Shown piece by piece: positions 1 through 64,000 of a DNA stretch of 64,000 nucleotides; positions within the stretch are counted from its first letter, which is position 1, and the number at the start of each line of letters is the position of its first letter. The stretch lies in the NCBI GenBank assembly GCA_965247095.1, contig OZ251997.1, positions 4,096,001 through 4,160,000 of the forward strand. The letters run 5' to 3'. The position numbers were made by a program, and so were the translations under genes. The notes below the pieces were generated by a model. The model made no database searches. It was not told the DNA's origin and worked only from the letters and a program-made list of their open reading frames with translations. Origin of the DNA: Candidatus Multivorans sp. Lineage in GTDB: Bacteria > Acidobacteriota > Thermoanaerobaculia > Multivoradales > Multivoraceae.

Positions 1-398
1 AGTTCGCCGAGTTCGAAGTGGGCCCGCGGCGTCCACTCGCTTTCGGCCTCACGCTCCAGCACCCGCAGCAGCTCGCCGCCGGCTTCCGCCGTATCGCCGG
101 TGCGCCGTCCCAGTGCGGCGGCCTCGACCAGGGCACGGCCGCGAATCGCCGATTGGGGGTGTTCGCTCTGCGGGAAGCGCCGGCTCAGCGCCAGCAACTG
201 CCGGCGCGCCTCGACGAGGTCGTCGGCGCTGCGGGCGGTCTGCACGGTGGCGAGAACCGCGTCCACGGCCGCGGCCGCCTCCTGCTCGGCCGCATCGTGC
301 TGGGCCGGCAGCGCCGCGGCGACGAAGACAACGCCGAGGCCGAGGCCGCGGCGGAGACTCCGGCCGCGGCGGGGGAGGCAGACCAACCCGCTCGGCAC
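1..398 (-). CDS. Secreted TPR-like protein, partial (runs off the left edge)
   Basis: Own translation from GTG at 398: signal-like GLGLGVVFVAAALPA, then helical segments (RRFPQSEHPQ...WTPRAHFELGEL) typical of TPR/BamD-like proteins; co-oriented with the M48 gene. Confidence 0.55.
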   Translation of the reverse strand, partial: MPSGLVCLPRRGRSLRRGLGLGVVFVAAALPAQHDAAEQEAAAAVDAVLATVQTARSADDLVEARRQLLALSRRFPQSEHPQSAIRGRALVEAAALGRRTGDTAEAGGELLRVLEREAESEWTPRAHFELGE

Positions 399-414
399 CC
401 AGCCGGTCGGGCGG

Positions 415-2244
415 CTACGCGTCGAGTTGCTCGTTGAGCCGCTCGTCACTGATCTGTTGGGCGCTTGGCGAGAGAGGGGCATGGGTGAGGATCAGGTTGG
501 CGCGCGCAATCGCCTTCGTCGCGTCGCCGAGATCCTGGTAGGTGAGCATCTCCTTGTAGAGCGAATCCGCGAGTCTGTTCAACTGCCCTTCGACCTCGCC
601 TGCGTAGGGGCCGTCCGGGAAGCGCTCGAGATACTCCGATCCGCTCGTGATGTCGTCGTAGTCGCCGACCAGTTTGTTCAGCCGATCCTCCGCCAACTGG
701 CCGAGTTCGGGGTCACGTTGCTGGAGCGCCAGGTGCTGGAGCGAGCCGAGGCGGGTGAGCACCGGCGCCAGGTTGCGGAGCCCGCGCTGTGCCGCGGCTG
801 CCGGGCTGTCGCCGTCCTCCTGGATGTCGCCGGCCGGTGCCGATTCCCAGGCTTTGAGGAAGTGCTCCACCGCGTCCGTCTCGCGGCCGAGCCGGCTGTA
901 GGAGATACCCAGGAGCAGCGCCACCTTCGGCGTCCGCGGGGAGTCGGGATAGTTCGAGAGGAAGGCTTCGAGGAAGGGAGTCTCGAACACGCCCCGGTCG
1001 AGGATCTTGATCGACTGGCCGTAGAACTCCTCCGACTGGCGGCGGAGATCGGCCAACTCGTTGCTGAGCACCGCCAGGAAGGGCGAGTCGGGGGTCAGAG
1101 AGCGCACGTTCTCCATCTGCCGGCGGTAGGCGGCGGTGATCCTGCCGTAGTCCCGGGAGGTGGTCAGCCGTTCGAGCTCCGCGTCTCGAAACCTGTGCAG
1201 GGTCTCAAGCCGCAACGACTCTGCGGCGGCGCCGGCGGGCCACGCGCCGAGCGCCAGGGCTTTCAGAAGATCGAGTTCGGGCGACGGTGGCGGCGGTTCC
1301 TGCGGGCGGCGGTGGGGCCGCTCCTTCCGTTCGCGCCGTTCGCGCTCCCCGAACTCGAGCAGAATGTTCTGCGTCGTGGTGCGGTACGCATCGACTTCTT
1401 CGGCGGGCGCCGGCGCCAGGGTCGCCAGGTAGCGGCCGCGGGCTTCGGCGGCGTGGACGCGCGAGTCGAAGAAGGGGTGGGTCTGCCAGTAGCCGAGGAG
1501 GTTCGACTGCGAGATGCGTTCGCTCATCCTGGCCATCAACTGCGCCAGCCCTTTCGGGTCGAAGCCGGCGGCGGCCGCATAGCGCTGCCCCTCCTCGTCG
1601 CTCTGGTCCTCGTGCTCGCGCGAGTAGCTGCGCAAGAGCAGTTCGGTGAGCACCATGCCGCCGGTAAGAGCCGCCTGGGCGGCAGCGGCGGTGGACCCCT
1701 GGTCGCGCGTATAGCCGTAGGGGCCGATGTAGCCGTCGTCCCGGTCGGCCGCGCTGGCCGCGATCAGGCCCACGGAGAGCAGCGAACTCGCCACGTTGAG
1801 CCAGGTCGCGCGCTTCTTCTGCTTCAGGAAGTGCTCGGAGGTGACGTGCGCGATCTCGTGGCCGAGCAGCACGGCCAGCATGTCATCCGAGAGCCCCAGG
1901 TCGAGCATGCCCCGGGTGATGAAGATCTGCCCGGCGGGCAGGGCGAAGGCATTGGGAAGCGCCGTGTCGACGACGGCGAAGGTGAAGGGGTAGCGGTCGA
2001 AGTCGGAGTGATAGGCGACCTGGTAGCCGATTCGGTTGACCCGCTCCTGTGCCTCGGGGTCGTCGAGCAGCCCGTACTGCTTCACCGCCTGAGCGGCCGC
2101 GGCCAGACTCTTCTGGAACAGTGCGGGGTTCGAGATCTCGACGCCGGGCGCGGCTGTTGCGCTCACGAGACACCAGACCAGGGCGACGGCGGTTGCGGAC
2201 CGCGCGGATGCCCTGCCGCGGGATGTTGGGTGGGCTGTGATCAT
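415..2244 (-). CDS. M48 family (BepA/YfgC-like) zinc metalloprotease with C-terminal TPR region
   Basis: PNAFALPAG, HEIAH zinc motif, YSREHEDQSD, THP; signal peptide; start moved to ATG 2244. Confidence 0.9.
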   Translation of the reverse strand: MITAHPTSRGRASARSATAVALVWCLVSATAAPGVEISNPALFQKSLAAAAQAVKQYGLLDDPEAQERVNRIGYQVAYHSDFDRYPFTFAVVDTALPNAFALPAGQIFITRGMLDLGLSDDMLAVLLGHEIAHVTSEHFLKQKKRATWLNVASSLLSVGLIAASAADRDDGYIGPYGYTRDQGSTAAAAQAALTGGMVLTELLLRSYSREHEDQSDEEGQRYAAAAGFDPKGLAQLMARMSERISQSNLLGYWQTHPFFDSRVHAAEARGRYLATLAPAPAEEVDAYRTTTQNILLEFGERERRERKERPHRRPQEPPPPSPELDLLKALALGAWPAGAAAESLRLETLHRFRDAELERLTTSRDYGRITAAYRRQMENVRSLTPDSPFLAVLSNELADLRRQSEEFYGQSIKILDRGVFETPFLEAFLSNYPDSPRTPKVALLLGISYSRLGRETDAVEHFLKAWESAPAGDIQEDGDSPAAAAQRGLRNLAPVLTRLGSLQHLALQQRDPELGQLAEDRLNKLVGDYDDITSGSEYLERFPDGPYAGEVEGQLNRLADSLYKEMLTYQDLGDATKAIARANLILTHAPLSPSAQQISDERLNEQLDA

Positions 2245-2372
2245 GGGTGAGGGAACGGTGGCCTGCTCTCGGGAGATTCCAGGCTCATTGGAGGATGCAC
2301 GCTCATATGAGCGTGCGTCGCAGGAAGATCGGCGTAACCCATGTTCTGCTGCGCACGCTCTAGGATAGCGCC

Positions 2373-3068
2373 GTGGCGGCCTCACAGGCGCTGGAGGCGT
2401 TGGCGATGGCGGCGCGGAGCAGCCGCGGCCATGAGCCGTGGGTGTTCTACCCGCAAGATGGCCGCTGGCGATGGTGGTCGTTTCAGCGCGGCTGGAACGA
2501 GGTCGAGCGGTGGCGGGCGGCGCTCGAGCATGGTGAACGACCATCCGCCGACCAGGTCCCGGCGCCCCAGTCCTCTCCGCAGGCGCTCTGTTGCCACCTC
2601 GCGGCGGCGCCGGCGGAGACCGTCGCTGCCGCCGTCTTCGACGGGTTGCTGGCGCCGCGTCCGCCGGCGCGGGAGATCGTCGTCGTCACCCCGCCCGCGG
2701 CGCCGGCGCCGGCGGAGGTGGACCGCCTGACCGTGCCCTGGCTGCATTGGTGCTGCGCGAATCTGGCGGTGCTGGTGCTCGAGCCGAGCCGCGAGGCGCT
2801 GGTCGGTTCGGTGTTGTGGTGCCGGCCGACGGTGCTTCTTGCCGGCGTTGCCCAGGAGCGCGCGCTCGCTGCGGCGGTGCGGGAGCGGAGCCGGGACCGT
2901 GAACGCCGGGCCGCGGCGCTGCTCGACCGGCTCCGTGTCCTCCTGGTTGCGGAAGAAGATCCGGAGGACGCCGGCGAAGCGCCTGATACGGCCGCCTTGT
3001 GGCGTGCCTGGGGCGTCGAGCGGCGGCTTGTGTGTCGTCAAGACTGTGGATCGCCCTTTCGCCGGTGA
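2373..3068 (+). CDS. Hypothetical protein, weakly resembling a degenerate AMP-binding (acyl-CoA synthetase) N-terminal region
   Basis: DGRWRWWSF...VERWRAAL and RPTVLLAG segments; no YTSGTTG P-loop motif. Confidence 0.4.
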   Translation: MAASQALEALAMAARSSRGHEPWVFYPQDGRWRWWSFQRGWNEVERWRAALEHGERPSADQVPAPQSSPQALCCHLAAAPAETVAAAVFDGLLAPRPPAREIVVVTPPAAPAPAEVDRLTVPWLHWCCANLAVLVLEPSREALVGSVLWCRPTVLLAGVAQERALAAAVRERSRDRERRAAALLDRLRVLLVAEEDPEDAGEAPDTAALWRAWGVERRLVCRQDCGSPFRR

Positions 3069-3169
3069 CGCCCGCCGGGGTCGGGCCGTTGATACAGTGC
3101 CGGCAGTTGAACACTGCAGGTCTGAGCGGCGCGGATGCGCCCCCGGCCGGCGCCCGAAGGAGGCCCAGG

Positions 3170-4219
3170 ATGAAGTTCCGGTTCTCGCCGCTGCTGGCGC
3201 TGCTCCTGGTTGCTGCGGCCGTTGCCGCGCCGGCCGGGGCGGCGGGCTTCACCATCAAGATGGCGACGTTGTCGCCCGACGGTTCGCCCTGGGATGGCTT
3301 CTTCGACACCATGGGCCGGGACTGGGAGAAGGGCACCGATGGCCGGGTCAGCCTGACGATCTATCCCGGTGGGGTGGCCGGCGACGAGCCGGACATCCTG
3401 CGCAAGATGAAGATCGGCCAGTACCACGCGGCCGCCCTGTCGGTCCGCGGCCTGGCCGACATCTCGAAGGACTTCACCGTCTTCGAGATTCCCCTGTTCT
3501 TCCACGACGAGAAGGAGATGTCCCATGTGCTGCGGGAACTGACCCCCGGCCTGCGCGAGACGCTGGACGAGGAGGGCTTCGTCCTCCTGGGCTGGGGCTA
3601 CGTAGGCCAGGTTCACTTCTTCACGAACGAGCGGGCGCGCACCGTCGAGGAGATGCAGAGGCTCAAGATCTTCACTTGGGCCGGCGACGAGGCAATGACG
3701 AGGTGGTGGCGGGAGGGTGGCTTCAAGCCGGTGTCGCTCGCGGTCACAGACATGATGACTGGGCTTCAGACCGGCATGATCGACGCTCTCGCCGTGCCGC
3801 CGATCTACGCGATGCAGGTCCAGTTCTTCAAGCAGGCGAAGTACTTCGCCGACATTCCGTTGATCCCCATGATGGGCGCCATCGTGGTCACGAAGCGGGC
3901 ATGGAACCGGATCTCGGAAGCGGACCGGAAGGTGATGATCATGGCCGGTCGGCGGGCCGAGGACCGGATCTTCGAGACGATTCCCACCCTCGAACAGACG
4001 GCGATCAAGCTGATGGGAAGCCAGGGGCTGGAGGTCGTCCCGATCGTGGGCACCGAGGTCGAGGACGACTGGAAGCGGATCGCCCGCAGCTTCGCCGACG
4101 ACATGCGGGGCAAGGTCGTACCGGAGGCGATCTTCGACCGGGCAACGGAGTTGCGGGACGCCTACCGTAAGCAGCAGGAGGCCGAGGCGGCCGCTGCGGC
4201 GTCGGACAGCGGCCGGTAG
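3170..4219 (+). CDS. dctP: TRAP transporter substrate-binding protein DctP
   Basis: AAGGAGG RBS, signal peptide, IKMATLSPDGSPW, IYPGGVAGDE, LQTGMIDA. Confidence 0.9.
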   Translation: MKFRFSPLLALLLVAAAVAAPAGAAGFTIKMATLSPDGSPWDGFFDTMGRDWEKGTDGRVSLTIYPGGVAGDEPDILRKMKIGQYHAAALSVRGLADISKDFTVFEIPLFFHDEKEMSHVLRELTPGLRETLDEEGFVLLGWGYVGQVHFFTNERARTVEEMQRLKIFTWAGDEAMTRWWREGGFKPVSLAVTDMMTGLQTGMIDALAVPPIYAMQVQFFKQAKYFADIPLIPMMGAIVVTKRAWNRISEADRKVMIMAGRRAEDRIFETIPTLEQTAIKLMGSQGLEVVPIVGTEVEDDWKRIARSFADDMRGKVVPEAIFDRATELRDAYRKQQEAEAAAAASDSGR

Positions 4220-4239
4220 GCCTTTGACTGCGGGGACCC

Positions 4240-6078
4240 TTGACTGAAGGGGGCGCCGCGGCCCGGCTCCGGGCAGTGGTACGCCTCGTGCACCGCGCCG
4301 AGGATGGCGTCTCGAGCGTGCTTCTGGCCGCCATGGTGCTGCTGCCCTTAGGTGAGATCGTCGTCCGCCAGACCGGCTCCGGCATTCCCGGCGCGCTTCC
4401 CTTCCAACAGCACCTGACGCTGTGGGTTGCCTTCCTCGGCGCGGCCCTGGCGGCGCGCGAGGGGCGCCTGCTGGCCCTGGCCACCGGAACCCTCCTGCCC
4501 GAGGGCCGGTTTCGGAGCGCGGCGGCGGTTCTGACCGGCGGCGTCAGCGCGATGGTGGCGACGCTGCTGGGGCTGGCCAGTCTGGATCTGGTGCGGATCG
4601 AGCACGAGGGCGGCATCGAGATGGCGGCCGGCGTGCCCGTCTGGGTGGGGCAGGCGGTCATGCCGGTCGGCTTTGCGCTGCTGGCGCTGCGGCTGGCGTG
4701 GAAGTCGTCGGATCGCTGGCTGGGGCGCGGTCTGGCGATGCTCGGCATCGCGCTGGCGCTCTGGATCAACGCGAACGGGGACGCCTTCGCCGATCGCACG
4801 GCGGCGCCCTGGTTGGTGCTGATTCTGGCTTCGACCCTGCTCGGCGGCCCCATCTTCGCCGCCCTGGGCGGCGCGGCCGTGTTCCTTTTCCTCACCGACT
4901 TCGTTCCGCTCGCCGCCATCCCGGCGGAGAGCTACCGGCTCGCGGTGTCTCCGACGCTGGCGGCGATTCCGCTGTTCACGCTGACCGGCTTCCTGCTCGC
5001 CGAGGGCGGGGCGTCCGAACGGCTGCTGCGAGTGTTCCGCGCCATGTTCGGCTGGGCGCCGGGTGGGACGGCGGTGGTCTGCGCCGTGGTGTGCGCGTTC
5101 TTCACCGTGTTCACCGGCGGCTCCGGCGTCACCATCCTGGCGCTGGGGGGCGTTCTTTTTGCCGCCCTCTCCGCGGACGGCTACCGCGAGCGGTTCTCAC
5201 TCGGGCTCCTGACCTCGTCCGGATCCCTCGGTCTCCTGCTGCCGCCGGCCTTGCCGCTGATCCTCTTCGGCATCGTCGCGCAGGTTCCGATCGAGGACCT
5301 GTTCATCGGCGGCGTGGTGCCGGGTTTTCTGCTGATCGTCCTGATCGCAGCCTGGGGCGTGCGGGAGGGCCTGCGCGGCGGCGCCCGCCGCACCCGCGTC
5401 TCGATGCCGGAGTTCGGACGGGCAGTCTGGGCCGGAAAGTGGGAGTTGCTGCTCCCCGTCGTCATCGTGGGCGCGATCTTCAGCGGCTACGCGACCCTGG
5501 TCGAGTCGGCGGCCCTGGCCGCTCTCTACGCCTTCATCGTCCAGTGCGTGATCCACCGCGATCTGAAGGTGGGGAAGCCACTGATCGCGGTGTTCCGGCA
5601 GTGCACCGTGCTGGTCGGCGGGGTGCTGATCATCCTGGTGGTGGCGATGGGGCTCACGAGCTGGCTGGTGGACGCCCAGGCGGCCCAGCGTCTGGTCGAG
5701 CTGGCGCAGGACAACATCGAATCGAAGATCCTCTTCCTGCTGCTGCTCAACGTCTTCCTGCTCCTGGTCGGCTGCCTGATGGACATCTTCTCGGCCACCG
5801 TGGTCGTCGTACCCCTGATCATCCCGCTCGGTCTGGCCTTCGGCGTCGACCCGATCCACCTCGGGATCATCTTCGTCGCCAACCTGGAACTCGGCTACCT
5901 GACGCCGCCGGTGGGTCTCAACCTGTTCCTGGCGTCCTACCGCTTCGAGCGGCCGCTGCTTCAGATCTACCGGGCCGCGGTGCCGGCGCTCGTGATCCTC
6001 GGCGTCGGCGTGCTGTTGATCACCTACGTGCCGGTGCTGACTCTGGGGCTCCTGGAGCTGATGGGCAGGGGCGCCTGA
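4240..6078 (+). CDS. TRAP transporter fused small/large permease DctQM
   Basis: 612 aa polytopic protein; LAAIPLFTLTG, SGSLGLLLPP, GYLTPPVGLNLF DctM motifs; N-terminal DctQ-like helices. Confidence 0.92.
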   Translation: MTEGGAAARLRAVVRLVHRAEDGVSSVLLAAMVLLPLGEIVVRQTGSGIPGALPFQQHLTLWVAFLGAALAAREGRLLALATGTLLPEGRFRSAAAVLTGGVSAMVATLLGLASLDLVRIEHEGGIEMAAGVPVWVGQAVMPVGFALLALRLAWKSSDRWLGRGLAMLGIALALWINANGDAFADRTAAPWLVLILASTLLGGPIFAALGGAAVFLFLTDFVPLAAIPAESYRLAVSPTLAAIPLFTLTGFLLAEGGASERLLRVFRAMFGWAPGGTAVVCAVVCAFFTVFTGGSGVTILALGGVLFAALSADGYRERFSLGLLTSSGSLGLLLPPALPLILFGIVAQVPIEDLFIGGVVPGFLLIVLIAAWGVREGLRGGARRTRVSMPEFGRAVWAGKWELLLPVVIVGAIFSGYATLVESAALAALYAFIVQCVIHRDLKVGKPLIAVFRQCTVLVGGVLIILVVAMGLTSWLVDAQAAQRLVELAQDNIESKILFLLLLNVFLLLVGCLMDIFSATVVVVPLIIPLGLAFGVDPIHLGIIFVANLELGYLTPPVGLNLFLASYRFERPLLQIYRAAVPALVILGVGVLLITYVPVLTLGLLELMGRGA

Positions 6079-6093
6079 AGTACGGTTGGCTCG

Positions 6094-6663
6094 ATGAACT
6101 GGAAGCGCCTGCAGTCCGTCGCCGTCGTGTGGTCCACGGTCTTCGTGGTTGCCGCGATCCTGGCCGTGGTCGGTGTTCAGGTCGTTCCGCGCGGCGTGCC
6201 GGGACTGGTCGGGGCGTTGCATGTGCTGGTTGCGGCCATCGGCTTCTTCTGCGGCGTCGCGGCGACCCGGCGCCGGGCCGAGATTGACGCCCTGCGCTGG
6301 CGCCGCGTGGAGGACTCGGACCTCACTTCGAGCGAGCGGGAACACGCCCACCGCGAGGCGGAGTCGGAGCTGAAGGGGGCGAGCGCACGGTTCCTGCTCG
6401 TCGGCGTGACCTTAGGGGGCTGGCTCGCCTACCAGTTGCGCGCCGAGCGTCCGGAGTCGGGCGCCGCGGTCACGGAACTCCTGGGCGGTGAAGCGCCGGA
6501 GGTCGCCGCGCCCGGGCAGACCGCGGCCGAAGCCCTGGCGTCGGCGCCGGCGTACACGGTGAGCGCGTCCGATCTGCTCATCGCGACGCCGCTGATCGCG
6601 TTCGGTCTCGGCGTGCTGTGGGCTCGTCGCGGCGTCGACCGGTCGGCGCCCTACGACGCCTGA
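6094..6663 (+). CDS. Hypothetical membrane protein (about 4 TM)
   Basis: Four hydrophobic segments; follows the TRAP genes in the same orientation. Confidence 0.65.
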   Translation: MNWKRLQSVAVVWSTVFVVAAILAVVGVQVVPRGVPGLVGALHVLVAAIGFFCGVAATRRRAEIDALRWRRVEDSDLTSSEREHAHREAESELKGASARFLLVGVTLGGWLAYQLRAERPESGAAVTELLGGEAPEVAAPGQTAAEALASAPAYTVSASDLLIATPLIAFGLGVLWARRGVDRSAPYDA

Positions 6664-6675
6664 GCGAGATCTGCT

Positions 6676-6972
6676 CTACCGCAGCCGCGCCACGGTCGCG
6701 CCCCATCCGCCGCCGCCGGGACCGCCGCTCTTGAACGAAACGACCCGTGGATCGCGCTCCAGCACCTTGCGCACGATCTGGCGCTGCACGCCGATGCCGC
6801 GGCCGTGGATGAAGCGAACCTCGCGGAAGCCCTTCTCGTACGCGGCGTCGAGGTAGCTCAGGGCGACGTCCTTCACGTCGCGGGGCGCGAAGGGGTGCAG
6901 GTCGATCTCGTCGCCGATCGGCACCTCAACGATGTCGTCCATGTCCGGTGCGAAGTCGTCTTCGGGGGGCAT
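6676..6972 (-). CDS. Stand-alone Smr/MutS2 C-terminal domain protein
   Basis: EIDLHPF...RFIHGRGIGVQR...GGGWGATVARL; start at ATG 6972. Confidence 0.9.
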   Translation of the reverse strand: MPPEDDFAPDMDDIVEVPIGDEIDLHPFAPRDVKDVALSYLDAAYEKGFREVRFIHGRGIGVQRQIVRKVLERDPRVVSFKSGGPGGGGWGATVARLR

Positions 6973-6986
6973 GGCGACAGCTCTGG

Positions 6987-9900
6987 CTAGAACAGTTTGA
7001 GGACGGCGATGAAGGCGCTCCAGCCGTCGTCCGGCCCGGCCAGGGCGGTGCCCACGTCCATGTTGACCACCGTACCCCAGGGGCCGATGAAGGTGCCGAC
7101 GATGCCGGCGCCGGCGAGCAGTTCGTTGTTCAGGCCGGAGGCCATGTCCGTCGCCCAGGCGGCGTCGCCGACTAGGTCGATGCGGAAGAGCTGGCCGAGT
7201 TCGAAGCCGTAGCTGAGGTGCGCCGCCGCCGCCCGTTCGGCGCGGACCTTGTCGCTCTGGTAGCCGTGGACGGTCACATCGGAGAAGAACCCGAACTCGT
7301 ACTTGCTGAAGCGGTCCAGGTCGGCGCCGTCCGCGTATTCGACGGACAGGCCGAACTTCTGGAACTTCGGCAGGTGCCAGGTCTTGGCGACCCCCACGTT
7401 CCAGAGCGTGTAGCTGTCCGGCGTCAGGTTGGCGCCGCCGAGGCCCCAGGGCGCCCACTCGCCTCGCAGGTTCCACGAGCCGCCGAGCACCAACCGGTAG
7501 CCCGAACGGGTGTAGCGGAGGCTGGTCGCCAGGCTGTGACGGAGGTGATCCGTGGGCAGCACGAAGTCCTCGCTCGTGGCGTCGGCGCGCTGGAACTTGT
7601 TCCAGGACAGCTCATAGCGGAAGTCGAGCTTCGTGTAGCTGCCGAGCGGGCGGCCGAGGCTGAAGTCCATGTTCGGCCGCAGCCGTTCGACGTTCTCCTG
7701 CGGCGCTTCCCGGCCGTCGCGGTAGAGGGTGTCCTCGCCGGCGAATGCCAGCGCGAAGAGGTCGACGCCGGCATCCCAACGCGAGCCGAACAGGCTCGGG
7801 TTAGCGACATTGGCGAGGATCAGCGGACCGGCGATGAACAGGTCGGCCTGGGTGCCCGTGCCGCGCCAGTCGAAGGCCAGCCAGTTCACGCCGCCCAGGG
7901 GCAGGGGGCCGCTCTGGGCCTCGTCGTAGAAGGCGCCGCCGACGATGAACATCCGGGTCTTGTCGTCCTCCTTGACCACCCGTTCGCCGGTCTCGTTGTC
8001 GATGGCCAGGTAGCGAAGCCCCACCTCGGTGTCGCGCACCATCGTCGCTTCGGAGTCCAGGGTCGCCTGCCGGCGGGTCTCGAAGTCGGTCGGGTTGATC
8101 TCGATCCCGGTGAGTTCGGTCAACCCCTCAACGACCGTTGTCGCGTTCAGCAGGGAGAACAGCCGCTGACTGACGACCCGGGCCGGCAGCCAGTACGACG
8201 ACCGCTCCCACGCTGCCGGCTCGCCGTGCGCGTCGACCGGAGCGTAGAAGGTGGTCTCGTCGTTCGAGAGGACATCGCCGGTCAGACCGAGCTGGACCGC
8301 GCGGGTCTTCACCCGGGCGTAGATCTCGCGGTCCACCCACACCGTGCCGCGGAACAGGCTGCGGCCCTCCCCCAGCGCCGCCGCCGGCTCGAACTCGACG
8401 ACCCAGGTGTCGCGGCCCTCGACCGTTGCGGTGCCCCGCAGCCGGTAGCGGTACTCCTTGGTGAAGGTGATCGCGGCAGGCATCGCGGCCGCCTTCTCCG
8501 GCTGGATCAGGGGGATCTCGGGGATCTTCTTGCGCCGCCAGCGAATGCCGTTGACGAAGAAGTTGTCCCAGGCCCAATCGAAACCGGCCTTGCATGAAAC
8601 AGGCCTTTTCCCGTGCGTCAGCGCGGCGCAGACGCCGCGACTTGATTCCTGGCGGAAGAAGAAGGGGCCCTGAAAGGTCACGTCGACCGTCTGGATGCCG
8701 GTACCGAGCTGGAAGCGCAGCGAGGTCGTGTTGGTGGCGCTGTAGTTCGCGATCCGCCTCGACTGGTCGTCCTCGAAGGCCTGCAGCCGCCTCAGGATCT
8801 CTCCAACCGGCACTTGGCGCGTGTCGGCGACGGTCAGGGCCTCTTCGATGCTCGTAGCACCCTCGAGGTTGACCGCGAGATTGCGGTCGAGCCGGAACAC
8901 GAAGGGTCCGTCGGTTTCGGCCAGCTTGAGTTCGTAGCCGTTCCGCGTGCGCCGGCCGCCGAACAGCAGGTCGGTCTCGCCGGTCGCGGGATCGAAGCGG
9001 GCGGGCGATCCGATCTGCCGATCGTTGAAGCTGAGGGTGACCGGGGCGCCTGCTGCCGGTGGCGACACGACGATCCTCAGGCTCAGGTCCTGCCCGTGGA
9101 CGAAGCTCCAGGCGTCCGCGCCGCCGGGCGTCGAGTAGGGGTCGAAGGCGACATCGCCGGAGAACTCCTGGGCGATCAGGCGGGCGGCTCGAACCGCGGC
9201 GGTGTCGGCGTCGCCGTCGCCGGAGAGTGCGAACAAGGACAGGGTGGCGCCGGCTTCCGCCTCGGCGGCGGCCCGAACGAGCAGGTCGCCGCCGGCGTCT
9301 CCGCCCGTGGCCGCGGTCCCGGCGGGACCCGGCTCGACCGCGACGAGGGCATCCGGGTCCAGTTCACGGATCAAGCGCCGCAAGGCGCCCAGATCGACGA
9401 AGTTCAAGGTCGTGGGGGCGGTGAGGGCGACTCCGTCCAGGTAGGCGTCGAGTTCCTGCGCGTAGAGAGCGCGGATCAACTCCGGATCACCCGGCAGCGG
9501 CGCCGAGACGACGGCGGCATCCGGCTGCGCGCCCGAAACGGCGACCGCCGCCCGCTTCAGCGCCAGCGCGTACTCCTGGACCTCCAGGGGTTCGTTGCGG
9601 AGTTCCGTCGGCCAGATGAGCTGGAAGAAGGCGCCGGCTCGTGCCGACCGGGCGAGGTTGGCCAGCCGCTCCAGCTCCGGCGTCAGCTCGCCGGCGCGGT
9701 CGGCGGCCGGCGGCGGCGCGGCGAAGCGGACCGCGTACCAGGGTCTGGCGCCCCTGTCCCGCAGCCGCGACGCCGCCTCCGCTGCCGCGGCGACCGCGGC
9801 CTCGTCCGCGAGATCGACCGGCCACTTGACCACGAGAAGCGCCTCGTCCGGCACGTTGGGGAGCGTGCGCAGGACCTCCACCACCGACTCGGGGTCCTCG

Positions 9901-9998
9901 GTAGCCAGACCGACACAGGGGTTGCAGGGCAACTGCCCGGCGACCGGCAGGGCGCTTGTCATCAGCAGCAGGCTGGCCGCCAGCAGTGTTCTTGTCAT
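6987..9998 (-). CDS. Large secreted/outer-membrane protein (1003 aa) with probable C-terminal beta-barrel
   Basis: Signal peptide; middle LolA-like segment (YRYRLRGTATVEGRDTWVVEFEP...GTVWVDREIY); amphipathic beta strands ending in terminal Phe. Confidence 0.75.
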   Translation of the reverse strand: MTRTLLAASLLLMTSALPVAGQLPCNPCVGLATEDPESVVEVLRTLPNVPDEALLVVKWPVDLADEAAVAAAAEAASRLRDRGARPWYAVRFAAPPPAADRAGELTPELERLANLARSARAGAFFQLIWPTELRNEPLEVQEYALALKRAAVAVSGAQPDAAVVSAPLPGDPELIRALYAQELDAYLDGVALTAPTTLNFVDLGALRRLIRELDPDALVAVEPGPAGTAATGGDAGGDLLVRAAAEAEAGATLSLFALSGDGDADTAAVRAARLIAQEFSGDVAFDPYSTPGGADAWSFVHGQDLSLRIVVSPPAAGAPVTLSFNDRQIGSPARFDPATGETDLLFGGRRTRNGYELKLAETDGPFVFRLDRNLAVNLEGATSIEEALTVADTRQVPVGEILRRLQAFEDDQSRRIANYSATNTTSLRFQLGTGIQTVDVTFQGPFFFRQESSRGVCAALTHGKRPVSCKAGFDWAWDNFFVNGIRWRRKKIPEIPLIQPEKAAAMPAAITFTKEYRYRLRGTATVEGRDTWVVEFEPAAALGEGRSLFRGTVWVDREIYARVKTRAVQLGLTGDVLSNDETTFYAPVDAHGEPAAWERSSYWLPARVVSQRLFSLLNATTVVEGLTELTGIEINPTDFETRRQATLDSEATMVRDTEVGLRYLAIDNETGERVVKEDDKTRMFIVGGAFYDEAQSGPLPLGGVNWLAFDWRGTGTQADLFIAGPLILANVANPSLFGSRWDAGVDLFALAFAGEDTLYRDGREAPQENVERLRPNMDFSLGRPLGSYTKLDFRYELSWNKFQRADATSEDFVLPTDHLRHSLATSLRYTRSGYRLVLGGSWNLRGEWAPWGLGGANLTPDSYTLWNVGVAKTWHLPKFQKFGLSVEYADGADLDRFSKYEFGFFSDVTVHGYQSDKVRAERAAAAHLSYGFELGQLFRIDLVGDAAWATDMASGLNNELLAGAGIVGTFIGPWGTVVNMDVGTALAGPDDGWSAFIAVLKLF

Positions 9999-10034
9999 GG
10001 TCGTTTCCGGGTCTCTTCGTTCGTTGGACGGAGG

Positions 10035-10133
10035 CTAGCGCGGCAGAACTCCCAGAGGCCGGCGCTTCGCGCCGGATGCGGGCAGGATGCCCGCGTTCCC
10101 AGGTCAGAATCGTTCTGCCGCGCAAGCCCCTAG
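10035..10133. mobile_element. MITE/REP-like element bounded by CTAG at both ends
   Basis: CTAG 10035-38 and 10130-33; inverted CGCGGCAGAAC/GTTCTGCCGCG near the ends; internal core GCGGGC-N5-GCCCGC. Confidence 0.7.
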
Positions 10134-10250
10134 CCCTGAAAACAGCGAATCGCGGCTCAGATTCCCGGCCGGCGCATCCAGTCCGCCTGGGACCCTCTCC
10201 CCGGACTCCGGACCGGCGGGTGAAGCCGCCGCTGCCGCGCCGCCGCGACG

Positions 10251-11318
10251 CTAACCGGCGGCGGCCGTCCGGTCGCCGGACTCGGCGGCGGCGACGATCG
10301 GGGGCAGTCCCATCTCGGAGCGCAGGTGCGCCTCGATCTCGTTGGCCAGGTCCGGGTTGTCTCGCAGGAATTGCTTGGCGTTCTCGCGGCCCTGGCCCAG
10401 CCTCACATCACCGGCCGAGAACCAGGCGCCGCTCTTTATCACCCGCTTGTGCTCGACGCCGAGGTCGATCAGCTCACCGACCCGGGAGATGCCCTCGCCG
10501 TAGTCGATGTCGAACTCGGCGAGACGGAACGGCGGCGCGACCTTGTTCTTGACCACCTTGATCCGCACCCGTGAGCCGACCACCTGGTCGCCGTCCTTCA
10601 GCGCGCCGATACGGCGGATGTCGATGCGGACCGACGAGTAGAACTTGAGCGCCCGGCCGCCGGTCGTGGTCTCGGGCGAGCCGAACATGACCCCGATCTT
10701 CTCGCGGATCTGGTTGATGAACACCACAGTCGTCCGCGACTTGGCGATGATGGCGGTCAACTTGCGGAGCGCCTGGGACATGAGACGAGCCTGGAGGCCG
10801 ACATGGGAGTCACCCATCTCGCCTTCCAGTTCGGCGCGCGGCACCAGGGCGGCGACCGAGTCGATCACCACGATGTCGAGCGCGTTCGAGCGCACCAGCA
10901 TTTCGGCGATCTCCAGCGCCTGCTCACCGCTGTCCGGCTGGGAGACGAGGAGGTCGTCGATGTTCACGCCGATCTTCTCGGCGTACTCGGCGTCGAGGGC
11001 GTGCTCGGCGTCGATGAACGCCGCGGTGCCGCCGGTGCGCTGGGCCTGGCCGGCCACCGAGAGGGCCAGAGTCGTCTTGCCGCTCGATTCCGGACCGTAG
11101 ACCTCGACGACGCGGCCGCGGGGGAAACCGCCGGTGCCGATGGCGGAGTCGACGGCCAGTGAACCGGTCGAGATCGATTCGACACCGAGGTTTTCCTGTT
11201 CGCCGAGGCGCATGATCGCTCCCTTTCCGAACTGACGTTCGATCTGGCTGAGCGCGCCCGAGATGGCTTCCTCGCGACTGACTTGCTGCTTGCGCGCATT
11301 CGCGCGGGTGGGGGTCAT
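10251..11318 (-). CDS. recA: Recombinase A
   Basis: [48 protein letters not shown]; GAGG RBS upstream of ATG 11318. Confidence 0.99.
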
Positions 11319-11541
11319 GGGTTTCTTGTTCCTCTTGTGTGGCATAAGGCGCGTTTAGTGGTGTTCGGGCAGTGATCGGCCGCCTTCGAGGGGCAGCGGT
11401 GCGGTTCCGGCGGCGTCGCCGCAGGGTGTGCGTGGCTATACTCCCGCGCGACCGATACGGCGGTCCCGTGGATCGTCAGACGGTTCAACGGAAGGCGGGA
11501 CTTGGCCGCTGCGGACGCTCGGCGACGTGGCGTAGAACAAC

Positions 11542-12552
11542 GTGACAGCCGACATCGACAAGGGCGTAGTCAGCGTATTGCAGCCCCCCTTGGGCGTCAA
11601 CCGCGAGGTCCGGGACCGGCTCGTCGCGACTCCCGGCGCCAGTGTCCGCGAGGCGGTGCCGCTGGCCTCCGTGACGACGCTGCGGATCGGCGGTCCGGCG
11701 GATCTCTTCGTCCGGGTCGAGTCCGAGGCGGCGCTCACCGCGGTGATGACCGTGGCGCGTGAGTGTGCGGTCGCGCTTCACCTGCACGGTCACGGTTCGA
11801 ACGTCCTGTTCCCGGACAGGGGCATTCGCGGCGTCGTCTGCCGGCTTCGAGGAGAGTTCGAACTCGTCGAGGTGGAGGGCGAAACGGTACGGGCCGGCGC
11901 CGGGGTCACGCTCGCCAGACTGGCGCGGGACACGGCGAAGCAGGGTTTGCTCGGGCTCGAGGCCTTGTCCGGTTTCCCTTCGACCGTGGGCGGCGCCGTG
12001 GTCATGAACGCCGGCTGCTACGGCACGGAGATCCGCGACGTTCTCACCGAGGCGCGGGTGGCGCGGCCGGGGCGGCCGGTCGAGGCCGTGCCGGTTGCGC
12101 GGCTTATGCCCGGCTACCGGACGACGAACCTGCAGGGGACCGACGCGGTCATAACAAGAGCGGAGTTCCAGCTCCGGCGCGGGGACGGCGCCGCGGCGCT
12201 CAAGCGGATCAACGAGTTGAACAAGCGGCGGTGGCGGAGCCTGCCGTCCGGCAAGCCGAACGCCGGTTCCGTGTTCCGCAACCCGGAGGACGATTTCGCC
12301 GGCCGGCTGATCGAAGCCTGCGGTCTGAAGGGCTTGGCTCGTGGCGGCGCCGAGATCAGTCAGCGGCATGCGAACGTGATCGTCAACCGGGAGAAGGCGC
12401 GCGCCGCCGACGTGCTCGATCTGATGGTGGCGGCGCACCGGGCGGTACGAGAGCGGTTCGGCGTCGAACTGCGGCCCGAGATCGTGCTGGCCGGCGGTCT
12501 GGCCGAGGAATTCTGGGATCGCGCTAGGAACTTGCGCGGTAGAACGATTTGA
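11542..12552 (+). CDS. murB: UDP-N-acetylenolpyruvoylglucosamine reductase
   Basis: TTLRIGGPAD, GHGSNVLF, GGAVVMNAG, NAGSVFRNP, HANVIVN. Confidence 0.96.
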   Translation: MTADIDKGVVSVLQPPLGVNREVRDRLVATPGASVREAVPLASVTTLRIGGPADLFVRVESEAALTAVMTVARECAVALHLHGHGSNVLFPDRGIRGVVCRLRGEFELVEVEGETVRAGAGVTLARLARDTAKQGLLGLEALSGFPSTVGGAVVMNAGCYGTEIRDVLTEARVARPGRPVEAVPVARLMPGYRTTNLQGTDAVITRAEFQLRRGDGAAALKRINELNKRRWRSLPSGKPNAGSVFRNPEDDFAGRLIEACGLKGLARGGAEISQRHANVIVNREKARAADVLDLMVAAHRAVRERFGVELRPEIVLAGGLAEEFWDRARNLRGRTI

Positions 12553-12696
12553 CCTGGGAACCCGTGTGGCGCGACCCGCGCCACACGCGAACCACTCCGT
12601 GCGCCCGTCATCGGGCGCACGGATGGCACGCGGGCATCCTGCCCGCATCCGGCGCGGAGCGCCGGCCTCCGGTCGTTCTTCCGCGCCCTTTCCGGG
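12524..12696. mobile_element. MITE/REP-like composite element overlapping the murB 3' end
   Basis: Begins CTAGGAACTTGCGCGGTAGAACGA, ends in degenerate inverse TCGTTCTTCCGCGCCCTTTCC; several internal hairpins including GCGGGCATCCTGCCCGC. Confidence 0.7.
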
Positions 12697-12770
12697 TGAT
12701 ACAGGCTATTCTCTGAGGCCGACGCGAGACGAGGGCTCAGACGAGGCAGACGGAAGGAAAGGGAGAGACG

Positions 12771-13343
12771 ATGAAGGGGACTTTGAATAGGACATCGTGG
12801 CGGCGACCGGAAATGGTCCTGGCGTTCGTTGCGGCCATCGCGCTGCTGATCGGCGCCTGCGGCGGCGGGGGTGGTGTGGCCGAGGCGCGCGCCGGCTTCA
12901 TCGCGCAGTTGCAGTCGTTCACGGTTCAGGCCCCGGCTGCCGACGAGGCGATGGCATCCGACGAGGCGATGGCATCCGAGGAGGCCGACGCCGACGTCGA
13001 CGCAGAGGCCGATACCGAGGCCGACGCCGATGCGGAAGGCGACATGCCGGCCGAGCCCGCCATGGTGAGTGTCATGCTCGACATCCTGGTTCACAACGAG
13101 GGCGCCGGCACGCTCGACGGCATCACGGTCGACCTCACGATCGCCGACCCGGACGGCGCGGAGAAGGAGCGCCGGCTGCTCTGGATCGAGACTGCCGGGC
13201 TCACCAAGGGCTCCCAGACGCAGGTGGTCTACGACCTGAACGATGTCGCCTACACCGAGGGTGACGGCTTCCACGTCGAGGTCCGGCACCCGATCCCCAT
13301 GGAAGAGCGCGGCGACTACCGCGAGTTCGACGCCGAAAGCTGA
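12771..13343 (+). CDS. Acidic lipoprotein, hypothetical
   Basis: Lipobox LIGAC; Asp/Glu/Ala-rich linker with 18-bp tandem duplication (DEAMAS x2). Confidence 0.8.
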   Translation: MKGTLNRTSWRRPEMVLAFVAAIALLIGACGGGGGVAEARAGFIAQLQSFTVQAPAADEAMASDEAMASEEADADVDAEADTEADADAEGDMPAEPAMVSVMLDILVHNEGAGTLDGITVDLTIADPDGAEKERRLLWIETAGLTKGSQTQVVYDLNDVAYTEGDGFHVEVRHPIPMEERGDYREFDAES

Positions 13344-13346
13344 GGG

Positions 13347-13435
13347 TCGCGGATCGCTGGGTGCGCCGGCCGTTGTGGCGCGGGTCGCGCCACACGGGTT
13401 CCCAGGGCAGATCGTTCTGCCCTGCAAGCTCCTAG
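13347..13435. repeat. REP/MITE-like element between convergent genes
   Basis: TGTGGCGCGGGTCGCGCCACACGGGTTCCCAGG...GTTCTGCCCTGCAAGCTCCTAG, inverse of the left part of the 12524 copy. Confidence 0.7.
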
Positions 13436-14859
13436 TACGCGTTCTTGGTCAGACCCCGGCGCAGGGTCAGCCACAGGATCTGGAAGTCGAGGCGGAGACT
13501 CCAGTTCTCGATGTAGTAGAGGTCGTACTGGATGCGCTTGCTGATCGAGGTGTTGCCCCGCCAGCCGTGCACCTGGGCCCAGCCGGTCAGCCCCGACTTC
13601 ACGCGGTGGCGCAGCATGTACTGCGGGATCTCGTTGCGGAACTTGCGGACGAACGCGGGACGCTCGGGGCGGGGGCCGACGATCGACATGTCGCCGCGAA
13701 AGATGTTCCAGAGCTGGGGTAGCTCGTCGAGCGACCAGCGCCGCAGGAAGGCGCCGATGCGGGTGCGGCGGGGATCGTCCTCGATCGCCCACACCGGCCC
13801 GGTGGTTGATTCGGCGTTGGCCCGCATCGAGCGGAACTTGAGGATCATGAAGGAGCGGCCGTCGAGTCCCATCCGCTCCTGCCGGTAGAACAGCGGTCCG
13901 CGGTCCTCGAGCTTGATCAGCACCAGCACGATCGGCAGCAGGGGCAGCAGCAGGGCCATGGCTGCCAGGGAAACGCCGATGTCCATCGTCCGCTTGGCCA
14001 GACTCGACCAGCCCTCCATCGGCACATGGGAGAGGTTGATGACCGGTGTGCCGTCCACGTCCTCCATGTCGGCGCGCAGCGTCGCGTACTGCAGGACGTT
14101 CGGCACCAGGCGGATCTCGATCAGCTCGTTGCCGATGCGGTCGAGCAAGTCGAGGATCTTCCGGTGCGCCTCGAACGGCAGGGCGATCATGACCTGATCG
14201 ACGTGGTATCGCTCGATTGCTGCTTCCAGGTCGTCGAGAGTGCCGATCACGCTGACGCCGCTGACGCGCTCGGTGGAGAGCTTGTCCGGGTCGTCGTCCA
14301 GGAAGCCCACGACCTCGTAGCCGAGTTCCCGGTGCCGGACCAGTTTGGCCGCAATCTCCTCGCCGCTGTCGCCGGCGCCGACGATCAGGATGCGGCGCAC
14401 GTTGTGCCCCCGACGCCGGACCACGCGCAGGACGGCGCGGGTGACGAAGCGGACCAGCGCGACCAGGAAGATGTCGCTGGCCGCGAACAGAGCGAAGAAG
14501 GCGCGGCTGTAGGAGAAGGGGTCGTCGCTGCCGGCCTGCGTCACGCGGTCGAAGGTCAGGACCGCGGTCAGGATCACGAGCGCCAGGACGGTCGCGACGA
14601 CGATGCTGATCGCTTCGTCCACCCGGCTGTGCCCGCGGCGGATGCGGTAGAGGCCGTGGAAGTAGTAGACCGTGGGCCAGATCAGCAGGATGAAGGGCAG
14701 CATCCTGAGGTACGGCTCGAAGTCCGGCGCCGACTTCGTCATTTCGATCACCGGCTGCACGAAGCGCAGGTACCAGGCCAGGAAGAAGGCGCCGACCGTG
14801 GCGGCGACATCGCCGGCGATGTTCAGCGTGGCGGTGACGCGGAGTCGGTTTTGGAGCAC
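13432..14859 (-). CDS. wcaJ: Undecaprenyl-phosphate glucose phosphotransferase (WcaJ/GumD family)
   Basis: KFRSM, DDPRRTRIGAFLRRWSLDELPQL, GDMSIVGPRPERP, GLTGWAQVHG, DLYYIENWS; start uncertain (14859 or 14952). Confidence 0.92.
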   Translation of the reverse strand: MLQNRLRVTATLNIAGDVAATVGAFFLAWYLRFVQPVIEMTKSAPDFEPYLRMLPFILLIWPTVYYFHGLYRIRRGHSRVDEAISIVVATVLALVILTAVLTFDRVTQAGSDDPFSYSRAFFALFAASDIFLVALVRFVTRAVLRVVRRRGHNVRRILIVGAGDSGEEIAAKLVRHRELGYEVVGFLDDDPDKLSTERVSGVSVIGTLDDLEAAIERYHVDQVMIALPFEAHRKILDLLDRIGNELIEIRLVPNVLQYATLRADMEDVDGTPVINLSHVPMEGWSSLAKRTMDIGVSLAAMALLLPLLPIVLVLIKLEDRGPLFYRQERMGLDGRSFMILKFRSMRANAESTTGPVWAIEDDPRRTRIGAFLRRWSLDELPQLWNIFRGDMSIVGPRPERPAFVRKFRNEIPQYMLRHRVKSGLTGWAQVHGWRGNTSISKRIQYDLYYIENWSLRLDFQILWLTLRRGLTKNAY

Positions 14860-14923
14860 GGTGCTGGGATCGTGGGGGTGTAGGGGCGCCCGACTCTGGC
14901 GGGCGCCGGATGTTAACCGGCGG

Positions 14924-16081
14924 TCAGTGTCCCGTCTCCCCGAGTACGTCACGGTAGATCGCGAGAGTGCTCTCGGCGGCGGTCTGCCACTGGAATCCGG
15001 CGGCGCGGGAGGCGGCGCGGTCGGCGAGCTGCCGGGCGTGGTCCCGGTCCTTCATGCAGCGTTCGATGGCTCTCGCGATCTCCTCCACCTCGAGCGGATT
15101 GACGAGTTCCGCGTAACCTCGAGCGATCTCCTGGAGCGACGACGTGTTCGACGTGATCACGGGCGTCCGTGAGGCCATTGCCTCGACCACAGGCAGCCCG
15201 AAACCCTCGTACAGGGTGGGGTAGAGGAACAGGCTCGCGCCCTGGTAGAGCGCCGGAAGGGCGCGCGCCGGCACATGGCCGACGAGCTGGACATGGTCGC
15301 CGACCCCAAGCTGGCGGGCGCGGCGCTCGAGCTTGAAGTCGCTGCCGGGCCGCGCGCCGACGCAGACAAGGGGCGCCTCGAAGCCGGCACGTGAACGGGC
15401 CCTGGCGTACGCCTTGATCACCCGATCCAGGTTCTTGTGGGGCTTCGGATTGCCGACGAACAGCAGGTACGGCTGCCGGACTCCCACTTCCTCCAGGTGG
15501 GCGCCGAGTTCTTCCGCGCTGAGGAGTTGCCGGAAACGATCCTCGACGCCGTTGTACACGACCTTGATCTTCTCTTCCCGGATGTCGAAGTAGTCGAGAA
15601 CGTCGCTGCTCGTGTTCTGGGACACGGCAATGATCCGGTCGGCCCGGTTGACGCTGTGGCGAAACATGCGTTGGGCGTAGAGGGACGCCGCGCGGCTCGG
15701 CAGGAAGCCGGGGTAGAGCAGGTGGATGATGTCGTGGATCGTGACCACCGTCGGACACGGAACGAACGCCGGCAGGACGTAGTGGGTGGCGTGGTAGAGG
15801 TCGAGGCGCGACCGCGAGATGCGCCAGGTCATCATCCCGATCTCGCGCAGCGAGTAGACCGGCGACCGTTCGACGACGCAGCGGAAGTTCGCCGGCAGAT
15901 CGGCAGCGAAGTCGCGATCCTCGGGGCGGACGAACAGGACGTACTCGTTCGGGGCAGCGTCCACATCGGCGGCCGCTTCCTGTTCGGCCTCGATCCGGGC
16001 CAAGCCGCGGATCAGGTTGGAAACGTAGACCCCGATGCCGAAGTCGCGGACTTTGCGAGCGTCGATGCCGATGCGGGCCAT
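14924..16081 (-). CDS. Glycosyltransferase family 4
   Basis: VVTIHDII, KPHKNL, YEGFGLPVVEAMA. Confidence 0.93.
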   Translation of the reverse strand: MARIGIDARKVRDFGIGVYVSNLIRGLARIEAEQEAAADVDAAPNEYVLFVRPEDRDFAADLPANFRCVVERSPVYSLREIGMMTWRISRSRLDLYHATHYVLPAFVPCPTVVTIHDIIHLLYPGFLPSRAASLYAQRMFRHSVNRADRIIAVSQNTSSDVLDYFDIREEKIKVVYNGVEDRFRQLLSAEELGAHLEEVGVRQPYLLFVGNPKPHKNLDRVIKAYARARSRAGFEAPLVCVGARPGSDFKLERRARQLGVGDHVQLVGHVPARALPALYQGASLFLYPTLYEGFGLPVVEAMASRTPVITSNTSSLQEIARGYAELVNPLEVEEIARAIERCMKDRDHARQLADRAASRAAGFQWQTAAESTLAIYRDVLGETGH

Positions 16082-16236
16082 CGCGCAAGCCTAGCGCCGC
16101 CGGGCGCTTCACGGCGCGTGTCCGGCATTGACAGTTGCCACGACGCTTCGTAGCCTCTCCGGTTTGCCCGGTTGCGCCTGGCCGGTTTGTGCGGCGGCTT
16201 GAGTTAGCGACGGCGGTACGCTTGGTGGTGAATGAG

Positions 16237-16782
16237 ATGCACCTGCAGCTCGACCAAGCTCGCAACGGCCCCCTGCACTGGCACGAAGACGTTTCAGTGG
16301 CGGCTGACGACTCGGACCGCGACGAAGCGCCCGTGCTCGGCAGCGTGGACTGCAAGGGCAGTCTCACGTTCGTCGGGCCGGACTTCCTGCTGCAGGCGAG
16401 ACTGCACTACCGGCAGAGGCTCCACTGCGACCGCTGCCTGAGCGCCTGCGAGCAGGAAGTCGAACTGCCGCTCGCGTTCGTCGTGATCAATCGGCGTGAA
16501 GATGCGTCCCCGGCCGCGGATGGGGCCGGCGGGCGTGAACTGGAGCCGGAGGATTTGTCGACGCTCACCGCGGTGGAGGGCGAAGTCGACCTGGCCGTTC
16601 TGGTCCGGGAGCAGGTCGAGTTGAACGCGCCGATGAAACAGATCTGCGATCCAGCCTGCCGCGGACTGTGTCCGCAGTGCGGAACGGACTGGAACCGCGG
16701 GGAATGCACCTGCGCCAAGGACCAGGTCGACCCGCGCTGGTCGGCCTTGGAAGCGGTACGCGAACGACTTGGCGGAATCTGA
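16237..16782 (+). CDS. yceD: YceD/DUF177 family protein
   Basis: CDRCL and CDPACRGLCPQCG...DPRW motifs; upstream of rpmF. Confidence 0.92.
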   Translation: MHLQLDQARNGPLHWHEDVSVAADDSDRDEAPVLGSVDCKGSLTFVGPDFLLQARLHYRQRLHCDRCLSACEQEVELPLAFVVINRREDASPAADGAGGRELEPEDLSTLTAVEGEVDLAVLVREQVELNAPMKQICDPACRGLCPQCGTDWNRGECTCAKDQVDPRWSALEAVRERLGGI

Positions 16783-16869
16783 ACTAGTGTTGCCTACCGC
16801 TGCGCCGCCGAAGCGGCGGCGCAGCCTGCTGGACGATCAAGCTGGACGACCCAGAAAGGAACCCTTGAA

Positions 16870-17055
16870 ATGCCAAATCCCAAACGACGGCACTCGAAGG
16901 CGCGTCGCGACCGGAGACGGACCCATGACAGGCTGAAGCGGCCCGCCGGGTCGTTGTGCCCGAACTGCGGCGAAACCAAGCTGCCGCACCGCGCCTGTAG
17001 CCACTGCGGTCACTACCGCGGCCGCGACGTAATCGAGATCGACGACGTCCTCTAG
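16870..17055 (+). CDS. rpmF: 50S ribosomal protein L32
   Basis: [17 protein letters not shown]...CPNCG...[14 protein letters not shown]. Confidence 0.98.
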
Positions 17056-17132
17056 CAGCCCGCTGGCAGCCCGTTGGGCAAACCCCCTCGGGCGCTACAC
17101 TGGTCGTTTACTGACTCGGAGTTGACTCTGAA

Positions 17133-18191
17133 TTGACGGATCGAGGTTCAGCGCGAACCCCAACCGTGATCGCCGTCGATGCGATGGGCGGCGACCACGC
17201 CCCCCGGGCCGTGGTTGAGGGCGCGCTGTTGGCGGCGCGTCAACGTAGGCTCCGGCTCATTCTCGTGGGCCGCCGGCCGATCCTCGAGCAGGAGATCGAG
17301 AACTTCGAGCCCAAGTCTGGTGTCCGGGATCGGGTCGAGATCGTGCATGCCGGCGAGGTCGTTGGCATGGGCGAGTCCGCGCTCGCGGTGCGTCGCAAGC
17401 GCGACTCTTCGGTGCGCGTCTGTGCCCGCCTGGTCAAGGATGGCCGGGCGCAGGCCATGGTGACCGCGGGCAACACCGGCGCCGCCCTGGTCGCCGGCAA
17501 GATGGTGATCGGCGTGGCGCCCGGGGTCGATCGACCGGCCCTCGCGGTGACCATGCCGCGTCGCGTCGGTCGAACCATCCTGCTGGACGCGGGCGCCAAC
17601 GTCAACTCGAAGCCCGACCAACTCCGTCAGTTCGCGGTCATGGGCCACTACCTGGCCCAGCAACTGCTGCGGATGACCTCGCCGCGCATCGGCTTGCTGT
17701 CGATCGGCGAGGAGGCCGGGAAGGGCACCGACCTGGTCCGTGAGGTGTTCAAGTCGCTCGACGCCACGGGACTCAACTTCGTCGGCAACGTCGAGGGCCG
17801 CGACGTGTTCAGCGGCACCGCCGATGTCGTCGTCTGCGACGGCTTCGTCGGCAACGCGATCCTGAAGAGCGCCGAGGCGCTCGCGGAGTTCGTGGGCGGC
17901 CAGTTGCGCGAGGAGATGGGCCGCACCCTCCGGTCTCGGCTCGGCTATCTGCTGGCCCGGCCCGCCTTCGAGCGCTTCAAGAGCCGGATCGACTACAGCG
18001 AGTACGGCGGCGCGCCGCTGCTCGGTCTGCGCGGCGGTTGCTTCGTCGCCCACGGCCGTTCGTCCGCCCACGCCATCTGCAGCGCGGTGCAGCGCGCGGT
18101 GGAGTTCTGCGAGGCGGGCATCCACGTCAAGGTCAGCGCCAAGCTGTCGGAGGTCGCCTTCGAGGCGTCGCCAAAGGCGGTATCGGGATGA
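17133..18191 (+). CDS. plsX: Phosphate acyltransferase
   Basis: IAVDAMGGDHAP, AGNTGA, LDAGAN, VVVCDGFVGN, YGGAPLLG. Confidence 0.97.
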   Translation: MTDRGSARTPTVIAVDAMGGDHAPRAVVEGALLAARQRRLRLILVGRRPILEQEIENFEPKSGVRDRVEIVHAGEVVGMGESALAVRRKRDSSVRVCARLVKDGRAQAMVTAGNTGAALVAGKMVIGVAPGVDRPALAVTMPRRVGRTILLDAGANVNSKPDQLRQFAVMGHYLAQQLLRMTSPRIGLLSIGEEAGKGTDLVREVFKSLDATGLNFVGNVEGRDVFSGTADVVVCDGFVGNAILKSAEALAEFVGGQLREEMGRTLRSRLGYLLARPAFERFKSRIDYSEYGGAPLLGLRGGCFVAHGRSSAHAICSAVQRAVEFCEAGIHVKVSAKLSEVAFEASPKAVSG

Positions 18192-19231
18192 CGAACGGGC
18201 TGAGGGGAGCTTCTGTCAACGGCGCACGGCGGGTCCGGATCGCCGGCACCGGGAAGGCCGTGCCCGACAAGATTCTCACCAACGCCGACTTCGAGCGCAT
18301 GGTCGACACCTCGAACGAGTGGATCGTCGCCCGAACCGGCATCCACGAACGACGGGTCGCCACCGACGACGAGTACACGTCGATCTTTGCCGTTCAAGCC
18401 GCGCGCGAGGCGATGGAGATGGCCGGTGTGGCGCCCGCGGAGGTGGATCTCATCCTGATCTCGACGGTGACGCCGGACATGCCCTTTCCGTCCACTGCCT
18501 GCCTGGTGCAGGAAGAAATCGGTGCGAAGGACGCGGCCTCCTTCGATCTGAACGCGGGCTGCACGGGCTTCATCTACGGTCTTTCGGTCGGGTACCAGTA
18601 CGTCTCCAGCGGCGCCGCCTCGACGGCTCTGGTGATCGGCGCCGAGTCGCTGACCAAGTACACGGACTACGAGGACCGCTCGACCTGCGTTCTGTTCGGC
18701 GACGGCGCGGGTGCGGTCGTGCTGCGCGGCGAAGCCCCCCCGGCGCCGAGTTCGGAGAACGGGCTGCCGGGCGTCCTCTCCGTGGCGATCCACAGCGACG
18801 GTTCGCTGGCCCACCTGCTCGAGATGCCGGGCGGCGGCAGTCGCAATCCTCCGAACCGTCCGGAGACGCTGGAAGCGCGGCTGCCCTTCATCCGGATGCT
18901 CGGCAACGAGACCTTCAAGGTCGCGGTCCGCACCCTGGCCGAGGTCTCAGGCGAAGTGCTCGCCGACGCCGGCCAGGCGCCGGAAGACGTCAAGTGGCTC
19001 ATTCCCCATCAGGCGAACCGCCGGATCATCGACGCCGTGGGGCGCCGGATCGACGTGCCCGCCGACCGCGTGTACGTCAACATCGATCGTTACGGCAACA
19101 CATCGGCCGCGTCCATCCCGATCGCGCTCGACGAACTGAACCGCGACGGGCGGATCGACCCCGGGGACCTGGTCCTGATGGCGGCCTTCGGCGCCGGGCT
19201 GACCTGGGGCGCCGCCGCGGTCCGCTTCTAA
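18188..19231 (+). CDS. fabH: 3-oxoacyl-ACP synthase III
   Basis: DLNAGCTGF, LFGDGAGA, PHQAN, YGNTSAASIP, FGAGLTWG. Confidence 0.97.
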   Translation: MTNGLRGASVNGARRVRIAGTGKAVPDKILTNADFERMVDTSNEWIVARTGIHERRVATDDEYTSIFAVQAAREAMEMAGVAPAEVDLILISTVTPDMPFPSTACLVQEEIGAKDAASFDLNAGCTGFIYGLSVGYQYVSSGAASTALVIGAESLTKYTDYEDRSTCVLFGDGAGAVVLRGEAPPAPSSENGLPGVLSVAIHSDGSLAHLLEMPGGGSRNPPNRPETLEARLPFIRMLGNETFKVAVRTLAEVSGEVLADAGQAPEDVKWLIPHQANRRIIDAVGRRIDVPADRVYVNIDRYGNTSAASIPIALDELNRDGRIDPGDLVLMAAFGAGLTWGAAAVRF

Positions 19232-19259
19232 GCCGGAGCGGAATCGTAGGGATGGACCG

Positions 19260-20186
19260 ATGAGTGGGGTGGCGTACGTCTTTCCGGGCCAGGGCTCGCA
19301 GCGGGTCGGCATGGGCCGGGCGTTGGCTTTGGCCTTTCCGGAGGCGCGGGCGGTCTTCGAGGAAGCGGACGACACCCTCGGTTTCGCACTGTCTGTGCTT
19401 TGCTTCGAGGGGCCTGAGGACGAGCTTCAACTGACGGCCAACACCCAGCCCGCGATCGTCGCCGCATCGGTGGCGGCGCTCCGCTGTTTCCGGGCTCAGG
19501 GTCTGGAGACGGAAACGCCGGACTTCGTCGCCGGTCACAGCCTGGGCGAGTACTCGGCGCTCGTCGCGGCCAACGCGCTCGAACTCGGCGACGCTCTGCG
19601 CCTGGTCCGGGCCCGGGGCGAGGCGATGCAGAAGGCGGTGCCGGTGGGCGAGGGCGCGATGGCCGCGGTGCTTGGCCTGAGCGTCGAAGACACGGCGGAG
19701 GTCGCCGCCGAAGCGGCGGGCGACACTGGCGGGGTCTGCCAACTCGCCAACCTGAACGCGCCGGGGCAGGTCGTGATCGCCGGCGCCAGCGAAGCGGTGG
19801 AGCGGGCGATGGTGCTGGCGAGTGACCGGGGTGCGCGCCGGGCGATTTCGCTGCCGGTTTCGGCGCCATTCCACTGCGCCCTGATGGCGCCCGCCCGCCG
19901 GGCAATGGCGCCGCTGATTCAGGCGGCGCCGATGGCGGACCCACAGGTACCTGTGGTCTGCAACGTGGATGCGGCGCCGGTGACCTGCGCGTCCGCGGCC
20001 AGGTACGCGCTGGTGCGGCAGATCGACGGCCCCGTGCGCTGGGCGGAGTCGGTGACGGTGATGGCGGCAGAAGGCGTCGGCCGGCTGATCGAGTTCGGCC
20101 CGGGTAAGGTACTTTCCGGCCTCGCACGGCGGATCGATCGAAGGCTGAAGGTCCAGTCGGTGGCCGAGCCGGGCGACATGGAGTGA
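19260..20186 (+). CDS. fabD: Malonyl-CoA:ACP transacylase
   Basis: FPGQGSQ, GHSLGEY, VSAPFHC, EFGPGKVL. Confidence 0.97.
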   Translation: MSGVAYVFPGQGSQRVGMGRALALAFPEARAVFEEADDTLGFALSVLCFEGPEDELQLTANTQPAIVAASVAALRCFRAQGLETETPDFVAGHSLGEYSALVAANALELGDALRLVRARGEAMQKAVPVGEGAMAAVLGLSVEDTAEVAAEAAGDTGGVCQLANLNAPGQVVIAGASEAVERAMVLASDRGARRAISLPVSAPFHCALMAPARRAMAPLIQAAPMADPQVPVVCNVDAAPVTCASAARYALVRQIDGPVRWAESVTVMAAEGVGRLIEFGPGKVLSGLARRIDRRLKVQSVAEPGDME

Positions 20187-20938
20187 CGATCATGAGCATC
20201 TTCGATCTGAGCGGACGGACGGCGCTGGTCACCGGCGCCTCGCGCGGGATCGGCCGCGGCTGTGCCGTGCTGCTGGCGCGGCAGGGCGCCCGCGTGGTGC
20301 TGGCGGCCCGGAACGAGGAACTGCTCGGCGAAGTCGCCGCGGAAATCGCCGCTTCAGGGGGCGAGGCCCATGCGATGGCGCTCGATCTGGCCGATCACGA
20401 ACAGGTACCCGGCGCCGTGCGGCAGCTTCCGAAGGAGTTCGCGGCGGTCGACATCCTGGTCAACAACGCCGGCATCACGGCCGACAACCTGTTGGCCCGG
20501 ATGACCCTGGACCAGTGGCAGCGGGTGCAGGACGTGAACCTGACCGGCGTCTTCGTCCTGACCAAGGCGCTCGTGCGGGGCATGATGCGCCGCCGCTTCG
20601 GGCGGATCGTTTCGGTGTCATCGGTGGCCGGCGTGCTCGGCAACGCCGGGCAGGCGAACTACGCCGCCTCGAAGGCCGGGCTGATCGGGTTCAGCAAGTC
20701 CCTCGCTCGCGAGCTGCTGAGCCGGGGGATCACGGTGAACGTTGTCGCGCCGGGCTTCATCGAGACGGACATGACCGCCGCGATGCCGGAGGGCGCCGGC
20801 GAGCGCTTCCTGGAGCAGTACGGCCTTATGCGTCTCGGCACCGTGGACGACATTGCGCCCGCGGTGCTGTTTCTTTCGAGCGACGAGGCGTCCTATGTCA
20901 CCGGCGAAGTCCTGAGCATCAGCGGCGGGATGACCTGA
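20183..20938 (+). CDS. fabG: 3-oxoacyl-ACP reductase
   Basis: TGASRGIG, NNAGIT, GQANYAASK, APGFIETDMT. Confidence 0.97.
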   Translation: MTIMSIFDLSGRTALVTGASRGIGRGCAVLLARQGARVVLAARNEELLGEVAAEIAASGGEAHAMALDLADHEQVPGAVRQLPKEFAAVDILVNNAGITADNLLARMTLDQWQRVQDVNLTGVFVLTKALVRGMMRRRFGRIVSVSSVAGVLGNAGQANYAASKAGLIGFSKSLARELLSRGITVNVVAPGFIETDMTAAMPEGAGERFLEQYGLMRLGTVDDIAPAVLFLSSDEASYVTGEVLSISGGMT

Positions 20939-21041
20939 AGCGCGGCTAGTTGGACGGATCGCCCTTGTGGTGGCATAGTCTCCGTCTGTCAGCGGGCCGG
21001 AAAGGCCAGCCCTGCGCGAACCCCCTTAGAGAGGAACCAGA

Positions 21042-21281
21042 ATGTCCGTAGTCGAAAAGGTCAATAGCATCATTGTCGAGCAGCTCGGAGTCGATGCCGA
21101 CGAAGTCACTCCCCGGGCCAGTTTCACCGACGACCTCGGTGCGGACTCGCTCGACATCGTCGAGTTGGTCATGGCCTTCGAGGAGGAGTTCGGCATCGAG
21201 ATTCCCGACGAGGATGCCGAGAAGATCGGCTCCGTCAAGGAAGCCACCGACTACATCCAGGCGCACGGGGGCGACAACTAG
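21042..21281 (+). CDS. acpP: Acyl carrier protein
   Basis: [20 protein letters not shown]. Confidence 0.98.
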
Positions 21282-21391
21282 CGCCCCGCGTTGGACCGGC
21301 GCCTTGGCCGGCGCCGGCGGCCCCGAGCGGATTCGCTGACAGCGCCGCCAAACCCGTCACAGACTCCGTGTTTGGCCCCATCCCCCACCTC

Positions 21392-21449
21392 TCCAGTTGG
21401 CCGCGCCGCCGAACGCAACGGAGTGCATTCGGCGGCGCAGCCAACTGGA
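21392..21449. repeat. Long inverted repeat (26-bp arms, 2 mismatches, 6-nt loop) between acpP and fabF
   Basis: TCCAGTTGGCCGCGCCGCCGAACGCA / TGCATTCGGCGGCGCAGCCAACTGGA. Confidence 0.8.
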
Positions 21450-21462
21450 TGGATTCGGGCAT

Positions 21463-22704
21463 ATGAGCGACCGCAGACGCGTCGTCATCACCGGTGTCGG
21501 CCTGGTGTCCCCGCTCGCGGTGGGGACGGAGGCCACGTGGTCCGGCCTGATGGAGGGCCGGAGCGGCGTCGGTGCGATGACGCGGGTTGACTCGTCCCCG
21601 TACACGACGAAGATCGCCGCCGAAGTGCGGGACTTCGACGCGGAGCAGTTCATGCCCCGGAAGGACATCCGCCGCGTCGATCTCTTCATCCAGTTCGCCG
21701 TGGCGGCGGCAGCCCTGGCCCGTGAGGACTCGGGGCTCGAGATCGATGAGGCGAACGCCGATCGCGTCGCCACGGTCGTCGGCTCGGGCATGGGCGGGCT
21801 GCCGCTGATCGAGCACATGCACGACGTGTGGCGCGACCGCGGACCGCGCCGGGTGTCCCCGTTCTTCATCCCCGGCCTGATCGCCAACATGGCGTCCGGC
21901 CAGATCTCGATCCGGCACGGCGCCAAGGGACCGAACTCCTGTCCCACGACCGCCTGCACGACCGGCCTGCACGGGGTCGGCGATGCGTTCCGCCTGATTC
22001 AGCACGGCTACGCCGACGCGGCCTTCGCCGGCGGCACGGAGGCCACGACCTGCGACCTGGCGGTGGCCGGCTTCGGGGCGATGAAGGCGCTCTCGGTGCG
22101 CAACGACGAGCCGGACAGGGCGTCCCGGCCCTGGGATGTCGGCCGCGACGGCTTCGTTCTTGGCGAGGGCTCCGGGGTGCTGATCCTGGAGGAGCGCGAG
22201 GCGGCTCTGGCCCGCGGCGCCCATGCCTATGCCGAAATCCTGGGTTACGGCATGAGCGCAGACGCCTACCACGTGTCGGCGCCGGAACCCGAAGGCGACG
22301 GCGCGGCGCGGGTGATGAAGGCGACGCTCGACGACGCCGGGATCACGCCGGAACGGATCGACTACATCAATGCCCACGGCACCTCGACGCCGCTCGGCGA
22401 CATTGCCGAGGTCCGGGCGATCAAGCGCGTTTTCGGCGACCACGCCTACCGGTTGGCCGTGTCCTCGACGAAGTCGTCGATGGGGCACCTGCTGGGAGCG
22501 GCGGGCGGCGTCGAAGCGGGCATCCTGGCGCTCGCCATCGACCGGCAGGCGCTGCCGGCAACGCTCAACCTCGATCAGCCCGACGAGGAGTGCGACCTGG
22601 ACTTCGTGCCCCACGAGCCCCGCGACGCAAAGGTCGAGGTCGCGCTGACCAACTCCTTCGGCTTCGGCGGCACGAACGGCGCCCTGATCATGGCCCGGGC
22701 GTAG
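21463..22704 (+). CDS. fabF: 3-oxoacyl-ACP synthase II
   Basis: RRVVITGVG, TACTTG, YINAHGTST, GHLLGAAG, NSFGFGGTN. Confidence 0.97.
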   Translation: MSDRRRVVITGVGLVSPLAVGTEATWSGLMEGRSGVGAMTRVDSSPYTTKIAAEVRDFDAEQFMPRKDIRRVDLFIQFAVAAAALAREDSGLEIDEANADRVATVVGSGMGGLPLIEHMHDVWRDRGPRRVSPFFIPGLIANMASGQISIRHGAKGPNSCPTTACTTGLHGVGDAFRLIQHGYADAAFAGGTEATTCDLAVAGFGAMKALSVRNDEPDRASRPWDVGRDGFVLGEGSGVLILEEREAALARGAHAYAEILGYGMSADAYHVSAPEPEGDGAARVMKATLDDAGITPERIDYINAHGTSTPLGDIAEVRAIKRVFGDHAYRLAVSSTKSSMGHLLGAAGGVEAGILALAIDRQALPATLNLDQPDEECDLDFVPHEPRDAKVEVALTNSFGFGGTNGALIMARA

Positions 22705-22719
22705 CGGCGCCAGGGTCGA

Positions 22720-22957
22720 GACCGGCAGTCCCAGCAGCGCCCGCAGCGTCCTCGAAGTAACGGGCCACCGCACCGCGCCCGGCCAGTTCGCTGATCCTCA
22801 GGAGTCCGTCGCTGCCGAGTCGTAGCAGCGCGGCGTCCCGTAGACCGTGGGCGCTGCCCTCGTCCGCCGCAAGCCTGGCGGCGGCGACCGCGTCCTCCCG
22901 CCTCAGGCCATCGACCTGGCCACGGCCCCGAGCAGCGTACTTGCGCTTCCCGCACAT
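22720..22957 (-). pseudogene. Remnant of a Cre-like tyrosine recombinase with large internal deletion
   Basis: GRGQVDGL...RDAALLRLGSDGLLRISE (box I with catalytic Arg) joined directly to LAGRGAVARY; HxxR and catalytic Tyr region missing. Confidence 0.65.
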
Positions 22958-23079
22958 ACCTGATCAGGCTGTCGGACCGAGCCGAGGTCTCAGTAGAGTT
23001 GACCGGAATGACGACCGACTTCGACTGTACGGTCTCAGGCAATCGTTGCACGAACCGGGGCGGCACGGCGGAAAACCGA

Positions 23080-24447
23080 ATGACCAGCGACCGGAAGGCG
23101 GGATTCTCATCGACTGTTCGACAGGCCGGTCCAGGGCGATTCCGAAACAGGAGTCGGGCGCTCCTGCTCGTTGGAGTGCTTCTGGCTCTGGCCGTGCCTG
23201 GGCGTGCCGCCCGGGCGATGCAGGGGCCGCCTGATTGGGTGGAGGACCTCATCCGGGAGGTGCCGCCAGGCTCGGTGACCGAGCGTGTTTTCTTGGCGTC
23301 GCATGTTTCCCGGGCCGAGGTCCACGAGTACCTGGAGCGTCTGGGCCTGGAGCGTCTCGGTCTGGATGGCGGAGCGCTCCTCGACCCTGAGGTCAGCATC
23401 CGCGGGAGCGATGCGTTTCACGGCGTTCTCGAGGCCAGGGCCGACTGGGCGGCGTATCGGCTCGAACTCAACGGGAAGTTCGCATCGCGTCAATTCACCG
23501 AGGTTCTCGGTCAGGCGATGACGGTGACGGCCGTCATCAGCTCCGACGGCCTGCGGATTTCGGACGATCGGGGAGGGTCGCGGACCGAGGCGTACCGGAG
23601 GTTTCCGCTCGACGCATGCGACCGGGGGAGCGAACGGGGCGGTTGCGCTGACCCGGCGTCGTTCCGTGCAACGTTCGATGCAGCGAGCGACGACCACGGC
23701 ACGATCGTCGAGGTCGTCAGAGACAGCCAGGGACTGCCAATCGGCGTGCGGTTCGGCGAGAGTCTGCTGCTTCGCTACAAGTTCACGCCTCCGTTGCCCG
23801 CGCCTCCCGGGAGCGTGCAGGCCGGCGGCCGGTGGCGCGAGCCCTCCTCGTGGGAGCTGATCGACCTTCGGACCTCGGAGATCGTGATCGACTCCGTCGA
23901 TGCCGCCAGGGTGGCTTCCGGGCGTCCGCGTCTTTCTGTGGGCTTGCGGGGCGTCGGCGAAGTCCTTCGCTTCGAGGGTGGAGCGGCGTTTGCCGTGCAG
24001 GGGGGGACTATTGGGTGGCAGCCCTACGCGCTCCTGCCCCTCAACACGACTTCGGACGTCTGGCGCATCGTCCATGCCAGTGGCGGCAGGAGTCGAAACC
24101 ACCAGTTCCGTGTCGACTACACCGACGATCTCGTGCGAGCCCGGATCAGGATCGGGGAAGGCGACCGGAGCATCGTCGTGGAGGCGCCGCGCAGTCGCCA
24201 GAGCCTGGCGCCGGTCTCGTTCGTTCCGATCGTCCTGGCGCCGTTTCACTTCGAGGGTCTCGTGCCGTCGGCGGTCCGCTTTGGGCTCCTCGAAGTGGAA
24301 GCGGGGGTGGTCCGCGAGGCTGCCAGTGTGGAGAATCACTTGCAGTTCGGCCCGGGCAAGGGATGCGAGGTGGAGGCCGAACGCGTCTTGTGCGCGGGTG
24401 GTGCGAGCGACGTGGTCGGCGAGGAGAGCCGCCCCAGCCCCTGGTGA
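23080..24447 (+). CDS. Orphan secreted protein
   Basis: Signal-like RALLLVGVLLALAVPGRAARA; long ORF, no recognised domain; start uncertain. Confidence 0.6.
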   Translation: MTSDRKAGFSSTVRQAGPGRFRNRSRALLLVGVLLALAVPGRAARAMQGPPDWVEDLIREVPPGSVTERVFLASHVSRAEVHEYLERLGLERLGLDGGALLDPEVSIRGSDAFHGVLEARADWAAYRLELNGKFASRQFTEVLGQAMTVTAVISSDGLRISDDRGGSRTEAYRRFPLDACDRGSERGGCADPASFRATFDAASDDHGTIVEVVRDSQGLPIGVRFGESLLLRYKFTPPLPAPPGSVQAGGRWREPSSWELIDLRTSEIVIDSVDAARVASGRPRLSVGLRGVGEVLRFEGGAAFAVQGGTIGWQPYALLPLNTTSDVWRIVHASGGRSRNHQFRVDYTDDLVRARIRIGEGDRSIVVEAPRSRQSLAPVSFVPIVLAPFHFEGLVPSAVRFGLLEVEAGVVREAASVENHLQFGPGKGCEVEAERVLCAGGASDVVGEESRPSPW

Positions 24448-24746
24448 GGCCCGCTCGCCGGGCCGAGGATGGGAGGGGTGAAGGCCTGGCGGTTACCTCG
24501 TCACCGACTCGGGACATGTGGTTGTCGGTCTCGACTCGCTGACGTTCGTGGCCGGATGTCCTTGGTGGTCTGGAAGGGCGGAGAGCCCCGAACACAAACG
24601 CTCGATGTAGGAGGAAGATGGCTCATGCGTTGGTGTGGAGTGCCGGAGCACCGAACAAGGCGAAGTCGTCACTCATGCGAGCAGGCTTGAAAACACACCG
24701 CTGTCTCCTGGCCAACTGAGCCACTTGGCTCGGCCACTACAATCCC

Positions 24747-24775
24747 TTGACACACTGGGCCTTCCGGTGCAGTAT
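24747..24775 (+). promoter_or_regulatory. Putative sigma70 promoter for the leader/aro-his-trp operon
   Basis: Perfect TTGACA 24747-52, 17-bp spacer, weak -10 CAGTAT 24770-75. Confidence 0.55.
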
Positions 24776-24820
24776 CCGGCCTCCTGGAGCCATTTCGGCC
24801 CGTTCCATCTGAACCACGCC

Positions 24821-24925
24821 ATGAACACACCGGCCCGCGACATCGCGATCTCGACCGTCTCCGTCGTCCCTGTGACCGGAGTCGCGTCGAAGGTCTGGTG
24901 GGCTCACGGTCACGGCAAGGGCTGA
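24821..24925 (+). CDS. Putative dual Trp/His attenuation leader peptide MNTPARDIAISTVSVVPVTGVASKVWWAHGHGKG
   Basis: 34 codons (17 if started at GTG 24872); TGG TGG at 24896-901, CAC at 24905 and 24911; stop 80 nt before the first gene of a his+trp operon. Confidence 0.75.
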   Translation: MNTPARDIAISTVSVVPVTGVASKVWWAHGHGKG

Positions 24926-25005
24926 ATCCGGGCCAAGTCCCGGTACGTTGTCCGGGACGAGGGTAAACGAGAAGACCTCCTTCCGGATCGAAGGAGGTCA
25001 TCAGT
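24926..25005 (+). promoter_or_regulatory. Attenuator with alternative hairpins; the final stem sequesters the Shine-Dalgarno of aroDE
   Basis: GACCTCCTTC 24974-83 pairs perfectly with GAAGGAGGTC 24990-99 (SD AAGGAGGT, 7 nt before TTG 25006); GTCCCGG/CCGGGAC 7-bp stem; competing pairings. Confidence 0.75.
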
Positions 25006-26547
25006 TTGAGTTCGACACCCGAGAATCCGCCGCGAGCCACCCTTGCGGAGGTCGCGCGGAGCGCAACCTTGGTGGCGTCGTTGACCGAGGCGCCCAGCGC
25101 GTCCGGCGACGAACTGCGCGCGCTGTCGGAGCGGGCCGACTGCCTCGAGGTGCGGGCGGACCTGGTCGGTGAGATCGGTGTCGAGTGGTTGCGGGAGCGG
25201 TTTGCCGGCGAGCTGCTCTACACGCTGCGGAGCGAGGCGGAAGGGGGCCGCGGACCGGTCGATGCGGGTCGGCGGGCGGAGCGGCTGGCTGCGGCCCGCG
25301 GGTACGACCTGGTCGATCTCGAGGCCGACCGCGATCTGGGCGCGGGCGTCCTCGCCTCGGTCGAGCCTGTCAGGCGGCTGGTGTCCTGGCACGGCCGCGG
25401 CGCCAGTCTCAAGGCGCTGCGAGGCCGGCTCAGACAGGTCTCGGGCGCGGAGGCGCGGCTCTACAAGCTCGTCACCACGCCGAAGAGGTCCGGCGAGGAA
25501 TTGGCGCCGCTCGAACTGCTGCTCGACACCGGCCGGCCGGATGTTGCCGCATTCTCGATAGGCGCCATAGGCGCCTGGACCCGGCAGGTGGCGCCAAGGC
25601 TCGGAGCACCCTGGATCTACGGCGCCGCGGGTTCGCTGGCCGCCGCCCCCGGTCAACCGTCCATCGAACGGCTGCGGGCCGACTACGGCCTGCCGAGCCT
25701 GCCCCGCGTGTCGCGGCTGTTCGGCGTCGTCGGGCACCCGGCGGCGCACAGCCTGTCGCCACGGCTCCACAACGCCGGCTATCGGGACCGCGGTGAGGCC
25801 GCGCTCTACGTCGCCTTCGACGCGCCTTCCTTCGAGACGTTCTGGAGCGAGATCGCGCGGAGCGACTTCTTTGAGCGCGCGGGGCTCCCCCTCAGCGGCC
25901 TGAGCGTCACCGCGCCGCACAAGGCGGCGGCTCTGGCCGCTTCTGCTGCGGCCGGCGACCTGGCGGTAGGAACCGGGGGCGCGAACACCCTGCTCCCGGG
26001 CCTCGGCGCCGCCGCCGACAGGCAGTGGCGGGCAGAGAGCACGGACCCGGAGGGGGTCGTGGGTCCGCTTCGCCGGCGCGGCGTCGAGCTTTCGGGCCGC
26101 ACTGCTGTGGTCATCGGCGCGGGCGGCGCCGGCCGTGCCGCGGCGGCGGGCCTGGCTGCCGCGGGTGCTGTGGTCGCGCTCGCCAACCGCACCGCCTCGA
26201 GCGGCCAGGCAGCCGCGGAGTCGCTCGGCACAGCCTTTGTTCCGCTCGACGAACTGGCGCCCGGCGCGTTCGATGTCGTCGTCAACGCCACCTCGCTCGG
26301 CCACGATCCGGCCGACCCGCTTCCCTGCGATCCCGACGCGCTGCGTGCCTCGGCTGCCGCGGTGGAACTGGTGTACGGCGGCGGACCGACACCCTGGAGC
26401 CGGGCCCTCCGAGCGCGCGGCATTCGGGTTGTGGACGGCCGGGAAGTGTTGCTGCACCAGGGTCTGGCGCAGTTCGAGGCGATGACGGGTAAGCCGCTTC
26501 CGTTCGAGGTCGGCGCCGCGGCCCTGGGATTGGAGGCGCCGCGATGA
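25006..26547 (+). CDS. aroDE: Bifunctional type I 3-dehydroquinate dehydratase / shikimate dehydrogenase (AroD-AroE fusion)
   Basis: CLEVRAD, YTLRSEAEGG, VSWH, AAPGQ (DHQase I); HSLSPRLHN, SVTAPHK, GAGGAGRA, VVNATSLG, LLHQGLAQF (SDH). Confidence 0.92.
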   Translation: MSSTPENPPRATLAEVARSATLVASLTEAPSASGDELRALSERADCLEVRADLVGEIGVEWLRERFAGELLYTLRSEAEGGRGPVDAGRRAERLAAARGYDLVDLEADRDLGAGVLASVEPVRRLVSWHGRGASLKALRGRLRQVSGAEARLYKLVTTPKRSGEELAPLELLLDTGRPDVAAFSIGAIGAWTRQVAPRLGAPWIYGAAGSLAAAPGQPSIERLRADYGLPSLPRVSRLFGVVGHPAAHSLSPRLHNAGYRDRGEAALYVAFDAPSFETFWSEIARSDFFERAGLPLSGLSVTAPHKAAALAASAAAGDLAVGTGGANTLLPGLGAAADRQWRAESTDPEGVVGPLRRRGVELSGRTAVVIGAGGAGRAAAAGLAAAGAVVALANRTASSGQAAAESLGTAFVPLDELAPGAFDVVVNATSLGHDPADPLPCDPDALRASAAAVELVYGGGPTPWSRALRARGIRVVDGREVLLHQGLAQFEAMTGKPLPFEVGAAALGLEAPR

Positions 26548-27539
26548 AGATCTCCGCCGGCCTGCCGACCGGAGTGTCGGCCGCTCTCTTCGACAGCGTG
26601 AAGCGCCGCCGCCGGCTGGAGGCGCGTTTGACCGCACTGCTCGAGGAGCGCGGCTTCGGCGAGGTGCTGCTGCCCATCCTCGACTACTTCGAGCCGTATC
26701 GGCCCCTGCTGCAGGGGCGCCGGCTGGAGCAGCTCTACCGCTTCGTCGACCGGGACGGTCAACTGCTCGTGCTGCGCGGCGATTTCACGCCGATGTTGGC
26801 GCGGCTGCTCGCCCCCCACCTGGACGACCTGGAACTGCCGCTCCGTCTGTATTACCGCGGCGACGTGGTGCGGCATCAGCCCTTGCGTCCCGGCCGGATG
26901 CGCGAGTACTCGCAGTTGGGCGCCGAGCTGCTGGGCGGCGACCGCACCGAGGCGGACGAGCGGATGCTGACCCTGTTCCTCGACCTGCTGCTACAGGCCT
27001 GCGGCGATGTCTCGCCCGCATCCGGCGACGACGCCGCGCTCCGGGTCGTCCTCGGCATCGCCGGCGCCCTCGACGAGCCCTTGCTCTCGGCGGCCGGAGA
27101 GGGCGCGGCCGGCGAACTGGCGCTGCGGATCGCAAGCCGCGACCGGCAGGCCGCGCGCCGGGCCGGTCTCGGCGATGTCGTAGAGCGTGGCTATCCGGAA
27201 GATCTCTCCGTGTTCGGGGACGCCGCCGATGCGGTGACTGAACTGCTCTTGCTCCGCGACCGGCTTTCCGCCGGGTACCGCGACCTTGGCATCGAGGTCG
27301 AGGTCGATCTCGCCGAGTTCGCCGCCGCCACTCTCGACCCGAGGGTCGGCGTTTCCGCGGGCACGCGCGGGTACTACGACGGCCTCATGTTCGCGGCCTA
27401 CGCGCCGGGTACCGCCCTGGCCTTGGGGGTTGGCGGCCGCTACGACAGGGTGTTCCGGTCGCTCAGCGGCGACTGCTCGGCGATCGGTTTCTCGTTCGGC
27501 CTCGACCTGCTGGTGGAACTGGAGGGGGTCGGAGCATGA
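26544..27539 (+). CDS. hisZ: ATP phosphoribosyltransferase regulatory subunit
   Basis: HisRS-like: YRFVDRDG...LRGDFTPMLAR, REYSQLGAELLG, YYDG, GGRYD, AIGFSF; precedes short hisG. Confidence 0.92.
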   Translation: MKISAGLPTGVSAALFDSVKRRRRLEARLTALLEERGFGEVLLPILDYFEPYRPLLQGRRLEQLYRFVDRDGQLLVLRGDFTPMLARLLAPHLDDLELPLRLYYRGDVVRHQPLRPGRMREYSQLGAELLGGDRTEADERMLTLFLDLLLQACGDVSPASGDDAALRVVLGIAGALDEPLLSAAGEGAAGELALRIASRDRQAARRAGLGDVVERGYPEDLSVFGDAADAVTELLLLRDRLSAGYRDLGIEVEVDLAEFAAATLDPRVGVSAGTRGYYDGLMFAAYAPGTALALGVGGRYDRVFRSLSGDCSAIGFSFGLDLLVELEGVGA

Positions 27540-28174
27540 TCACATTCGGCCTGCCGAAGGGACGCAACCTCGGACCGGCGCGCGACGCGCTTGCGGCCGC
27601 GGGCATGGGTCTCACCGATCTCGATGCCTCGCTTCTACGCCAGCGCTTCGGAGGCGTTGGGGTGTTGGGGGTCGAGGTCGAGGTGCTGCTGCTCAAGGAC
27701 TGGGACCTGCCGCTCTATGTCGAGCACGGGATCGTCGACTGCGCGATCATAGGCTCAGACGTGCTGGAGGAGACCCAGCCCGATGTCTTCCAGCCGTTGC
27801 GGCTCCTGGACGGCCGCAGCCGCCTGTCGCTGATTGCCCAGACGCCGGAACTGCCGCGGCGGAGCGGCCAGCTTCGGGCCGCGACGCGTTATCCGGCGTG
27901 GGCGGCGCGGCTTCTTGCCGCCCGCAACCTGCACGTCGAGGTGCTGAGCCTGACCAGCTCGATCGAACTCGGGCCGTTGCTCGATCTGACCGACATGGCG
28001 GTCGACATCGTGCAGACCGGCGCCACGCTCAAAACCCACGACCTGCACGAGGTCGAGGTGCTGGCTCAGGTGGCGCCGACCTTCGTGGTCAACCGGGCTT
28101 CGTTCCACGCCCACCGGCGCCGGCTGAGCCGGCTGCTGTGCGCGCTCGAAGAAGCGGGGGCCGCCGGTGACTGA
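27536..28174 (+). CDS. hisG: ATP phosphoribosyltransferase, short form
   Basis: LPKGR, DLPLYVEHG, GSDVLEE, ATRYP, SIELGP, DIVQTGATLK. Confidence 0.94.
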   Translation: MITFGLPKGRNLGPARDALAAAGMGLTDLDASLLRQRFGGVGVLGVEVEVLLLKDWDLPLYVEHGIVDCAIIGSDVLEETQPDVFQPLRLLDGRSRLSLIAQTPELPRRSGQLRAATRYPAWAARLLAARNLHVEVLSLTSSIELGPLLDLTDMAVDIVQTGATLKTHDLHEVEVLAQVAPTFVVNRASFHAHRRRLSRLLCALEEAGAAGD

Positions 28175-30599
28175 GCTCCGTAGTGGGGGAGCGTTGCAGG
28201 TCCTGGCGCCGGACAGCCGTGCCGGGCGGGAGCGCCTGGAACTCCTCGACCGGCGGGGCCGGGGCGGTGTCGCGGCCGAGATCGGCCATGCCGCCGCGGA
28301 GATCATAGGCCGGGTTCGCAGCGGTGGCGACGCGGCCCTGCTCGAAGCGGTGCGGCGCTACGACGGCTTCGACGCGCCGTCGGTCGCCGCCTTGCGACTG
28401 GGCGGCGCCCGCCCGCATCCGGCTTCCGAACGCATCGACCCCGACGTACTCACCGCCATCGATCGCGCCCGGGACGCCATTGAGGTCTACCACCGGGCAC
28501 AGCCGCACGGTCCGGGCGTCCAGCGCCTGGAACGGGACGGCGTGTCGATCGAGGAGCGCCGGCTGCCGATCCGCCGGGTCGGGATCTACGTGCCGGGTGG
28601 GCGGTTCGCTTATCCGTCGACGGTGCTGATGACCGCGGTGCCGGCACGGCTCGCGGGTGTCGAGGAGATCGTCGTCGCCACGCCGCCCCAGGCCTACCTC
28701 GAGAGCCCGGTGCTGCGGCACGTGCTCGACCTGGTCGAAGCGGACGAGGTCTGGGGCATGGGGGGCGCGCACGGCGTCGCGGCGCTCGCCTACGGCACCG
28801 AGTCCGTCCGGGCGGTCGACCTGATCGTCGGGCCCGGGAACGCCTGGGTGGCGGCCGCAAAGCAGTACGTGGCGGGCGACGTCGGCGTCGACCGCGACGC
28901 GGGTCCGTCGGAGGTCGTCATCGTGGCGACCGATGGCGCTCCCGCGGGCTGGGTTGCGGCCGACCTGCTCGCGCAGGCGGAGCACGATCCCCTGGCGGTC
29001 GCGGTCCTGGTCACGGACTCCGCGGCGCTTGCCGACCGGGTGGCGTCGGAGGTGGACCGGCAGCTCTCGCTGCTGCCGACCCGCGACACCGCCGCTGCCG
29101 CGCTCGAAGCGCACGGCGCGGCCTTCGTCACGGGCGACCTGGACGGCGCCCTCGCGCTTGCCGAACGGCTGGCGCCCGAGCATCTGCAACTGATCGGCGC
29201 GGCCGCGGAAGCGCGCGCGGACGAGGTGCGCAATGCCGGCGCCGTCTTCGTCGGCGCGTCTTCGCCTGTCGTGTTCGGTGACTACGTGGCCGGGCCCAGC
29301 CACGTGCTGCCCACGGGCGGCACCGCGCGCTTCGCCCCCGGTCTCGGGATAGAGGACTTCGTGCGGCGCAGTCACACGGTTCGCTTTTCCGGCGAGGCCT
29401 CGAAGGCTTGGGCCGGCGCCGCCGAGACCCTGGCGGCCACCGAGGGTCTGGCGGCCCATGCCGCGGCGGCGAGGTTGCGCCTGGGCCGAGGGAAAGAGCG
29501 CGGAGGAAGAGTCATGAGTGCCTCCGCCCGGGGCGCCGGCGCCTTCGTCAGGCCTGAGTTCCGCCGCCTGTCCGCCTACTCGCTCGACCGCGGGACGTAC
29601 CGCTACCGGCTCGATCAGAACGAGGCGCCGTGGGATCTGCCGCGGGCGCTCAAGCGCGAGGCGCTGGCGCGTCTGGCCGAGCGCACCTGGGCCCACTATC
29701 CGGACTTCCACGCCGAACGTCTGCGGCGTCTGCTCGGTGACCTCAACGACTGGCCGGCGGAGGGCGTTCTGGTCGGGAACGGTTCCGGCGAGCTGCTCAC
29801 CACGGTGCTCGAAGGCGTCGTGCGCCCCGGCCAGGAGGTGCTCGCCTGCGAGCCGTGCTTCGGTCTCTACGAGACCTTCGTCCGGCGGGCCGCGGGCGTG
29901 CCGCGATTCCTCGAACCGGCGCCGGACCTGGCGCTCCAGACCGGCGAACTCCAGGCCGAGATCGAGCGCGACCCGAGCCGGCCGGTGATCCTCTGCACGC
30001 CGAACAACCCGACCGGCACGGCTGCGGATCCCGCTACGGTGGAGCGCCTTCTGGGCGCGCTCGAGGCGCCGCTGCTGCTCGACAACGCGTACGGCGAGTT
30101 CTGCCGCCACGACTACCGGCCGCTGCTGCGCCGCCACCCGAACCTGATCGTGTTCCGGACCCTGTCCAAGGCCTGGTCCCTGGGCGGCATCCGTCTCGGC
30201 TACCTGCTTGCGGACCCGGACCTGGTGACGGAACTGATCAAGGTCAAGCTGCCCTACAACATCGGTCATGCGGCGGCGGTCATCGGCGAAGTGGCGCTCG
30301 AACACGCCGACCGGCTTCTGCCGCGCGTCGCCCTGGTGCGGGCGCGCCGGGAGCAGTGGATGGTCATGCTGCGGGAGTTCGGTTTCGAGGTACTCGACTC
30401 GGAGGCCAACTTCCTCCTCGCACGCCACCCCCGCTGCGCCGAGATCCGCATGGGTCTCGCCGACGGTGGGGTCCTGGTTCGGGACGTGAGCCGCTACCCG
30501 GGTTTGGCCGACTGCATGAGGATCGGAATCGGCGGCGGTCCGGCGCTGCGCGCCACGCGACGCGCGCTGGCGGGAATGAACGGGGGAGAGAAGCCATGA
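28167..30599 (+). CDS. hisD-hisC: Histidinol dehydrogenase fused in frame to histidinol-phosphate aminotransferase (HisC part from ATG 29514)
   Basis: HisD: [41 protein letters not shown]; HisC: [40 protein letters not shown]. Confidence 0.9.
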
Positions 30600-31201
30600 G
30601 ACGAGCGGCCATCGATCGCAAGACATCCGAAACCCGGATCCGCGCCGAGTTGTCGCTCGACGGCGGCCCGTGCCGGCTTGATGTGCCGAACGGTTTCTTC
30701 TCGCACATGCTGGACGCCCTCTCGCGTCACGGCGGTCTGGGGCTCGACCTCGAAGCCCGCGGCGATACAAACATCGACCTTCACCACACGGTGGAGGACA
30801 CAGGCATCGTGCTCGGCGAGGCGCTGCGAGAGGCCCTGGGCGACCGGGCCGGCGTGCGGCGCTTCGCCTACGCATTCGCGCCGCTCGACGAGGCGTTGGC
30901 ACGCGCCGTGATCGACCTCTCGGGCCGCGGTTCCTTCCACTTCCGGCTGCCCGCGGACCTGGAGCAGGCATGGGTCACGACCGAGTTCCCGCTCACCCTG
31001 ATGGGTGACTTCTTCGGCGCCTTCGCCGACCGCGGGCGGCTGACGCTGCACCTGGACGTCCTCTGCGGCCGCAACCCGCACCACGTCGCCGAGGCGTCGT
31101 TCAAGGCGGTGGCTCTGGCGCTGCGTGACGCGGTGTCCCTGCGGCCTGACGCCGGGGGCGGCGCCGAGGCGCCGAGCACGAAGGGGAGCCTGACGGCATG
31201 A
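30596..31201 (+). CDS. hisB: Imidazoleglycerol-phosphate dehydratase (monofunctional)
   Basis: RKTSET, FFSHML, DLHHTVEDTG, PLDEAL, NPHHVAEASFK, PSTKG. Confidence 0.96.
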   Translation: MRRAAIDRKTSETRIRAELSLDGGPCRLDVPNGFFSHMLDALSRHGGLGLDLEARGDTNIDLHHTVEDTGIVLGEALREALGDRAGVRRFAYAFAPLDEALARAVIDLSGRGSFHFRLPADLEQAWVTTEFPLTLMGDFFGAFADRGRLTLHLDVLCGRNPHHVAEASFKAVALALRDAVSLRPDAGGGAEAPSTKGSLTA

Positions 31202-31884
31202 CCGGCGTTGCGAGCAGCGCCCCGGCGAGCAGAGCGACGGTGGTCGACGCCGGCGTCGGCAACATCGGCAACCTGGTGCGGGCGCTCCGCCACCTGAGGT
31301 CCGAAGTCGAAATCACCTGCGATCCGGAGGCGATTCGTAAGGCTCGCTGCCTGGTGCTGCCGGGCGTCGGCGCTTTCCGGCCGCCGCGCGAGGTTCTGCG
31401 CGGCGCTGCCGAAGAGGCAATCAGCACGGCACTCGGGAACGGCGCGTACCTGCTCGGCATCTGTATCGGCTACCAGCTCCTGTTCGACAGCAGCGAGGAG
31501 TTCGGCATGACGGACGGTCTCGGCCTGCTCGCGGGCCGTGTCACCCAGTTGCCGGGCGGCGTGCCCCTGCCTCACATCGGCTGGAACCGCGTCTTCGGCA
31601 CAGCAAACCATCCCCTCCTCGCCGGCGCAGCCGAGGACGACCACTACTACTTCGTCCACTCCTTCGCGCCGGAGGACGTGCCGGAGGAGTCCGTGCTGGG
31701 ACGCTCCCGTCACGGCCGCAGTTTCCCCGCGATCACGGGCCGCGGGCGCATCGCGGGTACCCAGTTTCATCCCGAGAAGAGCGGCGCCGCCGGCCTGCGG
31801 CTGCTGCGCAACTACCTGGCCTGGGCGGGCGACCTGGCCGATGGGGTCGAAGGAGGCGACGGTGCAACTGCTGCCGGCAATTGA
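31198..31884 (+). CDS. hisH: Imidazole glycerol phosphate synthase glutaminase subunit
   Basis: LPGVGAF, LGICIGYQ, PHIGWN, YFVHSF, QFHPEKS. Confidence 0.96.
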   Translation: MTGVASSAPASRATVVDAGVGNIGNLVRALRHLRSEVEITCDPEAIRKARCLVLPGVGAFRPPREVLRGAAEEAISTALGNGAYLLGICIGYQLLFDSSEEFGMTDGLGLLAGRVTQLPGGVPLPHIGWNRVFGTANHPLLAGAAEDDHYYFVHSFAPEDVPEESVLGRSRHGRSFPAITGRGRIAGTQFHPEKSGAAGLRLLRNYLAWAGDLADGVEGGDGATAAGN

Positions 31885-32617
31885 CCTGCGCGGCGGTCAG
31901 GTCGTGCGTCTCGAACGCGGCGACGACGGGCGCCGCACGGTCTACGACGCCGATCCGGGCAATGCGCTGCGCCGCTGCCGCGAGGCGGGGGTGTCCCGCA
32001 TCCACGTCGTCGATCTGGACGCGGCGTTCGGCGGTGCCCCCCAGCGCGAAGTCGTCGAGGCGCTGGTTCAGCAGGCAGCCCCCACCGGCATCCAGCTCGG
32101 CGGCGGCCTGCGTGACCGCGAGTCCGTCGAGTGGGCCTTCGCGGCGGGCTGCGAACGGGCGGTGGTGACCTCCCTCATCGTTCGCGACTTCGACGTGTTC
32201 ACCGGCCTCTGTCGCGACTACCCGGGGCGCATGGTGGCGGCGCTTGACATCGACCGCGGCGAAGTGCGGCTGGCGGGCTGGACCGAATCGGCCGACCGCT
32301 CGCCCGCGACGCTGTGCGAGCAGCTTGCCGGTCTGCCGATCGCGGCGGTGCTGGTCACCGACATCTCGCGGGACGGGATGATGCAGGGCCCGAACATCGA
32401 CCTCGCCTGCGAGATCGGCGCCATGGCCGGCGCGCCGGCGATCCTCTCGGGCGGCGTACGGTCGGCGGCCGACCTGGAAGCCGCGGCCCGGCGGCCCGAA
32501 CTCGAAGCCGCGATCGTCGGCCGCGCGCTCTACGACGGTTCGCTGACCTTGGGCGAGGCGCTCGCCGCCTGCGGCGGAGCGGGAACGCCCGCCGCCGCTA
32601 CCGGAGGCGCGTCATGA
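31862..32617 (+). CDS. hisA: ProFAR isomerase
   Basis: [44 protein letters not shown]; GTG start 31862. Confidence 0.95.
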
Positions 32618-33405
32618 GAGCCACCATCGAGCCGACCGGCCTCACCCGCCGCATCATCCCCTGTCTGGACGTGGCCGCCGGGCGGGTGGTCAAGGGCGTC
32701 CAGTTCAAGAACCTGACTGATCACGGCGACCCGACCGAGGCCGCGGCCCGCTACGCCGCGGAGGGCGCCGACGAGATCGTCTTCCTCGACATCACCGCCG
32801 CGCCCGAGCGCCGCGACACGGACCTCGACTGGGTGCGCCGGACCGCCGAGCAGGTGTTCATTCCGCTCAGCGTCGGCGGTGGCGTGCGCAGCACAGGCGA
32901 CGGCCGCAAGTTGCTCCTCGCCGGCGCCGACAAGCTGGGGATCAACACCGCCGCGGTCGCCGAACCGGAGCTGCTCACGCGCCTCGCCGAGCGCTTCGGG
33001 AGCCAGTGCGTCGTGCTCTCGGTCGACGCCAAACGGCGGCTAGAAGACGGGGCCGAGAACCAGAGTTGGGAGGTCGTCACCCACGGCGGCCGCACGCCGA
33101 CCGGGCTCGATGCAATCGAGTGGATCGAGAAGGGAATCGAACGGGGCGCCGGCGAGATCCTGCTCACCAGCATCGACAGCGACGGCATGAAGAGCGGCTA
33201 CGACCTGGAACTGCTGCGCCGGGCGTCCGCGCTGTCGCCGGTGCCGGTCATCGCCTCCGGCGGCGCCGGCACCCTGGAGCACCTGGCGGAGGCCCTGGAG
33301 ACCGACGCCGCGGCGGTGCTCGCCGCCTCGATCTTCCACCAGTCCACGTACTCCGTGGGCGCGGTCAAGGAGTACCTTGGCCGCCGCTTTCCGATCCGCA
33401 TGTGA
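32614..33405 (+). CDS. hisF: Imidazole glycerol phosphate synthase cyclase subunit
   Basis: [50 protein letters not shown]. Confidence 0.97.
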
Positions 33406-33428
33406 TGAGGAATCGAGGAGACCAAGAG

Positions 33429-34082
33429 ATGACAGCGACGGCGATCGACCCTGCGGCGCTCACCTACGACGACCGGGGCCTCCTGCCCGTCGTGGTCCAG
33501 GACGTGCTCTCGGGCGCGGTGCTGATGCTTGCCTACGCCAACCGGGAGGCGGTGGAACTCACACTCGCCAGCGGCGAGGCCCACTTCTACAGCCGCTCGC
33601 GGCAGGAGCTTTGGCGCAAGGGCGCGACCTCGGGCAACACCCTGGCGGTGGTCGAAGTGCTCCAGGACTGTGACCGGGACGCCCTCCTGGTTCGAGCGCT
33701 GCCGGCCGGTCCTGCCTGCCACAACAACACGAGGAGCTGCTTCGAACCGAACGCCGCCGAGTTCGAGCTCGGCTGGCTGGCGCGTGTGATCGCCGAGCGG
33801 GCGTCCGCTCCGCCGGAGGAGAGCTACACGGCCCGTCTCCTCGACCAGGGAGTCGACCGGATCGCACGCAAGGTCGCGGAGGAAGCGGGCGAGACCGTGA
33901 TCGCCGGCGTCCGGGCCGACGCGGCGCCCGAGTCCGCCGAGCGCCGCGGGGATCTCGCGGCCGAAGTCGCCGATCTCGCCTACCACCTGCTGGTGCTGCT
34001 GCAGGCGACCGGCGTCGGGATCGCCGACGTGGCGGCTGAGCTGGGTCGCCGCCATCAGCAAGCCGGGGGAACGCAGCCATGA
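33429..34082 (+). CDS. hisIE: Bifunctional PR-AMP cyclohydrolase / PR-ATP pyrophosphatase
   Basis: SRSRQELWRKGATSGN, DCDRD, PACH...SCF; SYTARL, KVAEEAGE, EVADLAYH. Confidence 0.95.
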   Translation: MTATAIDPAALTYDDRGLLPVVVQDVLSGAVLMLAYANREAVELTLASGEAHFYSRSRQELWRKGATSGNTLAVVEVLQDCDRDALLVRALPAGPACHNNTRSCFEPNAAEFELGWLARVIAERASAPPEESYTARLLDQGVDRIARKVAEEAGETVIAGVRADAAPESAERRGDLAAEVADLAYHLLVLLQATGVGIADVAAELGRRHQQAGGTQP

Positions 34083-35575
34083 GCCGGCCCGCATCCGCCA
34101 TCGCCCACACGCGGGAGTTCCTGGCCGACACGTCGACGCCGCTCGGCGTCTACAGCAAGCTGGCCGCGCATGCGGAGGGCGACTCCGGGGCGCGGCGCTT
34201 TCTGCTCGAGAGCATCACCGGTGGCGAGCACGTATCGCGCTACAGCTTCCTCGGCGCGAGCCCGTCGCAGGTCTGCCGGGTGTACCTCAACCGGCTCGAG
34301 ATCGAGGATCTCCGTTCCAGGGGCGGCGTTCAGGTGCAAGCCGGCGATCCGCTGCCGAAGCTGCGGCAACTGCTCGACGGTGTGACCGCGGATCCGCCGC
34401 CGCCGTTGCCGTTTGCCGGCGGCTGGATCGGCGCCTTCGGCTTCGACGCGATCCGGCTCGTCGAGCCGTGTCTGGTCGACCATCCGGCCGGCCGCCCACC
34501 GGACCCGTTCGGCCTGCCTATCGCCACCCTGGCCCGCTTCGACGACGTGCTCGTGTTCGATCACGCCCGCCAGCGGATCGTCGCGGTGGCGAACGAGATC
34601 ACGGGCGAGACGACGGCGGCGGAGGCCGAAGCGCGGCTCGATGAACTGCAGGCGGTCCTTGAGAGCCGCGGCGAGGCCACGGCGGCCCGGGTCGAGGACA
34701 TGGGTGTTTTGGCGGAGACTGCCGCCCCGACGCTGAGCGACGAAGAGTACGGCCGGGCAGTGATGGCGGCGAAGGAGTACATCGCCGCCGGCGACATCTT
34801 CCAGGTTGTGCTGGCACGCCGCTGGACTCTCGACCTCGACGTGTCGCCGGCGACCCTCTACCGGGCGCTGCGGTTGGTCAATCCGTCGCCGTACATGGTC
34901 CTGTTCGAGGCGCCCGAGGCGTCGTTGATCGGCGCTTCGCCGGAGATGCTGGTGCGGCGCACGGGGCGGCGCCTCGAGGTGCGGCCGATTGCCGGCACCC
35001 GCCCCCGCGGCAGGACCGCGGCGGAGGACCGCGCTCTGGCCGAGGAACTGATGGCCGACCCCAAGGAGCGCGCGGAACACGTGATGCTGGTCGACCTGGG
35101 GCGCAACGACCTCGGACGGGTGGCGTCGCCGGGCGGGGTCTCGGTGGCCGACTTCATGGTCATCGAGCACTACAGCGACGTGATGCACATCGTCAGTTCG
35201 GTCGAGGCCGAACAGTCCGCCGCGGCCGGAAACGGCGCCGGTTCGGCCCTCGACGCCCTCCTGGCCTGCTTCCCGGCCGGCACGCTGTCCGGGGCGCCGA
35301 AGATCCGCGCGGTGGAGATCATCGACGAACTCGAGCCGGAGGCGCGCGGGATGTACGGGGGCTCGGTGGGCTACTTCTCATTCGGCGGCGACATGGACAC
35401 CTGCATCACGATCCGCACCCTGACCCTGGCGAACGGCGAGGCCTCGATCACCGCCGGGGCCGGCATCGTCGCCGATTCCGACCCGGTGCGCGAGGCGCAG
35501 GAGACCCGCGACAAGGCCGCGGCGCTGCTGCGGGCGGTGGCGCTGGCGCGCGACCTGGAGGACCGCCGGGCATGA
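34079..35575 (+). CDS. trpE: Anthranilate synthase component I
   Basis: FLLES, GDIFQVV, NPSPYM, GASPE, PIAGTRPRG, KERAEHVMLVDLGRND, GTLSGAPK. Confidence 0.96.
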   Translation: MSRPASAIAHTREFLADTSTPLGVYSKLAAHAEGDSGARRFLLESITGGEHVSRYSFLGASPSQVCRVYLNRLEIEDLRSRGGVQVQAGDPLPKLRQLLDGVTADPPPPLPFAGGWIGAFGFDAIRLVEPCLVDHPAGRPPDPFGLPIATLARFDDVLVFDHARQRIVAVANEITGETTAAEAEARLDELQAVLESRGEATAARVEDMGVLAETAAPTLSDEEYGRAVMAAKEYIAAGDIFQVVLARRWTLDLDVSPATLYRALRLVNPSPYMVLFEAPEASLIGASPEMLVRRTGRRLEVRPIAGTRPRGRTAAEDRALAEELMADPKERAEHVMLVDLGRNDLGRVASPGGVSVADFMVIEHYSDVMHIVSSVEAEQSAAAGNGAGSALDALLACFPAGTLSGAPKIRAVEIIDELEPEARGMYGGSVGYFSFGGDMDTCITIRTLTLANGEASITAGAGIVADSDPVREAQETRDKAAALLRAVALARDLEDRRA

Positions 35576-36150
35576 TCCTCGTCATCGACAACTACGACTC
35601 CTTCACCTACAACTTGGTCCAGATATTCGGCGGTCTCGGCGCCGAACTCGAGGTGGTGCGCAACGATGTCGAGAGCGTGCCGGACCTGCTGGCGCGCGAC
35701 CCGGAAGGCATCGTCCTGTCGCCGGGGCCGGGCCGGCCGGAGGACGCGGGAGTCTGCATCGACCTCCTGCGGGCGCAACCCGACGTGCCCCTGCTCGGCG
35801 TTTGCCTGGGACACCAGGCGCTCGGCTCGGCATTCGGCGGCACCGTCAGCCGGGCGAAGGTCCTGATGCACGGCAAGACCTCCGAAGTCGAGCACCGGGG
35901 GGTGGGCTTGCTGTCCGGCCTGCCTTCGCCCTTCGTCGCCACGCGCTACCACTCGCTGGCGGTCGAGGAGGAGAGCCTGCCGGCACAGCTTCAGCCGCTG
36001 GCCTGGAGCGAGGACGGAACGCTCATGGCGATGCGGCACCGGGAACTGCCCTACTGGGGCGTCCAGTTCCATCCGGAGTCGGTGCTCACCGGCAGCGGAC
36101 CGCAGCTACTTCAGAACTTTCTCGATCTGTGCGGAGAGGCCAATGACTGA
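35572..36150 (+). CDS. trpG: Anthranilate synthase component II
   Basis: IDNYDSFTYNL, SPGPG, GVCLGHQ, RYHSL, QFHPES. Confidence 0.96.
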   Translation: MILVIDNYDSFTYNLVQIFGGLGAELEVVRNDVESVPDLLARDPEGIVLSPGPGRPEDAGVCIDLLRAQPDVPLLGVCLGHQALGSAFGGTVSRAKVLMHGKTSEVEHRGVGLLSGLPSPFVATRYHSLAVEEESLPAQLQPLAWSEDGTLMAMRHRELPYWGVQFHPESVLTGSGPQLLQNFLDLCGEAND

Positions 36151-37183
36151 TCTCGACCTTTCGACCCTGTTGCGAACGGCCATCGCCGGCGAGGACCTTC
36201 CCGCCACGACAGTGGAGGAGCTGTTCGGCCGGCTGATGGACGGCGAACTGTCCGAGGTGTGGAAGAGCGCGTTTCTGGTCGCGCTGGCGGCGAAGGGCGA
36301 ATCGGTGGGTGAGATCGCCGGCGCCGCACGGGCGATGCGGGCGCGGGCCTCCGGGGTGCCGCACACGAGTTCCGGCGTGATCGACACCTGCGGCACCGGC
36401 GGCGACGGCCGGGGCACGTTCAACATCTCGACCGCGGCCGCGCTGGTGGCGGCTGCGTGCGGCGCGCGGGTGGCCAAGCACGGCAACCGCGCCGTGTCGA
36501 GCCGCTCCGGCTCGGCGGACGTACTCGACGCTCTCGGCGTGCGGCTCTCGGGCGACACGGAGGCTCTCGGACGCTGCCTCGACGACGTCGGCATCGCCTT
36601 CCTGTTCGCGCCCATGCTCCACCCGGCTATGGCCCAGGTCATGCCGGTGCGGCGCGAGCTCGGCGTGCGCACGCTGTTCAACGTGCTCGGGCCGATGACC
36701 AACCCGGCCGGGGCGAAGCGTCAGTTGATCGGCGTCTTCGCGGCCGGTCTGGTCGAAAAGGTCGCGCGCGTGCTGCGGGATCTCGGAAGCGAGCACGCCC
36801 TGGTCGTCCACGGCGACGGTCTCGACGAGATCACGACCACCGGGACGACTGCGGTTGCCGAGGTACGGGACGGCGACGTGCGCACCTTCGAAGTTCATCC
36901 ACGCGACTTCGGGATCGCCGAGGCGGCGCCGGAGGATCTCCTCGGCGGCGGCCCCGAGCGGAACGTCGAGCTGATGGGCGACGTGCTCGCCGGAGGCGAG
37001 GGGCCGCTGGCCGACATCACCTGTCTCAACGCCGGGGCCGCGCTCTTTGTCGCCGGCAGGGCGGACGGCCTCGCCGCCGGTGTCGCCGCCGCGTTCGAGG
37101 TGCAGCGTTCGGGAGCGGCAGCCAGGAAGCTCGAAGAGCTCGCCGGCTGGGACGGCTGGGACGACGGAGGCGGCGGAGACTGA
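36143..37183 (+). CDS. trpD: Anthranilate phosphoribosyltransferase
   Basis: DTCGTGGDG, NIST, KHGNRAVSSRSGSAD, RTLFNVLGP, GLDE. Confidence 0.97.
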   Translation: MTDLDLSTLLRTAIAGEDLPATTVEELFGRLMDGELSEVWKSAFLVALAAKGESVGEIAGAARAMRARASGVPHTSSGVIDTCGTGGDGRGTFNISTAAALVAAACGARVAKHGNRAVSSRSGSADVLDALGVRLSGDTEALGRCLDDVGIAFLFAPMLHPAMAQVMPVRRELGVRTLFNVLGPMTNPAGAKRQLIGVFAAGLVEKVARVLRDLGSEHALVVHGDGLDEITTTGTTAVAEVRDGDVRTFEVHPRDFGIAEAAPEDLLGGGPERNVELMGDVLAGGEGPLADITCLNAGAALFVAGRADGLAAGVAAAFEVQRSGAAARKLEELAGWDGWDDGGGGD

Positions 37184-37187
37184 GGCC

Positions 37188-38090
37188 ATGTCCGAGGTTC
37201 CCGACATCCTGCGGCGCATCTGCGAGCAGCGGCGCCGGCGCGTCTCGCCCGCATCCGGCTCCGGCTTCGGCCCCGCCTCGCCACGCCTCGCCCCCGACGC
37301 GCCCGGCCGCCGTTTCCTCGACGCGATCGAGGCCCGTCGCGGCCGCGCCGTCATCGCCGAGATCAAGATGGGATCGCCCAAGCTCGGCGACCTCAGGGGA
37401 CGCTTCGATCCGGTCGCCCGGGCAGAGACCTACGCGGCCGCCGGCGCCGCCTGCCTGTCGGTGGTGGTCGAGCCGGACCACTTCTTCGGCAGCTACGAGC
37501 TGCTCGCGGACTGCGCCGCCGCCTCCGGCCTGCCCGCGGTGGCGAAGGACTTCGTCGTCTCCGACGTACAGCTCGAATGGGCGCGAGACGCCGGCGCCTC
37601 CGCGGTGCTCCTGATCGCCGCGCTCTACCACGCCGCGGAGTTGCGGCGGCTGGCGGCGCTCGCCCGGGGCTTGGGCCTGGTGCCCCTGATCGAGACCCAC
37701 GACGACGAGGACTTCGAGAAGCTGGCCCCCCTGGGAGCGCAGGCCGCCAGCCCGCTTCCGGCCCTGGGAACGCGGGCTTCCAGCCCGCATCCGGGTCGCC
37801 CGCAACGCGGCAGTGAGGCCCCAGACTGGGAACTCGTCGGCATCAACAACCGCGACCTGCGCACCTTCGAGGTCGACCTGGAACGAAGCGCCGACCGCGT
37901 CGGCCGCCTCCCGGCGTCGGCTCTCAAGGTCGCCGAGTCGGGGATTCAAACGGGCGCCGATGTCGCCAGGCTGCGTCGGGCCGGTTTCGACGCGTTCCTC
38001 ATCGGCGAGCGCCTGGTGCTCTCCGGCGACCCGGCGGCCGCGCTCGCCGAACTGCTGGGCGACCCGGCAACATCGGGAGCGACCCCATGA
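37188..38090 (+). CDS. trpC: Indole-3-glycerol phosphate synthase with about 30-aa repeat-derived insertion
   Basis: [39 protein letters not shown]. Confidence 0.93.
37729..37794 (+). repeat. Two tandem 33-bp REP-like units in frame within trpC
   Basis: CCCTGGGAGCGCAGGCCGCCAGCCCGCTTCCGG plus CCCTGGGAACGCGGGCTTCCAGCCCGCATCCGG, matching the intergenic repeat family. Confidence 0.85.
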
Positions 38091-38728
38091 AGGTCAAGGT
38101 CTGCGGGGTCACCACGCCCGACGACGCCCGGCTCGCGGTCGATCTCGGCGCCGACTTCGTCGGCCTCAACTTCTACCGTCCCAGCCCACGCTGGATCGAC
38201 GTCGACCAGGCCGCGCGCATCCGCCGCGCCGTCGGCGACCGGGCACAAGCCATCGGCATCTTCGTCAACCACACCCGCGACGAGGTCGCTTTGATCGACC
38301 GGCAGGTTGGCCTCGACTTCCTCCAGTTCAGCGGCGACGAGAGCCCGGAACTTGTCGCCGAGTTCAGGGACCGCGCGATCCGTGTCCGCCGCGTCGGTGG
38401 CGCGGCTACCGTTGCAGCCCGGATTCCCGAGGAGGACTGCTGGGCGGTCCTGATCGACCGCGCCCACGATCGGCTCTACGGCGGTTCCGGCGAGAGCTGG
38501 GACTACGCGGCGGCGGCCGATCTCGCTCTGACGCAGCCCGGCGGCAGGTCGCGACGCGTGTTCATCGCCGGCGGCATCGGCCCCGGCAACATCGCCCAGG
38601 TCGCGGCGGCCGTGCCCGGCGCCTACGCCGTCGATACCTGTTCGGGCGTCGAGTCCTCGCCCGGACACAAGGACCGCGCCAAGCTGGAGCAGTTGTTCGC
38701 CAACCTGGCAGAGGGAGCAGCACGATGA
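38087..38728 (+). CDS. trpF: Phosphoribosylanthranilate isomerase
   Basis: [43 protein letters not shown]. Confidence 0.95.
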
Positions 38729-39948
38729 AGGTAAGAACACCCCTCTCCGCCGCGGCCATGGAACCGGACGAGGGCGGCCGCTACGGCGTCTACGGCGGGC
38801 GCTACGCCCCCGAGACCCTGATGGCGCCGCTCGAGGAGCTGAGCCGCGCCTATGACCGGCTGCGGCGAAAGCGCGCCTTTCAGCGCCGGCTGAAGGACCT
38901 GCTGGAGCACTACGTCGGCCGCCCGACGCCGCTCTACTTCGCCGAGCGCCTGACCGAGCACCTCGGCGGCGCGCGCATCTACCTGAAGCGGGAAGACCTG
39001 CTCCACACCGGCGCGCACAAGATCAACAACGCCCTCGGCCAGGTGCTGCTGGCGAAGGAGATGGGCAAGACCCGGATCATCGCCGAGACCGGCGCCGGCC
39101 AGCATGGCGTTGCCACTGCCACGGCCGCCGCTCTCCTCGGTCTCGACTGCGTCGTCTACATGGGCGAGGAGGACATGCGTCGCCAGCGCCTGAACGTCTA
39201 CCGGATGCAGCTTCTGGGCGCGGAGGTGGCGCAGGTCGATGCCGGCAGCCGGACGCTCAAGGACGCGATCAACGAGGCGTTCCGGGACTGGGTGGCGAGC
39301 TTTGCCGACACCCACTACGTGCTCGGCACGGTCACCGGGCCGGCGCCCTATCCGCGGATGGTGCGGCAGTTCCACAGCGTGATCGGTGCCGAGGCGCGGC
39401 GCCAGTTGAAGCGGCAGACCGGCACCGCACATCCGGATGTCGCGATCGCCTGCGTCGGCGGCGGCAGCAACGCGATGGGCCTGTTCTCCGCATTCTTCGA
39501 CCGTCCCGACGTGCTGCTGGTCGGCGTCGAGGCCGGCGGGCGGGGACCGGATCTGGGAGATCACGCCGCGCGGTTCTCGGGGGGCACGCTCGGCGTGCTC
39601 CACGGCGCCCGCACGCTCGTGCTCCAGGACGAGGAGGGCCAGGTCGTCGGCACCCACTCCGTGTCCGCCGGGCTCGACTACCCGGCGGTCGGCCCCGAGC
39701 ACGTGTTCCTGCACGAGCACGGGCAGATCGAGTTCACGTCGGCCACCGACCAGGAGGCGATCGACGCCTTTCACCTGCTGTCGTCGATGGAGGGCATCCT
39801 GCCCGCGCTCGAATCGGCGCATGCCATCGCCGAGGTCATCCGCCGCGCGCCCGGGATGGGCGAGGACCAGATCATGCTCGTCAACCTCTCCGGCCGCGGC
39901 GACAAGGACGTGGAGTCGGTGCTTGAATACGACGGAGCGACCAAATGA
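38725..39948 (+). CDS. trpB: Tryptophan synthase beta chain
   Basis: [59 protein letters not shown]. Confidence 0.98.
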
Positions 39949-40775
39949 GCCTCCTGCGCAAGCGCCCATTGCGCGACGGTGCCATCGCGGCCGCGTTCGC
40001 CGGCTGCTCCAGGCAGAAGCGTGCCGCCTTCATTCCCTTCATCGTCGCCGGCGACCCCTCGCTCGAGGCGACGCCGGACCTGCTGCGCGCCCTGGTCGCC
40101 GGCGGCGCCGACGTGATCGAACTCGGGGTCGCCTTCAGCGATCCGATCGCCGACGGACCGACGATCCAGCGCGCTTCCCACCGCGCGCTCGACGCCGGTT
40201 CCTCGCTCAGCGCGGTGCTCGGGATCATCGAGCGCCATCGCGAGGAACTCGGCGTCCCGATCGTCCTGTTCACCTACTACAACCCCGTCCACGCCCGCGG
40301 TGTTGCGACGTTCGCCGCCCAGGCCGCCGACAGCGGGGTCGACGGCGTGCTTTGCGTCGATCTGCCGCCCGAGGAAGGCCTGCGCGAACTGCAGCCGGCG
40401 CTCGTGGAACGCGGCGTCGACTCGATCTACCTGATCGCCGCCACCAGCACGAAGGCGCGCATCGACCGGGCCGCGGCGGCATCGAACGGCTTCGTCTACT
40501 ACACAGCGCGCTCCGATGTCACGGGCGAGCGCGACGATCTGATCCCCACCCTGGCGCGGGAAGTGAAGCGGGTACGCCGGCGGGTCCGCCTGCCGGTCGC
40601 CGTCGGCTTCGGCATCTCGACCCCCGAGCAGGTCGAGGAAGTGGCCGCAGTCGCCCACGGCGTCGTCGTCGGCAGCTCTCTGGTGCGTCTGGTGGAGGAG
40701 AACGCCGCCGAACCGGATCTGGCGGCGAGGCTCGAACGCCGGGTCGGCGAGTTGACGGCGCCGCTGCGGCGCTGA
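39945..40775 (+). CDS. trpA: Tryptophan synthase alpha chain
   Basis: [39 protein letters not shown]. Confidence 0.97.
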
Positions 40776-40986
40776 CACCCGCCCCGCGGGGGGCGCGGCG
40801 CGGAGTAGCGCTGCCGTCCCGGTGTCCGCCGAGCGGAGAGCGGGCGACAATGTGGCAGATCTGGCCGGTCTTGGGAGAATCTGACCGAAATCCGCTAAAT
40901 GGCGGCCGGTCCTCTTCCGTATCTTGTCCCTAGAGTATTTGGCGGAGTCCACACCGCAACCACCACCTTGAGGGAGGGTACCGCTA

Positions 40987-41175
40987 TTGAACCTGTCGAT
41001 CACCGTCCTGGTCGGTGTACTTGCCACTCCGGCGGTCGGCCAAGTGGAAGAGGCGCGGCCGGGTTACGAACAGGTGGCAAGCCATCCTGGTCACCCCGGC
41101 GGCGTATCGATCCCGGTCTTCATCCTGGCCGGCATCAACGACTATGGCCAAGTGCAGACCGAGGATGACGAGTGA
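40987..41175 (+). CDS. Possible small secreted peptide or gene remnant
   Basis: GGAGG before TTG; signal-like N-terminus; GTGA overlap with a second signal-like ORF (41172-41444). Confidence 0.25.
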   Translation: MNLSITVLVGVLATPAVGQVEEARPGYEQVASHPGHPGGVSIPVFILAGINDYGQVQTEDDE

Positions 41176-41610
41176 ACGGCAGCAGCTCAAAGAAAGCACT
41201 GGCTGTGATCGCGGCGGCCTGCGCCATGCTGGCCGCGTCGGTTCGCGAGGCGGCGTCCGGTCGTCGTCCGAGTCGTTCCCGGCGCCGAGCCTGCGCGTTG
41301 CACCCGTCGAGCGGGACCGCGGTTGTGACAGCGCCGCCCGCAGCGGACCCGCAGCGTTTCCGGCGGACCGTTCGGTGCCATTACAGAGGAGGACAGCATG
41401 AACCCCTACATCCAGTCCTTGGACGTGGCGCGGGTGCAGAGTGATCTGCGTCGCGCCGCGCGTTTCAGCGTCGTGGTGCGCGTCTGGTCGCGGTGGGGCG
41501 ATCCGCTGCTGGCCCTGGACCGTGCGCGGGCATGAAGAAGCGTCGGAAGTCAACGGCGTCTGTAGCCTCGGCCTCGCGTATCCGGGCGAGGGGTAGAATG
41601 CCCGTGCTTC

Positions 41611-42726
41611 ATGGACGGGCGATCGTTTCCATGGCGGGCCAGACCGACTTGGCTCTGCTGGTCGGGCGGGAAGGAGTCCGCGTGGGCGCTCCGGGAGCTC
41701 CGGGCCGATCCGTCCTGCGATGTCCGCGGACTGATCGCACTGGTGAACGAGAAGAACGGCCGCGTCATCCTGCACGGCGTTCGGCACACGCTGCTTCAAT
41801 GGCAGGCCGAGGCGGTCGAGCTGGCGCTACGGCTCATTCCGCTGGATTGGACGTCCTCGGCGACCGAGCGGAACGCTGCCCTGGCCAGAGGGTTCGGCGA
41901 GCTGCGGACGGATGGCGCGCAGCGTGTCGCCTTTGGCGACCTGTTGTCTGTGCGCGGCCGCGACCGACGCCTGCTGGTCACTGCCGAATCGGAACTCGAA
42001 ACGGTCTTTCCGCTCTGGGGACGGGACACGTGCGACCACTCGGCAGACATTCTGGAGGCCGGTCTGTCGGCCTGGATTTGCTGCGTCGACACCGGCTGCA
42101 TACCGGCGGATTGCGTGGCGCGCCGTTTCGACGCGAACTTCGTGGCCCGTCTGCCCGACGGCGTCGACCCGTGCGGCGGGAACGACGAGTTCCACACCTT
42201 CGTGGAATGGGCGCCGGGCTGGAACCGTCGCGTGCGGGTCGAGCTGACCCGAGAGATCGAGGTCTACGACGGCGCCTTCGCGGAACTGGAACCGGCGCCG
42301 GCGCCCGAGGCCGCCGTCCGCGCCCAGCCCGGCGACGGAGTCGGGGAGGTTTGGGCGGGGGACGGCTCTCCGGCGCAGCCGGCCATCGACCCCTTCAGCC
42401 ATTTCGCGCGGCTCGACCGCGTGCGGCGGTATGTTGACGCCCATCTCGCCGGCGACCTGGGTGTCGACGTGGTCGCCAAGGTCGCGGCGATGTCGCCGAC
42501 GGGCTTTTCCCGGTACTTCCGGGAGCACGTGCGGATGACCTTCACGTCCTGGTTGGTCCACCGGCGGGTCGAGCACGCATGCCTGCTGCTGCGGGAGCGC
42601 AACATCGCGGTGAGCCGGATCGGGGAAGCCGCCGGTTTCCACAGCGAGCGGACGTTTCGCCGGGCCTTTCACGAACAGATGGATTGCAGCCCCTCGGCGT
42701 ACAGGAAGCGGTCGCTCGAGGAGTAG
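41611..42726 (+). CDS. Dph6/MJ0570-type PP-loop ATPase domain fused to an AraC helix-turn-helix domain
   Basis: WSGGKESAW, AFGDL, FPLWG, DPCGGNDEFHTFV; C-terminal VAAMSPTGFSRYFRE...RVEHACLLL...AGFHSERTFRRAFHEQMDCSPSAYR. Confidence 0.85.
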   Translation: MDGRSFPWRARPTWLCWSGGKESAWALRELRADPSCDVRGLIALVNEKNGRVILHGVRHTLLQWQAEAVELALRLIPLDWTSSATERNAALARGFGELRTDGAQRVAFGDLLSVRGRDRRLLVTAESELETVFPLWGRDTCDHSADILEAGLSAWICCVDTGCIPADCVARRFDANFVARLPDGVDPCGGNDEFHTFVEWAPGWNRRVRVELTREIEVYDGAFAELEPAPAPEAAVRAQPGDGVGEVWAGDGSPAQPAIDPFSHFARLDRVRRYVDAHLAGDLGVDVVAKVAAMSPTGFSRYFREHVRMTFTSWLVHRRVEHACLLLRERNIAVSRIGEAAGFHSERTFRRAFHEQMDCSPSAYRKRSLEE

Positions 42727-42792
42727 GCGGTGGACGCCGTGGCGCCCACCTTCGTGCCAGTCAATAGACTGGCCGGGAGGGACTCGGAGGGA

Positions 42793-45153
42793 ATGGGACG
42801 ACGAACCGAAGGCCGCGGGGCTACAGTGACGCTGGGCCCCCGTTTCGGCTGGTGGCGGATGATGTCGCTGGCATTCCTGATCTTGGTGGCGGTCGTAGCC
42901 GCGCCGCTGCAACCCACCGCCCAGGCCCAGCCGCCGGACGAGGTCGAACTCACCGTCCACGTTGACGCGATCGCGTCGCGCGAAGAAGCGCCGTCCGGCG
43001 ACGTAACAATCGAATTCACCGAAGCCTCGACCCGCGAACCGGTGGCGTCCTACGTTGTCGAGGCTTCTTCGGACGAGCAGACCCTCCAGGTCACCGTGCC
43101 GGTGCTCGAGTCGCGCTCCGGCTGGTTCGCTTCCGCGCGGTCAGAGCGTTGGTGGAGTTCGACGGAGTACATCCCCCCGGACGCCCGGGAGGTGTCGCTA
43201 ACGCTGGTGCCCGAAGGCGTGGTGCGATTCGCCATCGACGGCACGGACAAGGGAGTCGATCTCCTCGAGACAGGCCAGGTCTGGATCGGCGGCCGGGTCG
43301 GCAGTCGCGGTGTGCGCCTCGAGCGACGAACCTACGGCGGGCCCTGCGAGGTGGACCGGGAGCCGGACCGGCGGGAGGTGCTGATCGCCTGCCCGTTCGC
43401 CCGGGACGAAACGGTCGACCTGCGCGTCCGGTTGGGCCTGTTCCTGCCACTACTGCGGTCTGATGTGACCGTCACGGCCGACACCGATCTGGGCCTGATC
43501 GAGCCGGTCCGGGGCGCGGTTGTGACGGGCAGCGTGGCTTCGGCCGACGGCTCGAGCCACCAGCTCGCCCTGATTCAGCGACACGCGCCGCTGGCATTCG
43601 GCTGGTCCGGCTGGACGGATCCCGGAGGCGTTTTCGTCTTCGAGGGGCTTGCGCCGGGCGCCTATGAACTCCGGATTCGCGCTTCCGATGGCGACAGTTG
43701 GCCGGCGCGCGTCGAGTCGTTGTCGGACCACATCGACCTGGGACCACTCGTGTCGGCGGCCGCGAATCTCCTTGCCGTTTCCTTCGTGTCGCCGAGCGCC
43801 TTCGAGATCGGCGGCTTGAAGCCGAGGGTTGTAGCTGCGACGCTGGGGCCGGACGGTGACGTGGAGGCTCGCGGACGGAGGTTCGAGGCGGAGGAACGGG
43901 GAACGGATGGCGCCTTTGTCTGGCGAGGCCTAGCCGTCGGCGACTATGAGGTATGGGTCGAGGACAACCGCGGCAATCGCTGGCACAGGGAGGTCGTTCA
44001 TTTCTTCGGGCACGATCGCTTCTACCTCGAACTTGACGCGGTGCCGCTCGTCGGGCGGATTGAGCGCGGCGGGGTGCCTCTGGAGAACGTGATGGTCTGG
44101 TTCGGCGGCCTTTGGGGCATAGATCGGGTGTCCTTCCGCAGTCGCGAAGAGGGCCGCTTCAGTGGCTTGCTGCCGAGAGAGGGTGATTGGCCGGTAGCAG
44201 TGACTCCGGTGCCCGCCTGCGATCCGTGCGAGGGCGACTGGAACACGAACGACTGGGAAGGCTTCGACAGCAGCGAGGTGAATGGCGCCGGCACCTTTGA
44301 GATCGAGGCGGATTCCGACGGCGTTGCGCGTGTCGACATCGATCTCCCGGGGAGCGTGGTCGGCGGCCGGGTGGTGAGGCGGATGGTCGAGAGCGGCGCC
44401 CTCGAGCCCGTGGAAGGCGCTCGCGTGTGGATATACGCCGTTGCGGAAGTGGCCGGCGAGCGGCACAACTTTCGGCTGCCCAACGAATGGCGTCGAAGAA
44501 CCGACGCCGACGGGGCCTTCGAGGTCACCGGTCTGCCGGAGTGGGAGTACAGCATCTACGCCCAGGGCTGGGTGGATGACCGCGAACTTCAGTCGCGGGA
44601 GTTGCAGCTTCAGTTGGCGAGCGACGACCGGATCGAGGATCTCGAGCTTCGTCTGGACGACTTGCGGCCCGTGTCCATCGTGGTCCGTTCAGGCGGTGTT
44701 CCTGTGTCCGGCGCGCAAACGTTTGTGCTTTTTCCGGCCGGTACACCAAGCGTCGACTCGAACAGCTACACAGACAGTTCGGGCGTCGCTTCGCACTGGC
44801 TGCCGATGGAGGCGGAGGTGATCGATGTCGTTGTCCGGCTCGAAGGCCTCGGGATGATCGGCTGGCGGTTTGAGGTTCGGGATGAAGCGCCGTTGGAGGT
44901 GGAGATGTCCCCGGATCGCGGTGATCTCCGCGTGCCGGACTCGTGGAAGGCCTGGCTGGTCACGCCGGGCGGGGTCTCGGTCAGAGTCGGGCGCACACTC
45001 GCGGCCGTGGCTGACCGAGGTCAGATTCGGACCGATGGAGACGAGTTCGTTGTAAGGGATCTGGCCCCGGGTACCTACTCGTACTGCTTGCCGGGCGGTG
45101 TCTGCAGCACGGTAGACGTCGTGCCCTGGGCCGAGAGCAGGGTGCGGGAGTAG
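42793..45153 (+). CDS. Secreted protein with repeated carboxypeptidase-regulatory-like (beta-sandwich) domains
   Basis: GGAGG RBS, signal peptide; repeated TD.xG.F...GL.xG.Y motifs. Confidence 0.75.
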   Translation: MGRRTEGRGATVTLGPRFGWWRMMSLAFLILVAVVAAPLQPTAQAQPPDEVELTVHVDAIASREEAPSGDVTIEFTEASTREPVASYVVEASSDEQTLQVTVPVLESRSGWFASARSERWWSSTEYIPPDAREVSLTLVPEGVVRFAIDGTDKGVDLLETGQVWIGGRVGSRGVRLERRTYGGPCEVDREPDRREVLIACPFARDETVDLRVRLGLFLPLLRSDVTVTADTDLGLIEPVRGAVVTGSVASADGSSHQLALIQRHAPLAFGWSGWTDPGGVFVFEGLAPGAYELRIRASDGDSWPARVESLSDHIDLGPLVSAAANLLAVSFVSPSAFEIGGLKPRVVAATLGPDGDVEARGRRFEAEERGTDGAFVWRGLAVGDYEVWVEDNRGNRWHREVVHFFGHDRFYLELDAVPLVGRIERGGVPLENVMVWFGGLWGIDRVSFRSREEGRFSGLLPREGDWPVAVTPVPACDPCEGDWNTNDWEGFDSSEVNGAGTFEIEADSDGVARVDIDLPGSVVGGRVVRRMVESGALEPVEGARVWIYAVAEVAGERHNFRLPNEWRRRTDADGAFEVTGLPEWEYSIYAQGWVDDRELQSRELQLQLASDDRIEDLELRLDDLRPVSIVVRSGGVPVSGAQTFVLFPAGTPSVDSNSYTDSSGVASHWLPMEAEVIDVVVRLEGLGMIGWRFEVRDEAPLEVEMSPDRGDLRVPDSWKAWLVTPGGVSVRVGRTLAAVADRGQIRTDGDEFVVRDLAPGTYSYCLPGGVCSTVDVVPWAESRVRE

Positions 45154-45174
45154 CGGTTCCGCGACAGAGGAGAT

Positions 45175-46944
45175 TCAGTTCGCCGCCGCGCCAGCTTCCG
45201 GAGTCGGCACCGTCACCGGCTGGCGAACCAGCGACATCACCCCCGTCGTCTCGTCCCGGACACCGACGGCGACCTGGTACCCGCCCTCGGGCAGGTTCAT
45301 CGCGACTTCGACGCGGTAGTGGCCGTCCACGGCCGAAACACCGGTTTCGCCGCCGACGGCGATCGTCTTCTGGCGGACGGCGCTACGGGCGCCCTTCTCG
45401 TCCTCGACGGCGACGAGCCAGAGCCGGAGCTGAGCGGTCGCGTTTCGCTCCTCGCCGTTCTTGCCCGGCAGCGTCACGATCGCCTCCGCCGGCACGCTGA
45501 CGCCGACGGTCAATTCATGGACCTTCTCCTCGAGCGGCGTGGTGCCGCCGAAGTCGACACGCGCTCCGAGCGGGTTCTCCGAATTGCCGAGGTAGGCGAC
45601 GGACAGCAGCCGCTCGGCGAGCCGCTCGTCCAGCGACTTGTCCCGGTAGGTGCGGCGGTACTCGATCCTCCGCCCCTTGTCGGCGTCGGGCGCCAGTTGG
45701 ACGGAGATCTGCCTTACCCGGCCCGGCTTGCGTTCCTCGGAGACGAAACCGAGAGAATACGAGGCGGCGAGTTCTTCGGTCATGTCGTCGAGGAGGATCG
45801 ACAGATCGTTCGCGTTGATCAGGGCCTTGCCGCCGGTTTCGTTGGCCAGCAGGTGCAGCCCGCTCTGCGCGTTCATCGAGTAGAGGCTGACGTTCTGGAA
45901 ACTCGGCGCTCGATTCGGATTGTCGAGCGAGATGCCGGGAGCGGAACTGCGAAGGCCGGCGGCATCCAGGCCGTAGAACGTGACCCGGTTCGCGTTGGCA
46001 TGAGCGGAGATGCGGTTGAACCGGCTGCTCTCGTCGTACTGCACCATCTCGGCCATCGCTTCCGAGGGCGCGCTGGGCCGCTCGGACGCGCATAGTTGGT
46101 TGCCGAGGTAGTCGAGGACGGAGATCCCCGGCCGTTGCGGCAGCCCGTCCGTGATGTGCACGACCGTCTTCTTGCCCGGCACGCCGGCAAGGGTCGTCAC
46201 CAGATCGGCAAGACCGTCCACCGCGATCGCCGTGTTCGTCGCCTGGTTGTCCGCGTACTGCCTGGCCAGCGACAGCAACTCACCCCAGTTGTCCTCGCAG
46301 GGTCGGCAGAACGGAGCCGTCTCGCAGAACTCCTGACTGTCGATCATGCTCCTGATCGCGAACCGTCGGGCGCCGCCGCCGTTCTGGAGCGCGCGCGGCG
46401 ACCCTTTCGGCACGGTGGCGGCCCCTTCCAGGATCGTGTCCAGGTCGCGGGTCGGCGGTACGAGCACTTCGAGCCGGTGGTCGAACCGCGCGAGCATGAA
46501 GCGCGCGTCCATCGACCGCCACGGTTCGACCGCGGCCTCCAGACGTCGCAGCAAGCGGGTGCGGTGAGATGGGAAGATGTTCGGGTCATCCAGGTAGAAG
46601 ACGACGGTGAGCGGGCCTTCGTCCGTGGCGCCGGCCGTGGCCTCGCTGCGGACGACAGCGCGTTCTTTGTTGGGCCGGCCTGCCCGTTCCTCTACGTAGA
46701 TCGCCGACACGAAGAAGTTCGAGATCTCGACCGGCCGGCCGTCCACGTGCAGCTCAAAGTCCTCGCGCTTCAGATCCTTGACCGGACGGCCCTTCTTGTC
46801 CGTGACGACGACATCGACCTCGACCACCTGGACATCGACGGAGTCGACGAAGGGTTGATCGGTTTGCGCGCCAAGCGCGCCGACGCCGGCGATGGCGGCG
46901 ATCAGAGTCGCTGCGGGAGCGAACGTTCGCCTGCAGCTCGTCAT
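45175..46944 (-). CDS. VWA domain-containing protein (VWFA-related acidobacterial family)
   Basis: VDVQVVEVDVVVTDKKGRPVKDL, GKKTVVHITDG, LANETGGKA, YSLGF, GVRDE. Confidence 0.88.
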   Translation of the reverse strand: MTSCRRTFAPAATLIAAIAGVGALGAQTDQPFVDSVDVQVVEVDVVVTDKKGRPVKDLKREDFELHVDGRPVEISNFFVSAIYVEERAGRPNKERAVVRSEATAGATDEGPLTVVFYLDDPNIFPSHRTRLLRRLEAAVEPWRSMDARFMLARFDHRLEVLVPPTRDLDTILEGAATVPKGSPRALQNGGGARRFAIRSMIDSQEFCETAPFCRPCEDNWGELLSLARQYADNQATNTAIAVDGLADLVTTLAGVPGKKTVVHITDGLPQRPGISVLDYLGNQLCASERPSAPSEAMAEMVQYDESSRFNRISAHANANRVTFYGLDAAGLRSSAPGISLDNPNRAPSFQNVSLYSMNAQSGLHLLANETGGKALINANDLSILLDDMTEELAASYSLGFVSEERKPGRVRQISVQLAPDADKGRRIEYRRTYRDKSLDERLAERLLSVAYLGNSENPLGARVDFGGTTPLEEKVHELTVGVSVPAEAIVTLPGKNGEERNATAQLRLWLVAVEDEKGARSAVRQKTIAVGGETGVSAVDGHYRVEVAMNLPEGGYQVAVGVRDETTGVMSLVRQPVTVPTPEAGAAAN

Positions 46945-48680
46945 CGCGACCGCGCCCGGGCCGCACCGTGAGGCTGGCGCGGTACGGTGACGGACTCGCG
47001 GATCAGCGACATCTCCCCGGTCGTCTCATCCCGGACCCCGACAACGACCTGGTAGTCGTTTTCGGGCAGGCTCAGGGCCACTTCGAAGCTGTAGACGCCG
47101 TCGCTCGCGGCGACATTGCTGGAATCGCCCACCTCAACCGTCATCTGACGTACGGGGGTGCGACCGCCCCTCTTCTCCTCCACCGCCAGCAGCAGCAGGC
47201 GGAGCACGCCACTCGGGTCGCCGCTGCCAGGGCGCATCAGGATCGCCTCTTCGGGGACGAAGATGCTGACGGGAAGTCGATGCACCTTCTTCTCCCGCGG
47301 GGTCGTCTCGCCCAAGTCGACGCTCACGCCCAGCGGATTGGAGGAGTTGCCAAGGTAGGCCACGGACATCAGTTGTTCAGCCAGTTGCTCGTCGGAGGTC
47401 TTGTCACGGTAGGACCGGCGGTACTCCACCCTGAGGCCCTTGGCGGCGTCCGGAGCGAGTTCGACCTTCAAACGGCGTACTTCGCCCAGCTTCCTCTCGT
47501 CGGGGACGAAACCCAGGGAGTAGGAGGAGGCGAGTTGATCGGCCACGTCTTCGAACAGGACGGCCATGTCGTTCGAGTTGAGAAGAGCCTTGCCGCCGGT
47601 CTCGGAGGCGAGTTGATGCAGGCCGCCCTGGACGTTCGTCCAGTGCAGACGGTCGTTGGAGAATGACGGGGCGCCGCCGTCGAAGGCCATGGACTGGCTG
47701 AGACCGGTTCGAATACCGGCGGCGTCCAGCATGAAGAACGTGACGCGGTTCGCGTTCGCGTGCGCCGAGATGCGCTGGAATCGGTTGCTCTCGTCGTACT
47801 GCTGCGCTTCCGAGTTGGCTTCGCTGACGATTCCTGGGGCGTTCGGGCACAGGTCTTCGGCGATGTACATGAAGACCGACAGCCCGGGCTGCTGTGGCAG
47901 TCCGTCGCTCACGTACACGATCGCCTTCTTCCCGGGGATTCCGGCCAGGGTGCTGGTCAGGTCGGCAAGACCGTCGGCCGCTATGGCGGCGCGGGTCCCC
48001 TGCTCGTTCGCGTGCATGCCAGCCAGCGCGAGGAGTTGGCCGACGTTCTGGCAGCCACGGTTGTTCCGGTTCAGATCCTGAATCACCATCTGTCTGGAGC
48101 GTTGGTTCCGAATTGCCCGGGCGAGTCCCTTCGGGCGGTTTGCCGCCGCCTCCAGGATCGCGTCTAGATCCCGCGTCGGCGGCACGACGACCTCCAACCG
48201 GTTGACAAAGCGCGCCATCATGAACCGGGCGTTCATCGACCGCCAGGATTCGACGGCGGACTTCAGGCGCCTCAGCAGCCGCGTGCGATAGGGAGGGAAG
48301 AGGTTCGCATCGTCCATGTAGAGGACGATCGTGAGCGGGACAGGATCGTCCCCGTAGCCGGTCGCTGCAGGCGTTGCCTCGGCTGTCGGCGTATTGCTCC
48401 GATCGGTGGGCTGGGCCGGCTCCGTGAGAATCTCCGACTCGAAGAAGTTCGAGATCTCGACCGGCCGGCCGTCCACGTACAGCTCAAAGTCCTCGCGCTT
48501 CAGATCCTTGACCGGACGGCCCTTCTTGTCGGTGACGACGACATCGACCTCGACCACCTGGACATCGACGGAGTCGATGAAGGTCTGACTCGGCTGGGCC
48601 GAAAGTGTGGCCGAGCCGGCAAGGCTCAGCAACAGGGCCAGGACCAGAGCGGATCCGCGATTGTGGTCAGTGAGTGTCAC
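46941..48680 (-). CDS. VWA domain-containing protein, tandem paralogue
   Basis: Same motifs: GKKAIVYVSDG, LASETGGKA, YSLGF, GVRDETTG. Confidence 0.88.
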   Translation of the reverse strand: MTLTDHNRGSALVLALLLSLAGSATLSAQPSQTFIDSVDVQVVEVDVVVTDKKGRPVKDLKREDFELYVDGRPVEISNFFESEILTEPAQPTDRSNTPTAEATPAATGYGDDPVPLTIVLYMDDANLFPPYRTRLLRRLKSAVESWRSMNARFMMARFVNRLEVVVPPTRDLDAILEAAANRPKGLARAIRNQRSRQMVIQDLNRNNRGCQNVGQLLALAGMHANEQGTRAAIAADGLADLTSTLAGIPGKKAIVYVSDGLPQQPGLSVFMYIAEDLCPNAPGIVSEANSEAQQYDESNRFQRISAHANANRVTFFMLDAAGIRTGLSQSMAFDGGAPSFSNDRLHWTNVQGGLHQLASETGGKALLNSNDMAVLFEDVADQLASSYSLGFVPDERKLGEVRRLKVELAPDAAKGLRVEYRRSYRDKTSDEQLAEQLMSVAYLGNSSNPLGVSVDLGETTPREKKVHRLPVSIFVPEEAILMRPGSGDPSGVLRLLLLAVEEKRGGRTPVRQMTVEVGDSSNVAASDGVYSFEVALSLPENDYQVVVGVRDETTGEMSLIRESVTVPRQPHGAARARSR

Positions 48681-48805
48681 CGTCTTACGTCCTGCGCCCC
48701 TGTCGGAGCGGGTCGGTCGAGCTTGACACCAGAATGAAGCGCAACTTCCGTGCCAGGTGGCGCGACCAGCTACTACGATACAGGCTTGTCCCAGAGCCCC
48801 TGCAG

Positions 48806-49792
48806 ATGACCCCCCGTTCCACCGCCGCGCTCCAGGCCGTGGTCGCCGGCATCCTGTTCTCGACCGGCGGGGCCGCGGTCAAGGCGACGGAACTCGATGC
48901 CTGGCAGGTGGCGGGGATGCGGTCCGTCGTCGCGGCCGCGGTGCTGCTGTTGGCGATTCCCGCGGCGCGGCGCTGGACGGGCGGTTCGGGACGGACCGGG
49001 GACGCCGCCGTCTCCGGTTGGTGGCGCAGCGCCGCGCGGCGGCGAGCCCTGCTCCTGACCTTGGGCACCGGCTGCTGCTACTGCCTGACCCTGGTGCTGT
49101 TCGTGCACGCGAACAAGCGGACCACGGCCGCTGAGACGATCTTCCTGCAGTCGACGGCGCCGCTGTTCGTGCTGCTGCTGTCTCCCATCCTGCTGCGGGA
49201 GCGCCCGGGGGCGAGGCAGCTTCTGTTCGTGCCGCTGTTCGGCGCGGGTCTGGTGATGGCCTTCTTCGGCGGCGCCGATGGCGTTGCGACCGCGCCCGAT
49301 CCTCGGACCGGGAACGTCCTCGCCATGTTCTGCGGTCTGGCGTACGGCCTCACCCTGATCGGCCTGCGCGCCGCTGGCCGCCCGCTGTCGGCGGGAGGGG
49401 CGACCGGTACGCGGGGCGAAGTGTCCTCTGCAGGGGACGGTGGCGGTATCCGCGCGCCCGGGATTGCGGCCGCTGCCTGCGGCAACGTGATCGTATGCGT
49501 CGCTTGCCTGCCGGTAATGGCGCCGCTCCGGTCCGCCGATCCGGGCGATCTGGCGATCGTGGCGTTACTCGGGCTGTTCCAGGTCGCTCTCGGCTACGTC
49601 TTCGTGACCCGCGCGGCGCGCATCCTGGAGGCCCCCGTGCTCGCGCTGCTGCTGCTCCTGGAGCCGGCGCTCAGCCCCTTCTGGGCGATGTGGCTCCACG
49701 GCGAGCAGCCGCACCTGCTGACCTGGCTGGGCGGTGGGGTCATAGCAACGGCGACGGTGCTGCTGGCGACGGTGGGGCGAAAGGCGGCGTAG
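48806..49792 (+). CDS. DMT/EamA family transporter
   Basis: About 10 TM; ILFSTGGAAVK, TTAAETIFLQSTAP, LLEPALSPFW...GEQP. Confidence 0.88.
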   Translation: MTPRSTAALQAVVAGILFSTGGAAVKATELDAWQVAGMRSVVAAAVLLLAIPAARRWTGGSGRTGDAAVSGWWRSAARRRALLLTLGTGCCYCLTLVLFVHANKRTTAAETIFLQSTAPLFVLLLSPILLRERPGARQLLFVPLFGAGLVMAFFGGADGVATAPDPRTGNVLAMFCGLAYGLTLIGLRAAGRPLSAGGATGTRGEVSSAGDGGGIRAPGIAAAACGNVIVCVACLPVMAPLRSADPGDLAIVALLGLFQVALGYVFVTRAARILEAPVLALLLLLEPALSPFWAMWLHGEQPHLLTWLGGGVIATATVLLATVGRKAA

Positions 49793-49794
49793 TT

Positions 49795-49828
49795 GCCGGA
49801 TGCGGGCGAGCCGCCCGCGTTCCCAGGG
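49795..49828 (-). repeat. REP-like unit
   Basis: Reverse of CTGGGAACGCGGGCGGCTCGCCCGCATCCGG. Confidence 0.85.
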
Positions 49829-49835
49829 TTGTCTG

Positions 49836-49862
49836 CTAAACAATCGCCTTCAGCGGCGTCTT
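49836..49862 (+). promoter_or_regulatory. Possible ECF-type autoregulatory promoter
   Basis: TAAAC-N15-CGTCTT upstream of the ECF sigma gene, resembling AAC/CGT ECF promoter elements. Confidence 0.35.
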
Positions 49863-49946
49863 CACCACTGAACCCACCCGCGCGCCGGCACCGAGCCGGC
49901 ACGCCCGGAGCCAAGGAGGCGCCGTTTGACGACTGCCACCGTTTCG

Positions 49947-50588
49947 ATGACCACAGAGCCGCCCGCAGCGCCTCCCCCGATGCCGGACTCGACCGGAGCG
50001 GGGCTGCGGGATTTATTCGAAGAGCATCACCGACTCATCTTCCGTACCGCCTGGCGGGTCACCGGCGCCGCGAACGACGCGGAGGATGTCCTGCAGACGA
50101 TCTTCCTGCGGCTTCTGAAGCGGCCCCCCGCGGCGCTGGAGACGGGGAACGCCGGCGGCTACCTGCGGCGGGCGGCGATCAACGCCTCGCTCGACCTGAT
50201 CCGGTCCCGTAAACGCTCCCGTCTCGTGGCGCTCGATCAGCAGATCATCGAGGAAATGGAACCGGCCGGGGACGGAGCGAGCGACCCGGACCGGCGCTTT
50301 GCGGGCCTGGAGCTGCGCGACCGGCTGCGGCGGGAGTTGGCAGGGGTGAACCCGCGGGCGGCGGAGATGTTCGTTCTCCGCTACTTCGAGGGCTACCGGA
50401 ACTCCGAGATCGGGCCCATGCTGGGCACTTCGCGCATGACCGTGGCGGTGACGCTGCATCGCTTGCGCAAGCGTCTGAGACTGGCGCTGGCCGACGAACT
50501 GAATGTGGGCCAAACCGACGACAGGCGCTCCGGACGGGAATCCGGACGGGAAGAGGAAGGACAGGAAGGAACGGAGGTGCAGACGTGA
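49947..50588 (+). CDS. ECF RNA polymerase sigma factor
   Basis: DAEDVLQTIFLRL, YLRRAAINASLDLIR, FVLRYFEGYRNSEIG; start 49926 or 49947. Confidence 0.93.
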   Translation: MTTEPPAAPPPMPDSTGAGLRDLFEEHHRLIFRTAWRVTGAANDAEDVLQTIFLRLLKRPPAALETGNAGGYLRRAAINASLDLIRSRKRSRLVALDQQIIEEMEPAGDGASDPDRRFAGLELRDRLRRELAGVNPRAAEMFVLRYFEGYRNSEIGPMLGTSRMTVAVTLHRLRKRLRLALADELNVGQTDDRRSGRESGREEEGQEGTEVQT

Positions 50589-53332
50589 GCGACCGCAACC
50601 AGATGAATCGGACCCTGATCGAAACCGCACGGGCGATCGCGGCCGAGCAGCCGCCGGCCGATGCCGCCGCAGCGGCAGCGGAACGGGTGCGCAGCGCCCT
50701 CGCCGCCGCCACCGCGGATGCCGTGGCCGTCGCGGACCCGAGCGACGCCGGCGCTACGACGCTGACCCTGACTTCCTGCGCCGACTACCAGGCGCGGATA
50801 CCGGCCCTGGTCGCGGGCACGTTGCCGGAGGCGCAGAGTCTCCTGGTCGAGGATCACAGTCGCGAGTGCATTCCCTGCCGCAAGCACCTGCAGGCCGTGC
50901 GCGCGGGCCGCGCCGTGTCGGAGTGGTCCGGGCCGGCGGCGCCGGCGCGGGTCGGCCGCTACTACGCCGCGGCGGCCGTTGTGCTGGCGGCGGGGGCGGC
51001 TGGCGTCTGGCTCAGCCAGCGAGTGTTGCTGCCGCCGCAAGAAGGCATCGTCCAGGTCCAGAGCGTGGACGGCCGGATGTTCCTCGCCGGTTCCGGCGGC
51101 GCCGACCTCGTGCCGCTTGGGCCCGGTGACGCGATCGACGGCGGTGACCGGATTCGCACCGGCGCCGGCAGCCGCGCGGTGCTCGAACTCGCCGACGGAT
51201 CGCGCATCGAGGCCGCCGGCCTCACCACCTTCCGCGTCGACGCCAGGCGCCGGGGCGACCGCGTCCGGGTCGACCGGGGCAGCGTGATCGTCCAGGCGGC
51301 GAAGCAGGAGAACCGGTCGCTGGTCGTGTCGACCGAGGAGATGCTGGTGTCGGTCAAGGGCACGATCTTCGCCGTCACGCACGGCGTCAAGGGCTCTCGC
51401 GTGTCGGTGATCGAGGGTGAGGTCGAGGTCGAGCAGGGTCGCAAGCGGCAGAGCCTGCTGGCCGGCGATCAACTGCGGAGCCGGACGACCCTGGCCGCGC
51501 TGACCCTCCAGGAAGAGGTCGGCTGGAGCCAGGACGCCGACCGCTACCTGGCGCTGCTGGAAGAGTTCAAGTCGCTGCGCAGCGAGCTGAACCAGTTGAT
51601 GGAGGCGGCCCCGGTTCGCTACTCGACCCGGCTGCTCGACTTGATGCCGAGCGATACGACCGGGTATCTGGCGATGCCGAACGCTTCGGCGACGCTGAGC
51701 GAGATGGTCGAGTTGATCCGTTCCCGGATGGAGTCGAGCGAGTTGCTCGCCGGGTGGTGGGCGGAGCTTGAGGCGTCGGGCGTGGTCGACACGATCGACG
51801 ACCTGGTGGGGAACCTGGGGGAGCTCGGCGACGCGATGGGCGATGAGACCGTCGTTGCCTTTGTCCGCGGTGCCGGCGACGAGACGTTCACGCCGCTGCT
51901 GGTGACCGAAGTGACCGACGCCGCGGCTCTGCGCGAAGCGCTCGAGGGTCACATCGAGGACCTCTCGGAGGGAGGCGACGAAGATCCGATCCGCATCCTC
52001 GACGATCTCGATTCGGCGACCGAGTCCGGCGGCGAACTCCTGGTGTGGATCGCCGACGACATCGCCGCGGCCTCGACCTCGCTCGCGACGGTGCGGACCG
52101 TGGCCGCGAATGCGGATGGCGCCACCAACGCCTTCGTCGGCGCCCGCCTGCACGATCGGCTCGCGGACCGCTACGCCGCGGGCGCCGAGCTGCTCGCGGC
52201 GGTCGACCTGGCGACGTTTGTTTCCGGAATGGGCGATGCTGACGAGGACGAAGATGGCGCTGAAGCGTTCGCGTTCACCGGGCTCGACAAGGTCCAGGAT
52301 CTGGTCGTCTCCCGCACCCAGGACGGCGACCGCGCGAACGTCACCGCGACCCTGACCTTCGACGGCGAGCGTTCCGGAATGATCTCCTGGCTGGCGGAAC
52401 CCGGGGCGAATGGCGCTCTGGACTTCTTCTCGCCCGACGCCTCCTTCGTCAGTGCCGGCGTGATCGAGGATCCGCTCACCATCTACGACGAGTTGTTGGA
52501 TGCCCTGGAGGACGCGGGCGTGGACGACGACGAGGCTCTGGCCGAGATCGAGGCCAAACTCGGCCTTTCCATCCGCAACGACTTCCTGGTGCATCTCGGC
52601 GGCGAGTACGCGGCCGGCATCGACGGGCCGGTGCTGCCGTCGCCGGCCTGGCTGGCGGTGGCGTCGGTCTACAACGCGGAAGCCCTGCAGAGTTCGATCG
52701 AGACGCTGGTGGAGAAGGCGACAGAGCTGCTGGCGGAGGTGGACGGCGCCGGAGACGCCAACGTGACCCTCGAAGAGCAGGAGTCGAACGGTCGCACCGT
52801 GTACCGTCTTGGGCTCGAGTTCGACGACAGCGACGAAGACGGCGGCGATGCCGGCGCCAGCGACGACGGCAAGGAGGACGACGACCTCGACGATGTGCTC
52901 GAGAGCCTCTTGGAAACTCCCGAGATCTTCTACACGTACTTTGATGGGTACATGGTGAGCGCCTCCAGCGTGGCAGCGATCGACACCGCGATCCGGTACC
53001 GGGGCAGTGACGCCTCGCTGACGGACAGCCAGCAGTTCATCGATCTGCTGCCCCCGAATGGGTACATCGACTTCTCCGCGATGGTCTACAACCGGCTTGC
53101 CGAGACGGCGAGTGAACTGTTCGAGCTGTTGCCCACCGGGGTCGTGAACGATGACCAGCAGGAGTTTGTCCAGGCGATCGAGGAATCGCTCAGCAGCCAG
53201 GGGCCGGCCCTCTACACCGTGTACGCGGGCCGCAGCGAGATCGTCGTGACCTCGAGCGGTCCGAGCCTGCTCGCCTTCTCCGGGCTGGGTCAGGTCCTCG
53301 GACTCGGCGCCTTGATGCAAGGATTGGAGTGA
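50585..53332 (+). CDS. Anti-sigma factor: zinc-binding HxxxCxxC, TM, FecR domain and large acidic periplasmic domain
   Basis: DHSRECIPC; TM; [38 protein letters not shown]. Confidence 0.85.
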
Positions 53333-54279
53333 CCGCCGCGCCGCCGGTCATCGACCTCGAGGCCTTAAGCGTCCGCTTCGGCCGGCACCAGGTCCTTGAC
53401 GACCTGCGCGGCGCCTTCTCGGGCCGCGCGATCGGTCTCCTGGGGCCGAACGGCGCCGGCAAGACGACGCTTCTGAACACCTTGCTCGGCTTCTACAAGC
53501 CGACTGCCGGCACCGCCCGCCTGTTCGGCATGGACATCACGGCCCAGGGCCGGGATCTGCGGCGCCAGGTCGGCTACATGCCCGAGCGGGACGCCTTCAT
53601 CGCCGGCATCTCCGGCGTCCGCTTCGTGCGGCTGATGGCGGAGCTCTCCGGGCTGCCGCCCGAGGCCGCTCTGGAGCGCGCCCACGAGGTCTTCTTCTAC
53701 GTCGGCCTGGGCGAGGCCCGGTACCGCAACGTGGAGACGTATTCGCTGGGCATGAAGCAACTGCTCAAGCTGGCGCAGGCGATCGTCCACGGGCCGAGCC
53801 TCCTCTTCCTCGACGAACCGACCAACGGGCTCGACCCGCCGGCGCGCCTCCGCATGCTGCGCCTGATCCGGGAGATCCGCGATTCGGGCAAGGCGAATGT
53901 CGTCGTCTCGTCCCATCTGCTGCGCGACGTGGAGGAGTGCTGCGAGGAAGTACTGGTGCTGAACCGGGGGCGGATCGCCACCTACTGCAACCTGGCCGAA
54001 GAGCGTCGCTCCAACCGGCGTTTCCTCGAGCTCGACCTGGGCGCCGAGCGCGAAGGTGCGGGAAGCGCCTTCCGGGCCGCGATCGAGGGGCTCGGCTGCG
54101 AGGTCGCGGTGGTCAACCGCCGCCGGATCAAGGCCGTGCTGCCGCCGGGCATCGAGGTGCGCCACATCTACGCCTCGGCGATCGAGCAGGATGTGACCAT
54201 TCGCCGGCTGGACTACAAGCGCACTTCGCTCGAGGACATCTTCCTCAAGGCGATGGAGGGCGACGATGGCCGTCTATGA
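53329..54279 (+). CDS. ABC transporter ATP-binding protein
   Basis: [31 protein letters not shown]. Confidence 0.95.
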
Positions 54280-55138
54280 CCACGGCTACAGAGGCTACGG
54301 CGGGCCCCTGATGCCGGCGCGTAGCCGGTTCCTCGTCATCAGCCGGTACGGACTGCGCGACGTGTTCGCTTCGCGGTTGTTCCTGGCGTTCTTCGCCTTC
54401 TGCTTCGCCTGGCCTCTGCTTCTGCTGGTGGCCATGTACCTGCGCTACAACGCGGAGGCGCTGGCCCTCACGAACATCAGCGCGACCGACCTGCTGGAGT
54501 TCGTCGAGGTCAACACCTGGTTCTTCCAGAGCCTGTTCCTGCGCTCTCAGTTGTACCTGGCGTTCGTCGTCGTCCTGATCGTTGGGCCGTCGCTGTTGTC
54601 GGCGGATCTGCGCAACCGGGCCATGCCGCTCTATCTCTCGCGTCCGCTGACGCGGACCGACTACGTGCTGGGCAAGTTCCTGGTCCTGGCGTTCCTGATC
54701 TCCGCGATCACCTGGGTGCCGGGGCTGCTCTTGTTCGCCATCCAGGCCTCCCTCGGCGGGAGCGAGTGGTTGCAGGAGCACTGGAGAGTGGCGCCGTCCC
54801 TGGTCGTCGTGTCGGCGGTGTGGACGGTCTGCATGTCGCTGCCCATGCTGGCCATCGCCGCCTGGGTGAAGTGGAAGCCCTGGGCGCGGATCGTGTTCAT
54901 GGGCGCCATCCTGACCGGCGCCGCCTTCGGCTCGTTCTACAGGGAGTTCTACGACTCGTGGTGGGGCAGCATGGTGGTGGCGTTCGACGTGACCGCCGCG
55001 CTCTCCGCCTCCGTGTTCGGCACCGAAGGGAACGTCCAGATGCCGGCCGCGGCCGCGTGGTTGGCTGCGGCCGGGCTGGCCGCGTTGTCGGCGGCGTTGC
55101 TCTACCGGCGGGTGCGTGCCTTCGAGGTCGTCTCGTGA
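54266..55138 (+). CDS. ABC-2 type permease
   Basis: About 6 TM; [16 protein letters not shown]. Confidence 0.88.
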
Positions 55139-56103
55139 GCCGTAACGCCCCAGGCGATCGCAACATCGTCCTGCGCGATGTCTCGAAGTTCTACGGCGAC
55201 GTGCTGGGCGTCAACCGGGTCGACCTGGTGATCGAGCCCGGGATCACCAGCCTGGTGGGGCCGAACGGCTCGGGCAAGAGCACTCTGATGAACCTGCTCG
55301 CGGGCTTGCTGCGGCCGACCCGGGGCGAGATCAGCATTCTCGGCGTGCCGCTCGGCCGACCGCAGGACCTGTTCCGGCACTTCGGCTACTGCACGCAGTA
55401 CGACTCCTTCCCGCGGGGCGTGACCGGCTGGCAGTTCGTGTTCTCCTACCTGCTGCTTCACGGCCTGGACCGCAACGAAGCCGAGCGGCTCACGGCGCGA
55501 GCGCTGGAGCGGGTCGGACTGGTCGACTCGGCGCACCGCCGGATCGCCGGCTACAGCAAGGGCATGCGGCAGCGGATCAAGCTGGCCCAGGCGATCGCGC
55601 ACGAGCCCCAGGTCATGGTGCTCGACGAGCCGCTCAACGGCCTCGATCCGATGGTGCGCGCCGAGACGATCGAACTGTTCCGTCGACTGGCGCGCGAAGG
55701 CCAGCACGTGCTCATCTCGAGCCACATCCTGCACGAGGTCGACCTGCTCTCGGACCGCGTGATCCTGATCTCGAACGGCTACATCGTGGCGGAAGGCGAA
55801 GTGCCCGGCATGCGGGCCGAGGTCGAGGAGGTCCGCGAACGGCCGATGCAGGTCTTTGTGCGCTGCAACCGTCCGCAGTGGCTCGCCGGCCGCGCCTTCG
55901 AGCTCGACCACGTCACCGAGGTCCAGCTCCACGACGACGGGAACGGCCTCCACCTGCGCACGCGCGACGCGGACCGCTTCCTGCGCCTGGTCGGTCAACT
56001 GGTCGCCGAGGGCGGCGTCGAAGTCGAGGCGGTGGGCCCCGCGGACAGCGACCTGCAGGCCGTTTACCGCTACCTGATGACCGACGAGGAGGAACCGTCG
56101 TGA
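55135..56103 (+). CDS. ABC transporter ATP-binding protein
   Basis: [27 protein letters not shown]; GTG start overlapping previous stop. Confidence 0.95.
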
Positions 56104-56954
56104 CCGTGGCGCCTGAGACTGCACCCCGCGCGGGCGTCGACTGGAAGCGCCTCGGCCGGCAGATCGGCGGCCTCGTGCGCCTGGAACTGCGCCGGCTGCT
56201 GCTAACCCGCCGGTCGGTGATCCTGGGGCTGGCCGCGCTGGTGCCGGCGGGGATCGTTCTGCTGGTCGGCTCGATTCCCATCGACGGGCAGACGGTGCTG
56301 GAGCGGTTCGGCAATCGCACGGTGTACGAGACCATCTTCGAGACCGTCTTCCTCGGCGCGATCCTGTTCTTCGGTTGCCTGTACGTGTTCTTCAACCTGT
56401 TCCGCGGCGAGATCCTCGAGCGCAGCCTCCACTACCTGCTGCTGACGCCGCTTCGCCGCGAGGTCGTGGTGGTGGCGAAGTACGTCGCCGCGTTGACTGC
56501 CGTGGCGGCGCTGTTCATGGCCAGCACGGTTCTCAGCTACCTGTTGATCTACCTGCCGGTGGGTATCTCGGGCGCCGTCGACGATCTGACAGCCGGCCCG
56601 GGCGGCGCGCATCTCGTCGCCTACCTCGGCGTCACCCTGCTCGCGTGCATCGGCTACGGCTCTCTGTTCACGCTGATCGGCATGGTGTTCCGGAACCCGA
56701 TCATCCCGGCCGGCGCCCTCTACCTGTGGGAGATGCTGCACTTCCTGCTGCCGCCGGCGCTCAAGAAGCTCAGCGTCATCCACTACCTGAAGGGCCTGCT
56801 GCCCGTGCCCCTTTCCGACGGCCCGTTCGCCGTGGTCGTCGAACCGCCGCCGGTGGCCGTCTCCGTCCTCGGCCTGCTCGCCCTGACCGCCGTCGTCCTG
56901 GCCGTGACCGCCCTGGTCGTCCGCCGCATGGAGATCCGGTACACCGAGGACTGA
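56100..56954 (+). CDS. ABC-2 type permease
   Basis: About 6 TM; [21 protein letters not shown]. Confidence 0.88.
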
Positions 56955-56964
56955 CCGCCGCCCC

Positions 56965-57051
56965 CCCTGGGAACCCGTGTGGCGCGACATCGCGGATCCT
57001 GGGAACGCGGGCATCCTGCCCGCATCCGGGCGACGCCGCGAAGCGGCGAGC
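56965..57051 (+). repeat. Composite REP-like element
   Basis: CTGGGAACCCGTGTGGCGCG...CTGGGAACGCGGGCATCCTGCCCGCATCCGG...GCCGCGAAGCGGCGAG. Confidence 0.85.
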
Positions 57052-57077
57052 CCGTCACATCTGCCACCATAGGCCCT

Positions 57078-57503
57078 ATGGCCACGCTCGACATCGGCGG
57101 CCTCGCGATTCCCGAAGCGGCGCTCACCTTCAAGTTCGTCCGCTCCTCCGGCCCGGGCGGACAGAACGTGAACAAGGTCGCGACGGCCGCGCAGTGCCGC
57201 CTCGACCTCGACGCGGCCGGCATCGAAGGCCCGCTGCGCCTTCGCTTGGAGGGCGTGGCCGGCAAGCGTCTCACCGTCGCCGGCGAGATCGTCGTGTCCG
57301 CCGACACCCACCGCACCCAGGCGCGCAACCGAGCCGAGGCGCTCTCGCGGCTCGCTGCGATGATCGAAGAGGCGCGCGTCGAGCCGAGGCCGCGCCGGCC
57401 GACGCGGCCCTCAGCCCGCGCCAAGGCGAAGAGGCTGGAGGCGAAGAGGCATCGCGGCGAGACCAAGAAGCGCCGCGGTGCGGTGGATGCCGGTGAGGAG
57501 TAG
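57078..57503 (+). CDS. arfB: Alternative ribosome rescue peptidyl-tRNA hydrolase
   Basis: RSSGPGGQNVNKV, RTQARNR, basic tail RRPTRPS...KRLEAK. Confidence 0.95.
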   Translation: MATLDIGGLAIPEAALTFKFVRSSGPGGQNVNKVATAAQCRLDLDAAGIEGPLRLRLEGVAGKRLTVAGEIVVSADTHRTQARNRAEALSRLAAMIEEARVEPRPRRPTRPSARAKAKRLEAKRHRGETKKRRGAVDAGEE

Positions 57504-57515
57504 AACCCGCCGCGA

Positions 57516-57914
57516 CTACCGCAGCGCCTTCCGGCACGAGACGGTCGTGAACCGCCCGCGGTCCGCGGTCTCCAGGTCGATCTCGATGTCCTGGCCGCGA
57601 GTCAGCTCATCCCACACTGGATGGTCGAGCTGAGGGCAGGCGATCTCGGCGGTCATTCGGTCTCGCTGGCGGCCGGTCATGTTCATCAGGTCGCCGGCGA
57701 ACTCGGGGATCACCTGGACCCGGTGAATGAGACGGTCCACCCGTTCCAGTTCTCGGCCTACCCACACCCGGCTCCAGCCCGGACGCAACCGTGTGGGCGG
57801 GAAGTCCTGACCGTGGCGGTAGACCAGGTCGGCGCTGACGTGGGGCGCCGTGTTGCAGGCCGCGGGCAACAGGACGGCGACGAGCAGCGGCAGGGGTAGA
57901 AGCAAGCGGCGCAT
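57516..57914 (-). CDS. Hypothetical lipoprotein
   Basis: MRRLLLPLPLLVAVLLPAAC lipobox. Confidence 0.7.
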   Translation of the reverse strand: MRRLLLPLPLLVAVLLPAACNTAPHVSADLVYRHGQDFPPTRLRPGWSRVWVGRELERVDRLIHRVQVIPEFAGDLMNMTGRQRDRMTAEIACPQLDHPVWDELTRGQDIEIDLETADRGRFTTVSCRKALR

Positions 57915-57959
57915 AGCGGCGGACAAACTACCGCACTCTGCCGGAACGCGACAGTGCAC

Positions 57960-58004
57960 CCCTGGGCGCGGGCGTCTCGCCCGCATCCGGCGCTGCGGGC
58001 GCCC
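57960..58004 (+). repeat. REP-like unit
   Basis: CCTGGGCGCGGGCGTCTCGCCCGCATCCGGCGC. Confidence 0.8.
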
Positions 58005-58021
58005 AAGGCTATGCTTCGCCG

Positions 58022-59362
58022 ATGAAATCGACAGCGCTCGCAGCAGCGTTGGCGCTTACCCTCGCGGTGCCCGTCGCACAAGCCGACGACTGGCCGCAGT
58101 GGCGCGGCGCCGAACGCCGCGGCGTCTGGCACGAGGAAGGCATCCTCGACCGCTTCCCCGAGGACGGTCTCCGCTTCGTCTGGCGAGCGGCGATCGGCCC
58201 GGGCTACGGCGGCCCGGCGGTGGCCGCCGGCCGCGTGTTCGTGACCGACTTCGAACGGTTGCCCGGGAACCGCGGCCGTGAGCGCCTGGTCGTGCTCGAG
58301 GAGACCACCGGGAAGCAACTCTGGGAGCACTCCTGGGAGACCGACCTCGCCGGTCTCATGCCCGCCTACTCGAACGGCCCGCGGGCCACACCGACCGTCG
58401 ACGGCGACCGCGCCTACGTGCTCGGGTCGGCCGGCTACCTGGCCGCCCTTGCGGTCGAGGACGGCCGCGTGCTCTGGCAGGTCGACCTGGTGGCGGACTA
58501 CGAAGCCCCGGTGCAGCCGTGGGGCTTCGTCGGCGCGCCGCTGGCCGATGGCCGCCAGATCATCACCCTCGTAGGGGCTGAGCCCGACGCCATGGTCGTG
58601 GCCTTCGATCGCGACTCGGGCGAAGAACTCTGGCGGTCGATGGAGGCGCTCAACGAGCCTGGCTACAACCCGCCTGTGATCTACGAACTCGGCGGCCGCC
58701 GGCACCTCATCATCTGGCATCCCAAGGGGATCGCGGGCCTCGACCCGGACGGCGGCGAGGTGCTCTGGCAGTTCCCCTACGAGGTGGAGTACGGGCAGAC
58801 CATCGCGACCCCGATCCAGCAGGGAAACCAGCTCCTTGTGTCGTCCGCGTCGCACGGCTCGACCCTGATCGAGGTCGCCGCCGCGGACCGCGCTTCCGGC
58901 TCGAGCAAGCCGCAGGCCAGGATCGTCTGGCAGGGGAAGAGCGCCAGTAAGCAGGATGTCGACGGCCTGCATGCCTTCAACTCGACGCCTGCCTTCGACG
59001 GCGACACGATCTACGGCATCGGCGGCCTGGGCGCCCTGCGCGCCATCGACCGCGCCACCGGCAAGGAGGTTTGGGCGACCTTCGAACCCAGCGAGGACGC
59101 CCGCATCGCCACCGCGTTCCTGGTCAAGAGCGGCGACCGCTACTTCATCAGCAACGACCGCGGCGAACTGATGATCGCCCTTCTCAGCCGCGACGGCTAC
59201 CACGAGATCGACCGCACCAAGCTGCTCGAGCCAACCACTCGCAGCGCCCGCGTCCGCCGCGAACTGGGCAAGCTGCTCTGGGTCCACCCCGCCTACGCCA
59301 ACGGCCACATCGTGCACCGGAACGACCAGGAGATCGTGCGGGCGTCACTACTGGCGGAGTAG
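58022..59362 (+). CDS. PQQ-binding-like beta-propeller repeat protein
   Basis: Signal peptide; DWPQWRG, GPRATP, repeated G.xLW blades, WVHPAYANG. Confidence 0.9.
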   Translation: MKSTALAAALALTLAVPVAQADDWPQWRGAERRGVWHEEGILDRFPEDGLRFVWRAAIGPGYGGPAVAAGRVFVTDFERLPGNRGRERLVVLEETTGKQLWEHSWETDLAGLMPAYSNGPRATPTVDGDRAYVLGSAGYLAALAVEDGRVLWQVDLVADYEAPVQPWGFVGAPLADGRQIITLVGAEPDAMVVAFDRDSGEELWRSMEALNEPGYNPPVIYELGGRRHLIIWHPKGIAGLDPDGGEVLWQFPYEVEYGQTIATPIQQGNQLLVSSASHGSTLIEVAAADRASGSSKPQARIVWQGKSASKQDVDGLHAFNSTPAFDGDTIYGIGGLGALRAIDRATGKEVWATFEPSEDARIATAFLVKSGDRYFISNDRGELMIALLSRDGYHEIDRTKLLEPTTRSARVRRELGKLLWVHPAYANGHIVHRNDQEIVRASLLAE

Positions 59363-59375
59363 GCACTCTCCGCCA

Positions 59376-59428
59376 CTGGGTGCGCCGGCGCCCCCGCCGG
59401 CATCCGGGCCGAGCCGCGAAGCGGCGAG
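59376..59428 (+). repeat. REP-like unit with compensated stem
   Basis: CTGGGTGCGCCGGC-N6-GCCGGCATCCGG...GCCGCGAAGCGGCGAG. Confidence 0.75.
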
Positions 59429-59429
59429 G

Positions 59430-60218
59430 CTACGCCTCCGGCCCGCCGGAGTCCCCCGTAACACCCACCGACCCTGCACCCACCACCATCGCGCCCTCCC
59501 GCCGCCTCCGCCGGGCACGAGACACCGCTAAGGTCACCAATCCCACAACCAGCACCGCCACAGGCATGAATAGGGTCACCGTGGTCATGAGCGACTCGGG
59601 CTCGTCCTCGATCTGCTTCAACCCGTCCCGGGCAAAGTGCAGGAAGAAGATGGCCGTAGCCGGCACGCTGAACCAGGGATCGCGAAGAGTGGCTTCGACA
59701 GGCGACAACGGCTCGACCGCCGTCTGCGCCTCAACCGGTCTGTCCGAGTCATCCTCATCCTTGCTCTTCGAGCCCTTCTTGGAGGCACCTCCGCCGATCA
59801 GACCGAACGCCATGGCCAGCGTCGCGATGCCCAGGGACGCCAGGAACCACACCGCCCGCTCGGTTTGCGGCGGCTCGGCTACCAGATCCAGAACGAACCG
59901 GCTGGCCAGGATGAACACGCAGAAGATCGCCGGGATCTGGTACCACGGGTCGGAGAACAGCGTCGACTCGTGCCACACGGGGCCCGTCGTGGTTGCCGTC
60001 CCTTCGTTGCTCCGCTCGACCCCGGACGGTTTCAGGACGGCCCTCAGGGTTGCCAGAGCCGCTGTTGCCAGAGCCGCTGCGTACGCCATCGAGACGGTGG
60101 ATGTGCGGAGCGCCTCGATGCTCAAGAGGCCGGCGTCCTGACCTACCCAAAAGAGCCCCATCAAGACGGCGAACCTTGCCGACGGCTTGGACTCGTCGTG
60201 CTTGTCCTTTGCGGTCAC
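59430..60218 (-). CDS. Hypothetical 6-TM membrane protein (paralogue family, copy 1)
   Basis: Three TM pairs; LFSDPWYQIPA and LRDPWFSVPA internal repeats; LVAEPP...WFLASL. Confidence 0.7.
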   Translation of the reverse strand: MTAKDKHDESKPSARFAVLMGLFWVGQDAGLLSIEALRTSTVSMAYAAALATAALATLRAVLKPSGVERSNEGTATTTGPVWHESTLFSDPWYQIPAIFCVFILASRFVLDLVAEPPQTERAVWFLASLGIATLAMAFGLIGGGASKKGSKSKDEDDSDRPVEAQTAVEPLSPVEATLRDPWFSVPATAIFFLHFARDGLKQIEDEPESLMTTVTLFMPVAVLVVGLVTLAVSRARRRRREGAMVVGAGSVGVTGDSGGPEA

Positions 60219-60294
60219 GATGTCGGCACCGAGTTGCGGTGGCCGGTCAGGCTAACGCATTCCGGCCGAGCCTCGTGTGAGCTAACTTCGGCAC

Positions 60295-60534
60295 ATGCGG
60301 TTGCACATCGTCCTGGACGACGACCTGGTGGCCGAGATCGACCGGCGCGCCGGTCCCAGGCAGCGCAGCGCCTTCATCGCTCAACTGATCCAACGGGGAC
60401 TCGACGACGAGCGGCGCCGGGATGACATCGAAGCGGCGCTCGGCGGCATCTCCGACACCGGCCACGACTGGGACGACGACCCGGCGGAGTGGGTACGGCG
60501 CCAGCGACGCGGCGACCGCCACCGTTCAGGCTGA
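60295..60534 (+). CDS. Ribbon-helix-helix antitoxin (VapB-like)
   Basis: MRLHIVLDDDLVAEIDRRAG...RSAFI...DDDPAEWVRRQR; precedes a PIN gene. Confidence 0.82.
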   Translation: MRLHIVLDDDLVAEIDRRAGPRQRSAFIAQLIQRGLDDERRRDDIEAALGGISDTGHDWDDDPAEWVRRQRRGDRHRSG

Positions 60535-60536
60535 CC

Positions 60537-60810
60537 TTGGGCCGCCTGCTTCTCGACTCGACCGTGCCCATTGAGGTCCTGCGCGGCCGGCCGGCGGCCG
60601 CGCAGGTGGCGTCCCTCCGGCGCGCCGGAACGGAGCCCTGGGTATGCGTCGTCTCGGTGGATGAAGTGTGGCGCGGGATTCGGCCGGGCGAGGAACTGGT
60701 GGCAAGGAGGCTGTTCAGGGGCCTTTGTCTTGCTCCGTTGGGGAAGGCGCAAGGCATGATGGCCGGACGCTGGCGCCGGGAGTTCGCCGAGAGATCCATC
60801 CTCAGCAAGT
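60537..60810 (+). pseudogene. Truncated VapC/PIN toxin
   Basis: LLLDSTV, SVDEVWRG, AGRWRREF; no C-terminal D..IAA.A/T.N..DF motifs; the ORF then reads antisense into the next gene up to 61010. Confidence 0.65.
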
Positions 60811-60874
60811 CCTTCCTCCGATCGCGTTGGTCTCCTGTACAAGACCAAGCTACCGGCCAAGGGCCGAGGGTGGA

Positions 60875-61144
60875 TCACTTTCCCCGCGATGAGTGGCTCA
60901 GTTTCCGAGCGATGCCTCCATGGAAGCCGTCTGCGCTCTTCGGCTTCTCCGAAGACAGTCCCAGGGAAGCGAAGGTGGCGGCCAGCATCAGGACGAGACA
61001 AGCCGCGTAGGCCATCGCCGCCGCGGAGGTGCGGATCGCTTCGAGGGTGAGTACATCCCCCATGAGGGCCGCCATGCCGAGCAGGACGACCAGCGCGAAC
61101 CTGGTCCAGGGAGCGGACTCGTGGTGCTCGTTGGCGGACTTCAT
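60875..61144 (-). CDS. Short (2-TM) member of the membrane paralogue family, probably truncated
   Basis: HHESAPWTRFA...LTLEAIRTSAAAMAYAA matches copy 1 KHDESKPSARFA...LSIEALRTSTVSMAYAA. Confidence 0.6.
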   Translation of the reverse strand: MKSANEHHESAPWTRFALVVLLGMAALMGDVLTLEAIRTSAAAMAYAACLVLMLAATFASLGLSSEKPKSADGFHGGIARKLSHSSRGK

Positions 61145-61875
61145 GACGTCGATTCCGACTTGCGGCGGGAGCTCTGAATCAAGGAGACAATCGCGATGAT
61201 GACTAGTGCGGCCCCCATGACGTAGAAGATCCAGGCCACGATCGAAGACGGTTCTTCGTCGATGCGCACGACTCCTGCGTGAGCGCCCGAGAGCAACAGA
61301 AAGGCGAAGAGCGGCACCCGGAATCCGCGGTCGGAAAGGGGCCCTGTCCGCGGCCACTCGGCCCCAGGCCTGCCAGGTGCGCCCAGGCGCGCGCTGCCGT
61401 CCCGGCGGGCTCGATTCCCAAGCCACTGGATCGCTCCCGCGAGCGCGACGAGAACGAGCGAGGCCAGGAACCACCTCGCCCTGGTCGACTCTGGCGGCTC
61501 GGCTACCAGATTGGAGACGAATCCCATCCCAGCGAGGAGCATGCAGGAGACCGCCGGAACCTCGTACCAGGGCTCACTGAACAGGCCGTACCCGCGCCTT
61601 GCGGAGACTGCATTCGGGTCTGCTGCAGTGGGCGCCGGTTCGTTCGTGAAGTTCCTCCAGAAGAGCACCAGGGAACCGGCCATGACGAGGAGCGCTCCAA
61701 GGTACGCCGTTGTCACGACCGATGTGCCTGGATTCTCGAAAGAGAGCAGGTCCGCGTACGCGGCCCGGTTGAAGAGGACCAGGATCAGGAGAGCGCGTCC
61801 CATCAGGCCGAGTGCGCGGTTCTTCTCTGGGCCTTCATCGACCCTGCTGCGATCTGCGTCGATCAAGTCGGTCAC
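61141..61875 (-). CDS. Hypothetical 6-TM membrane protein (paralogue family, copy 3)
   Basis: LFSEPWYEVPA, LVAEPPESTRARWFLASL, IDEEPSS align with copy 1; start uncertain. Confidence 0.7.
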   Translation of the reverse strand: MTDLIDADRSRVDEGPEKNRALGLMGRALLILVLFNRAAYADLLSFENPGTSVVTTAYLGALLVMAGSLVLFWRNFTNEPAPTAADPNAVSARRGYGLFSEPWYEVPAVSCMLLAGMGFVSNLVAEPPESTRARWFLASLVLVALAGAIQWLGNRARRDGSARLGAPGRPGAEWPRTGPLSDRGFRVPLFAFLLLSGAHAGVVRIDEEPSSIVAWIFYVMGAALVIIAIVSLIQSSRRKSESTS

Positions 61876-61916
61876 CGCGAACGGGTTGAGTGGCTCGGAG
61901 CTTCCACGTAGAAAGA

Positions 61917-62840
61917 CTACTTGCCGCCCGTATCTCGGGGCGACCCCCGAAACACCTCCCGGCGGTGCCAATCGATGAAGTCGGCGTTGGGACGCTGCTC
62001 GGCGCGTTGAGGGTGCCGGATCGGCCGACCGCTGCAATCCAGGAGTTGCCGGAAGGCTCGGCTCTGGCCGTTCACGGCGTCGGACACAAGCAGCCGGAAG
62101 CCATGGGCCGCACGTTCGAGACCGATCGCGCCGCGGTCGAAGGTCCGGTGGTGCAGGATGCAAAGCGCCAGCCCGTTGCGCACGTCGTCAGGTCCGCCGT
62201 AGGCGTGCCAACGGATGTGGGCCGCGTCAAGAGCTACCAAGTCGTCTTCGAGCCTGATGTCGAAGTCACAGACGGCGCATCGCCGCTCGTACGCTGTCAG
62301 GACGGCGTTGCGGAATTTCGGGTCGCGGGGCGTTCGTGCTCCTGACGAAACGCCCCTTTCGGCAGGTCGGGTTAGGCCGACGGCGCCGCGGATGGACTCG
62401 TGAAGCGAAGGTGCAAAGTGGCCATCAAGAAGCCTCTGCGAGGCTTGCGCGACGAGTTCCGGATCGTCGAGCAGGATCCGCTGGATCGGATCGGGGAAGC
62501 CGCCGCACGCTGCGTGGTCGATGAGCTTTCGATGGGTGACGCCGCCTCTGCCTCGGAGGGAAGCCAGCTCGGTGTCGGTGACGACCTCCCAGAGCCCGTC
62601 TCGAGACAACCGATCGAAGGGAGCTTCAGGATGGTGAACCGACCGAGGCGGACCGAAGTGTCGGAGCAGATCGGTCAGCGGTTTGCTGACGTCGGGGTCG
62701 TAGCGGGCTAGTCTCTTCTCGCCTCGTTGCAGCCGACCCAACGCAAGGAGCAGCAGTAGCGGTTTGTGCGGCGCTCGTTTGCCGTGCTGCTTCCAGGTGT
62801 TGATTTGGTCCAGAAGGCTGAGGAACTTTCCTTGATCCAT
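61917..62840 (-). CDS. HNH endonuclease with SBD-like N-terminal domain (putative modification-dependent restriction enzyme)
   Basis: KRAPHKPLLLL...PF.RL..DGLW; RDPKFRNAVLTAYERRCAVC, LDAAHIRW, NGLALCILHHRTFDRG; ATG 62840. Confidence 0.88.
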   Translation of the reverse strand: MDQGKFLSLLDQINTWKQHGKRAPHKPLLLLLALGRLQRGEKRLARYDPDVSKPLTDLLRHFGPPRSVHHPEAPFDRLSRDGLWEVVTDTELASLRGRGGVTHRKLIDHAACGGFPDPIQRILLDDPELVAQASQRLLDGHFAPSLHESIRGAVGLTRPAERGVSSGARTPRDPKFRNAVLTAYERRCAVCDFDIRLEDDLVALDAAHIRWHAYGGPDDVRNGLALCILHHRTFDRGAIGLERAAHGFRLLVSDAVNGQSRAFRQLLDCSGRPIRHPQRAEQRPNADFIDWHRREVFRGSPRDTGGK

Positions 62841-62899
62841 TTCTGCGTTGGTGGACGGTGTACGGCTGCCCACTCGAGAGAGACTGTAGGCGCTTGTGC

Positions 62900-63631
62900 C
62901 TACCGCCGCCGACACACAAACAGCTCGTACTCGCCCGGCTCGATCTCCGAATGGTCGCAGGGCACGGCCTCTGCCTCGAAGCCGACTTCGGCGAGCAGGC
63001 GCAGCCACTCGGCGCGGGGGAACAGAGCGGTGATGTGGCGGTCGTGCACGACCTCGACGCTGCCGTCGGCGGAGCGGAGCACGAACGCGTAGTCGGTGGT
63101 GATCGTGGTGTCCGTGGGGTCCGGGTCGAACGAGCACTCGAGGTAGTGGGCGCTCTTGTCTTCTCCGTCGCAACCGCCGCAGTCGGTGCTGGGCTGGTAG
63201 TTCTCGCGCAGGTGGTCGGGGGCGAAGAGGGCGGCGCCGCCGGGTCGGCAGTGGAGGTAGGCGGTTTCGATCGCGGCGCGCAGGTCCTCGAGCGTGGTCA
63301 TGTAGTCCACGGCGTCGTGGATGAAGACGCAGTCGAAGGTCTGGTCGAGGCGGACGGTGCGCATGTCGCCCTGGATGTGCCGGCATTCGGGATTGAGCTG
63401 CCGGCTCATGGCCAGCATCCCCGGTGAGAGGTCGACCAGGGTCATCTCGAAGTGCGCCTTGAGGTGGGAGGCGTTGTGGCCGCCGCCGCTGCCGAGTTCG
63501 AGGATGGTTTGAGGGCTGCCGTCGCAGGCTTCGACCAGGTGCCGGCGATAGATGCCGGCTTCTTCTTCGTACTCCTCGGGCGGTGAGATCAGGGGCCACC
63601 AGGGGGCGATCTCGTTGTAGAGCTTGGGCAT
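62900..63631 (-). CDS. Class I SAM-dependent methyltransferase
   Basis: ILELGSGGG, VDLSPGML, GDMR, FDCVF. Confidence 0.92.
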   Translation of the reverse strand: MPKLYNEIAPWWPLISPPEEYEEEAGIYRRHLVEACDGSPQTILELGSGGGHNASHLKAHFEMTLVDLSPGMLAMSRQLNPECRHIQGDMRTVRLDQTFDCVFIHDAVDYMTTLEDLRAAIETAYLHCRPGGAALFAPDHLRENYQPSTDCGGCDGEDKSAHYLECSFDPDPTDTTITTDYAFVLRSADGSVEVVHDRHITALFPRAEWLRLLAEVGFEAEAVPCDHSEIEPGEYELFVCRRR

Positions 63632-63650
63632 GGTGGCGGGGAGGATATGA

Positions 63651-63705
63651 GCTCGCCGCTTCGCGGCGTCGCGCGGATGCGGGCGAGACGCCCGCGCTCC
63701 CAGGG
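63651..63705 (-). repeat. REP-like unit
   Basis: Reverse of CCCTGGGAGCGCGGGCGTCTCGCCCGCATCCG...GCCGCGAAGCGGCGAG. Confidence 0.85.
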
Positions 63706-63715
63706 CAGCCCTTGG

Positions 63716-64000
63716 TCAGTGCGATGACGTGGAGGCGGCGATGATGGCGGGCATTGCAGCGGCCGCGGCCACAGCCGCTTGCGTGGCGGCGACGGCTTCC
63801 GCGGTGGCCTTGCCGACGACATCCCCCTTGGCGAGGCTCTTGAGGCGTTGCTTGCGAGATCGCAGCTCCTTGCGGCCGAAGATCGGGTTGAGCAGGCCCA
63901 CTGCCTTGGCCAGCGAGGCGAGGACGACGGTGCGGGGCTCGACTTCCCGATCGTTGCCGAAGATCGCCACGCGCAGGCGTTCGATGATCTCCTGCTCGGG
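63716..64000 (-). CDS. GPP34/GOLPH3-like protein, C-terminal part (runs off the right edge)
   Basis: IIERLRVAI...EPRTVVLASL...GLL...RLKSLA..D.VGKA...AVAA Ala-rich tail. Confidence 0.7.
   Translation of the reverse strand, partial: PEQEIIERLRVAIFGNDREVEPRTVVLASLAKAVGLLNPIFGRKELRSRKQRLKSLAKGDVVGKATAEAVAATQAAVAAAAAMPAIIAASTSSH

What the first reader, a model, noticed from the sequence alone, without database searches (positions are those of the whole stretch)
24821..25008. Single leader peptide apparently sensing both Trp and His to control a merged his+trp operon
Seen: a short ORF (24821-24925) whose only Trp and His codons cluster near the stop as W26-W27-A-H29-G-H31. It lies between a TTGACA promoter candidate and a 16-ORF operon encoding both pathways. 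Five segments follow the stop: A CCGGG 24928-32, B GUCCCGG 24937-43, C CCGGGACGAGG 24952-62, D GACCUCCUUCCGG 24974-86, E GAAGGAGGUC 24990-99 (contains the SD of aroDE). Pairings read by eye: A:B 5 bp, B:C 7 bp, C:D about 10 bp with one mismatch and one GU, D:E 10 bp perfect. Established: trpL and hisL leaders act by ribosome stalling, normally one pathway per operon, and multivalent leaders such as thrL and ilvL sense metabolically linked amino acids. Inference: a ribosome reaching the stop covers A, so B:C and D:E form and the SD is hidden (OFF). Stalling at WW or either His leaves A free, so A:B and C:D form and the SD is exposed (ON). This would be an OR gate for two separate PRPP-consuming pathways. 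I do not know of a described Trp+His leader but cannot check the literature.
Basis: partly seen in the sequence, partly recalled or inferred. Interest (0 to 1): 0.93.

Follow-up and report, generated by a model that had tools for sequence, protein, structure and literature searches.

The report
Leader peptide sensing tryptophan and histidine
A tiny upstream reading frame with clustered tryptophan and histidine codons, followed by switchable RNA hairpins, most likely lets one control element turn a 16-gene histidine-plus-tryptophan operon on when either amino acid runs short.

Summary
A 34-codon ORF (24821-24925) with W26, W27, H29 and H31 lies between a conserved promoter and an aroDE-his-trp operon. 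It is followed by the five segments at the stated coordinates.

- A covariance model of the RNA finds one copy in 111 of 151 genomes of the same order (uncultured Acidobacteriota, Thermoanaerobaculia). It finds none in 147 genomes of other orders.
- Leader peptides diverge completely except for the Trp/His cluster.
- Codon content tracks operon content. All 40 his+trp operons have leaders with at least 1 Trp and at least 2 His codons. Six of 11 trp-only operons have no His codon. The one his-only operon has His codons only.
- Where the his genes left the operon, the His codons were replaced by near-neighbour codons, mostly one substitution away.

Amendments:
- In most other families the last hairpin is a true terminator with a U tract. 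In the window's genus the tract is eroded, so occlusion of the ribosome-binding site may dominate there.
- The A:B helix is weak in the window, and equilibrium folding does not reproduce the switch.

There is no experimental evidence. I rate it a new variant of multivalent leader-peptide attenuation.

The parts
24747..24752 (+). -35 box TTGACA of the operon promoter
   Evidence: Read. TTGACA, followed 16-18 nt later by a TnTAAT-like -10, is conserved upstream of the leader ORF in most rows.
24770..24775 (+). -10 box CAGTAT (TCTAAT in close relatives)
   Evidence: The site was not called by the simple scan.
24821..24925 (+). Leader ORF, 34 codons plus TGA
   Evidence: An ORF ending in the same Trp/His motif is found in all 25 same-genus loci. 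It is also found in 62 of 67 loci with more than 65% AroDE identity.
24896..24901 (+). Regulatory Trp codons W26 and W27
   Evidence: At least one Trp codon occurs in the last 14 codons of all 40 his+trp and all 11 trp-only leaders, and none in the his-only leader.
24905..24913 (+). Regulatory His codons H29 and H31 (CAC GGT CAC)
   Evidence: All 40 his+trp leaders have at least 2 His codons, while 6 of 11 trp-only leaders have none. Decay to neighbouring codons is shown.
24928..24932 (+). Segment A; pairs with B when not covered by a ribosome
   Evidence: A:B is 5 bp, -8.1 kcal/mol. CCGGG is present in all 40 same-genus rows printed, while the flanks vary. The A:B helix is 5-10 bp in 70 rows, mean 7.3 against 4.6 in shuffles.
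24937..24943 (+). Segment B; pairs with A or with C
   Evidence: For B:C, 98.6% of 511 cells pair, 3 pairs change on both sides, and slid controls give 18-65%.
24952..24962 (+). Segment C; pairs with B (OFF) or with D (ON, anti-terminator/anti-sequestor)
   Evidence: For C:D, 85.3% of 797 cells pair, counting one position that never pairs. Slid controls give 45-65%, and 4 pairs change on both sides.
24974..24986 (+). Segment D; 5' arm of the OFF hairpin, or partner of C
24990..24999 (+). Segment E; 3' arm of the OFF hairpin, holding the SD GGAGG (24993-24997)
   Evidence: The D:E hairpin is present in 73 of 73 rows with many compensatory pair types. An SD-like word in the 3' arm with a start codon 3-12 nt downstream is found in 49 of 73 rows.
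25000..25008 (+). Weak U-rich tail and TTG start codon of aroDE (25006-25008)
   Evidence: The window's tail has few T. At least 4 T in the first 5 nt is seen in 42 of 57 rows from other genera, but in 1 of 14 rows of the window's genus.
25006..40775 (+). Controlled operon: aroDE, hisZ, hisG, hisD-hisC, hisB, hisH, hisA, hisF, hisIE, trpE, trpG, trpD, trpC, trpF, trpB, trpA
   Evidence: ORFs; Pfam matches. The same gene order is found in 40 long loci of relatives.

Best explanation
This is a ribosome-mediated, bivalent (Trp + His) leader-peptide attenuator. It controls a fused shikimate-histidine-tryptophan operon in an uncultured member of the Acidobacteriota, class Thermoanaerobaculia.

**Proposed mechanism.**
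- Transcription starts at a conserved TTGACA/TnTAAT promoter, and the 34-codon leader is translated.
- When charged tRNA-Trp and tRNA-His are plentiful, the ribosome runs to the stop codon and covers segment A, which begins 3 nt after the stop. B then pairs with C, and D pairs with E.
- D:E is an intrinsic terminator in most relatives. In aroDE-first operons such as this one, it also buries the Shine-Dalgarno sequence, with the TTG start just downstream. Either way the result is OFF.
- When either charged tRNA is scarce, the ribosome stalls at the Trp or His codons, 4-9 codons before the stop. A stays free and pairs with B, C pairs with D, and E with its SD stays open. The result is ON.
- Starvation for either amino acid should therefore de-repress all 16 genes. 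This is the same logic as multivalent attenuation in the thr and ilv leaders.

**Shown here:**
- the ORF, the helices and their conservation or covariation;
- one copy of the element per genome;
- the match between the codon set of the leader and the gene set of the operon.

**Inferred:**
- that the ORF is translated, and that stalling occurs;
- which level (termination or translation initiation) dominates in the window's genus, where the U tract is eroded;
- that the weak A:B helix is enough kinetically.
For: **1. The anatomy is confirmed at the stated coordinates**.

**2. Distribution.**
- Covariance model R1 finds the RNA in 111 of 151 genomes of the order, with one copy in all but two of them (G041 and G048 have two), and in 11 of 12 families.
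- In a draw from the phylum it finds only 2 of 151, both from this order.

**3. Peptide conservation.** Outside the genus the peptides share no sequence except a Trp cluster followed by a His cluster near the stop. In all 51 leaders that have both, the Trp codons lie upstream of the His codons.

**4. Codon identity is what is conserved.** In 68 distinct leader tails there are 128 TGG, 96 CAC and 93 CAT. His identity is kept rather than a nucleotide word.

**5. Codon set tracks gene set** in 59 long loci.
- his+trp operons: 40 of 40 leaders have at least 1 Trp and at least 2 His codons in the last 14 codons (means 1.85 and 3.42).
- trp-only operons: 11 of 11 have Trp. His count is 0 in 6, 1 in 2, and 2 or more in 3.
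- The one his-only operon (L169) has 4 His and no Trp.

**6. Decay of the His codons.** Within one genus and within one family, the three His codons of his+trp relatives are replaced at homologous positions in trp-only relatives. They become Gln-Arg-Leu (L165) or Gln-Pro-Tyr (L182, L166, L167). Each replacement is one substitution from CAY, except the Arg codon, which is two.

**7. Loss of the His pathway.** Histidinol dehydrogenase (PF00815) was not found in 3 of 5 trp-only genomes (95-97% complete). All three have leaders without any His codon.

**8. RNA helices.**
- D:E is present in 73 of 73 rows, with compensatory pairs. One example column reads C-G 61, U-A 9, U-G 2.
- B:C: 98.6% of cells pair, and the covariation score is reached by 0 of 500 shuffles.
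- C:D: 85.3% pair, against 45-65% when slid. Four pairs change on both sides, reached by 1 of 500 shuffles.

**9. Footprint-masked folding of 70 relatives shifts as predicted**.
- Ribosome at the stop codon: B:C forms in 47 rows and C:D in 23.
- Ribosome at the first Trp/His codon: A:B forms in 46 rows and C:D in 47.

**10. Terminator and SD.** At least 4 T in the first 5 nt after the stem occurs in 42 of 57 rows from other genera. SD plus a start codon 3-12 nt after the 3' arm occurs in 49 of 73 rows, with TTG in 44.

**11. The promoter is conserved**.
Against: - **No direct evidence.** There are no expression, ribosome-occupancy or reporter data. The only RNA run that held related sequence gave two contigs inside aroDE of a relative and nothing over the leader.
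- **Folding of the window does not switch.** Equilibrium folding with the footprint masked at W26, W27, H29, H31 or the stop keeps B:C and D:E every time. A:B + C:D (-23.7 kcal/mol) is less stable than B:C + D:E (-32.7).
- **The masking result across relatives is only a tendency.** With the ribosome at the last Trp/His codon, C:D forms in 34 of 70 rows. With no ribosome it forms in 35 of 70.
- **Covariation in B:C and C:D is modest**, because the arms are highly conserved. Related sequences can beat shuffles without any structure.
- **No visible SD for the leader.** No Shine-Dalgarno precedes the leader ATG in the window.
- **Exceptions to the codon rule.** Three of 11 trp-only operons still have 2 or more His codons (L148, L158, L168). 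I read them as relics, but they do not fit the codon/gene rule.
- **Method cautions.** The leader frame was chosen as the one richest in Trp/His among frames stopping at the motif start, which favours high counts. Relatives are not independent samples.
- **Weak U tract in the window**. The simple scan called no terminator on the + strand.
Confidence: 0.8

Rival explanations
1. It is an ordinary Trp-only leader (trpL-like). The two His codons are incidental, and histidine supply has no effect.
For: - Trp codons are present in every leader of an operon that contains trp genes (51 of 51).
- In the window there are only two His codons, and they are not adjacent.
- Three trp-only operons keep 2 or more His codons, so His codons can persist without his genes.
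Against: - All 40 his+trp operons have at least 2 His codons in the last 14 codons (mean 3.42, expected about 0.28). Six of 11 trp-only operons have none.
- The his-only operon has a His-only leader on the same RNA scaffold (L169).
- The His codons are replaced by near-neighbour codons exactly where the his genes left the operon.
- Both CAC and CAT are used (96 and 93), so amino-acid identity is what is kept.
Confidence: 0.07
2. The ORF encodes a functional small peptide, for example a metal-binding Trp/His tail. The hairpins are only a terminator or stabiliser, not a ribosome-sensed switch.
For: Within the genus the last nine residues are almost invariant, and the N-terminal part is moderately conserved.
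Against: - Across families nothing but the Trp/His cluster is kept, and length varies from 24 to more than 40 codons.
- The ORF always ends 3-10 nt before segment A.
- It always precedes the same mutually exclusive helices.
- Its amino-acid content follows the pathway genes downstream, which a free-standing peptide function would not predict.
Confidence: 0.04
3. The switch is real, but something other than the translating ribosome reads it: a protein, an uncharged tRNA (T-box-like) or a small ligand. The ORF would be fortuitous.
For: Equilibrium folding with ribosome masks does not flip the window's structure. No SD precedes the leader ATG.
Against: - There is no match to any Rfam family, T-box included, even at E-value up to 10.
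- The RNA between the stop codon and the SD is only about 70 nt of simple hairpins.
- An open frame with an ATG, a stop placed at segment A and a Trp/His cluster is kept in 70 of 73 rows. Two of the three exceptions are a GTG start (L003) or an ATG beyond the 150-nt search window (L177).
- In several families the -10 box lies 8-11 nt before the ATG, which would allow leaderless initiation.
Confidence: 0.05

Closest known systems
Escherichia coli trp operon leader (trpL) transcription attenuator
   Same: Both have a short leader ORF with tandem Trp codons near its end, mutually exclusive hairpins whose choice depends on where the ribosome sits, and a GC-rich hairpin before the first structural gene. 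(The textbook mechanism is recalled. The general description of such attenuators was read as passages in PMC9413887 and PMC1183508.)
   Different: - There is no sequence or model similarity: no Rfam Trp_leader hit.
- His codons are added.
- The operon also carries nine his ORFs and aroDE.
- The chain of helices is longer (A:B, B:C, C:D, D:E, plus a possible upstream partner of A).
- In the window the U tract is weak, and the hairpin holds the SD.
Enterobacterial his operon leader (hisL)
   Same: Both have a run of His codons in the leader. From recall, the hisL chain of six segments has two alternative registers, which resembles Z:A / B:C / D:E versus A:B / C:D here.
   Different: Here there are 2-5 His codons rather than seven in a row, they are combined with Trp codons, and there is no Rfam His_leader hit. 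The phylum is also different.
Multivalent leaders thrL (Thr + Ile) and ilvL/ivbL (Ile, Leu, Val)
   Same: One leader peptide carries regulatory codons for more than one amino acid, so shortage of any one relieves attenuation (recalled).
   Different: Those amino acids are products of branches of one pathway. Here the two products come from separate pathways that share only PRPP and glutamine use and happen to be encoded in one operon. I found no Trp+His leader in the papers searched.
Attenuators and T-boxes that sequester the ribosome-binding site instead of terminating (Actinobacteria, some Firmicutes)
   Same: The regulatory hairpin contains the SD of the first gene. PMC9413887 (passages read) states that in some attenuators the terminator is replaced by an RBS-sequestering structure. 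PMC1262725 (passages read) describes SD-sequestering T-boxes and the LEU element.
   Different: Here the same hairpin is both things in most relatives: a U-tract terminator and an SD sequestor. Only in the window's genus has the U tract decayed.
Leaderless Cys-rich short ORF attenuators of mycobacteria (bioRxiv 10.1101/834739; abstract seen in a search listing only)
   Same: A short ORF with clustered codons of one amino acid controls downstream operon genes. In several families here the -10 box lies 8-11 nt before the leader ATG, which suggests a leaderless start.
   Different: In the window's genus the -10 box is 45 nt upstream of the ATG. The amino acids and the phylum also differ.

Membership tests
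Ribosome-mediated leader-peptide attenuator (functional class) | Short ORF just upstream of an amino-acid biosynthetic operon, with clustered codons for the operon's product(s) | tested here: met
   The cluster is kept in relatives and follows operon content.
Ribosome-mediated leader-peptide attenuator (functional class) | Mutually exclusive RNA helices that overlap or directly follow the end of the ORF | tested here: met
   The helices are named and their energies computed. B:C, C:D and D:E are conserved with compensatory changes. The A:B helix is 5-10 bp in 70 rows.
Ribosome-mediated leader-peptide attenuator (functional class) | Intrinsic terminator (GC hairpin plus U tract) before the first structural gene | tested here: inconclusive
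   Met in 42 of 57 rows from other genera, but in only 1 of 14 rows of the window's genus. The window's own tail is poor in T, and the scan called no + strand terminator. The hairpin itself is present.
Ribosome-mediated leader-peptide attenuator (functional class) | Expression responds to charged-tRNA supply through ribosome stalling at the regulatory codons | not testable with these tools
   No usable RNA or Ribo-seq data. Footprint-masked folding is only suggestive.
Translational attenuator (SD sequestration) | The OFF helix contains the SD and/or start codon of the first gene, and the ON helix frees it | tested here: met
   GGAGG 24993-24997 lies in the 3' arm, with TTG 8 nt downstream. The same layout is found in 49 of 73 rows. 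It is not met where hisZ or trpE is the first gene and starts further away.
Rfam Trp_leader / His_leader / T-box families | Match to the curated covariance model | tested here: not met
   cmscan of 24300-25300 at E-value up to 10 gave only a chance snoRNA match at E 9.9.
Multivalent attenuation | Regulatory codons for two or more amino acids in one leader, each matched by genes in the controlled operon | tested here: met
   Trp and His codons are both present with trp and his genes in 40 of 40 operons. Loss of one gene set goes with loss of that codon set in 6 of 11 trp-only operons and in the 1 his-only operon.

The most novel reading that the evidence does not exclude
This is a previously undescribed family of bivalent Trp/His leader-peptide attenuators, confined as far as the model can see to one order of uncultured Acidobacteriota.
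- A single hairpin serves as both intrinsic terminator and ribosome-binding-site sequestor.
- The regulatory codon set is re-coded in step with operon fission and pathway loss: His codons decay when the his genes leave, and Trp codons disappear in the his-only operon.

This would be a natural evolutionary series showing how an attenuator's specificity is written and erased. It would also be the first case of one leader coupling two biosynthetically separate amino acids.
Probability: 0.65. Interest if true: 0.72.

Novelty: new variant of a known kind. Interest (0 to 1): 0.66.

Why it matters
Leader-peptide attenuation is a textbook mechanism. It is documented almost only in Proteobacteria, Actinobacteria and a few Firmicutes.

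From recall, known multivalent leaders couple amino acids of one branched pathway. Here one leader appears to couple two separate pathways that were merged into a single 16-ORF operon.
- This predicts that histidine starvation induces tryptophan enzymes, and the reverse.

The relatives add something rarer: a built-in evolutionary control.
- Where the his genes left the operon, the His codons decayed. In three of the five trp-only genomes checked, histidinol dehydrogenase was not found at all.
- The Trp codons and the whole RNA scaffold stayed.

That makes the specificity of an attenuator readable from sequence alone. It also gives a rule for annotating operon regulation in uncultured Acidobacteriota. 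[quoted passage not shown]

The hairpin that is both terminator and SD sequestor, with the terminator half eroding in one genus, also shows a possible route from transcriptional to translational attenuation.

Tried and rejected
- **Rfam** scan of 24300-25300 at E up to 10: nothing relevant.
- **Simple promoter/terminator scan:** no promoter, and no + strand terminator. The D:E hairpin was called only on the - strand, where a T-rich run follows it. I take that as a by-product of the palindrome, since no gene ends there on that strand.
- **MAFFT alignments A1 and A2** mis-register the 3' arm of D:E in many rows. The model-fitted alignments A3 and A4 still do so for some rows. I therefore did not use the count of structure pairs for D:E or A:B. 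I read each row's own hairpin instead.
- **A3** also holds weak reverse-strand matches (E above 0.01) and was not used for counts.
- **Equilibrium folding with ribosome footprints masked:** for the window the structure does not switch. Across 70 relatives it shifts only partly. I keep this as weak support, not as a demonstration.
- **Sequencing runs:** one metatranscriptome held a small share of the stretch. Laid on 24600-26000, it gave two contigs of about 200 nt inside aroDE at 90-95% identity and none over the leader. As contigs, they cannot show starts or ends, so there is no evidence either way on expression.
- **Literature:** seven searches found no Trp+His leader and no his-trp operon.
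  - Passages were read in PMC9413887, PMC1262725, PMC4833913, PMC2965389 and PMC1183508.
  - PMC2387123 is not held.
  - Subscription-journal surveys of attenuators that I recall, by Vitreschak et al. and Lopatovskaya et al., could not be read. Supplementary files were not consulted. A prior mention there cannot be excluded.
- **** failed on my own frame check and was repeated correctly.
- **Rows dropped before counts:**
  - L160: leader cut by the contig end.
  - L003, L107 and L177: no in-frame ATG within 150 nt, so they are absent.
  - Two rows with a mis-parsed multi-hairpin terminator (L176, L147) are absent.
- **How the 60 long loci were chosen:** they are 60 of the 92 non-genus places listed. 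I chose them for contig room and family spread, before their leaders were read.
Full report
**What is in the window**

The ORF at 24821-24925 (+) gives a 34-residue peptide whose only Trp and His residues are W26, W27, H29 and H31.

The helix energies are as follows:

| Helix or combination | Energy (kcal/mol) |
|---|---|
| A:B | -8.1 |
| B:C | -14.4 |
| C:D | -15.6 |
| D:E | -18.3 |
| B:C + D:E | -32.7 |
| A:B + C:D | -23.7 |

- The free RNA folds into B:C plus D:E, with z = -3.45 against shuffles.
- GGAGG (24993-24997) lies in the 3' arm of D:E, 8 nt before the TTG start of the first gene.

Pfam assigns the downstream ORFs to a fused dehydroquinase/shikimate dehydrogenase (aroDE), followed by these genes:
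- hisZ, hisG, hisD-hisC (one ORF), hisB, hisH, hisA, hisF, hisIE;
- trpE, trpG, trpD, trpC, trpF, trpB, trpA.

All are on one strand from 25006 to 40775. No Rfam family matches the leader region.

**Who carries it**

Relatives found through AroDE come from records titled as metagenome-assembled genomes. The titles name Candidatus Multivorans, Thermoanaerobaculia, Holophagales or Acidobacteria.

Within the genus:
- All 25 loci have an ORF ending in the same Trp/His tail.
- So do 62 of 67 loci with more than 65% AroDE identity.
- The five exceptions are two rows with Trp-Arg in place of Trp-Trp, one fragment, one deletion of most of the ORF (L051) and one replaced upstream region (L080).

Within the genus the stems are almost invariant and the loops vary. 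Strain variants seen in metagenome contigs at 24933-24936 and 24965-24967 also fall in loops.

I built a covariance model, R1, on B:C and D:E.
- It finds the element in 111 of 151 genomes of the order, with one copy in all but two of them (G041 and G048 have two).
- These genomes represent 11 of 12 families. One family is almost empty, at 1 of 22.
- In a draw from the phylum it finds the element only in two genomes of this same order, and in none of the 147 from other orders.

**The peptide**

Outside the genus the leaders share nothing but a cluster of one to four Trp codons, followed within a few codons by two to five His codons. The cluster ends two or three codons before the stop in 50 of 68 distinct tails.
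- Trp always precedes His (51 of 51).
- His is written with CAC 96 times and CAT 93 times. What is conserved is the amino acid, not a nucleotide word.

**Codon set follows gene set**

I fetched about 19.8 kb downstream of 60 of the 92 non-genus places. They were chosen for contig room and family spread. Fifty-nine could be classified.

| Operon type | Loci | Trp codons in last 14 | His codons in last 14 |
|---|---|---|---|
| his+trp | 40 | at least 1 in all 40 | at least 2 in all 40 |
| trp-only | 11 | at least 1 in all 11 | 0 in six, 1 in two, 2 or more in three |
| his-only | 1 | 0 | 4 |

- Six further loci begin with his genes but end at a contig edge.
- In one further locus only aroDE is seen before the contig ends.
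- The expectation from the operon's own proteins is about 0.1 Trp and 0.3 His per 14 codons.

The six His-free trp-only leaders come from four families.

The replaced codons line up with the His codons of his+trp relatives:
- In one genus, the three His codons of the his+trp members read Gln-Arg-Leu at the same positions in the trp-only member.
- In another family they read Gln-Pro-Tyr.
- All of these are one substitution from a His codon except the Arg codon, which is two away.

Histidinol dehydrogenase was not found in three of five trp-only genomes (95-97% complete). Those three have no His codon in the leader. The two genomes that keep the enzyme elsewhere include one that keeps three His codons.

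I regard this as the strongest evidence that both codon sets are functional. Two cautions apply:
- Relatives are not independent.
- The frame was picked as the one richest in Trp/His.

**The RNA**

- D:E is present in all 73 rows of the model alignment, with many compensatory pair types.
- B:C pairs in 98.6% of cells and C:D in 85.3%. The C:D figure includes one position that never pairs. Both fall to 18-65% when the partner is slid, and both have a few double-sided changes.
- A potential A:B helix of 5-10 bp exists in all 70 rows tested. It is usually 7-9 bp, but 5-6 bp in the window's genus.
- Masking a ribosome footprint moves the predicted fold of truncated transcripts in the expected direction, but not cleanly. 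For the window it does not move at all. The switch there would have to be kinetic.
- Without a ribosome, the Val-Trp codons can pair with A. This would keep the untranslated RNA OFF.

**Termination or translation?**

- After the GC stem, 42 of 57 rows from other genera have at least four T in five. That is a classic terminator. Only 1 of 14 rows of the window's genus does.
- In 49 of 73 rows the 3' arm holds an SD-like word, with a start codon (TTG in 44) 3-12 nt downstream.
- Where hisZ or trpE is the first gene, the start is often further away.

I conclude that the family is a transcription attenuator whose terminator also hides the ribosome-binding site of aroDE. In the window's genus the second role may have become the main one.

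**Promoter**

TTGACA, a 16-18 nt spacer and a TnTAAT-like box are conserved upstream of the leader.
- In the window the -10 box is 45 nt before the ATG, and no SD is visible.
- In several other families it is only 8-11 nt before the ATG, which suggests leaderless initiation.

**Known or new**

Seven full-text searches and passages of five papers gave no Trp+His leader and no his-trp operon.
- Older subscription-journal surveys could not be read.

The mechanism class is textbook, and multivalent leaders are known. I therefore rate this a new variant of a known kind, with good comparative support and no experimental support.

Noticed in passing
window 28167-30599 (+): hisD and hisC lie in one 810-codon ORF, with histidinol dehydrogenase at residues 38-439 and the aminotransferase at 481-788. 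This may be a fused bifunctional enzyme. It was not compared with relatives.
   Followed up: no
L169 (genome G036) and L188 (G065): The same RNA scaffold precedes a his-only gene run (hisZ to hisA). In L169, no hisF, hisIE or trp genes appear in the next 13 kb. Its leader has four His and no Trp codons in the tail. L188, from the same genus, is alike but its contig ends.
   Followed up: partly
L145-L204 upstream regions (for example L147, L180, L146, L193): In several families the -10 box lies only 8-11 nt before the leader ATG, so the leader peptide may be translated from a leaderless or nearly leaderless mRNA. In the window's genus the distance is 45 nt.
   Followed up: partly
L107, and G041 / G024 second copies: Some genomes of the genus carry a second aroDE copy with its own copy of the element, about 25 kb away. 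In L107 the upstream ATG is out of frame with the Trp/His tail, and stem C has a substitution. This may be a decaying duplicate.
   Followed up: partly
L051 and L080: These are natural variants in assembled genomes. L051 lacks most of the leader ORF but keeps the promoter and all hairpins. L080 has the upstream region replaced up to segment C. Either could be an assembly artefact.
   Followed up: no
L027, L081-L084, L088, L152-L154: In one family the element sits between aroDE and hisZ, so aroDE is outside the attenuated unit. In other lineages aroDE is absent from the locus.
   Followed up: partly
window 41611-42726 (+): This ORF combines a diphthamide-synthase-like ATP-binding domain (PF01902) with an AraC-type helix-turn-helix. 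It is an unusual domain pairing, located just downstream of the operon.
   Followed up: no
window 24974-24999 (-): The D:E palindrome followed by a T-rich run is called terminator-like on the minus strand. No minus-strand gene was shown to end there.
   Followed up: no
genomes G029, G150, G163: Histidinol dehydrogenase (PF00815) was not found in three genomes that are 95-97% complete and have trp-only operons. They may be histidine auxotrophs. Only one family model and one HisG query were used.
   Followed up: partly
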